Shown in pieces: positions 1-64,000 of a stretch of 64,000 nucleotides of DNA. The stretch is taken from assembly GCA_964057225.1 (NCBI GenBank), contig OZ059896.1, positions 14,880,001 through 14,944,000 on the forward strand. Direction: 5' to 3'. The DNA is from Auanema rhodensis (taxonomy: Eukaryota > Animalia > Nematoda). Under the pieces are notes generated by a model. That model had not been told where the DNA came from. It was given only the letters and a program-made list of their open reading frames with translations, and did no database searches. The position numbers and the translations under genes were made by a program. Every line of letters begins with the position of its first letter. The first letter of the stretch is position 1.

Positions 1-1745
1 CGAAATTCTTTCTGAAACTGTGCACATCCGGGTTATTTTTCTTGTGTGGGATGGAAGGATTAAAATAAAACTGTTGATATCAACGAAATTAACGATGGGA
101 CCATGTATAAAATTAAATTTTAATTAGATTACAATACAATACAAAGTAAAGTTTTTTTATCAAATAAAAAGATATATATTTTTCATATGTATAATACAGA
201 TGACTGTATATGTTGATGAGCATTTGCTATAGTCGTCATGTATGTAATATAAATCATTCAAATTATGAATTTGTCTTAGAAAAATCAATTGAAAAAATCT
301 TCCGATAATACTATAAGCAGAATAATAAAATCGATATTAATTCCAAATATCAGTAAATGATAAATACGTTTGCTTTTAGAAGATAATGTATTTCATGCAT
401 CATTAGATATGCATATAGAAGTCTGAAATATTATATATTAGCTAATGAGTAAGGATGATAAGCTGTTTTTTCTGCAACATTGACACGATTATTAGTATAT
501 AGCGAGAAATATGTGTAAATAGGGAAATTTGTTAAATAAACTATTTTGCAAGATACTAAATTATCAATAAAGATAGATAAGCGATTGAAATACTTTGTTC
601 TGTATACTATGTCTAATTCATGAAATGACTGAACGAACTTTATTGCTAATACTTTGTTGTATACATAGAGTTATACTATTTAAATGAACACAAGTTCACG
701 TTTCGTTAACGTTTATGATCCTCCGCTATGGCTCATTTTCGATCTTTCATGCGCACTAAGCGGTTGAACTTTTATATCACATATGAAAAAGAGAGAATAG
801 GCTTGACAAAATTCGACGAAAATGCAGTGTAAACTTGAACATTTGAAAGAGGCGATGTGTCTAGTAGGAGAAAATTGTAAAATTTTCAATGATATACTGA
901 TGACGATGATATGTAGATGGTGTTGAGATAAGATATTTTCTAAACATTTTCGGGCTAGCATGTAAACATCAAAGTCATAATCGATGAAGCACGAACGCAC
1001 AGAAAGTACAACATTGATTTTCTTTTCTATTTTTACAATCTATGTATATCGGTTTCATAAACTCTTAAACAGTTGTACTATTTGAATCCGGATCATTTTC
1101 CATTTTGTTCATGCATAATATTTATATATCTAACTTTTACTTATATGCCAAAGTAATATATTATATTGATATTTCTTCTGAGTTATTAATATTAAAGAAT
1201 TTTTTCATCCCCAATTTTAAATATATTTACACGACTTTTTTTCGAATTATTATTTTTAAAAAAAGGGTTTTGCGTCGTTATAACATATTATTAACATACC
1301 GTATATGAGCATGTTTTGTTGAATCTAGGATCGTGTACGGCGATTTTTCTCTCCAAATAACAATATGGCAGAATAATTTGGATTTAGAAACAAAAAAATC
1401 TTCTGACTCATACAAAGTGTGTTGAATTAGTAAATGAGAAAAATGAACAAACAATTTGACCATTATGATTTTGTCAACAACAATCTCAGAATTTAATTCG
1501 TCTAAGTCATATTAATACTATCGGAATTACAATATTGACAGACATTGCAAGTTTAGGGAAGTCAAGACATTTAAGTATATTGATTACTTGGTCATTCTCA
1601 TATGATAAACGTGTATTTATGAAAAATTGAATGTACTATTAGATATGTTTATTCAATTAAACAAAAAATATATATTTCACTCATACTAACTGATTAGTTC
1701 TCGATAAAGCTTCACACTGATTCATAGGAATAATCAAAAAGTTCT

Positions 1746-4700
1746 TCAATTTGGAATACCATAAGCTGAAAAGAAAATATGATGATCAAGACGAATATAA
1801 GTTTTCCTACTAGAGTCGATATCAGATACCCAGACGTTGCAATGCGAATCTGGAGCATACGTACTATTGAAGGGGCAGTTGAAAGCACTGCGGAAAGCAG
1901 GGAAGTTCTATAGAATTGGAATGTTGATGAAGTATTAAGTATGTTCATGATACCTGAATAGTTCCGAAAACACGATACTTAGATGGAGAATGGACATCAA
2001 CAAGGATCTGCCTTTGCATGAGATCGTCACGGCGTGTGACTTCACACCAAACCTAAATGTTAAAGTTCTATGTCAAAACAGGTGATATGGTAGAGTACCT
2101 GAGCGAAACTGAGGAAGAAGAGTTGATCAGGTGAGAAGGCTCCAACATCAGGATCATTTAATCTTGGATCTGGTCCATTGAATGAAACATAATTCTTGAA
2201 GGCTCTGTAGGCGGCGTGGATACCTACATAAATTAACATTTATCAAGTTACATGTATGTTCTTGGAGCGCTGAAAATTACCTCCATTATCGGCAATGTTT
2301 TCTCCTTGTGTTTGTGATCCATCAATACAGGCACTTTTTCCGTATACGGTTGCATTCAAAGGACAGAAATTAGAATATTCATCAATGACACATTGAGCCA
2401 TTTTTTGGAATCCGGCTTTAGACGTTTCATCGTTCATCCAACTGTAACAAACATTCATTAGTTTTCATTTTTATTTAATGAACAAAAATACTTTATTAAA
2501 ACTCCAGTGGCGTCCCATTGAACTCCGGCGTCATCGAATCCGTGAGTCAACTCGTGACCTTTAAAATTTCTTAAATATCGTAATCTATCTTCATCTTACC
2601 GGCAATAACTCCCATTCCTCCAAAGTTAACAGAAGCGGGCCAATTGTAGTCATAGAATGGTGGATGAAGAATACCAAGTGGGAAAGTGATTGAGTTAAGC
2701 TCATCCTAAGGTTCTTCTTTAGCAATCAATACCACTGAAGTTATGTACCTGATACCAAGCATTGGTGGTTCCTGGTGGTCCAGCAAAATCGGCTCTATCA
2801 TAACTAGTTCTATTCAAGTATTGCCATGTTTCATAAAGAGAGAAGGTATTGATCTTATCAACAAGGTCAAAGTAACTATCATCATCTTCGAAGTTTAATG
2901 TCTGTATAAATAGAGCTTTAGGAGGGGAGATCATTGAGTTTATCCGAATACCGCGTGGTAAGCATCAAGTAACGTATCATTAACGATAAAATCTGGGTAA
3001 GCCATGTTCTTGGTCAATTTTTCAATCTTTTGATAGGCGCCAGCCTTAGATGTGCTGGACATCCATCCGAGTTGATCAATCATCGAACGCATACCTTCAT
3101 ATAAGTTTAGTTATTTGAGTTCTGAGATCAAAACACGTACCGACTAGGATGCTATTTGCGATTTTGGCAACATGTTCTCTCATTGGTCCACGAGTGTCAT
3201 GGTCAGGATATTTTTGATCAAGAAGGACACGGGCGTTGGCGTACTAAAATTAGAACAATAGCCTTAACAGCTTTCATGATATGTTCCGGTATGTCTCATA
3301 TAAAACTAAGAATACTTACTTGAAGGTTCATAGTCTCAGCAGCACATATCATAGTTGCATCATCATCACTCACTTCTTGTTTGCGTTCTGGAAAAGGAGT
3401 AGTGTACTATAAGCTAATGGTAATTATTTATATTTGATTTTCAGAGAATGCCATTCAGAGTATTTCTGTTTTTTAGCCTTTTCTCAACTTTCATTATAAT
3501 CTGTTTGAAGTTATCAGACACGGACTTTTTGAAGATAATATGATGATCAGAAAGTCGTAAAAGTATATTTCATCAATTATGTAAGAATGATGGGCGATGA
3601 TGTTACCTGGAATGATTCCTGATCTTCTTGGCTTTTTTGGTGCAGCGATAGGTCTCTGGATAAGTTTGAACTGCTGCATAATATCAAGGATTCAATTAGT
3701 TTTGGTGTCTATTCCAATAAATACCGTATTATCCTGTGGAAGATAGCCTCGGAAGTTACGAACGGATGTATAGTAGATGTAATTGATGAGTGTGTTGGGA
3801 GTTATATCTAGAGATAAGATTTTATTATAGTTAAACTAAATTTTATTATAATCATACTTTGATTGTTCGTGGCAGTTAAAGCTTTAAGCAACTTATCAAG
3901 TTGATTACTTTCCATAACATTAAACGTAGTTGCGTCCTGATGAACGATTTGCATAGCATCATTAGATGTTTGGACAACCTGAAAGGCAAATGGTTCAGTA
4001 TTTTAATTATAGAATATTTGTAAGTTCTCACAAATGGAATGAATGTGTACCAGCTAAGTGCGGGGAAAGTTGCGTTCAATGCTTTCAAAGTTTTTAAGTT
4101 CACGCTTCTGGTATAGTTTCTTCTACTAGTATCATCAGTACTGAATTGGAGAGCTAATTTAGAATCAAAGTCAGCAAGGTCTCCAGCATCCTTTTCAAGC
4201 TGTGCTTGGTTAAGTACAATATTTTGAGTTTTAGCGTACGCATTCATGGTAAGGATAATTTCTTTTGTAACCCTGAAAAGAAAATGTTTCAGATGTATAT
4301 AAACTACCATACTATTGCTTACTGTTTTTTAGTGTTGTCCAGATTTTTGATGTAATAAGTGTTTGGGAAAAAGGTAGTGGGCTGATCAATTATCATTCGG
4401 TATCCCTTGGTAGGATTCTCCCACTTAGTATCCGTGTATGCAGATACTAAGGTGCTGACTCCCCACGTTCCCAATGGAAGGCCTTCAACAAGAATTGTAT
4501 AACACTCAAGTATGCAATCTAAAGAATGTCACCAAGCAAATATCCAAGTCCTATATTGGTTGGAAAATCTGTAATGGATGCGCTTTGATTAAGCATAGGG
4601 AACTCAAATTGAGTTTGCTTGAGATATTCTGGATGAGATGGGGTAGAAAAACCTAAAGTAAGTGTTTCATTTCCAATCTGGAAAAGGTGAAAGCAAACCT

Positions 4701-6569
4701 GATTTTATGGTATCGATAACTTTTTTCACAATGGATCCACTTATAATTTCAGGAAGTTTAACCCAATTCTTTTGGGCTTCTACACACTTGTCATAGTACT
4801 TGAAGATATTTTTCATTGTCTTTGATGTCTAAGAACATATTAAGCTTAGAACATACAATACAACTTATTTACCTGATTATTACGATATTTGTCGCTAGAC
4901 AATCCTTGTTTCATTAATAATGTGTTTTGGTTATCAGACTTAACAAAACTCATATCTCCACTGAACTTTGAACAGGTGTACTCGTAGAAGTTGTTACATG
5001 GATCTTTGGAAAGATCCAATCCTTGTCTAGAAAGCATTAATTAATGAGTTCATCATGAAGATAAACTTACTTGAAGATACTGATAACATTCTGGTAGCTA
5101 CTGAATCTAGGATCACTTTGAGAAATTGTAGGATTGATGGGTACATTAACAGCCAATGCTATAAGAACAGTTCTTTGATGATGACGAAATGATCTGTTTT
5201 CTATGTATTTGTAGTAAATTATTTTGAAGAGTTAAATAGAAATTCTAAATTAAAGTCTCCAAATCCTTTTGAATTTTTGAAGTTTAATGTTGTATGCTAT
5301 GAATTTATCAATAGTTTTGATTTTATAAAATAAGCAGAATATTTAATCTGTATGAGTCTAAATGAAGTGCAGTTTATGAATGATATGAATGATTTAGAAT
5401 AAATATATTATAATTAAATTTAATCAAAAGTACATCAAAAAATTCACTAAAACAAGATATTGCAGGGTAAACATCCCCAAACCCCCTGTTCTGAAAGGTA
5501 TGTCTCCCTCCGATTTAAAATTATACAGATTGCCGAAAGTATGCACCATTTTGCAAAATGGGCGGGGCTACCGGGGGGGGGGGGCCTGAGAGAACTGCAC
5601 TAGAGTCCATATTTTTTATCTTTTAAAGTCGATTAATTATTGTCCCAAGTACATTGTTATGATAATTAGCTTACAGCTTATTTTAAAGTACTGGTTTATA
5701 TATTTTGTACACGAATCATCTTACTTATAATAATATCTGTACTACACGCTTTTCACAAAAAAAGTTACGGTATGTTGTATGGGACAGATTGTCATTATCC
5801 ATCTTGTGGTGGATAAAAAGCAATGTCAGCAAAACTATAACAGAAAAGAAGAGGCCGTATCTAACTAATGGCATTACTGTGGTTCGAAGTTCACAATTGA
5901 GACTTTGAAAGATAATTGGATATTATCAGTATTGTTCGTTTATCAATTGCAGAAAGCGTAAGAAGGGGGTGAAATAGTTATCAATGTTTCGAACTGCTCA
6001 AGAGGTTAAAAAACCTCTCAAGGGGATACGTATTGTGAAATATTATAAAGAGCTAGTCAAAAAAAAGATTTGAAATAAAAAGAAGGAACATAAGGTAATA
6101 TGTTTTTATAAATTAGAACTTTGAAAACAGCTCACTAACCTGGCTCAACAAAAACAAAAGAAGTATTATAAACGGTCTGAGTAGTGTTATATACTGTACT
6201 ATTGTATACAGTACTATTATATATATAACTGTTACTGGTGTTGTAGGTTGTTATAGTATTTCCTGGATTCGTTGATCCGTTAATATTAATATTTATCGGA
6301 CTAAGACGGGAATTATTCTGGTTTTGGATGTTCACTGAAGTAACAAGGGTGGCAATACCAACGCCAAGAATAGCTAAACAAGCTATAAACAGCACGCCCT
6401 GAAATTAGCTCGATTGAGAAAATTCAAATAAAATCAAAATAGGAAGTCATAGTTAATTCTGTAGTTATGAAACTTTGCTACCATGACATGAACTAGGAAG
6501 GATTCGCCAGAGAACTCAAGGTGGGAAACTTACTTGTACGGCTGCCTGAAGGTGACCTGAAGAGGGCAT
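1746..6569 (-). CDS. M13 family zinc metallopeptidase (neprilysin-like, type II membrane), multi-exon, tandem copy 1
   Basis: Spliced minus-strand exons give [12 protein letters not shown]|[19 protein letters not shown] (signal anchor), an N/S/T-rich stalk, [25 protein letters not shown] (HExxH, ~2530-2560), GENIADNGG and C-terminal FNCP...CNVW. The stop is at ~1746. Internal exon boundaries are approximate. Confidence 0.93.
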
Positions 6570-7162
6570 GATCAGCCTACTTCTGAGGCTGTAGCGCCAG
6601 AATGTAAAACTATGGAACTGATAAGACCAACGTGGATTAAATTATTATTGATAAGTAAAGATAGTGCAGAGAAAATCGAGTGATTAGTCTTACTGATTAA
6701 GTCGCTTATTTCTAATTTCAACTCAAATAAGTTTGTGATAAAAGATCATTCAGTTACTTGTCGCTGTTTCATTATAACAATTCAAATATGATTCTTTGGC
6801 AAAAATACTCATTGATGATATGTTCGATACAAAGTGTGTTGAATTAGTAAATGAGAAAAATGAACAAACAATTTGACCATTATGATTTTGTCAACAACAA
6901 TCTCAGAATTTAATTCGTCTAAGTCATATTAATACTATCGGAATTACAATATTGACAGACATTGCAAGTTTAGGGAAGTCAAGACATTTAAGTATATTGA
7001 TTACTTGGTCATTCTCATATGATAAACGTGTATTTATGAAAAATTGAATGTACTATTAGATATGTTTATTCAATTAAACAAAAAATATATATTTCACTCA
7101 TACTAACTGATTAGTTCTCGATAAAGCTTCACACTGATTCATAGGAATAATCAAAAAGTTCT

Positions 7163-10100
7163 TCAATTTGGAATACCATAAGCTGAAAAGAAAATATGAT
7201 GATCAAGACGAATATAAGTTTTCCTACTAGAGTCGATATCAGATACCCAGACGTTGCAATGCGAATCTGGAGCATACGTACTATTGAAGGGGCAGTTGAA
7301 AGCACTGCGGAAAGCAGGGAAGTTCTATAGAATTGGAATGTTGATGAAGTATTAAGTATGTTCATGATACCTGAATAGTTCCGAAAACACGATACTTAGA
7401 TGGAGAATGGACATCAACAAGGATCTGCCTTTGCATGAGATCGTCACGACGTGTGACTTCACACCAAACCTAAATGTTAAAGTTCTATGTCAAAACAGGT
7501 GATATGGTAGAGTACCTGAGCGAAACTGAGGAAGAAGAGTTGATCAGGTGAGAAGGCTCCAACATCAGGATCATTTAATCTTGGATCTGGTCCATTGAAT
7601 GAAACATAATTCTTGAAGGCTCTGTAGGCGGCGTGGATACCTACATAAATTAACATTTATCAAGTTACATGTATGTTCTTGGAGCGCTGAAAATTACCTC
7701 CATTATCGGCAATGTTTTCTCCTTGTGTTTGTGATCCATCAATACAGGCACTTTTTCCGTATACGGTTGCATTCAAAGGACAGAAATTAGAATATTCATC
7801 AATGACACATTGAGCCATTTTTTGGAATCCGGCTTTAGACGTTTCATCGTTCATCCAACTGTAACAAACATTCATTAGTTTTCATTTTTATTTAATGAAC
7901 AAAAATACTTTATTAAAACTCCAGTGGCGTCCCATTGAACTCCGGCGTCATCGAATCCGTGAGTCAACTCGTGACCTTTAAAATTTCTTAAATATCGTAA
8001 TCTATCTTCATCTTACCGGCAATAACTCCCATTCCTCCAAAGTTAACAGAAGCGGGCCAATTGTAGTCATAGAATGGTGGATGAAGAATACCAAGTGGGA
8101 AAGTGATTGAGTTAAGCTCATCCTAAGGTTCTTCTTTAGCAATCAATACCACTGAAGTTATGTACCTGATACCAAGCATTGGTGGTTCCTGGTGGTCCAG
8201 CAAAATCGGCTCTATCATAACTAGTTCTATTCAAGTATTGCCATGTTTCATAAAGAGAGAAGGTATTGATCTTATCAACAAGGTCAAAGTAACTATCATC
8301 ATCTTCGAAGTTTAATGTCTGTATAAATAGAGCTTTAGGAGGGGAGATCATTGAGTTTATCCGAATACCGCGTGGTAAGCATCAAGTAACGTATCATTAA
8401 CGATAAAATCTGGGTAAGCCATGTTCTTGGTCAATTTTTCAATCTTTTGATAGGCGCCAGCCTTAGATGTGCTGGACATCCATCCGAGTTGATCAATCAT
8501 CGAACGCATACCTTCATATAAGTTTAGTTATTTGAGTTCTGAGATCAAAACACGTACCGACTAGGATGCTATTTGCGATTTTGGCAACATGTTCTCTCAT
8601 TGGTCCACGAGTGTCATGGTCAGGATATTTTTGATCAAGAAGGACACGGGCGTTGGCGTACTAAAATTAGAACAATAGCCTTAACAGCTTTCATGATATG
8701 TTCCGGTATGTCTCATATAAAACTAAGAATACTTACTTGAAGGTTCATAGTCTCAGCAGCACATATCATAGTTGCATCATCATCACTCACTTCTTGTTTG
8801 CGTTCTGGAAAAGGAGTAGTGTACTATAAGCTAATGGTAATTATTTATATTTGATTTTCAGAGAATGCCATTCAGAGTATTTCTGTTTTTTAGCCTTTTC
8901 TCAACTTTCATTATAATCTGTTTGAAGTTATCAGACACGGACTTTTTGAAGATAATATGATGATCAGAAAGTCGTAAAAGTATATTTCATCAATTATGTA
9001 AGAATGATGGGCGATGATGTTACCTGGAATGATTCCTGATCTTCTTGGCTTTTTTGGTGCAGCGATAGGTCTCTGGATAAGTTTGAACTGCTGCATAATA
9101 TCAAGGATTCAATTAGTTTTTGTGTCTATTCCAATAAATACCGTATTATCCTGTGGAAGATAGCCTCGGAAGTTACGAACGGATGTATAGTAGATGTAAT
9201 TGATGAGTGTGTTGGGAGTTATATCTAGAGATAAGATTTTATTATAGTTAAACTAAATTTTATTATAATCATACTTTGATTGTTCGTGGCAGTTAAAGCT
9301 TTAAGCAACTTATCAAGTTGATTACTTTCCATAACATTAAACGTAGTTGCGTCCTGATGAACGATTTGCATAGCATCATTAGATGTTTGGACAACCTGAA
9401 AGGCAAATGGTTCAGTATTTTAATTATAGAATATTTGTAAGTTCTCACAAATGGAATGAATGTGTACCAGCTAAGTGCGGGGAAAGTTGCGTTCAATGCT
9501 TTCAAAGTTTTTAAGTTCACGCTTCTGGTATAGTTTCTTCTACTAGTATCATCAGTACTGAATTGGAGAGCTAATTTAGAATCAAAGTCAGCAAGGTCTC
9601 CAGCATCCTTTTCAAGCTGTGCTTGGTTAAGTACAATATTTTGAGTTTTAGCGTACGCATTCATGGTAAGGATAATTTCTTTTGTAACCCTGAAAAGAAA
9701 ATGTTTCAGATGTATATAAACTACCATACTATTGCTTACTGTTTTTTAGTGTTGTCCAGATTTTTGATGTAATAAGTGTTTGGGAAAAAGGTAGTGGGCT
9801 GATCAATTATCATTCGGTATCCCTTGGTAGGATTCTCCCACTTAGTATCCGTGTATGCAGATACTAAGGTGCTGACTCCCCACGTTCCCAATGGAAGGCC
9901 TTCAACAAGAATTGTATAACACTCAAGTATGCAATCTAAAGAATGTCACCAAGCAAATATCCAAGTCCTATATTGGTTGGAAAATCTGTAATGGATGCGC
10001 TTTGATTAAGCATAGGGAACTCAAATTGAGTTTGCTTGAGATATTCTGGATGAGATGGGGTAGAAAAACCTAAAGTAAGTGTTTCATTTCCAATCTGGAA

Positions 10101-11518
10101 AAGGTGAAAGCAAACCTGATTTTATGGTATCGATAACTTTTTTCACAATGGATCCACTTATAATTTCAGGAAGTTTAACCCAATTCTTTTGGGCTTCTAC
10201 ACACTTGTCATAGTACTTGAAGATATTTTTCATTGTCTTTGATGTCTAAGAACATATTAAGCTTAGAACATACAATACAACTTATTTACCTGATTATTAC
10301 GATATTTGTCGCTAGACAATCCTTGTTTCATTAATAATGTGTTTTGGTTATCAGACTTAACAAAACTCATATCTCCACTGAACTTTGAACAGGTGTACTC
10401 GTAGAAGTTGTTACATGGATCTTTGGAAAAATCCAATCCTTGTCTAGAAAGCATTAATTAATGAGTTCATCATGAAGATAAACTTACTTGAAGATACTGA
10501 TAACATTCTGGTAGCTACTGAATCTAGGATCACTTTGAGAAATTGTAGGATTGATGGGTACATTAACAGCCAATGCTATAAGAACAGTTCTTTGATGATG
10601 ACGAAATGATCTGTTTTCTATGTATTTGTAGTAAATTATTTTGAAGAGTTGAAGAGTACACGAATCATCTTACTTATAATAATATCTGTACTACACGCTT
10701 TTCACAAAAAAAGTTACGGTATGTTGTATGGGACAGATTGTCATTATCCATCTTGTGGTGGATAAAAAGCAATGTCAGCAAAACTATAACAGAAAAGAAG
10801 AGGCCGTATCTAACTAATGGCATTACTGTGGTTCGAAGTTCACAATTGAGACTTTGAAAGATAATTGGATATTATCAGTATTGTTCGTTTATCAATTGCA
10901 GAAAGCGTAAGAAGGGGGTGAAATAGTTATCAATGTTTCGAACTGCTCAAGAGGTTAAAAAACCTCTCAAGGGGATACGTATTGTGAAATATTATAAAGA
11001 GCTAGTCAAAAAAAAGATTTGAAATAAAAAGAAGGAACATAAGGTAATATGTTTTTATAAATTAGAACTTTGAAAACAGCTCACTAACCTGGCTCAACAA
11101 AAACAAAAGAAGTATTATAAACGGTCTGAGTAGTGTTATATACTGTACTATTGTATACAGTACCATTATATATATAACTGTTAATGGTGTTGTAGTTTGT
11201 TATAGTATTTCCTGGATTCGTTGATCCGTTAATATTAATATTTATCGGACTAAGACGGGAATTATTCTGGTTTTGGATGTTCACTGAAGTAACAAGGGTG
11301 GCAATACCAACGCCAAGAATAGCTAAACAAGCTATAAACAGCACGCCCTGAAATTAGCTCGATTGAGAAAATTCAAATAAAATCAAAATAGGAAGTCATA
11401 GTCAATTCTGAAGTTATGAAACTTTGCTACCATGACATGAACTAGGAAGGATTCGCCAGAGAACTCAAGGTGGGAAACTTACTTGTACGGCTGCCTGAAG
11501 GCGACCTGAGGAGGGCAT
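7163..11518 (-). CDS. M13 family zinc metallopeptidase (neprilysin-like), multi-exon, tandem copy 2
   Basis: Same exons and motifs as copy 1 at offset +5417 (+4949 beyond an intronic indel). It starts [12 protein letters not shown]. Confidence 0.93.
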
Positions 11519-13408
11519 GATCAGCCTACTTCTGAGGCTGTAGCGCCAGAATGTATAAGTATGAAACTGATAATAGCAACATATATTCACTTTTATTTTA
11601 ATAAGTAGAGATAGTGCAGAGAAAATCCAGCGATTAGTCTTTAAGTCGCTTATTTCTAATTTCAACTCAAATAAGTTTGTGATAAAAGATCATTCAGTTA
11701 CTTGTCGCTGTTTCATTATAACAATTCAAATATGATTCTTTGGCAAAAATACTCATTGATGATATCTTTCATATATGATACCCGGTTAGGATGACCGTTA
11801 CAGTATGAAACTGCTTGTTAGAACTGATATGTATGCATCTTGTAATTAGTCAAAGGGTAATGGTAATCATCGAATCTTTGTATGTGCTGCATTAGTCAGT
11901 AGTACGTGGTGTAGCTTTTAAAGATAAAACTCATATTGTACGCATTATTCAACTCTGGCTATTAAAATTACAGCAAAAAATTATAAAAATAGAAGTTCAT
12001 GTGTACACAATTAGTAATTGTCAAAGTTTTTATTAGGAAAACCTTTTAAAGTTTATAGTTCATACCTTAAAAGGTCATAACTTTTTCATTATTTACATAT
12101 AACAGTAAAGCGTAGAGTGTTCACGTCTTTTATGTGACAATGGCTTCTGTCTTCTCACTTCATTTGTTATATAAGTGTAGTACTGAAACGATTGTACATG
12201 AAGTCACTAGTTCAACTTTAAGTTCATCACCCCTATCTAATTACTTTACATGTTTTATAGTGCATAACACATAGTTATTAGATTATTTTTGTATTTATTC
12301 AATTTTTTAATCATTTCTAAGTGCTTATTTGAATAGAAAAATGGATAAAATTCTACTTTATCAGATGATATTTTAAAATGAAATCATATCCGTATATGAT
12401 TCATGATACATATTTATAAGCCTGTATGTTCCTACACAATTTATCATTATATAACAATATTTAGTTCACCTCATATATTCTCTTGTCGTCTTTTCGTTAG
12501 TCTTGACAATGAATGAAAGATAAGAAAATGTGTAAGTTATAGTCTGTATACATTATAAATAATTTTTGTCATTCAGCATATATATACATGTATATATATA
12601 TGTGTGAATGGGGAGAAAGAAACTCTATATTTCTATAATATTTCTCAAATTTAAAAGTTTTAAAATCAGTTAAAACACAATTTAAGCTGTTTAATGATAA
12701 TCTCCAACTATCGCTCTATCAGCACTTGTTATTGATCATTTAGTTCCAACTTATTTCACGACATTTATCTATTTTTAAAGATACGAGAATCAAAAAAAAA
12801 GCTAAAAATCGACTAATGATACTCTATAACAGATTAGAAACTAGAAGCTAGTTGGGTGGAAGTCAGTGGGATACTGTTTTCCAAACGTTATGTATGTATG
12901 TGCGAAATTTGCTAAAATAATCTGTAGCTTGAGAACTATAAACTGTAATTAACGCATAAATAAGTTTTAAAATTTCAATCTATTATTATCTATTCAATCG
13001 CAATAGTTCCAAGAAGGTTTTGAATAAATTTCGATCTCAAATTCACTGAAAACAAACATTGACACCTGTAAAACTTATAAGAAAAATACTTTTTCTTTAA
13101 CTTTTGACAACATCTGATTATGATAAGACTGAATAGATTCTTCATACAAAGTCAATAAAGAAATTATTTTATGAGTACGGTATGCTGGATCAATATACAC
13201 AACGACGAAATCACACACAATCGACGTTTCGGCGCCAGACAGGTGAATGACTGATGAACCTTCAGAACGTCAATGAACATTTTTTCTCGGAAAATTAATC
13301 ATCTGGCTTTTGCTTGAAATATTTTTTTTTCTTCTGCTTCTTACTTTGCGAAAATAAATTTTTTTCAGATTTTTTATATTAATTATGATATTATACTGAT
13401 TTGAAAAA

Positions 13409-16161
13409 ATGCTTTTCCCTATATTCCTGGTGATACAGCTATCTTCTTTTGCTATCAGTGAATATTATGACGAAGATGGCCTCTGGATACCACCAGATGC
13501 AATTGGCCGACCACCATTACCTATAAGGTACTGCATTTTTACATTGAATCATCGAGTGACCGAGAAAATACATTCTCAGAGCTGTTGATGATGTGGATGT
13601 ACCAGAATCCGAACGTAATAAATGCTATTGTACATATGGCGAAGAAGTTTGTGGATTAAATAAAACTTGTATTAAAGATAGTTTAGCAGCTTGTTTTCAT
13701 GCGATTGAAGAGGTGAATTTGATGAAAAACAGTTCGTCGTTTACATAGAATCGTCGATTTCGCAGGTTTATGAACATCGTGGTTTCGTGACATTACATAA
13801 GTATGGTTGCGCTCCTCTTGAGAAGGGAAGCGGCGCTTCTCATCTAACTGTTAGTATCTGATTATCTTATCAAATTAGCGAAAAATGGCCTTTAATGATG
13901 TTTTAGTGTAATTCCTGGAGATCTGCGCATGTAAAACCAAAAAGCATAGCTTGCTGTTATGAAGGCAATTATTGCAATCTTCGTATTAATCCTCCAGCTT
14001 ATGTTACTCCACTTTCTTCACTTTCAGCAAGTGAGCTATTTACTTAAGATTTTCTTTTTCTTTTCGCCATAGTCTTGTGCTTATCATACCATCATCATGG
14101 GTCGTGTTTGCAGGTCCTCTTCTTGACTTCCTAGAAGACAATCTACTATGGATTATTCCAATTATATTCTTTTCACTTAGTTTCATTTCATTAATATCAC
14201 TATTAGCCTATAGAATATATAAGAAAAGTAAGAATATTATTTGCTCTCTCTTCTTTCAAGTTTTGAACACTTTAAGAAATTGCTTTGAAAAATAATTTCG
14301 ATGGGCTGAATTGTGAAATGGATCCAATATTAATTGACGACTCGGGGTAAGATTCAATACAAAAAAATATTTTGGAATATTAAAAAAAATTTAATTTTTA
14401 AACCCAAAAATAATAATAAAATAAAAATTTAATTTATTAAAATATTTATACATTCTTAAGAAAAATCTGAGAGCACAATTTTATTTTTCAGAAGTGGATC
14501 AGGGCAAACTACACTTAATCAGCGTACTGTAGCTCAAGATTTGGTAATTATCAAAGTTATTGGAAGAGGTAGATATGGAGAAGTGAGAAAAGCCAGCTAT
14601 CGTGGAAATTATGTTGCTGTTAAGGTGAATCATCAAAACCTTTAACTTTAAAAATATTATTAACAATGTTTTTTTAGACTTTTTACACAACTGATGAAGA
14701 ATCATGGAAAAATGAAAAGGATGTCTATCAAACTCATATGTTAAATCATGAAAATATTCTTCGTCAGCGAAATATGAAATTAAGAAATTTTATTATTATT
14801 ATTTTAGAGTTTGTTGCAGCAGACATTTGTAGTGAGGATTCTATTACTCAAATGTTGTTAATTACGGATTATCATGCGCTAGGATCATTATCCGATTACC
14901 TTAGAAGAGAAGAGACTCTCACAGTCGATGAAGCTTTAGCTTTAGCTCATAGTACCATATGTGGAATTGATCATCTTCACAATGGTTTACATGGAACTGG
15001 AAGTGCTCGAAAACCTGAAATTGCTCATCGTGATATAAAATCCAAAAATATTATCGTGAAACGTAAAGGAGTATGCTGCATCGCAGATTTTGGCTTAGCC
15101 GTTAGATAGTAAGTTATATATATAATTTTTTTATTATCAAATAACTTTTGTGTTAGATCTGTATTTTCACTAATCATTTATATTACAGTCAAGGAAAGTT
15201 GATTCCCGAAAAAGTCAATGTCCAAGTTGGAACTAAGCGTTACATGGCGCCTGAGGTATTAAATAAAACTCTTATACCGACCAGTTTTGACCAATTCAAA
15301 ATGGCGGACATCTACTCATTTGCCTTGGTATTATGGGAAATCGCCAGACGGACTGAGGTTTGTAATTTGATTGTCCTTGAACACATGTGCTCATATTTAT
15401 GAAGCGACATCGTGGCGCCAAAAACCTTTTGTGAAAAAAGCCGATTTTCCCTATTTTATGATCATTGAAGTAGATTTATTTTAGTGGCAGACATGCGAAG
15501 AAACACAGGTGGCACAACGTGGAGCTGGATATCAGGCTGCTGCACAATCAGATTCTAGCGGCATTGGTGAATCGTTGGAAGACGCGTCATCGCCCCGCAT
15601 CCAGCATATGCAGAAGCCTAGTCTAGATATGGTGAAGCTAATTATCAATGAAAAATAAAACATAAATTGTTCAGACAACAAAAGCTTTGCCCTATGTTCC
15701 ACCTTTTGAAGGAATGGTTCCAAGTGATCCTTCGTTTGAAGAAATGCGTGTTGTCGTATCGGAGAAAGGTCTTCGGCCACCTCTTGATGAAAATTGGACT
15801 AAAGGGAAAAATGTGAGAAAAACAAAAAGTTTTCTTGAAACAAGCTCTATTTCACGCGTTGTTCTCTGGGTGAAAAAATAGTTTTATTATAGATTTCAAT
15901 GTATATACTAAAAGTCCTCATGCAAGAGTGCTGGCACATGAATGCTCATCGACGTCATACAGCCTTGAAGATAAAGCTTCAACTCTCAAAAGCTATTCAA
16001 GAAGTACAAGGTGGAGTAATGGTTAATCAGTTGATATCTTAGAGAAAAAACAAAATGTTTTTTATTTTCAGCACAATCCCAATCAGAATCTTCGATCAGT
16101 TATTGGTTCTCGGTATAAACGAGACACGGTTGATAGTGGCTTCAAGGAGAATGCTTCATAG
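13409..16161 (+). CDS. sma-6: TGF-beta/BMP type I receptor Ser/Thr kinase, SMA-6-like, multi-exon
   Basis: Signal peptide [17 protein letters not shown]. Cys-rich ectodomain [12 protein letters not shown]...[26 protein letters not shown]...CCYEGNYCN, matching my recollection of C. elegans SMA-6. TM helix at ~14145-14215, GS box [37 protein letters not shown]. The last exon and stop are approximate. Confidence 0.9.
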
Positions 16162-17032
16162 CTTGCCTCCATCCTTTTTTTGTTACAGAAAACGACATCT
16201 ATTGCAGATGACAAGGCTGCCATCAGAAAAAAAACATCCTTGTCTCGTCTTAATTCTTTTGAGCCAATTTGCCTATTTTTATTCCGTTTTGTATATAATA
16301 CCGTTGTATACTTCTTTTGAATTTTTAGTATTCAGCATTTTCAAAATATGTTCTCTTAAAATTCTTTCTTGAGCAAAATATTTGGACATACACACTCAAT
16401 TGTCTTTTCCGTGAACTCATTAATTATATTGTGATATGCCAGAGAGAAACCAATAAATTTGTTTTGTAAAACTGATAAGATTTATTATAAAAATCAGAAA
16501 AAAATATTTGTAAAAGAACCCGTATACATGAGGAAAACTGAAAAAAAAGAAAAACTAGGCAGGGGCAAAATGTAAAAATATATAGAAATATTGAAACCCG
16601 TGAAACCACTGTTGGAGGAGATCCACTAGAAAGTTGTAGTTTTTCTTATAAAAATGTGAATAAAACAATGATAGATAGGGTGGACGAATAAATAAGAAGG
16701 AAAAGTTTTTAAGATATTAAATGGATGACATGGGTATGATGAAGGAGATAAACAAATGGTCAACCAAAACTATACATGATGAAGCTTTGCTTAATCATGT
16801 CTTTTATGTATTTAATTGTAATAATATCATTATATATTATAAAGATATTTTGCTTCTTTTTTTTTTTGAAAAAAAAATTAACTAACATATTCGAATTTCG
16901 ATATCATGTTTGATGTATCATTCCCGCTTTACAGGGTTGAAAAGACAAAAATGAATATTTGTATTATGTAATTTTTTTTGATTGTAATTGACGAAATATC
17001 ATCTTCGTTGTTTTCAGTTGTTCCAAAAATAA

Positions 17033-19357
17033 TTAGCAGACAGCGATTGTACTATGTCTTTTTGCGTAATTTCTTGTTAACAAGGGAGATTGTGGATCAT
17101 CTTTCTCATGAACAGTGAGAAGAAGAGAAATCCATGGATTGTCTAATCGCTCACTTCGACGACGTGATAACTGTTCGGGATCCTGAAAATATTTCATAAA
17201 TATAAGAAAAAAAAGACAGTTATTCTAGTTAAATAAGCCTGTTATCTCTGAATTAGTTAAAATACTTGAAAATGCTGGTTATTTTCTTAAATGCTACACA
17301 TCAAAAGAAATTTTTAGATTATTGAAGTTCGCACAAGTATTTCTCAGCAAGGCGGAAGTTACTGCTTGTCAATCAAGCTAACTTTTATCGAAAATTGTTG
17401 TCAGTATGTTTAACCTCCCACCCTATAAGGTTAAATGGCACGAGGAAATTGACAAGACGAACCTTTCAGAATTAACAAAATTTGAATTTCATGAAAAATG
17501 CTCCAAATATGCTGAACAGAAGTTTCAAGTTGTTTAATGAGAAACAAAGTAATCGGTTTGTGCATTTTTTTAAAGTAAATTTGATTCGTTAATTCAATGA
17601 TTCATGCATTTCTATTATATTCTGGTAAGCATCGTTCAATTGAAATGCTTGAGGGGGTTATATTTTCAATTGTTGATGTTTAATCCTTGCTAGCATTAAA
17701 ACTGAAAACTGAAAACTATGAAAAGGTTTAAGCTTTAAACTCAAATAAATCGGTTACTATAATTTTATTTGTTATTTCCAATAGAATGATCAGCAATATC
17801 GGAAGTCTGATACAAGGGTGGACCGTTTAAAATGCATACGAGTCTGTGAACATTAGCTCAAGAGTTTTTACTTTTGCTACTTTTTTCTTATGTTCTACTT
17901 CAACATATCCTTTTATTCGGCAAAAAAATTTTTTCTAGGAAGTAATTTTGCTTAGTTTATTATGAAATAATAAATTTTTAATATTAGTATATGTAAAATG
18001 AAGCTCACAAGTGCAACATGCGTTAAGGCGGCAACTTTTGGCTCCTTGACCTCTGGACACAACAAGAGATAGAATTGCTGTCGAATTTCTGAATTCGATA
18101 AGAAGTGCGCTGGACAACGAATCACATTTCCAATGACAGTTAGAACAGAAGCTGTGTCATTGGCTAAGAGATTAAAATCCGGATGGCTGACATGTAAAAA
18201 ATCTGAAAACACTTTGATAACAATAATACATTCTTTTTCATTTATGAAAGCAACAGGTTTAGTGTGAATATGATTGATGGCTTTTATATTTCCTGCTAAT
18301 TATTTTCTGGACACTCCTATTAATAATACATCAAAATCAAACGTTAAACATGACATGTAAAGTTTGTGTGTGAAAAATCACACGTGAATGTCACGTGTTA
18401 GGTTTTGCGTGAAGACCACGTGAAACATTTATTTTGTTGTGTAATGATGGTGAGGACGGTTGAACGATTATAAAATTTTCATCTTTAATAATTTTATAAT
18501 CGCTTTCAAAAAGATGCTACTCGAAAAGTTAAATTCTCATTTAAATAAATTAAGAATTTAAGAATTGCCATAGGCAATAGCTAAACATCATCATGCTCTT
18601 CTATTATCATAAACTTTAGTTCTCAGATTTCTGAATAAAAACTCAATATTATAAATAGAAGTTTTTAGAAATTTACAACAACTTCAGAGGGATTTTGAAA
18701 TAAAAAGATTTTTTCTGAAGGTTATATTTAGTTTTAACTTTTTTTTTCGTTCGAAATTCTACAAAATGAAAACAAAAACAGCAGATTGTCGGTAAAATCT
18801 TTGCATTTGGCATGCTTTCAAAGATAATCTGATGCTTCGTTTATTTGCAAAAACATAAAAAGTTCTAGTTCAACTTATGCATATCTATTAAAATGAATAA
18901 AATGGAAAAAAATGAAAAAAAACAGCTGTTAAGAGGATTGTGAAGCAGGAAGATATTAGCCAAAACAATCTTCTGAGAATAAATAAAATAGAAAGTTAAC
19001 TTACCAGCATCGAAATATTCTATAATAGTTAGAATTAGATATAGAAGATTAGATATAAGATAGGCACTAATGATCACAATCAGTGTTCTGGTTGCTGAAC
19101 GAAGATTTCGTCGTCGCATCTTCATTACATCATGTCCCATGGTGAATTCGGTGATAAGTGATCGTAGTTGCTGCAAATACAAACATAAATATGCTTATTG
19201 ATACATTAGAATATGCTTATATCTATAAAGCATAACTCAAAAACTTGAACATTGAGTCACTTCCAACTCCTATTTGATAAATACACGTATGCAAATATGA
19301 TGTCTTTTATTATAATATGTTGTTTCATATTTTAAATTAAATTATCCATCATATCTA

Positions 19358-19396
<39 letters not shown>

Positions 19397-22300
19397 TGTT
19401 ACATTTTGGAAAAAAATGTTCAAGAACCAAGTTTCTTTTCTTCTTTTCTCATTAACTTTTATAATATTGCAATAAAAAAACAAGGAGGACATGCGAGATA
19501 TTTTTATTGAACACCTGACAATCACCCCCTTTATTTTTTAAAAAATATTATCTCACAAAATGATGAAAAACATAAGATATATATGAATTGAAGTTTGTCT
19601 TATATTCAATCAAAGAAAATATTTTTATAGAAACAAATGATTATCATTAGACCATAAATGGCCATTTCTCATTTTTCCCGGAAATGAATAAAATATTTTC
19701 AGTTGGCGAGATAATTAAATCTTGAACATACATACATATATGTATATATCTTTTTTTTTAAAATGAAATAAGATATTTTATTACATTCCATTCCCTTTTT
19801 TTTGCCAATTTCTTATCTTTTTTTATATGTCTAGCTTTATGTTTCATTTTAAGAGGAATAACTTAAATAATGTATATTTTATTCAAACGACACATCAAGG
19901 TATCATTCTCCATTCACAGTAAATCAGAAAAACTTCCATGCCCTTGGGAGTCAAAACACGACACAACCCGAAGAAAATGCCTTCTCTGTTGGCTTATTCA
20001 TATGGCTTCCATTCATTCTTCTCTCTTTTTCCTTCTCTCTTTCTCTCTTTTACTTTCTCAGCAAGTTGACGTGGTAAAATGATAAAATAAAGAGTTAATG
20101 ACAACTTTGAGGCAAAGATGTCTGATGTGTCAAAACCTTGCGAAGTATTTGAGTTTGAAGCATGTGAAGGCGAAATTAATCTCTTAGCTAATGTCCGAAC
20201 TACTATATATGAATTGTTTAGTAGAGACATTGTAGTAAGTGAATCCTTTAATCTCTTTGACCTTATATAGATCTATGACTCTCAACCTGCATGATTGACT
20301 GATGTATAAGCCTATGATTAAGCTTTAACGACAAAGGAAAAAAAACGAGACTTCAGAATAATAACAAACCTGCACATGCTGATGTCGAAGCATAAGGACA
20401 ATTCCTCCATTAAGAAAAATTAATGTGAAGAAAGGCACAAATATGGCTATTGTATTGATAAGACCAAAGTGATAAAATCGAGCTCGTTGGGTTCCAATAC
20501 GATATCGCCGGAATCCCCAGCATTGAGGTCTCTCCTCAATCATCACGTCCTGGAACAAACACAGATGAAATGCATACCGACCGAAATTTTGAGTTTTTAG
20601 TGCTTTTTTCTATTTGATCTTTTAAATAACAATCCAATCTATTAAATTAAAGTGAATGAACTAACAAAAGTTAAATTCTTTATAACTATTGCCAAGCCGA
20701 TGAGAACGACTAGCATCATCCATCGTGTTCGTCTCTCGAACCCTGTGAAGGTCCAATGTTTTGTCATACAGTATCTGAAAATTAGATTATTTAGTTAATA
20801 CTTTTCTTATATTATTTTCTTTCAATAAAATAATTTTTTTCTTTTTCATTTTAGGAAAAGAAAACGATTTTCTGTATCCATGTAAGCTCACAAAGCATCG
20901 TTTCGTCTCAATATGAATGACACTTATGTCATTCAAGGAAGTTGTTACACACAATTTTTCTTACTGAATAGGAAGAAACATTGGCTGATTTGCATTAAAC
21001 GACAAAAACTATGAAGCTTAACTATTATTTTGACTTATCTCCCTCATTATTCTTGAAAAATATTCTTGTTTCTTTTCCTCAGGTATATTCTAATTATATT
21101 TAATCTTTAAACAATCTTTCTATGAAAATAAAATAAAATAATTTCTTTAAGAGATAAATAGTAGAGTTTAAAAATAAAAAAGAGGAATGATGTTGCAAAA
21201 AGGTAGCAAAGCAAGGAAGACAGATGGAAACGGGAAGCAAATATTCTGTGAAGAATACGAGAGATGTGCAACTGACGGATGGAAGAGCTTCATGTGATGC
21301 TGACTGAACAATTCTAATTACAAATTGATTCTTTACCTTTGTTTTTCTTATACTAAACATTATGCTTGTAAATGGGCATATGACTTATCAACAAGAATAT
21401 AGGCAATTCTCCTGGGGAGATAGAAGTCAAGTAGCTTGAGAACGATGATATCTGGAGCCTTTCGTATCCTTCTTCCCTCTATAAGGTTATTTCTTTTTTC
21501 TCCTGCACATAGGGATTAGTAAAAAGAGACGCTGAATGATAGATGACGAAGAAAGATTGTAATAGACTACTTGGGCTGATCAACATAAAAAGAAGAAGAA
21601 GAAGCTGGAGAAGTAGTAGTGGCAGCATTCACTACGAAGTAGGATTTCAGAAGAGGCTGAGAAGAAAGTAGGATAGAGGCTGTTTGATTACATCGTATGA
21701 TGACCTCAATTCAGAAGTGTATAAGCAATAGCTTTCGCATTTTCCCGTCTTCGCTGTACACGTTGAATCTAGAGGATAATGGCAACGAATGCATATCTGC
21801 AACATCCTGCACACGCAGCTGATGTCGTCATCATGATCCTTCTCATCATCGGCTCTTGGTCAAGATGTTAATTGTGCGGAAACGATCATAAGCACACAAA
21901 GATCAGCCGGAACAAGGATAAAGAAAATTGATTTTCGTTCAAGTCAAGAATGCGCCGAAGTTTCGAATAACAAACCTTTCAATGCTAGCCATTATAAGGC
22001 AGAATACAGATGACATTTTGAAAATTTGTCCAAAAAGATGAAGCAATGGCATGTAGTTGAGCCATGCTAACCATAATGGCAGATGGTTATAGAATTCAGC
22101 AGTCACGGGCAAACTCTGAAAATGAAGAAGCAAGTTAATCGTTTTCTAATTCTTTCTTTCTTTTTTTATTTATCTGTTTGTTTATTTTTTTCTTTTTTTT
22201 TCCCATTAATTTCCCATCCTTCTCAGTTGTTTTTTTGAAAACGTTAGAAGAAATCTACTACTATATGATATAGTTAGAGCATTCTAATGAACATCTGGCA

Positions 22301-24601
22301 TACTATTAGTATAGCTGTTCATCCGACTAATATGCTTGAATTCGTGTTGGATTTTATTCAAACATTTACAGGTAGTTGTCTGCATATCTTTCAATTTCTC
22401 TTCTTTTTAAAAGCTGCTATCTCTATCTCTCCTCATCTAATCTTCTCCTCTTACAGAATCATTCATTAGCAACCTCTTTTGAGTGCATCTCTCTCTATGG
22501 CTCTAATTTGAAAAAAAATTGAAAACTATTAATAATTAAAAGTTCGAAATGACTATAAGAGTGGTGAATTTTCAAATATGACATGTTATTGTTTGCGCTT
22601 GAATGGAAGCTCAAAAAAGGCTGAAAAGAGAGGGATCTCAAATAGTTAGACGAGAAAGAACAATAGTTCAAAGTATACAGCATTGCCGAGTGCGACGCAC
22701 GGAAACAAGGGGTGGATTCTTGAGAAAGATTACACAGATGTAGGTTATAACATGAACATCATGGAAAAAATCTTCTCTCAATTTCCTTCCCGGAAAGACA
22801 TAGCTTACATACAAATTTGGCTTAATATTTCACAATGAGATCTGATGTTCTTCTGTTTACACAGTTCGTTTTTCATTTTTTTTCTCTTGTTCATAATTAG
22901 ATTGGGAAATGAACTTTTACACTTAAATCAAATAGATAATACATGTAAATATATTTTCAAAAGAATCTTAAAAATCTTCTCAAAATGCTATAAATTATCT
23001 GAGTTTCTGTGAAATTTTTAACCACACCATGTTGTTTGATGTAATATTATGACTAACGCATTTAGGCCGTATATACTACTGGAATATTCATTTCATTCAA
23101 CTCTAAAACTTAAATTATTGTTCACTTCGATTCCTATATTTCAACAAAAGTGGGAGAAAATCAGTTAAAAATTGAAAAAAAATAAAAAGACGATATACTT
23201 TAAGCTTTGATTGCATGAACATTTCCATTTCATTAGCAGATACATAAGGCTGTAAACAGATTTAAACGCTTTTATTTCTATCTTGACAGCCTTCCCCCCT
23301 ACATTATCTTCTCAGCATTCTACCAGTGTATGATGTTTCTCTCTTTCCCTTGCTCTTCCCCTCTCTCCCCTATTCACTACATTCTCTCTCTCTCTCTCTC
23401 TCTCTCGCTCTCTTCTCCTCCATATACACGTATTTCATACTCTATTCCTAAAAAAGGTTAGACACATATGCTCGTATCTCTAATATAGATAAATAATTTT
23501 TTTAACTGGCATGCTCTAACGCTCGTCGGTATCTCATCACTTGTCTGGACAAATCAAAGTCAGCTGTAGTATATATGAAGAATGCTGACGATGAAGTGAC
23601 ACACAGTTTTTCGTAGAAAACCTTAGAAACATGAAGCAGCTAAAGCTGTTTATATTGAAATTTAATTTTTAATACAGGTAAATAAGAATATAGGATAGTA
23701 TGCTCAACCGATCTTTCATTTTCTCATAAACAGAATGAGTTGAGTGAGCACGTAAAATCTCTGATGGCTGTATGCTAATGAAGCAAAGATCTTACGTGAA
23801 GCGAAAAATAAAAAAAAACTTACTAGAAGTAGAATATATGTGGCATCAAGTAATGTATCAAACAGCGCAACAAACCCCAGAAAGAAGAAAGGTGAATGTC
23901 TGGAAAAACGGAAAACTTCTTGGATATGAAATTGAGAGAGCAAAAGAGGATCGTTGTGGTTGTCGTTATGCAGCTCTTAATTTAATTTGAATTTGCAAAA
24001 AAAAACTGAAATTGGCGATTTTTTGGTTTTGTTTATGAGTTTCTTGTGGAATTTGAATATATTTCTAATCGTTTTATTATTTCATTTAATTTGAAAGCAA
24101 AAGAAAGAGAAAGAGACGAAGAGAAGGAGAGATAGAGAGAAAATCCTGTGTGGTAGATGTCAAGTAAATATTAAAAGAAATCTCGACTTTCCCTCGTTCT
24201 CTCTCTATATCTTTCTTTATCTCTGCGAGACGCATGCGTGTGTTAAAGCACGAGCACATGCAGGTAACAACAACAGCAATAAATTTAGAAAAAAGAGAAG
24301 AAAACATAATAAGAAAATATTTATACTTATTATGAATTTGAAAATAAAAATGAAGAAAATAGTCATTAATCTTCGAAATGAACGTTAAAAACGAGATTCG
24401 GACTTCAGACAAAGATAATTTTGTAATAAGGAAGAAAAGAAAATTAAATTAAATTCACCTGAATTGAGCTCGAGTTAAGAATAAAGTTGTTAGTAAAGCA
24501 TTGGCTATAACACCAAATAATGCAAGACCGGACCCAAAGACGCCAAGAAGAAGATATCGATGAGATAAGAGACGATCCTCAGGTGAGGGCAAGCATTCCA
24601 T
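17033..24601 (-). CDS. Rhodopsin-like (class A) 7TM GPCR, nematode neuropeptide/chemoreceptor type, 8 recognisable exons with long introns
   Basis: Exons: MECLPSPED...GLALFGVIANALL (24460-24601); HSPFFFLGFVALFD (~23830-23900); LIMASIER|YC (DRY-like, ~21976 and ~20775); FVPFFTLIFLNGGIV (~20370-20550); RSATRTLIVIISAYLISN (~19005-19173); GNVIRCPAHFLSNSEIR (~18030-18200); last exon ending STIAVC* at 17033. Confidence 0.85.
19361..19392. repeat. (GA)n microsatellite in a GPCR intron
   Basis: Uninterrupted GA run. Confidence 0.95.
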
Positions 24602-26629
24602 TTTGGCCTAAATATTGAAAGAAATTAAAAAAAAACATAAAAAAATATATAAAAAAGAAGATCAAGAAATAAGAAGTAAGAATTTCAAAGAGAGCATGGC
24701 AATGGGGAGGGGGACATCGAACTGAGTGAGGGCGGAGTGAAAGCGACGTGCTCCTCCCCTCTCCAGGCTTACGGCTGTAGATCAGTTAACTCGGCTTGCT
24801 CTTTTTTTCTAGTCATACTCTTTCCCATTTTTCACTTTTACGTTCAAAATATTTAGCTAAATATTAAAGGAGTTAAAAGAAAAAAGAGAGTTTAAAGTCA
24901 TATATGTATGACTTAATGAAATGGCTTAGGAAAAAAAGAAGTGAAACATGCTATAACTTTAAGTTCTTTGAACATTTAGATTTGTGACGCTTGTATGAAA
25001 AAATTAAATTTTAATATGAAAAGGTAAATTTCTAGTGGAAAAAATGATGAAATCATAGACTTATTCTAAAATTTCGCACATCATCATCTACATCTATATC
25101 CTTCAGCTTCATCTCAAAAGAAATGTATTCTAATTTTTGTTAAATATAACGTTTTGTCTTTGAAATAAACACAAAACACATAGATGAATATGTATTTATT
25201 ATATTTGGAAAAGACATGGAGATAGTGTAGCGAAAGATAGAGAGGAAGAGAGAGAGACATAAAGAGAGGAAGAGAGAGAGAGAGAAAGAGAGAGAATACT
25301 ATATCACTTATAAAATGATGAAAGAAGCATCAAATATGAATACTTTAAATATTTTTTAAAAAGTCGTTCATGGAGTCATTGTCTTTGAAAAAAAAGACAA
25401 ATAGGAACATATAGATCCGGGAGGGATAAAAGCTTAATGAGACATAATTATCTCGTACTGCATATACTCATAATCGACGATCATGCAATATAACATGGAG
25501 AAGGACACTATGATGAGCACAGCAAGAAGAACATCTCATTGTATGTTAGTTTACCAAGCTTTAAAGCTGTTTAGAGTTTAACAGACGTAAATGGAAATAA
25601 ATCAGACTGCTATGCATCTATCTATGAACATATTGGAAAATTGCTCATGTGACATATACATACACACGTTTATACGTACACAGCAGACACTTCAAGTCTT
25701 ATGGTCAACTTGAACTTTTTCTTCTCTCAAAAAGCCTTGGATTGAGATGTAGAAAGAGAGGAATGTTTTATATGTTTTATAAGGAAATGCCTGTTGAGGA
25801 TCATATGCAACCAAGAATTCTACAGTTTTTCAAGAGCATACATATATTTATGAATATACACAACTCTTTTTGGATATAGAAAGGAAAGGAAAGAAAAGTA
25901 AAAACTAGAGAGAGAGAGGTGTTGTAAAGAAAGACGGAAACTGATTTCTCAAAAGGTAAAAACAATGAATTAATGAATTAAGTTTTGGAAAAATAATAAA
26001 AATTGCATTGTTTAATCAGTTGAAGGCTTCAGATGAAGGAAACGTGGCCAACCGTGTGTGTAAGCATGCGTCGAGTTGGGTGGCAGAAACGATTTGAAAA
26101 ATGGAAGATTGAAAGAACGGATATATCCGTTCGAAATTGGGTGAGGAAATCCGGAATTTAACTATATGTATGTAATAGCAACATTATAATAGAAGAAATA
26201 CTCTCATATACATATAGGTAGCTAAAGAAAGCTGCAAAAAATTAAAACTTTGGTCTTCCGTGATGTTGCTAATGGTTGTTAGAGGAGAGTTCAAATCATT
26301 TTTGGTCTGGTTGAAAGTTCAGAACGTGTTATGAACCCTGCTTGCAACTTTCAAAGAAGGAAAAAAAGTTAAAAAAAGTTTTTAACTTTAAAGAGTAAAG
26401 CAAGGTTAACAAAGTAATAACAATAATAATAATTGTTTTTATGAAAGTGAAAGAATGGTGAGAAATTGTAACGAAATATTTACATTTTTTTATTTTTCCT
26501 TTTTGTCCTGATTTTCAATCACGACAGGGATTGAAGTTCTCTTGCTTTCCATATATTAAATGAATTTCAGGGTACAAGGCTATGAGAAATAAGAAATGGA
26601 AGGAATAAAGAGAGAATGAAACTCAAAGA

Positions 26630-26776
<147 letters not shown>

Positions 26777-29700
26777 AGAGAGGGTAAAGAAGATGTGATG
26801 ATGTGAAGCTATCAGCGACATCATATCAATTTCTTTTTATTCTCCCCTCCACCACTCTCAACCACTTCTCTCCTGTTTTTGGCTGTTTTCAATCTTTTAA
26901 ATATATATGTATATTCAAACCTATTACCTCATGTAGGTTATGTAATATTATAAATATAAGTACTACATAGTTAAAAACCGATCTTTTATGTTCGTTTGAA
27001 AAAATGTGTGAAAAATTTTTTTGTTATTGATACGATTTTTCTTTAAATTTGATTGATTTCAAACTGACTAAAGAACAATTCAACACAAATCAAACTTTAA
27101 GTTCGCGAGAGAACTTTAACCTCTCAAATGCTTGATCATCATCGTCGTCGTTGTCGTCGTTCCAACACTTTTTTCACTAACTTTTTATATTTTTATAATT
27201 TGACACAATGAATAAAGGTAGAATATATAGTATATGAAAAGAACGAGATATTTGGTAAATTTTCAGAACAAAAATTGCGTAAAAATGCTTTTAGATATAA
27301 TTGAATAGAATTCTTTATATAATATTTGGATTTTTAGGCATTGTTGACCAGAAAACTCACTAGTTAACCAAAGTCATTCCTCTTATAAAGGAATAACTTT
27401 ACGCTTTTAATACCAATATTTCTGAATATGGTAATTGTAAAAGAAGTTGTGCAAAAGATAAAGGAAGTTGTAAATGATACGTATGAAACAAAAATTTGTT
27501 TAGAAAGCCTATTTAAGGGAGATGAATATGAAAGAATAATTCAAAATAATTTTTCTTATGTTAGATTTCTTATGTTTAGAATCAACGGGCTTAAAATCGG
27601 TTCGTATAAACAACTTTAGTTTAAGACATCAAGATATTGAACTTTGTGTGAAGAATTCGGTATGAGATGGTTGTCAAGCTAAAGATGTTGAGAAAAAGTA
27701 GAAAATAGCTGAAGAAATTAGGGGGTGGGGGAAGTTTGCCTAGCACAAAGAGAGCAAAGTAAAATTGTCTTGTTTCTTAAAGATAAAGTTGTTTTCTTAA
27801 AGATAAGGTAAAAAAGAAGTACTTGATGAGAATGAGAATAGGGATACCGGAGTTGAGTATCAAGACGAATAATTGAAGTTGAAGCTGAAGTTGAATAAGA
27901 GCAGAAGATGATGGGTGTCAAGCAATCAATTGGCTACGTTTAATTTCCGTTCAAAGATGGAACAAGTCAAGTTTTAGATAATATTGTTGATGACGTAAAG
28001 ATGGACCACGTTTTTGAAAATGTCTTACACATACAAATAGGTTTTCGCTGTTTTGTATTTCCATCTTATTGATTTCAAGCATTCTTTGGGTTTTTTTTGC
28101 GGAAACGTTTTATGCAAAAATAAATAGTTTTTGTGTAAACATGTGTTTTTGTTTTACACAAATTGTACGGAAATAAATAAACAAATAAAAATTCTAAAAT
28201 AATTTACATAAGCATCATCTTCTTTTTCTTCTTAAAGATTATTATTTATACAAAATAAAGAGAATATTTAGTTCAATTTTGATTGGGCTATTTGATATTT
28301 GTAATTCTCTTAATTACACTATGAAACAAATCTACAACTATATGCTATAGGCCAAGATGCTCACTGCTCACTTATACTGGTTAACATGCAACTTCTTCTG
28401 CTTAATTTACTTTGAAAAATTGTTTTTTTCGTTTTTTTTTGCATCAAATCATCAGATGACTTGATTCTGATGAATGCTACGGCTGCTTCTGCAACTTCTT
28501 GTGTTGTCTGGAAGCAAACGGTATGCTTTGCAAGAGCAATAGCATCAACATATGCCGCTTAAACTGGTCACAAATATAATTTCGGTCATATGAAGATCAG
28601 AATCATCACTTTGAGAACTTGGTTAACCAGCAAAAGATTATACCTTGTGATTCTCAGTATAGTAGTTTATTAGTGGCAGAACAAGAAACGTGAACACAGC
28701 AGGAGAGAGAACATAGGAACGAATTACACAATGAAGTAAATATGAAAAGATTTTTATTGGAAATAGCTTATGTTTTCTGGGATCAGCTTTTCATCTGCTG
28801 TACCACTCATGTCTTCAGTTTTCCTTTCAATTCTCGTTCCTCCCCTCCTTTTTGAAATCTTTCGCTCTATCTCAAGCATATTCTCTGTCTCTCTCTTTCT
28901 TTGAAATGGAAGCAGATCATGCATCGTTTTATCCGGAAAACAATGTTTCCGGATTCAAATTAAACTTTCCATTTCCGGTATAGTTTGTCTATAAAATTTT
29001 CAATTCAGTCATCAAAAGAAACAGTCTAAACGAACATCAGAAGCATACCACATCAGTAAAATCGTGCTTTGAAACTAGATAATTGAGATAAAGTAACTGC
29101 AAAGCGATTGCATAGCACTGCAAACTGATCAAGCTGCAATACATTTCAGCGATTATACGAGCATATTAAGTGCATTATCGTCTATAAGCAGGAGACAAAG
29201 GAGAATATGAGTAGCGTAAACGAAAGATATAAGATATAATAAAAAAATTAAACGTGAATACAACTCTTTCTCCATTCTTTGAAAATGTAAGTTTGATTTC
29301 CGAAAGACAGTCCAACTACGTGGTAAAGAAACGAACTAATTAATCTTACAAAAGAGAATAGTTATAGCTTTTGAGATTATAAATTGTAGGAGACAATTGT
29401 TTAAATTCCAAAACGAAAAATACAAAACGAGCATGAGCCGGAAAATGTCGCTTGGACTGGTGATGATGAGGGATGTGGTTGTATGAACAAAAAGAGATGA
29501 ATAATGTTGTCCGCAACTAGTACTAGTACTACTACAGCTGCTGTTTTAGTTAACTAAGGATGTGGATGAGGCAAAAGCAAAGTTATAAGCAAGTTACTGA
29601 AGATAGAAGATTGTGTTCTTGTTATTAAATATACCACATACAGCTAACTCATAATATATCGAAATGACTGACATGACCATAACGATAATGACGTCATTTT

Positions 29701-31397
29701 TTGATGATTATGGGAAGTAGGTGGATTAATAACTATTTAAAGTAAAGTTTCTAAGCGTGACATGCAGGAAAAAATTATGAAAATTGAGGTGACCGGTGAA
29801 GGTTATGTGAAGCTTAATTGAGGTGGAGGTGTAAGACCAATGAAAGTAAACGATTTTTGGTTATTTGAATTCGTTGTTGCACCTGAATGATTTCAGAATG
29901 CATTATGTTGACGTGGTGATCGCCATTCTACAAAACGAACTAGAGTAAAGTCAGTGTGATAATTATAAAATTGGCTTTTCGTAGTTCAAAAGGCTTGATA
30001 GTAGGTGTAGTAAAAGGGGAAGAGACAAGAGGTATAAGCTTGTCTGTGTATGTGTCAGTGTTGGTGCGAGGATGACGATAAACAAAATTATAATTCTGTC
30101 AATGAAATATTTATAATGTTCTGGATGTTCTTCTTACATTTTTTTGGCAGGTATTCTTCATATTTCTTTTTTCTTTTCGTTTCGTCGTCAAAAAAATGTG
30201 TGAAATAATATTATTGACCTACAAATATAGGCTCTTAAACAAAAAAAGTCGTTGTAGTCGTCCTTTATTGTCTTTGCTACAAAAATAATGAATTGTTTGA
30301 GGTTATTGAAAGTATTTGGTGGTAAGAAATATATTTTCTTTTTCAATTTGGATCCTCAAAATGTGAAACGAGTGTTTGAATTCAAGCAACTGTGAATTTT
30401 GATACAGATTGCGTGCTGGCTGAATAGTAATGTTGGCTGAATGCTATAGATGACAACTTGCGAAAGGGCTTAGGAGACTTGAGATAATTCTTTACAAATT
30501 GGTACAATTTCAAAAATATATTCCGCAGAGTGGCTGTGAGTAGCATCACCTGTTCCAATTTGATGGAACATTTTAATTTCGTTTTCTAAAAAAAAGCACG
30601 AGGAGAAAAGAAGGGACACGGCCATATAGAAAGATAATACTAATTTTTTTTCGGTGTTTACCGAAAATAATCAAAAAATTGAGAAAAGCAAGATACGATG
30701 ATGTTGAGATTAAAGATTTTTACAGTTATAAAAGTTTAGAAAAAAGCATTTCTTTTGGAACGATTTTAAAAAAACAGACAAAAGATGTGAGCGTGTGTGC
30801 ATAAGCTCTAATATAATATTTCAATTCTCAGTCAGTGTTGTAATGTGCTGTCACCAGTTTTGTGATGGAATAAGGACACACGTTTTCACGATTAATCTTG
30901 AATTAAAATTTGAAATGAAAAGATGTTAGATTAATGACATTCACACCTCACATATATCTTTTTAGCTTATTTTTTCATTCAAAATGTACTAAGTGAGAGA
31001 TAAGAAAGAGAAAAGACAAGCTTTCAGTATCACAGATCAAAAGTTCAAGTTAGTTTTGATAGGTAGGTAGAAGAATTAGAGAAAGAGAAAGCTTTAATAG
31101 GTATGTATAATAAGAAAAAGGAAGAAGAGGAAGCTTTAATAGGCAGGTAGATGATTGAGAAAAAAAATTTGATTGCCACAACAAAAGTTTTACATATTTG
31201 AATAAATTTGTTATATGTTTTAGAGAGATGAAACATGAGATAGTGAATCATGAATATATTTAAAAAAGAAAAAGAAGTTTATACAACTCAATGTATATTT
31301 ATAATTAAATTTCGAAAAATGTTTTCATTTATTTCGCAAAAAGAGCTTACAGATGTATGTAACTCACTCTTTTTAAACGGAATGAAAAAAAAGAAAA

Positions 31398-31401
<4 letters not shown>

Positions 31402-31469
<68 letters not shown>

Positions 31470-31480
31470 CAGAGGGAGAG
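31402..31480. repeat. (GA)n microsatellite
   Basis: GA run interrupted by GACA. Confidence 0.95.
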
Positions 31481-34211
31481 GAAAAAAACGAAAAATATGA
31501 AGAATTAGAAAACAATAAGAAAATGTTTTTCTTCACAAATAGCCAATGCCTCCTCTTGGTTTGTCATTGGCAATTTTAGTTTCTAGCTCAAGTCAAGGCT
31601 CAACAGCTTGGGTTCTGCTTCTTAAAATTTGCCTATAGATAGATAGTTCAGCTATGTAGTAAGAAAGATTCAAATTTATTAAATATGTATAATAAATAAA
31701 TAAATGTATATAGTCTAAGTGAGCATTTTGAGACAAAACCTTCAAAATGTAAAGAAAGATTTTAATTTCTAGCAGTATTTCTAAGAATAACTCGTTTGAA
31801 TCGCCACAAATTAATCTAAGCAGCTGGGTTCCTTCTTTTTCTTTCTCGCTTTCTCTTGGTATTATATTTTTTACATATTGTATATATTTATACGTTAATA
31901 ACAATAGCATAGTTTATATATAAGCTTAATTATTGAATTAATCAAGTAAATCTATACTTAGAATGATCATAAATTCGCTTTCCTTGGTTTTTCTAAGTCG
32001 TTAAAATGAATAAAAATGAGGAATTCATTTCAAGAAACAAGAACATACATACATATGCAATTTAACATACGCTTCATTGAAAAAACGTGAAATCAGATGA
32101 AGAAGCTGGAAATTCAAATGATTAAAAACATGAAAAAGATGAAGATAGTTGCAGAATAGGTGAGACATCAGTAAAAATATTTTTTATGCACAAAAAAGAA
32201 TAATAAAGTTTTTTTCTTCAAGAATTTTAAAAGGAAAATGGAAGAATATTTTGTCTCCTGCTCATATCCTTTGACTTAGGTTTCAAGTTATTCGTACTGA
32301 TCATAGATTCCGATGAACAGACATAGCAAACAGACAACACTGGGGGGCAGACATAATGCTTGAAAGAAGAGGAGATGAAGCTGAAGAAGACTAGAAAAGA
32401 GTGAAGCAGTGGGACATATATTTTGTCTTTTTCCAAAATTTCTCATAATTTATCGGAAGATAAGCCTTTTAAAAGAGTGCTAGCCGAGTTTGAGTGGTGC
32501 ACGTTTAGCAGAAAAAGCTTTCTAAGATCGCTCTCTAATCCCTTTACTAGGGTCTTAGCAAGTTTTATAAGGAAGAACAGAACTCTTTATTTTTCTCAGA
32601 GAGCTGGAAGCAAGAAAGAACGAATTAATCAGAAAAGTCTGATACCAATATTCAATTTAAACTTTGCAGCATAATTGAGGAGAACGAAAGGAAACAAAAA
32701 AAACAATGAAAGCCTCCTTTGCTCTCATGTTTTCTTGAAATTGTAAGAATAAACATGTAAAACGTCGAGAAGATTTAGAGAAGAGAGCTTAATTTTTTTC
32801 GTGGTGGGAACAATTTATGCCTTCAAATGAAACAACTTCATACGCTAATTCTCTTCTTCTTTATTATATAAAAGCAGCAAGCTAATCTTTTTATTTAATT
32901 CAGCATAAATATAGAATAAAACAGCAAAACTTGAAAATAAACCTTGCATTTATGATTCGATCGTTCTTTAACTTTCCCAAAGTTGCAAGGGATAACAAAA
33001 TGTTACGTTATATGTCATGTTGGGTTGTTACGGACGACGAAGAGCATGATGAGAACACGATAATGCAGAAGATTGGAACTGATGCTGATATTGTACCAGG
33101 TTTTGTTAACAAAGTTTTCCTAGGGCAATTGAGAAAAAAAAGGAGAAAAAGAAACTAAAAACCTTAAGAAAAGAACATTATATTTTTGTGTGAAAAAATA
33201 TAGAAACTAGATAAATTGTTATATGAAAAAAAAAAGTAAATCGTTTTCGGAGGTCATTCATCTTTGTTTTGAAGTTTTTCTTTAAAATATTTAAAAGAAA
33301 AAGATATAAAAAAGCTTATACATGTACATATACATATATTACTTATTCTTTCATCTAAACAACAACCAAAAGATGAATAAGAATAATTTTGAAAAAATTT
33401 ATGATGATTAGAAAACATTTATGATTTGATAAATAATGGAGGGAGACTAATTATAATATCATTGAATTGTTAAATAAATACTTTCTTTTTAAAAAGATTC
33501 ACGAAAGCTTTTCTTTCAATTATCTTTTTGTTTCATAAACAAACATAAGTTTTTGGGCAAATCGTGGAGAAGTTGTAGTATAGGAAAAAAGCAATTAATT
33601 GGTTATAGTTTGAGAAAAATAGACAACTTCTACAAATGATAAACATAGAATTGGTTGTGAAATATACAAATATTTTCGAAAACTATGTAATTTTGGAACA
33701 GATTGTTGTTCGATAGCTAAAACAATAGAAACCTCACTTAATATTTCTTTCTTTCCATTTTTTTCTCTGCCTCTCTCTTGAGCATTCTATACAACTCTTA
33801 TTTTCTCTCCATCTTCTTCATATACCCCATACCCAATAAGTTTTACAATATTTTTCTTTGTACCGCTGTTTATATTGTTTCATTCCTACGTTCCTTTTTG
33901 AATACACTTGAGTTGGAATGAATATCATATGGTTGTGTCCTGTAGTTTCATATAAGAACTGAGAAAAGAGTTTTACTGGTTATGAAGCTGTTTCACTGTA
34001 GCAACACAGCTTCATAGCCACAAAACGAGCCACAAGGTAACAAAGTAAAAAATATTAACTGAAGATAATAAAAATGTATTTCAACAAAAAAAATAGCTTA
34101 TACAAAAATAGCTTACACGTTTTTTTGCACTTTTTAACTATTTTAATGCACAAAAAAAATTATAATTTTGTACTGGACAAACTAAATATAGAAGTATTTC
34201 TTCTCCAATTT

Positions 34212-34984
34212 CTAATTCAATTCATCAGTTATTTGCAACTCCCGAAGCTTTTGGATAAATTCTGTCGCCTCTTCGAATGCATCCTTCACCTCGAGAGCAC
34301 CATGCCTATCTATATAGAAAGAGGAGTGGCATCGGAAACAAATAAAACACAGAAAAATAAACCACAATTTGTACATTTACTTCGAACACGGAAAAGCGAC
34401 GTCCGATTTTACGCGAGAGCGCCCACGCGAAGCGTCTCTTGCCGTCATGCGAGTTGAGCAAAACGTTGAGCTGGCGATCAGCTATGAACTCTTAAAACGA
34501 ATACATTGCATAAATAATAAGAAATTAAAATTACCTTGTATTGCGAGCGATGCACTGCACCAAATGATCTCACAAGCAAGTTGATGATCGCTTACTTTTA
34601 TGAACAGTTTTACAAAAGTCAGAAGAGTATCCGATGTATGGTCCTGTTCACGATTAAACTTTTTCTGAAATAATATATAATAAAGCTACTAAAATAAACA
34701 CTACTTACCTCACAGAGTCTATCAAGACACTCGTTGTCAAGAGGTTCGGCATCATTTTCGATAAGCTTCTAAAAAATTGTAATATTAACATTGAAATAAA
34801 TATATGAACCAACCTCATATAAAAGATCTTTCTTATCGTATTTCGCCAGAGCATTTTTTAATGCATTTTCCATTTCAGTGATTTCTTTAATTTCATAAAC
34901 ACGTTGAAAATAGCATTTAATAAGGCTTTCCAGCGTTGCCTTTTTAAGCAATTTTTGAATCCGAGGATCCTGATGCCAGTTCAT
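34212..34984 (-). CDS. Uncharacterised small multi-exon gene
   Basis: TTTAG then ATG at 34984. Four exons splice in frame across ~45-nt GT-AG introns: MNWHQDPRIQK...DLLYE | KLIENDAEPLDNECLDRLCE | KKFNREQDHTSDTLL...SLAIQ | EFIADRQLNVLLNSHDG...FSVFE. The frame of the last exon is unresolved. Confidence 0.6.
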
Positions 34985-35144
34985 TCTAAATATATGTACA
35001 TACTGCGATGAAGGTTGCACAACCACTAGAAACCCCCCGTATTTTTCGAAGCAAACTACAGAAAATTCGAAAAAAAATATTTTGAGTGTTGAAAACCTCT
35101 GAAGAATCAATAAAAAAACTTTAAAAATCAATTAAACATGTTTA

Positions 35145-35465
35145 TTAATATTTAGTCGGATGTCCAAAATTATCAATTACTGCTTGAAGTCTTCTGGGCA
35201 TTGATTCCACGAGTTTCTTCAGCAGGTCGATGGGGTTGAGATCCGGAGACTGGCTAGGCCAATTCAGAACGTTCAGCCGGTTCTCTTTCATAAAGTTCGT
35301 TGTCGATCGAGCCGTGTGCTTCGGATCGTTATCTTGATGCAGGATAAATTGATTCATCGTTCGGAACTTGTTGATGGCGAATGGCATAAAGGCTTCTTGA
35401 AGAATGTGCTGGTAGTCTTCTGCACACATTCTGCCTTCTACGCGGAACAGAGGCCCATGTATTTG
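35145..35465 (-). mobile_element. Tc1-family (DD34E) transposase C-terminal remnant, internally deleted
   Basis: HGPLFRVEG...FILHQDNDPKH...LNWPSQSPDLNPI joins directly to LVESMPRRLQAVI...GHPTKY*. The segment carrying the catalytic E is missing, and I see no N-terminus or TIRs. Confidence 0.85.
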
Positions 35466-35467
35466 GT

Positions 35468-35543
35468 TCTGAAAACAAGTAGCAGTGTAGATATCCTTAG
35501 GTCGCTGGTTCGAATCCTGCTCGACGGAGTTTCTTTTCTTTCC
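35468..35543 (+). pseudogene. Orphan partial tRNA-Tyr array unit, inverted relative to the main array (intron, 3' exon and terminator)
   Basis: GTAGCAGTGTAGATATCCTTAGGTCGCTGGTTCGAATCCTGCTCGACGGAGTTTCTTTTCTTT matches the array unit with 2 substitutions. It is preceded by TCTGAAAACAA, which matches the array 5' spacer. The A-box half is absent. Confidence 0.9.
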
Positions 35544-35764
35544 TGCATTGTTGGTGATTCGTTGAGCTCTCCACTGTTTCGTACTTCGGTTGGAACGCTT
35601 AACATCCATTGCAGCAATGATGTGTTCTTTTGTTTGATTTGCTGGGTTTCCATAACAACAAACCTAATTAGAAAAAGAATATTACATATCTTAAGTTAGG
35701 CTTAAATACATACATATGTTTGCAAAAAAATAAGAATAATTGATATTTTTCATACATTCAATTG

Positions 35765-38086
35765 AGTAACAACGAAGCTAATCAAATGTGCTTCAGAAGA
35801 AGAGCGTATCGCTGCTTTAAAAAATCCTAAACTTTTCTATCGTTTTTGTAAATCCCGATTAAATGGTAATACATCGGACGTTCCCAACCTCACTGTCAAT
35901 AATGAGACAGTTTCTTCAGATGTCGGTAAAGTGTCAGCATTCGCTAATGTTTTCACTGTTTCTCCACTGGTCTATCCAGAAACAACTCACACACCCGCTC
36001 CTTCTTTCACACACAATCATACCTTTGATTTTATAGACATAACACCTGATTTAGTCTACAAAACTCTTCAAAATCTACCACTCAGAGTTTCTACGTCCCC
36101 GGATGGCATTCCATACTATTTTCTCAAACAGTGTGCTTTTTCCTTAGCTAATCCATTAGCTTTTATTTTTCACAGTTTGCTGGTTTCCGCTACTTGTCCT
36201 TCCGATTGGAAATTAGCCTGGATTCGTCCCATTTTCAAGACAGGCAAATCTGATGATCCAGGTAACTACCGCCCAATTTCACTCACTTCCAGTCTTTCAA
36301 AAGTTTTTGAGCGTATCATACGTACTCCACTTTTAAATTTCGGTATTTCTAATGGTGCCATATCAACAAATCAACACGCCTTTCTTCCTAAAAGAAACAC
36401 TGTTTCTGCTATTCTCAGTAGCCACATTTTCTTTAGGTCTTCATTGGACTGCAATATTCCGGTTTTCGTAGCTTTTATTGATTTTTCAAAAGCTTTCGAT
36501 CTTATAAACCATTTTACTCTTTTTTCAAAGCTCAACTCTATAGGAATCAAGGGCCCACTTTATTATTTTCTCCAAAGTTTTATTTCTGGTAGGTCTTTTT
36601 CAGTTATGGTCAATAATATTTTATCACCACCTGTACAACTCACTTGTGGTGTACCACAAGGTACAGTACTTGGTCCTTTGTTGTTTTTGTTTTACATCAA
36701 TGATATTACATCAAGTTTTCCTGCTGATGTTAAACCTATTCTCTATGCAGACGATTTGAAACTGTACAGTACTAACCCTACCAGTCTACAACGTGCTCTT
36801 GATCAATTAGAACTATGGTGCAACTCCAACGGAATGGCCGTAAACACTTCTAAATCTAAAATAATGGTAATATCAAGTAAGTCGATCCGTCATCCTGAAA
36901 ATATTGCTTTCACCTTCGGTGACAGTAACCTATCTTTAGTAAATTGCTACAAAGATCTAGGAGTTTTAACAAACTCTAATCTCTCATTTTCAAACCACAT
37001 AAACAAAATTACAAGCGAAGCGGCACGGAAATGTCGAATAATTTTACGTTGTTTTTACTCCAAATCACCTTTTCTAATGTATAATCTTTTTTGCACTTAT
37101 ATACGACCGATTCTAGAATATGCTTCCATTATTTGGTCACCACAGGATTCTAAAGACAAGGACCAGATCGAATACGTCCAGAAAAAGTTTTGCGCGCAGT
37201 TTTCATGCGCTCTGGATCTAAAATAAACTATGAAAATCAACTTTCTTTATTAGGAGGTCAAAAGTTATTTTTCAGAAGACTTGTTTTTGATTTGACTTTT
37301 TATTTTAACCAAATAAAGTCGCCTACTTCAGATAATAGTTTGGATATTCTTAAGCTCAAAAAGTACACACACTCCCTGAGGCGACATGAATGGAGTGTTG
37401 AGCATCCCAACCTCCGGAAAACTCAGACCAGAAGAGGTATTGAGTACAGAGGCATTGACACTTGGAACTCAATACCAGAGAACATTGTCAATCTTGAAAA
37501 AGCTGTCAACTTCCGTAAACATCTTCAAGTTTTTTAAACAATCATTAAATTTATTTTTCTCATTATTGTACTATATTTGTCTAGCGTCCTATTTTTGAAT
37601 AATTGTCTCAATATGTTTTTTATAACTTTTTATAGCTAAGTTACTTTATGTGTTAATTGTTTTGTTCCAACCACATCCTCGCTCCCTTCTTTGCTACACT
37701 GTTACTTCACCATAGTTTCTATAGGCATTAGCCATACGAACCAGGTGACAGTTACCTCTTCTTACCAGAACGGGCTCGACTTTATTATAAGTTCCACCGC
37801 ACCTGGTAAATGTAAAAAAAGAGGTCAGATCACTTATCTGATTTGAACAACTCCCCTGTTTTTAGAGAATGGGTTAACATTCATAATACATAAAGAGACT
37901 AGCTAAAAGTATGTATCTTAAAAGACAAAATTGATTCAATAACTCTTCTCAACTTTGCACAATTATTGCTTATTCATTTATTAATTTTTATAATTATGTT
38001 CGTATTGTAAGGATCTTTTTTCATACTTCTTCTCTTAAAAACCACTAATGTTACAACCTGTGATAAAGAACAATAAACCTTGACTA
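35765..38086 (+). mobile_element. Non-LTR retrotransposon (CR1-like LINE), 5'-truncated, RT ORF with one frameshift
   Basis: ORF 35931-37226 has SPDGIP, NYRPISLTSSLSKVFE, FIDFSKAFD, GVPQGTVLGPLLF, LYADDLKL, YKDLGV and YIRPILEYASIIWSP. It continues in the 37190-37537 frame after a T-run frameshift near 37190. A 3' UTR with AATAAA (38072-38077) follows. No endonuclease domain is present, and the 5' end is approximate. Confidence 0.9.
35931..37537 (+). pseudogene. Reverse transcriptase of the CR1-like LINE (frameshifted, N-terminally truncated)
   Basis: RT motifs including YADD. Homologous coding extends upstream (KNPKLFYRFCKSRL) without a proper start. Confidence 0.88.
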
Positions 38087-38371
38087 ATCTACACTTCTAC
38101 CGTCCTCCGCTCTACCAACTGAGCTATCGACGGAAAGAATCTGTTGTTTTCAGAGGTTATTGTCAATAACTGCTATAATCAATATTTTAAACGGAAGAAA
38201 AAGAAAAGAAATTCCGTCGAGCCGAATTCGAACCAGCGACCTAAGGATATCTACACTTCTACCGTCCTCCGCTCTACCAACTGAGCTATCGACGGAAAGA
38301 ATCTGTTATTTTCAGAGGTTATTGTCAATAACTGCTATAATCAATATTGAACAAAAAAAAAGAAAAGAAAC

Positions 38372-38454
38372 TCCGTCGAGCCGGATTCGAACCAGCGACC
38401 TAAGGATATCTACACTTCTACAGTCCTCCGCTCTACCAACTGAGCTATCGACGG
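38372..38454 (-). tRNA. tRNA-Tyr-GTA: tRNA-Tyr(GTA) with 10-nt intron, representative intact copy
   Basis: Minus strand reads CCGTCGATAGCTCAGTTGGTAGAGCGGAGGACTGTAG-aagtgtagat-ATCCTTAGGTCGCTGGTTCGAATCCGGCTCGACGGA. It has a full cloverleaf, A and B boxes, an intron at the canonical 37/38 position, and T4/T5 Pol III terminator runs immediately downstream. Confidence 0.97.
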
Positions 38455-38691
38455 AACGAATCTGTTGTTTTCAGAGGTTATTGTCAATAACTGCTATAAT
38501 CAATATTGAACAAAAAAAAAGAAAAGAAACTCCGTCGAGCCGGATTCGAACCAGCGACCTAAGGATATCTACACTTCTACCGTCCTCCGCTCTACCAACT
38601 GAGCTATCGACGGAAAGAATCTGTTATTTTCAGAGGTTATTGTCAATAACTGCTATAATCAATATTGAACAAAAAAAAAGAAAAGAAACTC

Positions 38692-41600
38692 CGTCGAGCC
38701 GGATTCGAACCAGCGACCTAAGGATATCTACACTTCTACAGTCCTCCGCTCTACCAACTGAGCTATCGACGGAACGAATCTGTTGTTTTCAGAGGTTATT
38801 GTCAATAACTGCTATAATCAATATTTTAAACGGAAGAAAAAAAAAGAAACTCCGTCGAGCCGGATTCGAACCAGCGACCTAAGGATATCTACGCTTCTAC
38901 AGTCCTCCGCTCTACCAACTGAGCTATCGACGGAACGATTCTGTTGTTTTCCGAAGTGATTGTCAATAACTGCTATAATCAATATTTTAGATGGAAGAAA
39001 AAGAAAAGAAACTCCGTCGCGCCGGATTCGAACCAGCGACCTAAGGATATCTACACTTCTACAGTCCTCCGCTCTACCAACTGAGCTATCGACGGAACGA
39101 TTCTGTTGTTTTCCGAAGTGATTGTCAATAACTACTATAATCTATATTTTAGATGGAAGAAAAAGAAAAGAAACTCCGTCGAGCCGGATTCGAACCAACG
39201 ACCTAAGGATATCTACACTTCTACAGTCCTCCGCTCTACCAACTGAGCTATTGACGGAACGATTCTGTTGTTTTCCGAAGTGATTGTCAATAACTGCTAT
39301 AATCAATATTTTAAACGGAAGAAAAAAAAAAGAAACTCCGTCGAGCCGGATTCGAACCAGCGACCTAAGGATATCTACACTTCTACAGTCCTCCGCTCTA
39401 CCAACTGAGCTATCGACGGAACGATTCTGTTGTTTTCCGAAGTGATTGTCAATAACTGCTATAATCAATATTTTAAACGGAAGAAAAAAAAAAGAAACTC
39501 CGTCGAGCCGGATTCGAACCAGCGACCTAAGGATATCTACACTTCTACAGTCCTCCGCTCTACCAACTGAGCTATCGACGGAAAGAATCTGTTGTTTTCA
39601 GAGGTTATTGTCAATAACTGCTATAATCAATATTTTAGATGGAAGAAAAAGAAAAGAAACTCCGTCGAGCCGGATTCGAATCAACGACCTAAGGATATCT
39701 ACACTTCTACAGTCCTCCGCTCTACCAACTGAGCTATCCACGGAACGAAGCTGTTGTTTTCAGAGGTTATTGTCAATAACTGCTGTAATCAATATTTTAA
39801 ATGGCAGAAAAAAAAAAGAAACTCCGTCGAGCCGGATTCGAACCAGCGACCTAAGGATATCTACACTTCTACAGTCCTCCGCTCTACCAACTGAGCTATC
39901 CACGGAACGAAGCTGTTGTTTTGAGAGGTTATTGTCAATAACTGCTGTAATCAATATTTTAAATGGCAGAAAAAAAAAAAGAAACTCCGTCGAGCCGGAT
40001 TCGAACCAGCGACCTAAGGATATCTACACTTCTACAGTCCTCCGCTCTACCAACTGAGCTATCGACGGAAAGAATCTGTTGTTTTCAGAGGTTATTGTCA
40101 ATAACTGCTATAATCAATATTTTAGATGGAAGAAAAAGAAAAGAAACTCCGTCGAGCCGGATTCGAATCAACGACCTAAGGATATCTACACTTCTACAGT
40201 CCTCCGCTCTACCAACTGAGCTATCCACGGAACGAAGCTGTTGTTTTCAGAGGTTATTGTCAATAACTACTATAATCTATATTTTAAATGGGAGAAAAAG
40301 AAAAGAAACTCCGTCGAGCCGGATTCGAACCAGCGACCTAAAGATATCTACACTTCTACAGTCCTCCGCTCTACCAACTGAGCTATCGACGGAACGAATC
40401 TGTTGTTTTCAGAGGTTATTGTCAATAACTGCTATAATCAATATTTTAAATGGAACAAAAAGAAAAGAAACTCCGTCGAGCCGGATTCGAACCAGCGACC
40501 TAAGGATATCTACACTTCTACAGTCCTCCGCTCTACCAACTGAGCTATCGACGGAACGAATCTGTTGTTTTCCGAAGTGATTGTCAATAACTACTATAAT
40601 CTATATTGAAAATCGAAAAAAGAGAAGAAACTCCGTCGAGCCTAACTTCTACAATCCTCCGCTCTACCAACTGAGTTATCGACGGAACGAATCTGTTCTT
40701 TGCAGAGGTTATTGTCAATAACTGCTATAATCAATATTTTAAATGGGAGAAAAAGAAAAGAAACTCCGTCGAGCCGGATTCGAACCAGCGACCTAAGGAT
40801 ATCTACACTTCTACAGTCCTCCGCTCTACCAACTGAGCTATCGACGGAACGAATCTGTTGTTTTCAGAGGTTATTGTCAATAACTGCTATAATCAATATT
40901 TTAAATGAAAGAAAAAGAAGAGAAACTCCGTCGAGCCGGATTCGAACCAGCGACCTAAGGATATCTACACTTCTACAGTCCTCCGCTCTACCAACTGAGC
41001 TATCGACGGAACGAATCTATTGTTTTCCGAAGTGATTGTCAATAACTACTATAATCAATATTTCAAATGGGAGAAAAAGAAAAGAAACTCCGTCGAGCCG
41101 GATTCGAACCAGCGACCTAAGGATATCTACACTTCTACAGTCCTCCGCTCTACCAACTGAGCTATCGACGGAACGAATCTGTTGTTTTCAGAGGTTATTG
41201 TCAATAACTACTATAATCTATATTGAAAATCGAAAAAAGAAAAGAAACTCCGTCGAGCCTAACTTCTACAATCCTCCGCTCTACCAACTGAGCTATCGAC
41301 GGAACGAAGCTGTTGTTTTCAGAGGTTATTGTCAATAACTGCTATAATCAATATTTTAAATGGGAGAAAAAGAAAAGAAACTCCGTCGAGCCGGATTCGA
41401 ACCAGCGACCTAAGGATATCTACACTTCTACAGTCCTCCGCTCTACCAACTGAGCTATCGACGGAACGAATCTGTTGTTTTCCGAAGTGATTGTCAATAA
41501 CTACTATAATCTATATTGAAAATCGAAAAAAGAAAAGAAACTCCGTCGAGCCTAACTTCTACAATCCTCCGCTCTACCAACTGAGTTATCGACGGAACGA

Positions 41601-44600
41601 ATCTGTTATTTTCAGAGGTTATTGTCAATAACTGCTATAATCAATATTTTAAATGAAAGAAAAAGAAGAGAAACTCCGTCGAGCCGGATTCGAACCAGCG
41701 ACCTAAGGATATCTACACTTCTACAGTCCTCCGCTCTACCAACTGAGCTATCGACGGAACGAATCTATTGTTTTCCGAAGTGATTGTCAATAACTACTAT
41801 AATCAATATTTCAAATGGGAGAAAAAGAAAAGAAACTCCGTCGAGCCGGATTCGAACCAGCGACCTAAGGATATCTACACTTCTACAGTCCTCCGCTCTA
41901 CCAACTGAGCTATCGACGGAACGAATCTGTTGTTTTCAGAGGTTATTGTCAATAACTGCTATAATCAATATTTTAAATGGAAGAAAAAGAAAAGAAACTC
42001 CGTCGAGCCGGATTCGAACCAGCGACCTAAGGATATCTACACTTCTACAGTCCTCCGCTCTACCAACTGAGCTATCCACGGAACGAATCTGTTGTTTTCC
42101 GAAGTGATTGTCAATAACTACTATAATCTATATTGAAAATCGAAAAAAGAAAAGAAACTCCGTCGAGCCTAACTTCTACAATCCTCCGCTCTACCAACTG
42201 AGTTATCGACGGAACGAATCTGTTGTTTTCAGAGGTTATTGTCAATAACTGCTATAATCAATATTTTAAATGGAAGAAAAAGAAAAGAAACTCCGTCCAG
42301 CCGGATTCGAACCAGCGACCTTAGGATATCTACACTTCTACAGTCCTCCGCTCTACCAACTGAGCTATCCACGGAACGAATCTGTTGTTTTCCGAAGTGA
42401 TTGTCAATAACTACTATAATCTATATTGAAAATCGAAAAAAGAAAAGAAACTCCGTCGAGCCTAACTTCTACAATCCTCCGCTCTACCAACTGAGTTATC
42501 GACGGAACGAATCTGTTCTTTTCAGAGGTTATTGTCAATAACTGCTATAATCAATATTTTAAATGGGAGAAAAAGAAAAGAAACTCCGTCCAGCCGGATT
42601 CGAACCAGCGACCTTAGGATATCTACACTTCTACAGTCCTCCGCTCTACCAACTGAGCTATCCACGGAACGAATCTGTTGTTTTCCGAAGTGATTGTCAA
42701 TAACTACTATAATCTATATTGAAAATCGAAAAAAGAAAAGAAACTCCGTCGAGCCTAACTTCTACAATCCTCCGCTCTACCAACTGAGTTATCGACGGAA
42801 CGAATCTGTTGTTTTCAGAGGTTATTGTCAATAACTGCTATAATCAATATTTTAAATGGAAGAAAAAGAAAAGAAACTCCGTCGAGCCGGATTCGAACCA
42901 GCGACCTAAGGATATCTACACTTCTACAGTCCTCCGCTCTACCAACTGAGCTATCGACGGAACGAATCTGTTGTTTTCCGAAGTGATTGTCAATAACTAC
43001 TATAATCTATATTGAAAATCGAAAAAAGAAAAGAAACTCCGTCGAGCCTAACTTCTACAATCCTCCGCTCTACCAACTGAGCTATCGACGGAACGAATCT
43101 GTTGTTTTCCGAAGTGATTGTCAATAACTACTATAATCTATATTGAAAATCGAAAAAAGAAAAGAAACTCCGTCGAGCCTAACTTCTACAATCCTCCGCT
43201 CTACCAACTGAGCTATCGACGGAACGAATCTGTTGTTTTCAGAGGTTATTGTCAATAACTGCTATAATCAATATTTTAAATGGAACAAAAAGAAAAGAAA
43301 CTCCGTCGAGCCGGATTCGAACCAGCGACCTAAGGATATCTACACTTCTACAGTCCTCCGCTCTACCAACTGAGCTATCGACGGAACGAATCTGTTGTTT
43401 TCAGAGGTTATTGTCAATAACTGCTATAATCAATATTTTAAATGGAAGAAAAAGAAAAGAAACTCCGTCGAGCCGGATTCGAACCAGCGACCTAAGGATA
43501 TCTACACTTCTACAGTCCTCCGCTCTACCAACTGAGCTATCCACGGAACGAATCTGTTGTTTTCCGAAGTGATTGTCAATAACTACTATAATCTATATTG
43601 AAAATCGAAAAAAGAAAAGAAACTCCGTCGAGCCTAACTTCTACAATCCTCCGCTCTACCAACTGAGTTATCGACGGAACGAATCTGTTCTTTTCAGAGG
43701 TTATTGTCAATAACTGCTATAATCAATATTTTAAATGGGAGAAAAAGAAAAGAAACTCCGTCCAGCCGGATTCGAACCAGCGACCTAAGGATATCTACAC
43801 TTCTACAGTGCTCCGCTCTACCAACTGAGCTATCGACGGAACGAATCTGTTGTTTTCCGAAGTGATTGTCAATAACTACTATAATCTATATTGAGAATCG
43901 AAAAAAGAAAAGAAACTCCGTCGAGCCTAACTTCTACAATCCTCCGCTCTACCAACTGAGCTATCGACGGAACGAATCTGTTGTTTTCCGAAGTGATTGT
44001 CAATAACTACTATAATCTATATTGAAAATCGAAAAAAGAAAAGAAACTCCGTCGAGCCTAACTTCTACAATCCTCCGCTCTACCAACTGAGCTATCGACG
44101 GAACGAAGCTGTTGTTTTCAGAGGTTATTGTCAATAACTGCTATAATCAATATTTTAAATGGAAGAAAAAGAAAAGAAACTCCGTCGAGCCGGATTCGAA
44201 CCAGCGACCTAAGGATATCTACACTTCTACAGTCCTCCGCTCTACCAACTGAGCTATCGACGGAACGAATCTGTTGTTTTCAGAGGTTATTGTCAATAAC
44301 TGCTATAATCAATATTTTAAATGGAAGAAAAAGAAAAGAAACTCCGTCGAGCCGGATTCGAACCAGCGACCTAAGGATATCTACACTTCTACAGTCCTCC
44401 GCTCTACCAACTGAGCTATCGACGGAACGAATCTGTTGTTTTCCGAAGTGATTGTCAATAACTACTATAATCTATATTGAAAATCGAAAAAAGAGAAGAA
44501 ACTCCGTCGAGCCTAACTTCTACAATCCTCCGCTCTACCAACTGAGTTATCGATGGAACGAATCTGTTATTTTCAGAGGTTATTGTCAATAACTGCTATA

Positions 44601-47600
44601 ATCAATATTTTAAATGGGAGAAAAAGAAAAGAAACTCCGTCGAGCCGGATTCGAACCAGCGACCTACGGATATCTACACTTCTACAGTCCTCCGCTCTAC
44701 CAACTGAGCTATCGACGGAACGAATCTGTTGTTTTCCAAAGTGATTGTCAATAACTACTATAATCTATATTGAAAATCGAAAAAAGAAAAGAAACTCCGT
44801 CGAGCCTAACTTCTACAATCCTCCGCTCTACCAACTGAGCTATCGACGGAACGAATCTGTTGTTTTCCAAAGTGATTGTCAATAACTACTATAATATATA
44901 TTGAAAATCGAAAAAAGAAAAGAAACTCCGTCGAGCCTAACTTCTACAATCCTCCGCTCTACCAACTGAGCTATCGACGGAACGAAGCTGTTGTTTTCAC
45001 AGGTTATTGTCAATAACTGCTATAATCAATATTTTAAATGGAACAAAAAGAAAAGAAACTCCGTCGAGCCGGATTCGAACCAGCGACCTAAGGATATCTA
45101 CACTTCTACAGTCCTCCGCTCTACCAACTGAGCTATCGACGGATCGAATCTGTTGTTTTCAGAGGTTATTGTCAATAACTGCTATAATCAATATTTTAAA
45201 TGGAAGAAAAAGAAAAGAAACTCCGTCGAGCCGGATTCGAACCAGCGACCTAAGGATATCTACACTTCTACAGTCCTCCGCTCTACCAACTGAGCTATCG
45301 ACGGAACGAATCTGTTGTTTTCCGAAGTGATTGTCAATAACTACTATAATCTATATTGAAAATCGAAAAAAGAAAAGAAACTCCGTCGAGCCTAACTTCT
45401 ACAATCCTCCGCTCTACCAACTGAGTTATCGACGGAACGAATCTGTTCTTTTCAGAGGTTATTGTCAATAACTGCTATAATCAATATTTTAAATGGGAGA
45501 AAAAGAAAAGAAACTCCGTCCAGCCGGATTCGAACCAGCGACCTAAGGATATCTACACTTCTACAGTGCTCCGCTCTACCAACTGAGCTATCGACGGAAC
45601 GAATCTGTTGTTTTCAGAGGTTATTGTCAATAACTGCTATAATCAATATTTTAAATGGAAGAAAAAGAAAAGAAACTCCGTCGAGCCGGATTCGAACCAG
45701 CGACCTAAGGATATCTACACTTCTACAGTCCTCCGCTCTACCAACTGAGCTATCGACGGAACGAATCTGTTGTTTTCCGAAGTGATTGTCAATAACTACT
45801 ATAATCTATATTGAAAATCGAAAAAAGAAAAGAAACTCCGTCGAGCCTAACTTCTACAATCCTCCGCTCTACCAACTGAGCTATCGACGGAACGAAGCTG
45901 TTGTTTTCAGAGGTTATTGTCAATAACTGCTATAATCAATATTTTAAATGGAACAAAAAGAAAAGAAACTCCGTCGAGCCGGATTCGAACCAGCGACCTA
46001 AGGATATCTACACTTCTACAGTCCTCCGCTCTACCAACTGAGCTATCGACGAATCGAATCTGTTGTTTTCAGAGGTTATTGTCAATAACTGCTATAATCA
46101 ATATTTTAAATGGAAGAAAAAGAAAAGAAACTCCGTCGAGCCGGATTCGAACCAGCGACCTAAGGATATCTACACTTCTACAGTCCTCCGCTCTACCAAC
46201 TGAGCTATCGACGGAACGAATCTGTTGTTTTCCGAAGTGATTGTCAATAACTACTATAATCTATATTGAAAATCGAAAAAAGAGAAGAAACTCCGTCGAG
46301 CCTAACTTCTACGATCCTCCGCTCTACCAACTGAGTTATCGATGGAACGAATCTGTTATTTTCAGAGGTTATTGTCAATAACTGCTATAATCAATATTTT
46401 AAATGGGAGAAAAAGAAAAGAAACTCCGTCGAGCCGGATTCGAACCAGCGACCTAAGGATATCTACACTTCTACAGTCCTCCGCTCTACCAACTGAGCTA
46501 TCGACGGAACGAATCTGTTGTTTTCCAAAGTGATTGTCAATAACTACTATAATCTATATTGAAAATCGAAAAAAGAAAAGAAACTCCGTCGAGCCTAACT
46601 TCTACAATCCTCCGCTCTACCAACTGAGCTATCGACGGAACGAATCTGTTGTTTTCCAAAGTGATTGTCAATAACTACTATAATCTATATTGAAAATCGA
46701 AAAAAGAAAAGAAACTCCGTCGAGCCTAACTTCTACAATCCTCCGCTCTACCAACTGAGTTATCGATGGAACGAATCTGTTATTTTCAGAGGTTATTGTC
46801 AATAACTGCTATAATCAATATTTTAAATGGGAGAAAAAGAAAAGAAACTCCGTCGAGCCGGATTCGAACCAGCGACCTAAGGATATCTACACTTCTACAG
46901 TCCTCCGCTCTACCAACTGAGCTATCGACGGAACGAAGCTGTTGTTTTCACAGGTTATTGTCAATAACTGCTATAATCAATATTTTAAATGGAACAAAAA
47001 GAAAAGAAACTCCGTCGAGCCGGATTCGAACCAGCGACCTAAGGATATCTACACTTCTACAGTCCTCCGCTCTACCAACTGAGCTATCGACGGATCGAAT
47101 CTGTTGTTTTCAGAGGTTATTGTCAATAACTGCTATAATCAATATTTTAAATGGAAGAAAAAGAAAAGAAACTCCGTCGAGCCGGATTCGAACCAGCGAC
47201 CTAAGGATATCTACACTTCTACAGTCCTCCGCTCTACCAACTGAGCTATCGACGGAACGAATCTGTTGTTTTCCGAAGTGATTGTCAATAACTACTATAA
47301 TCTATATTGAAAATCGAAAAAAGAAAAGAAACTCCGTCGAGCCTAACTTCTACAATCCTCCGCTCTACCAACTGAGTTATCGACGGAACGAATCTGTTCT
47401 TTTCAGAGGTTATTGTCAATAACTGCTATAATCAATATTTTAAATGGGAGAAAAAGAAAAGAAACTCCGTCCAGCCGGATTCGAACCAGCGACCTAAGGA
47501 TATCTACACTTCTACAGTGCTCCGCTCTACCAACTGAGCTATCGACGGAACGAATCTGTTGTTTTCAGAGGTTATTGTCAATAACTGCTATAATCAATAT

Positions 47601-50367
47601 TTTAAATGGAAGAAAAAGAAAAGAAACTCCGTCGAGCCGGATTCGAACCAGCGACCTAAGGATATCTACACTTCTACAGTCCTCCGCTCTACCAACTGAG
47701 CTATCGACGGAACGAATCTGTTGTTTTCCGAAGTGATTGTCAATAACTACTATAATCTATATTGAAAATCGAAAAAAGAAAAGAAACTCCGTCGAGCCTA
47801 ACTTCTACAATCCTCCGCTCTACCAACTGAGCTATCGACGGAACGAATCTGTTGTTTTCCGAAGTGATTGTCAATAACTACTATAATCTATATTGAAAAT
47901 CGAAAAAAGAAAAGAAACTCCGTCGAGCCTAACTTCTACAATCCTCCGCTCTACCAACTGAGCTATCGACGGAACGAAGCTGTTGTTTTCAGAGGTTATT
48001 GTCAATAACTGCTATAATCAATATTTTAAATGGAACAAAAAGAAAAGAAACTCCGTCGAGCCGGATTCGAACCAGCGACCTAAGGATATCTACACTTCTA
48101 CAGTCCTCCGCTCTACCAACTGAGCTATCGACGAATCGAATCTGTTGTTTTCAGAGGTTATTGTCAATAACTGCTATAATCAATATTTTAAATGGAAGAA
48201 AAAGAAAAGAAACTCCGTCGAGCCGGATTCGAACCAGCGACCTAAGGATATCTACACTTCTACAGTCCTCCGCTCTACCAACTGAGCTATCGACGGAACG
48301 AATCTGTTGTTTTCCGAAGTGATTGTCAATAACTACTATAATCTATATTGAAAATCGAAAAAAGAGAAGAAACTCCGTCGAGCCTAACTTCTACGATCCT
48401 CCGCTCTACCAACTGAGTTATCGATGGAACGAATCTGTTATTTTCAGAGGTTATTGTCAATAACTGCTATAATCAATATTTTAAATGGGAGAAAAAGAAA
48501 AGAAACTCCGTCGAGCCGGATTCGAACCAGCGACCTAAGGATATCTACACTTCTACAGTCCTCCGCTCTACCAACTGAGCTATCGACGGAACGAATCTGT
48601 TGTTTTCCAAAGTGATTGTCAATAACTACTATAATCTATATTGAAAATCGAAAAAAGAAAAGAAACTCCGTCGAGCCTAACTTCTACAATCCTCCGCTCT
48701 ACCAACTGAGCTATCGACGGAACGAATCTGTTGTTTTCCAAAGTGATTGTCAATAACTACTATAATCTATATTGAAAATCGAAAAAAGAAAAGAAACTCC
48801 GTCGAGCCTAACTTCTACAATCCTCCGCTCTACCAACTGAGCTATCGACGGAACGAAGCTGTTGTTTTCACAGGTTATTGTCAATAACTGCTATAATCAA
48901 TATTTTAAATGGAACAAAAAGAAAAGAAACTCCGTCGAGCCGGATTCGAACCAGCGACCTAAGGATATCTACACTTCTACAGTCCTCCGCTCTACCAACT
49001 GAGCTATCGACGGATCGAATCTGTTGTTTTCAGAGGTTATTGTCAATAACTGCTATAATCAATATTTTAAATGGAAGAAAAAGAAAAGAAACTCCGTCGA
49101 GCCGGATTCGAACCAGCGACCTAAGGATATCTACACTTCTACAGTCCTCCGCTCTACCAACTGAGCTATCGACGGAACGAATCTGTTGTTTTCCGAAGTG
49201 ATTGTCAATAACTACTATAATCTATATTGAAAATCGAAAAAAGAAAAGAAACTCCGTCGAGCCTAACTTCTACAATCCTCCGCTCTACCAACTGAGCTAT
49301 CGACGGAACGAATCTGTTGTTTTCCGAAGTGATTGTCAATAACTACTATAATCTATATTGAAAATCGAAAAAAGAAAAGAAACTCCGTCGAGCCTAACTT
49401 CTACAATCCTCCGCTCTACCAACTGAGCTATCGACGGAACGAAGCTGTTGTTTTCAGAGGTTATTGTCAATAACTGCTATAATCAATATTTTAAATGGAA
49501 CAAAAAGAAAAGAAACTCCGTCGAGCCGGATTCGAACCAGCGACCTAAGGATATCTACACTTCTACAGTCCTCCGCTCTACCAACTGAGCTATCGACGGA
49601 TCGAATCTGTTGTTTTCAGAGGTTATTGTCAATAACTGCTATAATCAATATTTTAAATGGAAGAAAAAGAAAAGAAACTCCGTCGAGCCGGATTCGAACC
49701 AGCGACCTAAGGATATCTACACTTCTACAGTCCTCCGCTCTACCAACTGAGCTATCGACGGAACGAATCTGTTGTTTTCAGAGGTTATTGTCAATAACTG
49801 CTATAATCAATATTTTAAATGGAAGAAAAAGAAAAGAAACTCCGTCGAGCCGGATTCGAACCAGCGACCTAAGGATATCTACACTTCTACAGTCCTCCGC
49901 TCTACCAACTGAGCTATCGACGGAACGAATCTGTTGTTTTCCGAAGTGATTGTCAATAACTACTATAATCTATATTGAAAATCGAAAAAAGAGAAGAAAC
50001 TCCGTCGAGCCTAACTTCTACAATCCTCCGCTCTACCAACTGAGTTATCGACGGAACGAATCTGTTATTTTCAGAGGTTATTGTCAATAACTGCTACAAT
50101 CAATATTTTAAATGGGAGAAAAAGAAAAGAAACTCCGTCGAGCCGGATTCGAACCAACGACCTAAGGATATCTACACTTCTACAGTCCTCCGCTCTACCA
50201 ACTGAGCTATCGACGGAACGAATCTGTTGTTTTCAGAGGTTATTGTCAATAACTGCTATAATCAATATTTTAAATGGAAGAAAAAGAAAAGAAACTCCGT
50301 CGAGCCGGATTCGAACCAGCGACCTAAGGATATCTACACTTCTACAGTCCTCCGCTCTACCAACTGA
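38692..50367 (-). tRNA. tRNA-Tyr-GTA: Block 1: many further tRNA-Tyr(GTA) copies interleaved with deleted units
   Basis: The same 83-nt gene recurs every 159-163 bp. A minority carry acceptor-stem, anticodon-stem or T-stem substitutions. Confidence 0.93.
40632..40685 (-). pseudogene. 54-nt internally deleted tRNA-Tyr unit (no B box or T arm), first of many copies
   Basis: CCGTCGATA(G/A)CTCAGTTGGTAGAGCGGAGGATTGTAGAAGTTAGGCTCGACGGA. The unit period is 131 bp (for example 43038 to 43169). Confidence 0.93.
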
Positions 50368-50539
50368 GCTATCGACGGAACGAATCTGTTGTTTTCCAAA
50401 GTGATTGTCAATAACTACTATAATCTATATTGAAAATCGAAAAAAGAAAAGAAACTCCGTCGAGCCTAACTTCTACAATCCTCCGCTCTACCAACTGAGT
50501 TATCGACGGAACGAATCTGTTCTTTTCAGAGGTTATTGT

Positions 50540-50952
50540 TGTTCCATACGTGTCCTATAAGTAGAGCGATTGACAACGTCAATCGCTTATAAAACGGAAC
50601 ATTATAAAAACAAATAGCTGACGCTACATTTGAGAAACAGGAATTCAATGCAACAATGAACGAACACTTTTTCATATTAAGTTTAATTAAAGAAAGCCCA
50701 ATTCAAGCGGAACCAAGTTCCGCGGACCTGATATAACCACTTTTTATGCTCGTAAGGAATACTATATAAGGTTTCCTTACGAGTCCTTTGGGCTGCGACT
50801 AGGAATCATTATGTAACTTTCATTATTGTAATTTGTATACTTTATCATGAATAAACCTTTCTCACTATACTCTTTATCATTTATATTTGGAAGAAAAGAA
50901 AGTAATTCCATGTGGTTACCCAGCCGGAACCCTGGGGAACCACCATGGAACG
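50540..50952 (+). repeat. 5' LTR of element A
   Basis: TATA-like TATATAAG at ~50763, AATAAA at 50850-50855, and a U5 stem-loop at 50906-50950. Confidence 0.93.
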
Positions 50953-50970
50953 TGGAGGTTCCGCCGAGAT
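50953..50970 (+). promoter_or_regulatory. Primer-binding site complementary to the tRNA-Gln 3' end
   Basis: TGGAGGTTCCGCCGAGAT is the reverse complement of the metazoan tRNA-Gln end ATCTCGGTGGAACCT-CCA with one G:U pair. Confidence 0.88.
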
Positions 50971-52365
50971 TCGTCTATAACCGACGAATCTCTAAGAACC
51001 ATATTTCGCTACATAAATTTAATTTTGTTGTCTTTCATACATCTAATTAAAGAATTATATTTCGATTATGCTATATGAATTCAATTTGAAATCTTTCTCT
51101 TCTTTATTTCATTCATTCAAAGAACTTTATTTTGATTTTGATTCATAAATTAATACTGAAATCTTATATACATTTATTTAAAAAGATATATTTTGAAACA
51201 ACTTAATTTTGAAATTTTATATTCATTCATTTAAAAGAAACATTTCGATTTTTATCCATATTCTAAGATCTTTCATTCATTTTTGAGGAAAAACTTCGTT
51301 TATAACTATCATAAATTAATTTGAAATTCTTTTATATTTATTCATTTAAAGAAAGGTATTTCGATATTTTTTTTTTTCTGTCAATCTTTTCTTTTTCTTT
51401 TTTTTAATCAAAATCTATTCTATCTCTCATAAATTCTTGTTATAAAGTTTGAAACAATTTTTGAATCAAAAATGAATTAATTTCTTTCATGAATCATCAC
51501 AAAATTCATTGTTTTATATATATTAAAATTCATTAATTTCTATTCTATCCTTTAAAATGTATTACTCATTTATATATATATATTTATGTACAAAACTATT
51601 CTATACTAGTACTATATTCCTACTATATTCCTACTATATTCCTATTTTATTTTTCTTTTATCTTCTTTTAAATTTCATCTTTTTCCCTCTCTTATTACTA
51701 TTATTTTTTCTCTTCTTCCTAATATAACCCAGAAAACAGTCAAATAATTTTGAAATTTTTTTTATCTGAATCCCGAAACTAAGATTTATAATTTTGCATT
51801 TTGATCCTAAAAGTAGCCCGTGAGAAGCAATACCAGACTGTCTCGAGAACTGAGCGGAGGCAACCACTATTTTTGATATAAGACGTACGCATTCCTGATT
51901 TTGAAGATCCCTTTTTTGGTCCTATTTTTGCAAATTTGAAAATTACGACAGAATTAGTCGAGAATGAAAGTGTTAGAGTGGTCTCACCATGAAAATCAGG
52001 GGAGCAGAATTTCGTTAAGGGAGCGATTTCTGTGATTTTTCATAGGCAAGAGAAGTCTGGGAAAGTGAATGTACGAGGCGTGAGCACCTAATCTTGTCGA
52101 AAGACTGAAAGGGAATACTGCTTAGATCACCGTCGTATATTTCACGCCTATTCGAGAGATGGGAACTTGATCCTAGAAAGGGCGCACCGGTCACAGGCCC
52201 GTGTATGTACCCGATTGAGCAATTCTCCGTTAGAAGATTCGCTGCAGGCTGGCCCCCTAGCAAGCGTCACGCATACAACCCCATTTTGCCTCTCACGTTG
52301 TATATATATTTTTATAAGATTCGCATCGTTGGTATAATAATTTCCTTTCCAGGAAAACCAACAAG

Positions 52366-53102
52366 ATGACGGACTCGAAGAGTAAAAATCCTCCGCAGGA
52401 TAAAACAAATCCACAGAGCGCAGCCCCCGGTAATGATACGCACGTCGAGCCAGTACTCGAGCGGAATCAAAGAAAAAGAGGACCTCCAAATGTTTATGAG
52501 CCGGACACGAAGCGCCGACCTACTGCTGCAAAGAAACCACCCGCTATACCGGGTACCCCCGCGAAGAAAATAGGCACAACAGCTATTAAAACTTCTCGCC
52601 ACGCTATTACTCTAAGTAAAATTAAAGCGTCTGTTAACAAACAAACTCCTAAACGCAATTCTAACGTTATCAAAAGCTCTAGCTATGTTAGCACAAATAC
52701 TTCCCCTTGTAAAGATTATTCTCAAATATCATTTTCATACCCAAATACTGCTATTCTTTCTTCTCCTCTTCCTCGAAATTCACCAAACTATCAGAGAAAA
52801 TAGAAGAAAACGCAAGAAAAGAATTATATGAGGAACGGAAGAAGGAGCCACCCACAATTAAGAAATGGAGTTCAGCACTTAAATTGGCATTGGGATTAGA
52901 AGATAATTCCCCTACAACGCCAGCAAAACCTTATCATGTGCCGATAAGGTATCACAGCACCATACCAGTAACAGAGCCGAAGAAGAGAGTTTCGAAGAGT
53001 CAGATCCCGGACCCAAACTTCGTGGCACCAACAGTACCAGTCATCCATAAGAAAAGACCGTCAACAGTTATTGGGACTACAAGTAAGAAGCTAGAACAAT
53101 AG
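52366..53102 (+). CDS. Element A cargo ORF1: basic, Pro/Lys/Thr-rich unknown protein, probably two exons (52366-52615, 52795-53102)
   Basis: TTTCCAG acceptor 14 nt before the ATG. A phase-1 GTAAAA...TATCAG intron (52616-52794) joins ORF 52366 in frame to KIEENARKELYEERKKEPPTIKKWSSALKLALG...KLEQ*. The sequence is GC-richer than its flanks. Confidence 0.5.
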
Positions 53103-53470
53103 TAAAAATCCATAATTTCTATATAAAAATCACAAAAAGTATAATACCATTTTCATAATTTTCATCTAAACTTGAACCTATATATGATTTTTTTTTCTCA
53201 TTTAAGTAAGACATAAAATTCTACACAAATTATTGTACATTTTTATTTTTTTCACTCTCATAAAAATATTGTATCAATAACCAAAATTTCAAAATAAAAT
53301 TATACATCATACTTGGAATCTTTCAAAAATCACTGCAAAGTTTTAATCAACAATCTTCATCATTTTTTTTTTCACCTAACTGGTCAAAAAGGAGGCGACA
53401 AAAAGGAAGGAACAGACCGACCTAGTTTTAAAAAGGATAAAAAGGACAGAAAACAGTAACAAAGATAACA

Positions 53471-54073
53471 ATGTCCACCCAACTCCCTGAAGCCGTCGAA
53501 ATTCCCCTCATGATGGCCAAAAAGAGATGGCTTTCAATTCAACTATTAGTAAGAGAATTGAAGCAGCTAGGCGCCAATACCATCGCCAACCGCCCCAGGA
53601 AAGAGAAGAACCTGAAAGAGTTAGTTCAAGGACTAACAAGAGCGAACACCAGTACTGAAACGCTCAAAATCCTATGTTACCAATACGACAAGGATCGACT
53701 GTCGGAGGTTGACCACTACATAGGACCATGGACCAACATAGCAGGAGTCATCCGAGAAGCCATTGCTGAACTAAGGGACCAACTAGGTTATTCACCTAGT
53801 TGCGATTCACCAGAACAGCAGACACCAAACTGGATTATTGCCGAGACCCATTCGGCCTATCAAGAATGGAGCCTGCAACATTGCAGCGAACTGCCATCCA
53901 CAGAGGCAAGAAAAAGCATTATAAATGCTCTACAAATATTTCTGGCATCACCAGCAACCACCAAGGAAGAAATGGAAAGAAAAACGGATTTATGCAACAA
54001 GACTATGTATCTTCTCCACGACCTAGGATCATCACCATTACCAGAGATACACCAGTATTATGAAGAAGACTAA
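53471..54073 (+). CDS. Element A cargo ORF2: 200-aa unknown protein
   Basis: Intact ATG-TAA ORF with protein-like composition in very AT-rich surroundings, ending ~200 bp before the 3' LTR. I recognise no motif. Confidence 0.7.
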   Translation: MSTQLPEAVEIPLMMAKKRWLSIQLLVRELKQLGANTIANRPRKEKNLKELVQGLTRANTSTETLKILCYQYDKDRLSEVDHYIGPWTNIAGVIREAIAELRDQLGYSPSCDSPEQQTPNWIIAETHSAYQEWSLQHCSELPSTEARKSIINALQIFLASPATTKEEMERKTDLCNKTMYLLHDLGSSPLPEIHQYYEED

Positions 54074-54280
54074 AAAGAACCTTTGAAAGATTCCCAGTAT
54101 GATATATGATATATTATTTTGTAATTACATCGTTTCCCTTCATTTTTTCTTCATTAAATTATTCTATATTATCAATATTCTTTTATATATTTTTTAAAAC
54201 ATTTCCTACAACTTTCACATTTGCATGGAATTTCACTTTCTCGATGTAGCTGAGGTCAGCTACTTTTTCGGTATTAGGCA

Positions 54281-54693
54281 TGTTCCATACGTGTCCTATA
54301 AGTAGAGCGATTGACAACGTCAATCGCTTATAAAACGGAACATTATAAAAACAAATAGCTGACGCTACATTTGAGAAACAGGAATTCAATGCAACAATGA
54401 ACGAACACTTTTTCATATTAAGTTTAATTAAAGAAAGCCCAATTCAAGCGGAACCAAGTTCCGCGGACCTGATATAACCACTTTTTATGCTCGTAAGGAA
54501 TACTATATAAGGTTTCCTTACGAGTCCTTTGGGCTGCGACTAGGAATCATTATGTAACTTTCATTATTGTAATTTGTATACTTTATCATGAATAAACCTT
54601 TCTCTCTATACTCTTTATCATTTATATTTGGAAGAAAAGAAAGTAATTCCATGTGGTTACCCAGCCGGAACCCTGGGGAACCACCATGGAACG
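54281..54693 (+). repeat. 3' LTR of element A
   Basis: Copy of 50540-50952. Confidence 0.93.
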
Positions 54694-54746
54694 TTGTCAA
54701 TAACTGCTATAATCAATATTTTAAATGGGAGAAAAAGAAAAGAAAC

Positions 54747-57559
54747 TCCGTCGAGCCGGATTCGAACCAGCGACCTAAGGATATCTACACTTCTACAGTG
54801 CTCCGCTCTACCAACTGAGCTATCGACGGAACGAATCTGTTGTTTTCAGAGGTTATTGTCAATAACTGCTATAATCAATATTTTAAATGGAACAAAAAGA
54901 AAAGAAACTCCGTCGAGCCGGATTCGAACCAGCGACCTAAGGATATCTACACTTCTACAGTCCTCCGCTCTACCAACTGAGCTATCGACGGAACGAATCT
55001 GTTGTTTTCCGAAGTGATTGTCAATAACTACTATAATCTATATTGAAAATCGAAAAAAGAGAAGAAACTCCGTCGAGCCTAACTTCTACAATCCTCCGCT
55101 CTACCAACTGAGTTATCGACGGAACGAATCTGTTCTTTTCAGAGGTTATTGTCAATAACTGCTATAATCAATATTTTAAATGGGAGAAAAAGAAAAGAAA
55201 CTCCGTCGAGCCGGATTCGAACCAGCGACCTAAGGATATCTACACTTCTACAGTCCTCCGCTCTACCAAGTGAGCTATCGACGGAACGAATCTGTTGTTT
55301 TCAGAGGTTATTGTCAATAACTGCTATAATCAATATTTTAAATGAAAGAAAAAGAAGAGAAACTCCGTCGAGCCGGATTCGAACCAGCGACCTAAGGATA
55401 TCTACACTTCTACAGTCCTCCGCTCTACCAACTGAGCTATCGACGGAACGAATCTGTTGTTTTCCGAAGTGATTGTCAATAACTACTATAATCAATATTT
55501 CAAATGGGAGAAAAAGAAAAGAAACTCCGTCGAGCCGGATTCGAACCAGCGACCTAAGGATATCTACACTTCTACAGTCCTCCGCTCTACCAACTGAGCT
55601 ATCGACGGAACGAATCTGTTGTTTTCAGAGGTTATTGTCAATAACTACTATAATCTATATTGAAAATCGAAAAAAGAAAAGAAACTCCGTCGAGCCTAAC
55701 TTCTACAATCCTCCGCTCTACCAACTGAGCTATCGACGGAACGAAGCTGTTGTTTCCAGAGGTTATTGTCAATAACTGCTATAATCAATATTTTAAATGG
55801 AACAAAAAGAAAAGAAACTCCGTCGAGCCGGATTCGAACCAGCGACCTAAGGATATCTACACTTCTACAGTCCTCCGCTCTACCAACTGAGCTATCGACG
55901 GAACGAATCTGTTGTTTTCCGAAGTGATTGTCAATAACTACTATAATCTATATTGAAAATCGAAAAAAGAAAAGAAACTCCGTCGAGCCTAACTTCTACA
56001 ATCCTCCGCTCTACCAACTGAGTTATCGACGGAACGAATCTGTTATTTTCAGAGGTTATTGTCAATAACTGCTATAATCAATATTTTAAATGGGAGAAAA
56101 AGAAAAGAAACTCCGTCGAGCCGGATTCGAACCAGCGACCTAAGGATATCTACACTTCTACAGTCCTCCGCTCTACCAACTGAGCTATCGACGGAACGAA
56201 TCTGTTGTTTTCAGAGGTTATTGTCAATAACTGCTATAATCAATATTTTAAATGGAACAGAAAGAAAAGAAACTCCGTCGAGCCGGATTCGAACCAGCGA
56301 CCTAAGGATATCTACACTTCTACAGTCCTCCGCTCTACCAACTGAGCTATCGACGGAACGAATCTGTTGTTTTCAGAGGTTATTGTCAATAACTGCTATA
56401 ATCAATATTTTAAATGGAAGAAAAAGAAAAGAAACTCCGTCGAGCCGGATTCGAACCAGCGACCTAAGGATATCTACACTTCTACAGTCCTCCGCTCTAC
56501 CAACTGAGCTATCGACGGAACGAATCTGTTGTTTTCAGAGGTTATTGTCAATAACTACTATAATCTATATTGAAAATCGAAAAAAGAAAAGAAACTCCGT
56601 CGAGCCTAACTTCTACAATCCTCCGCTCTACCAACTGAGCTATCGACGGAACGAAGCTGTTGTTTTCAGAGGTTATTGTCAATAACTGCTATAATCAATA
56701 TTTTAAATGGAACAAAAAGAAAAGAAACTCCGTCGAGCCGGATTCGAACCAGCGACCTAAGGATATCTACACTTCTACAGTCCTCCGCTCTACCAACTGA
56801 GCTATCGACGGAACGAATCTGTTGTTTTCCGAAGTGATTGTCAATAACTACTATAATCTATATTGAAAATCGAAAACAGAAAAGAAACTCCGTCGAGCCT
56901 AACTTCTACAATCCTCCGCTCTACCAACTGAGTTATCGACGGAACGAATCTGTTATTTTCAGAGGTTATTGTCAATAACTGCTATAATCAATATTTTAAA
57001 TGGGAGAAAAAGAAAAGAAACTCCGTCGAGCCGGATTCGAACCAGCGACCTAAGGATATCTACACTTCTACAGTCCTCCGCTCTACCAACTGAGCTATCG
57101 ACGGAACGAATCTGTTGTTTTCAGAGGTTATTGTCAATAACTGCTATAATCAATATTTTAAATGGAAGAAAAAGAAAAGAAACTCCGTCGAGCCGGATTC
57201 GAACCAGCGACCTAAGGATATCTACACTTCTACAGTCCTCCGCTCTACCAACTGAGCTATCCACGGAACGAATCTGTTGTTTTCCGAAGTGATTGTCAAT
57301 AACTACTATAATCTATATTGAAAATCGAAAAAAGAAAAGAAACTCCGTCGAGCCTAACTTCTACAATCCTCCGCTCTACCAACTGAGCTATCGACGGAAC
57401 GAATCTGTTGTTTTCCGAAGTGATTGTCAATAACTACTATAATCAATATTTTAAATGGAACAAAAAGAAAAGAAACTCCGTCGAGCCGGATTCGAACCAG
57501 CGACCTAAGGATATCTACACTTCTACAGTCCTCCGCTCTACCAACTGAGCTATCGACGG
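54747..57559 (-). tRNA. tRNA-Tyr-GTA: Block 2 of tRNA-Tyr(GTA) copies between the two LTR elements
   Basis: Same 162/131-bp units. Confidence 0.93.
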
Positions 57560-57582
57560 AACGAATCTGTTCTTTTCAGAGG

Positions 57583-57927
57583 CGTTCCGTTATGCTCCTG
57601 CGTCGATAATATAAACCATTGTAGTTTATACCATGACGCGAATAGTATTCCTTGGTGTAGCGGTAAGGAATAAAGAGCATAAGGTCAATCATAAGATAAA
57701 AGAGAGAAAGATTTATTGGCATGAAACTACAACAATAATATACAAAGATAAAGATACAATACAATAAGATAAATATAAGTATAAAGACTAAACTACAAGC
57801 CGTCCATGAGCTTGCTAAGAGGCGAACTCGCGACCAAGGGAACGAGGGAAGGCGGAGCCATTCCTCGGTCCTCTGGTCGTCTGGCTCTAACCCTTCAGCT
57901 ACATATATGGGGAGTCCGAATGGAACG
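57583..57927 (-). repeat. 3' LTR of element B
   Basis: Copy of 60795-61139, preceded on the minus strand by a PPT-like tract at 57928-57938. Confidence 0.93.
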
Positions 57928-58567
57928 TGCCCTTTTTCAAAGATTTTTCGCGTCCGCGCGATATAAAGAGTTTTTAGTGTATATGTAGCTGAGTTTTAGA
58001 GTCTAGGAGTTTACAAATAAATTTAAAAGTTTTAAAATCTACATGTAGAAAGATATATAAATAGTTTTAATGGGTTTCTTTATGGTATTAAGATAGAATT
58101 TGAATACAATAATAGGTTTTATGTTATTTTGTAACGGAGGATTAGAAAATAAATTTAGTCATTGTAGTACTGTAATAAAAAAAAATTCTTTGTTTCATGA
58201 ATGTGTGATTTATGTGAGACACTAAGGAATTATTAAATATTTCGGTTACATGGTTACTCGTATCCTAATGATGATGGGGATAATTTTAGTTAATAATTTA
58301 CTCGTCTCCATATGTCTCTCTGAATGAATCCTTGAGTACTAATGGAGGCTACCACTCAGATGGGGTGTGGCTTAGGCGCCTGCCAATGTTCGTCTCTTCC
58401 TGGAGATACATATGGAGCTCAGTTTAGCGCAAAATTTTATCTCTATCGGTCGTATAGGATTACGGTAGCCATTTATTTCTATTATATTTTCACTTATTCC
58501 TTATTTTTGGTTGTTTACTCACTTAATCTCTCATCAAAAAGTTTTCTAATTCACCGTTACTTTCCTT

Positions 58568-58870
58568 TTACAATTTACAGAAAAGAAAAGAATGTATATA
58601 AAAATTTTTTCTGTCGTCGGCTTTGATGAAGTCCGGATCTTCGTAGGTGTCGTCAGAAGGTGAATATGTTCCTTCTCGGGGAGTATAAAACTGGTCGACT
58701 TGCGGCTTCGGCTTCTCGGCTGGTTGGTGCGGTTTTTCTATTTGAACACTAAGAAGTCGGGTACGGCTTCTGCGACGTTTTGCGACAGTAGCGTCACTGT
58801 TGGTATCGGACGGGTAAAGGGCTCGGAAAACCGATGAGAATCTTTTGGCCACCTTTATAGGACTCTTGGT
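58568..58870 (-). CDS. Element B basic low-complexity ORF (sense to the element), probably an exon of a larger gene
   Basis: KSPIKVAKRFSSVFRALYPS...AKRRRSRTR...EDPDFIK. GC-richer than its flanks, with weak similarity to element A ORF1. Start and splice structure are unresolved. Confidence 0.4.
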   Translation of the reverse strand, partial: TKSPIKVAKRFSSVFRALYPSDTNSDATVAKRRRSRTRLLSVQIEKPHQPAEKPKPQVDQFYTPREGTYSPSDDTYEDPDFIKADDRKNFYIHSFLFCKL

Positions 58871-59267
58871 TTGGAAAAACCGAGAATGGTGAGCTACGTG
58901 TGGGATGTTGACGTAAGGTGCGTAAGATTCTTTTAGATGTGTGTTGGGAGAGAGAAAGATTCGGGAGCAATAGGATAGTCATGCTTTGCTGGGCGATGCG
59001 GAGGGTAAATGAGAGGGAGTTTTTCAAATCCTGGCCAGGAATCTGACTCCGCCTATCTACCGTAAGCTTATTATAGTTAATGATGTTTATCTCTTCGCAA
59101 AAACTATTTTTATCCGCTCTTGCACTTACCTCTAATTTTGTTTTCTTACTGCTCTAGAATCTTTAAAAAAAACTTTATTCATGTCATCCCCTTTGTACTT
59201 TTGCGGCCTTTGGACATTTATTTTAAGGTTAGAAACAAAAGAAAAGAAAAGAAAGAAAGAAAAAAAA

Positions 59268-59812
59268 ATGAATTTCCAACGTTATAATCCCACTGGCATG
59301 ACTTATGTCCTGTGGAAATTATACGAATCCATCGTTGAGTACGATGGAGAAGGAGTTTTGGCTTATAGGCCAAATCTTGATATAATTTTAATGGTTTGTG
59401 TATCTCCATTTTATGTTTGATTATTTGATTACTTTAGTTTATCGAAGATCACCAAATGTATTATTTGGGGCAGGGCCATATAAACTTTGCCACCTTCGTA
59501 GATGTAGCTCCCGAAGTGGAGCTTGTTGGTCGAAGGTGCTTAGTTGATCTATGCGCTCATGTATATAATGGTAGGGCCGGTTTATTAACCGCACGTCCTT
59601 GGGCCTGGTACCAGGAAAAGAGTCATTTTTATTATTATTTATTATATAGATTATTGTTTAAAATCTATATTGTTTATGATGACTCATTATTTGGTTTGGA
59701 ACTTAGGGTTTCGCGAGGTTTAGAATATAGTGAAGATTTAATTGCGAGCGAAACTCCTATGTTTCTTGCCTCTGAGTTTCGAACTCGGTTGCAAATCAAA
59801 TATGGGTATTGA
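59268..59812 (+). CDS. Element B cargo gene, two exons (59268-59393, 59438-59812), 166 aa, antisense to the element
   Basis: AAAAATG start. A 44-nt phase-0 intron GTTTGT...ACTTTAG joins MNFQRYNPTG...DIILM to FIEDHQMYYLGQGH...IKYGY*. AATAAA lies at 59816-59821, just after the stop. Confidence 0.7.
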
Positions 59813-60781
59813 CTGAATAAAGTTTGTACTCTGTGTTTTTATTTTTGTGCACTTTGCTCTGTTTTCGTCAAGAAAATGGACTTATGTTTGCAATCTTTTC
59901 CTCATTCCTTTTCCCTTAAATAGCATGTTTTGCTCAAAATGTTTTCGACATTGTGCATGCTAATGAGGTTTGAGGAGAGTTATTGAAAAGGCTGTCCTTT
60001 TTCTTGATCAAAATGAGCAAAAGTGCGTTTTCCTAAGCGAATTTCTTTTTAAAAATTAGAAAAATACGTCTATTTTTAAACATTTCCCATTTACTTAGGA
60101 TTACTGTAGGATATAAGGGGTATCTTATGAGTTGAAACAACGAAATGATTTGAGGAAGGTGACATAATCTACGGGGATAAAATCCGTAGCAGTTATGCTT
60201 CCGCCAACTTGACCTGACTGTCAAATAAGAGCTGAGAAGTCTTATTGCAGATTTACCAGGCTTTTTCGGACTAGTGTGGTCCCTTTTTATATTCAATTTA
60301 TGTAACCGTTTTTGGTTTCCCGCAAAATAATATGTAAAATGATCTTTTACGTCTGAATATAATAATTTCAAAATTCTAGTCCTGACCACAAAATATACAA
60401 ACTATAATCAATTGCGCGCGTCTTATGAATTTTTGTTCCAATAATCAAACTTCTCTATGCCCCCCAAAAAAAATGTGAACAACTATATTTTCTCGTTTGG
60501 CGAAATTGTCCTCTATTTCAATCCAAACGTCCTCAAAATGGCATGAGAAGCGGTACAAGATACGATATAGAAAAGGGTGGACATTCAGACGGTTTTAATT
60601 GAGGACAGCGGGCAAAATTTTTATTGGTCCTATCTCGCATTTAAGCGAGATCCCTTGTATCTGTACCTTAAAACAAATTGGCGCCTTCATTTTGTTGTTT
60701 CAAGTGGAGGAATTTATAATTTAGAATGCAAAAATGGACTTTTACAATAAAAACAAATTTTTGTTCAAAAGATGAGTTCGA

Positions 60782-60794
60782 GGTGGAACCTCCA
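60782..60794 (-). promoter_or_regulatory. Primer-binding site complementary to the tRNA-Gln 3' end (element B)
   Basis: Minus strand TGGAGGTTCCACC directly follows the LTR end ...ACGGAACG. It is a 13-nt perfect complement of GGTGGAACCT-CCA. Confidence 0.85.
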
Positions 60795-61139
60795 CGTTCC
60801 GTTATGCTCCTGCGTCGATAATATAAACCATTGTAGTTTATACCATGACGCGAATAGTATTCCTTGGTGTAGCGGTAAGGAATAAAGAGCATAAGGTCAA
60901 TCATAAGATAAAAGAGAGAAAGATTTATTGGCATGAAACTACAACAATAATATACAAAGATAAAGATACAATACAATAAGATAAATATAAGTATAAAGAC
61001 TAAACTACAAGCCGTCCATGAGCTTGCTAAGAGGCGAACTCCCGACCAAGGGAACGAGGGAAGGCGGAGCCATTCCTCGGTCCTCTGGTCGTCTGGCTCT
61101 AACCCTTCAGCTACATATATGGGGAGTCCGAATGGAACG
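60795..61139 (-). repeat. 5' LTR of element B
   Basis: AATAAA on the minus strand at 60924-60929, in a context similar to that in LTR A. Confidence 0.93.
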
Positions 61140-61199
61140 GAGGTTATTGTCAATAACTGCTATAATCAATATTTTAAATGGGAGAAAAAGAAAAGAAAC

Positions 61200-63995
61200 T
61201 CCGTCCAGCCGGATTCGAACCAGCGACCTAAGGATATCTACACTTCTACAGTCCTCCGCTCTACCAACTGAGCTATCGACGGAACGAATCTGTTGTTTTC
61301 CGAAGTGATTGTCAATAACTACTATAATCTATATTGAAAATCGAAAAAAGAGAAGAAACTCCGTCGAGCCTAACTTCTACAATCCTCCGCTCTACCAACT
61401 GAGTTATCGACGGAACGAATCTGTTCTTTTCAGAGGTTATTGTCAATAACTGCTATAATCAATATTTTAAATGGGAGAAAAAGAAAAGAAACTCCGTCGA
61501 GCCGGATTCGAACCAGCGACCTAAGGATATCTACACTTCTACAGTCCTCCGCTCTACCAACTGAGCTATCGACGGAACGAATCTGTTGTTTTCAGAGGTT
61601 ATTGTCAATAACTGATATCTACACTTCTACAGTCCTCCGCTCTACCAACCGAGCTATCGACGGAACGAATCTGTTGTTTTCCAAAGTGATTGTCAATAAC
61701 TACTATAATCTATATTGAAAATCGAAAAAAGAAAAGAAACTCCGTCGAGCCTAACTTCTACAATCCTCCGCTCTACCAACTGAGCTATCGACGGAACGAA
61801 GCTGTTGTTTTCAGAGGTTATTGTCAATAACTGCTATAATCAATATTTTAAATGGAAGAAAAAGAAAAGAAACTCCGTCGAGCCGGATTCGAACCAGCGA
61901 CCTAAGGATATCTACACTTCTACAGTCCTCCGCTCTACCAACTGAGCTATCGACGGAACGAATCTGTTGTTTTCAGAGGTTATTGTCAATAACTGCTATA
62001 ATCAATATTTTAAATGAAAGAAAAAGAAAAGAAACTCCGTCGAGCCGGATTCGAACCAGCGACCTAAGGATATCTACACTTCTACAGTCCTCCGCTCTAC
62101 CAACTGAGCTATCGACGGAACGAATCTGTTGTTTTCCAAAGTGATTGTCAATAACTACTATAATCTATATTGAAAATCGAAAAAAGAGAAGAAACTCCGT
62201 CGAGCCTAACTTCTACAATCCTCCGCTCTACCAACTGAGTTATCGACGGAACGAATCTGTTCTTTTCAGAGGTTATTGTCAATAACTGCTATAATCAATA
62301 TTTTAAATGGGAGAAAAAGAAAAGAAACTCCGTCGAGCCGGATTCGAACCAGCGACCTAAGGATATCTACACTTCTACAGTCCTCCGCTCTACCAACTGA
62401 GCTATCGACGGAACGATTCTGTTGTTTTCAGAGCTTATTGTCAATAACTGCTATAATCAATATTTTAAATGAAAGAAAAAGAAAAGAAACTCCGTCGAGC
62501 CGGATTCGAACCAGCGACCTAAGGATATCTACTCTTCTACAGTCCTCCGCTCTACCAACTGAGCTATCGACGGAACGAATCTGTTGTTTTCCGAAGTGAT
62601 TGTCAATAACTACTATAATCTATATTGAAAATCGGAAAAAGAGAAGAAACTCCGTCGAGCCTAACTTCTACAATCCTCCGCTCTACCAACTGAGTTATCG
62701 ACGGAACGAATCTGTTCTTTTCAGAGGTTATTGTCAATAACTGCTATAATCAATATTTTAAATGGAAGAAAAAGAAAAGAAACTCCGTCGAGCCGGATTC
62801 GAACCAGCGACCTAAGGATATCTACACTTCTACAGTCCTCCGCTCTACCAACTGAGCTATCGACGGAACGAATCTGTTGTTTTCAGAGGTTATTGTCAAT
62901 AACTGATATCTACACTTCTACAGTCCTCCGCTCTACCAACCGAGCTATCGACAGAACGAATCTGTTGTTTTCCAAAGTGATTGTCAATAACTACTATAAT
63001 CTATATTGAAAATCGAAAAAAGAAAAGAAACTCCGTCGAGCCTAACTTCTACAATCCTCCGCTCTACCAACTGAGCTATCGACGGAACGAAGCTGTTGTT
63101 TTCAGAGGTTATTGTCAATAACTGCTATAATCAATATTTTAAATGGAAGAAAAAGAAAAGAAACTCCGTCGAGCCGGATTCGAACCAGCGACCTAAGGAT
63201 ATCTACACTTCTACAGTCCTCCGCTCTACCAACTGAGCTATCGACGGAACGAATCTGTTGTTTTCAGAGCTTATTGTCAATAACTGCTATAATCAATATT
63301 TTAAATGAAAGAAAAAGAAAAGAAACTCCGTCGAGCCGGATTCGAACCAGCGACCTAAGGATATCTACTCTTCTACAGTCCTCCGCTCTACCAACTGAGC
63401 TATCGACGGAACGAATCTGTTGTTTTCCGAAGTGATTGTCAATAACTACTATAATCTATATTGAAAATCGGAAAAAGAGAAGAAACTCCGTCGAGCCTAA
63501 CTTCTACAATCCTCCGCTCTACCAACTGAGTTATCGACGGAACGAATCTGTTCTTTTCAGAGGTTATTGTCAATAACTGCTATAATCAATATTTTAAATG
63601 GAAGAAAAAGAAAAGAAACTCCGTCGAGCCGGATTCGAACCAGCGACCTAAGGATATCTACACTTCTACAGTCCTCCGCTCTACCAACTGAGCTATCGAC
63701 GGAACGAATCTGTTGTTTTCCAAAGTGATTGTCAATAACTACTATAATCTATATTGAAAATCGAAAAAAGAGAAGAAACTCCGTCGAGCCTAACTTCTAC
63801 AATCCTCCGCTCTACCAACTGAGTTATCGACGGAACGAATCTGTTCTTTTCAGAGGTTATTGTCAATAACTGCTATAATCAATATTTTAAATGGGAGAAA
63901 AAGAAAAGAAACTCCGTCGAGCCGGATTCGAACCAGCGACCTAAGGATATCTACACTTCTACAGTCCTCCGCTCTACCAACTGAGCTATCGATGG
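61200..63995 (-). tRNA. tRNA-Tyr-GTA: Block 3 of tRNA-Tyr(GTA) copies, running off the window end
   Basis: Same units plus a third deletion variant at 61614 and 62905. Confidence 0.93.
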
Positions 63996-64000
63996 AACGA

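What the first reader, a model, noticed from the sequence alone, without database searches (positions are those of the whole stretch)
50536..61143. Two distinct but related pol-less LTR elements, both inserted 20-30 bp upstream of tRNA-Tyr units: candidate Pol III-gene-targeting, cargo-carrying retrotransposon family
Seen in sequence: elements A (50540-54693, +) and B (57583-61139, -) have different LTRs (413 vs 345 bp) and different interiors, so they are independent insertions. They nevertheless share YGTTCC...GGAACG termini, a tRNA-Gln PBS with no spacer after the LTR, GGCA directly before the 3' LTR and 4-bp TSDs. They also share a similar poly(A) context (CATGAATAAACCTTTCTC vs CATGCCAATAAATCTTTCTC) and the 12-mer AAGGAATACTAT. 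Counting from the mature tRNA +1, the TSDs lie at -27..-30 (A) and -20..-23 (B), 7 bp apart within a 131-162-bp unit and in opposite orientations. Each LTR pair differs at one visible site, so both insertions are young. Established knowledge: yeast Ty3 and Dictyostelium DGLT-A (Ty3/gypsy class) integrate just upstream of tRNA genes via the Pol III machinery. I know of no well-described nematode equivalent. Inference: an active autonomous Ty3/gypsy-like helper elsewhere mobilises these non-autonomous elements into tRNA 5' flanks as a safe harbour. Caveats: n=2, and the unit next to A is a B-box-less copy.
Basis: partly seen in the sequence, partly recalled or inferred. Interest (0 to 1): 0.9.

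Follow-up and report, generated by a model that had tools for sequence, protein, structure and literature searches.

The report
Two LTR retroelements in tRNA-Tyr array
Two young, gene-poor LTR retrotransposons of two related, undescribed families sit 7 bp apart in phase in the 5' flanks of tRNA-Tyr units of a huge tandem array, which hints at yeast/amoeba-style targeting of Pol III genes in an animal, but two copies in one array cannot prove it.

Summary
Element A (50540-54693, +) has 413-bp LTRs and element B (57583-61139, -) has 345-bp LTRs. Each LTR pair differs at one site. Both elements have exact 4-bp target-site duplications, the same LTR-end/primer-site 16-mer (a tRNA-Gln-type PBS) and GGCA before the 3' LTR. 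Their duplications lie at -27..-30 and -20..-23 from tRNA-Tyr(GUA) units. Deleting each element plus one duplication restores a junction found exactly in 10 other units.

No reverse transcriptase, integrase, protease or gag domain occurs in any frame, so both are non-autonomous. "Cargo" is not supported. A carries one statistically real but orphan 200-aa ORF, and B is essentially non-coding.

Pol III targeting is plausible but unproven. The random chance of both landing in the -33..-13 window known for DGLT-A is about 1.4%. However, n=2, any site in this array is within 80 bp of a tRNA, and A's downstream unit lacks a B box.

The host genome could not be reached with the tools, so the decisive genome-wide test and the search for an autonomous partner were not possible.

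The parts
38086..64000 (-). Tandem tRNA-Tyr(GUA) array, the target of both insertions. It has about 122 units: 162-bp units with a full intron-containing tRNA (72-77 copies) and 131-bp units with an internally deleted tRNA lacking the B box (42 copies). It runs off the window end.
50456..50509 (-). Truncated 54-nt tRNA-Tyr remnant lacking the B box. Element A lies 27-30 bp upstream of its +1 position (50509).
50536..50539 (+). Left target-site duplication of A (TTGT)
50540..50952 (+). A 5' LTR, 413 bp, TGTTCC...GGAACG. TATATAA at 50763-50769 and AATAAA at 50850-50855.
50953..50973 (+). A primer-binding site, with no spacer after the LTR. 19 of 21 nt match the antisense of the mammalian tRNA-Gln 3' end.
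52366..52803 (+). A ORF1, 145 aa, basic, Pro/Ser/Thr/Lys-rich, with no homologue. It overlaps an open segment in another frame (52713-53099). The two pieces were not joined.
53471..54073 (+). A ORF3, 200 aa, predicted all-helical, orphan. Its 210-codon open segment is longer than in all 500 dinucleotide shuffles.
54270..54280 (+). A plus-strand primer position. It ends in GGCA but is poorly purine-rich.
54281..54693 (+). A 3' LTR, 413 bp, with 1 mismatch to the 5' LTR
54694..54697 (+). Right target-site duplication of A (TTGT)
54747..54829 (-). Full tRNA-Tyr whose 3' end lies about 50 bp from the A insertion. It carries G30C in the anticodon stem.
57477..57559 (-). Full consensus tRNA-Tyr. Element B lies 20-23 bp upstream of its +1 position.
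57579..57582 (-). Target-site duplication of B on its 3' side (CCTC on the minus strand)
57583..57927 (-). B 3' LTR, 345 bp, with 1 mismatch to the 5' LTR
57928..57938 (-). B polypurine-like tract ending in GGCA
57939..60773 (-). B interior. There is no significant ORF (longest open segment 136 codons, reached by 13 of 500 shuffles), no protein domain, no RNA family and no similarity to A's interior.
60774..60794 (-). B primer-binding site. Its first 13 nt are identical to the antisense of the tRNA-Gln 3' end.
60795..61139 (-). B 5' LTR, 345 bp, CGTTCC...GGAACG. AATAAA at 60929-60924.
61140..61143 (-). Target-site duplication of B on its 5' side (CCTC on the minus strand)
61200..61282 (-). Full tRNA-Tyr whose 3' end lies about 57 bp from the B insertion. 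It carries C77G in the acceptor stem.

Best explanation
A and B are two young, non-autonomous LTR retrotransposons. They belong to two different families of one lineage that is so far undescribed.

Inferred life cycle:
- Each is transcribed from its 5' LTR and polyadenylated after the AATAAA in the 3' LTR.
- The RNA is packaged and reverse-transcribed in trans by the Gag-Pol of an autonomous relative that lies outside this window.
- Minus-strand synthesis is primed by tRNA-Gln at a PBS abutting the LTR.
- Plus-strand synthesis is primed at a tract ending in GGCA.
- The copy is inserted by an integrase that makes a 4-bp staggered cut and tolerates ...CG-3' ends.

The two independent insertions landed 7 bp apart in unit phase. 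Both lie in or at the edge of a 15-bp AT-rich palindrome at -23..-37 of the tRNA-Tyr units. This is the region where TFIIIB sits on Pol III genes.

The most likely reading is that the helper's integrase prefers DNA next to the Pol III initiation complex, as Ty3 and DGLT-A do, which would make a 120-unit tRNA array a very large target.

Shown: the anatomy, the independence of the insertions, their youth, the absence of pol and the precise insertion sites. Inferred: mobilisation in trans, the promoter and poly(A) assignments, and above all the targeting mechanism.

My confidence is about 0.95 for the identity, about 0.5 for some real positional preference, and about 0.35-0.4 for a Pol III-complex tether.
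For: - LTR pairs, duplications, PBS and GGCA are as described. The LTR-end/PBS 16-mer is unique to the two elements.
- The PBS matches published tRNA-Gln antisense probes.
- The R/poly(A) regions are significantly similar between the two LTR types.
- None of 81 open segments of at least 35 aa, in six frames, matches any Pfam domain beyond chance.
- Empty-site reconstruction matches 10 intact units exactly.
- Insertion distances are -27..-30 and -20..-23. Both fall inside the 13-33 bp upstream window reported for Dictyostelium DGLT-A (PMC5006619).
- Under uniform insertion in the array, 12% of positions fall in that window, so 1.4% for both.
- The array makes up only 32% of the element-free window, yet holds both elements.
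- The palindrome at -23..-37 is hit by both insertions.
- A LINE abuts a tRNA unit truncated inside the gene body at 38086. This is consistent with gene-body disruptions being tolerated in the array, in which case selection alone would not force the LTR elements into the spacer.
Against: - There are only two copies, both in one array, where every position is at most 80 bp from a tRNA. The co-phase probability is only 0.09, and the window test is partly post hoc.
- The unit downstream of A lacks the B box, so TFIIIC-dependent assembly there is doubtful.
- Each insertion is also 50-57 bp downstream of a full tRNA, so the upstream reading is not unique.
- Both sites share a rare spacer variant found in 13 of 121 spacers. 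This could point instead to a sequence preference.
- No autonomous partner, no solo LTR and no further copy was seen in the window or in any collection.
- The termini are not TG...CA.
- A's polypurine tract is weak.
Confidence: 0.45

Rival explanations
1. Tolerance, not targeting. The helper integrates without regard to Pol III genes. Redundant, partly degenerate tRNA arrays simply tolerate and retain insertions, and the similar phase of A and B is coincidence.
For: - The co-phase chance is 9%, which is not rare.
- Other transposons sit at the array edge: a LINE at 35.7-38.1 kb and a Tc1/mariner remnant at 35.1-35.6 kb.
- 27 of 77 full tRNA copies and all 42 truncated units are already mutated.
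- No Pol III-targeting LTR element of an animal appears in the reviews I read.
Against: - Two different families both lie in an array that is a third of the element-free window.
- Both lie in a window that covers 12% of array positions and matches DGLT-A.
- Under pure tolerance, gene-body hits should be as common as spacer hits.
Confidence: 0.3
2. DNA-directed preference. The integrase favours a local sequence or shape, independently of Pol III factors. Candidates are the AT-rich 15-bp palindrome and the rare spacer variant with G at -12.
For: - A's duplication lies near the palindrome centre and B's overlaps its edge.
- Both sites carry the same rare spacer variant, found in 13 of 121 spacers, for a post hoc probability of about 0.01.
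- Retroviral-type integrases are known to show weak palindromic target preferences (general knowledge).
- This fits A lying upstream of a unit that lacks the B box.
Against: - The duplicated tetranucleotides differ (TTGT and CCTC).
- The orientations are opposite.
- 71 spacers carry the perfect palindrome, so it does not single out these two.
- The spacer variant is locally enriched in the right half of the array.
Confidence: 0.15
3. Targeting downstream of tRNA genes. The insertions are positioned by the full tRNA 50-57 bp upstream in tRNA sense, through TFIIIC or the terminator region. Dictyostelium TRE3 and Skipper-2 behave this way.
For: Both insertions have a full-length tRNA with intact A and B boxes at +50 and +57 from its 3' end. 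This removes the problem of the unit that lacks the B box. Downstream-targeting elements are documented (PMC5006619).
Against: Documented downstream targeting shows broad distance ranges. The array cannot distinguish the two frames of reference.
Confidence: 0.07
4. Assembly artefact. The elements were misplaced into a collapsed or mis-joined repeat array.
For: Long tandem arrays are error-prone to assemble.
Against: The 4-bp duplications are exact. All four junctions are clean. The reconstructed empty sites are identical to 10 other units. The LTR pairs are intact.
Confidence: 0.03

Closest known systems
DGLT-A (Dictyostelium Ty3/gypsy-type LTR retrotransposon)
   Same: It inserts 13-33 bp upstream of the mature tRNA 5' end (PMC5006619). 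A and B lie at 27-30 and 20-23 bp. It has a PBS close to the left LTR and a purine tract before the right LTR. Many of its copies are non-autonomous or solo.
   Different: DGLT-A encodes a gag-RT-RNH-IN ORF and lives in amoebae. Its PBS lies 2 bp from the LTR and matches no known tRNA. Here there is no pol, the host is an animal (probably a nematode), the PBS is of tRNA-Gln type and abuts the LTR, and only two copies are known.
Ty3 of Saccharomyces cerevisiae
   Same: It is an LTR element that integrates just upstream of Pol III genes through TFIIIB. Its insertion point corresponds to about 12-15 bp before the mature tRNA end.
   Different: Ty3 is autonomous, has TG...CA ends and hits a window of a few bp at the transcription start. 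A and B lie 8-15 bp further upstream, and their tether is unknown.
Tj1 of Schizosaccharomyces japonicus
   Same: [quoted passage not shown]
   Different: It is a fungal, autonomous element. No sequence relation could be tested.
LARD / TRIM / TR-GAG non-autonomous LTR retrotransposons
   Same: They have LTRs, a PBS and a purine tract but no pol, and they are moved in trans by autonomous relatives (PMC10886601).
   Different: TRIMs are under 1 kb, whereas A and B are 4.15 and 3.56 kb. ORF3 of A has no recognisable gag domain. Unlike Cassandra, Helenus and Ajax, these LTRs hold no tRNA- or 5S-like sequence.
Nematode LTR retrotransposons (Cer1 gypsy-type, Cer/BEL-Pao type)
   Same: The probable host phylum is the same, and the general LTR-PBS layout is shared.
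   Different: No relation could be tested without pol. I found no report that the nematode families prefer tRNA genes.

Membership tests
LTR retrotransposon (class I, order LTR) | Two direct long terminal repeats flanking an internal region | tested here: met
   413-bp and 345-bp pairs, each 99.7% identical
LTR retrotransposon (class I, order LTR) | Target-site duplication of 4-6 bp | tested here: met
   TTGT and CCTC. The empty site is restored exactly.
LTR retrotransposon (class I, order LTR) | PBS complementary to a tRNA 3' end next to the 5' LTR | tested here: met
   Both start with TGGAGGTTCC. A matches the mammalian tRNA-Gln antisense probe at 19 of 21 nt and B at 13 of 13. The host's own tRNA-Gln was not seen.
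LTR retrotransposon (class I, order LTR) | Polypurine tract directly before the 3' LTR | tested here: inconclusive
   B has an 11-nt purine-rich run ending in GGCA. A has only ...TTAGGCA.
LTR retrotransposon (class I, order LTR) | TG...CA terminal dinucleotides | tested here: not met
   A is TG...CG and B is CG...CG. The boundaries are fixed by the differing flanks.
Autonomous LTR retrotransposon | gag and pol (protease, RT, RNase H, integrase) coding capacity | tested here: not met
   No such Pfam domain in 81 open segments across six frames. The best E-value of 0.017 is to an unrelated DUF.
Non-autonomous LTR derivative (LARD-like) | LTR, PBS and PPT retained, with an interior of several kb lacking pol | tested here: met
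   Interiors of 3328 and 2867 bp without pol
Non-autonomous LTR derivative (LARD-like) | An autonomous partner sharing the LTR ends and PBS | not testable with these tools
   No partner in the window. The host genome is not in any collection.
Ty3/gypsy (Metaviridae) | RT-RNase H-integrase order and RT phylogeny | not testable with these tools
   No pol sequence is available.
Pol III-gene-targeting retrotransposons (Ty3 / DGLT-A behaviour) | Most independent copies lie in a narrow window next to Pol III genes | tested here: inconclusive
   2 of 2 copies lie at -20..-30. Chance is 1.4% for both within -33..-13 and 9% for co-phase. All copies are within one array.
Pol III-gene-targeting retrotransposons (Ty3 / DGLT-A behaviour) | The target gene has a functional internal promoter (A and B boxes) | tested here: inconclusive
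   B lies upstream of a consensus full tRNA. A lies upstream of a 54-nt remnant lacking the B box.
Pol III-gene-targeting retrotransposons (Ty3 / DGLT-A behaviour) | Association with several kinds of Pol III genes at dispersed loci | not testable with these tools
   The array holds the only tRNA genes in the window.
TRIMp3 (Cassandra / Helenus / Ajax) | [quoted passage not shown] | tested here: not met
   No Rfam match at E<=1 in either element

The most novel reading that the evidence does not exclude
A nematode (or at least metazoan) lineage of LTR retrotransposons, with non-canonical YG...CG ends and a tRNA-Gln primer, has independently evolved integrase tethering to the Pol III initiation complex. 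Its autonomous members and their non-autonomous derivatives would then home to the -20..-30 region of tRNA genes. This would be the first animal counterpart of Ty3 and DGLT-A.
Probability: 0.3. Interest if true: 0.75.

Novelty: new member of a known kind. Interest (0 to 1): 0.5.

Why it matters
Targeting of Pol III genes by retrotransposons is the textbook case of safe-harbour integration. In the reviews I read it is documented only for yeasts and social amoebae.

A metazoan example would show another convergent origin. It would also give a natural integrase-tether pair in an animal, and help explain how compact nematode genomes tolerate active LTR elements.

Even without targeting, the locus is useful. 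The array provides dozens of built-in empty sites, so it is a clean record of two recent retrotranspositions by non-autonomous elements with unusual ...CG-3' ends.

Tried and rejected
1. External copies and the autonomous partner.
- Exact-protein look-ups for A ORF3, the mariner ORF and a host ORF found nothing on record.
- Homologue searches with ORF3 found nothing among 5.8 billion proteins or 1.84 billion representatives.
- A metagenome scan with the 19-nt LTR/PBS junction gave 18 hits. Seventeen are chance matches in GC-rich or bacterial-type coding DNA. One is a eukaryote-like contig (L010) with no LTR, tRNA or pol.
- The viral collection gave 0 hits.
- A search with an ORF read across array units found only weak tRNA-part hits.

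2. Host identification. The LINE RT gave hits of only about 40% identity. The named ones are mostly Meloidogyne and Caenorhabditis, with some birds and a turtle. A nematode host is plausible but not shown, and the species is not represented.

3. Function of the ORFs.
- Pfam, PHROGs and PDB sequence searches were empty.
- The single-sequence AlphaFold model of ORF3 has pLDDT 40, so I did not run a fold search on it.
- ORF1 and the overlapping open segment in another frame were searched apart and not joined.

4. A small-RNA-derived LTR (Cassandra-like) is rejected.

5. The shared 12-mer as evidence of homology. It is not collinear with the aligned R region, so it carries little weight.

6. Mutated neighbouring tRNAs as a consequence of insertion. 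35% of all copies are non-consensus, so this is not significant.

No contig was taken to be human.

Full report
**Observation.** The window from about 38086 to its end is a tandem array on the minus strand. I counted 122 units. Seventy are 162 bp long and hold an 83-nt tRNA. Forty-two are 131 bp long and hold an internally deleted 54-nt remnant that has lost the B-box/T-arm region.

Rfam scores the full copies at 61 bits as tRNA, with a 13-nt insertion in the anticodon loop. ARAGORN, run without intron handling, miscalls the copies as Leu-tag or Ser-aga.

Two blocks interrupt the array.
- Element A (50540-54693, + strand) has 413-bp LTRs that differ at one site.
- Element B (57583-61139, - strand) has 345-bp LTRs that differ at one site.
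- The duplications are TTGT for A and CCTC for B (minus strand).
- The termini are TGTTCC...GGAACG for A and CGTTCC...GGAACG for B.
- The PBS follows the LTR with no spacer, and GGCA precedes each 3' LTR.

Because the flanks differ on both sides, the LTR limits are unambiguous. The ends really are YG...CG and not TG...CA.

The 16-mer spanning the LTR end and PBS occurs only at these two places in the window, against 0.02 expected. Published mouse tRNA-Gln antisense probes begin with the same letters. A matches at 19 of 21 positions and B at the first 13.

Removing each element and one duplication copy restores a 60-nt junction. That junction is present exactly in 10 other units. This serves as an internal empty-site control and argues strongly against an assembly artefact.

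The +1 positions of the downstream units are 50509 and 57559. The duplications therefore lie at -27..-30 and -20..-23.

**How A and B are related.** BLASTN finds no similarity between the two LTR types or between the two interiors, and no further copy or solo LTR anywhere in the window. No open segment of A resembles one of B at protein level.

A local alignment of the LTRs does find about 70 nt around the AATAAA signal. It scores 36, against 19.7 +/- 2.5 for shuffles. The 5' 11 nt agree at 9 positions.

The shared 12-mer is real but not collinear with that alignment. It touches the TATA box at position 215 in A and lies 60 nt after the AATAAA in B. I give it little weight.

Two families of one lineage, inserted independently, is the reading that fits.

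**Coding capacity.** I scanned all 81 stop-free segments of at least 35 aa, in six frames, from both interiors against Pfam. Nothing retroelement-like appeared, and the best E-value was 0.017 to an unrelated DUF. Both elements are therefore non-autonomous.

A has a 200-aa ORF at 53471-54073. Its 210-codon open segment exceeds all 500 dinucleotide shuffles, whose mean is 96-104 and maximum 186, so it is probably a real or recently real gene. It has no homologue among 5.8 billion clustered proteins, among 1.84 billion representatives read without a length limit, in PHROGs or in the PDB. The single-sequence model is all-helical but unreliable, with pLDDT 40.

ORF1 (145 aa) is basic and of low complexity. 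It overlaps an open segment in another frame. I searched the pieces apart and did not join them.

B's longest open segment is 136 codons, reached by 13 of 500 shuffles, so it is unremarkable.

Neither element matches any Rfam family even at E<=1, so they are not Cassandra/Helenus-type elements. The label 'cargo-carrying' therefore has no support. ORF3 could equally be a diverged capsid-like or accessory gene of the lineage.

**Targeted or tolerated?** With the elements removed, the array is 18,196 bp, or 32% of the element-free window.
- Under uniform insertion in the array, 12% of positions put a 4-bp duplication inside -33..-13. That is the window reported for DGLT-A (PMC5006619). Both landing there has probability 1.4%.
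- For the post hoc window -30..-20 the figure is 0.3%.
- Two random insertions agree in phase within 7 bp 9% of the time.

A 15-bp palindrome (GTTATTG-N-CAATAAC) spans -23..-37 in 71 spacers. A's duplication lies near its centre and B's overlaps its proximal edge. From general knowledge of Pol III promoters, this is where TFIIIB binds.

A LINE abuts a tRNA unit truncated within its intron at 38086. This is consistent with disruptions of the gene body being tolerated in the array.

Several points argue against a firm conclusion.
- n=2.
- In this array every site is within 80 bp of a tRNA.
- Each insertion is also 50-57 bp downstream of a full tRNA.
- A's downstream unit lacks the B box.
- Both insertions sit in the same rare spacer variant, with G at -12, found in 13 of 121 spacers. 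That variant normally precedes a truncated unit, and the unit after B is the only full one that has it. This might point to a sequence preference, or to local array history.

I put about 0.5 on a real positional preference and 0.35-0.4 on a Pol III-complex tether.

**What could not be done.** The decisive test is the distribution of all copies relative to Pol III genes, together with identification of the autonomous partner. It needs the host genome, which none of the collections holds.
- Exact look-ups failed.
- The LINE RT has only about 40%-identical relatives. The named ones are mostly Meloidogyne and Caenorhabditis, which makes a nematode host plausible but not proven.
- An ORF read across array units finds only the tRNA part elsewhere.
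- The junction scan of metagenomes returned chance hits.

**Literature.** The Pol III-targeting review (PMC5911963), the dictyostelid survey (PMC5006619) and a 2026 review of insertion niches (PMC13269885) name only yeasts and amoebae. Full-text searches for nematode or animal cases found none.

**Verdict.** This is an accurate observation of two new non-autonomous LTR retrotransposons with unusual ends. It offers an attractive but under-powered hint of tRNA-gene targeting in an animal.

Noticed in passing
window 38086-64000: The tRNA-Tyr array is itself remarkable. It has at least 122 units in 18 kb of array DNA. Full 162-bp units and 131-bp units lacking the B box alternate in higher-order patterns. 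27 of 77 full copies are non-consensus, and the array runs off the window end.
   Followed up: partly
window 50509-50539, 57559-57582 and 11 other spacers (+1 at 40685, 42505, 43677, 45435, 47386, 55122, 61413, 62249, 62704, 63540, 63833): Both insertions lie in the same rare spacer variant (G instead of C at -12), found in 13 of 121 spacers. The variant normally precedes a truncated unit, and the unit after B is the only full-length unit with it. This is unexplained. It could be target preference, stalled homogenisation next to the insertions, or chance (post hoc p about 0.01).
   Followed up: partly
window 54747-54829 and 61200-61282: The full tRNA just upstream (in tRNA sense) of each element carries one half of a double variant. 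The full double variant (G30C + C77G) is seen together at 43839, 45597 and 47548. Here 54829 has G30C only and 61282 has C77G only. Both changes break stem pairs.
   Followed up: partly
window, 71 spacers, e.g. 38156-38170: A perfect 15-bp palindrome GTTATTG-N-CAATAAC lies at -23..-37 of the tRNA units, and 47 further spacers hold an imperfect version. It may be an upstream Pol III promoter element or a protein-binding site.
   Followed up: partly
window 35478-35540: A 63-bp piece of a tRNA-Tyr unit (end of the intron, 3' half and 3' flank) lies in inverted orientation relative to the array. It is embedded in frame inside a Tc1/mariner (DDE_3) transposase remnant at 35145-35609.
   Followed up: no
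window 35931-38085: A CR1-like LINE has a 431-aa RT ORF at 35931-37226. Its 3' end abuts a tRNA-Tyr unit truncated inside its intron at 38086 and forms the left edge of the array. The missing half of that unit appears to be the inverted fragment at 35478-35540, with which it shares 9 nt.
   Followed up: no
window 1410-11773: A near-perfect tandem segmental duplication has periods of 5417 and about 4945 bp. It includes identical 144-aa ORFs at 3876-4310 and 9293-9727.
   Followed up: no
window 14738-15109: An exon-like ORF with a protein-kinase domain (Pfam Pkinase, E=4.6e-14). By eye it resembles a TGF-beta type I receptor kinase. It is a host gene upstream of the array.
   Followed up: no
window 51610-51644: An 11-bp tandem repeat (TACTATATTCC x 3.2) inside A's AT-rich leader. 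More diffuse repeats of about 113 bp lie at 51100-51370.
   Followed up: no
window 26555-26834 and 31337-31556: Two related microsatellite-like arrays with periods of 8-14 bp, about 4.6 kb apart.
   Followed up: no
L010:10059-10078: A eukaryote-like metagenome contig (41% GC) carries the same GGAACG + tRNA-Gln-type PBS 19-mer, followed by a 10-bp tandem repeat. No second LTR copy, tRNA or pol ORF lies on the contig. It is probably chance, or the edge of an unrelated retroelement.
   Followed up: partly
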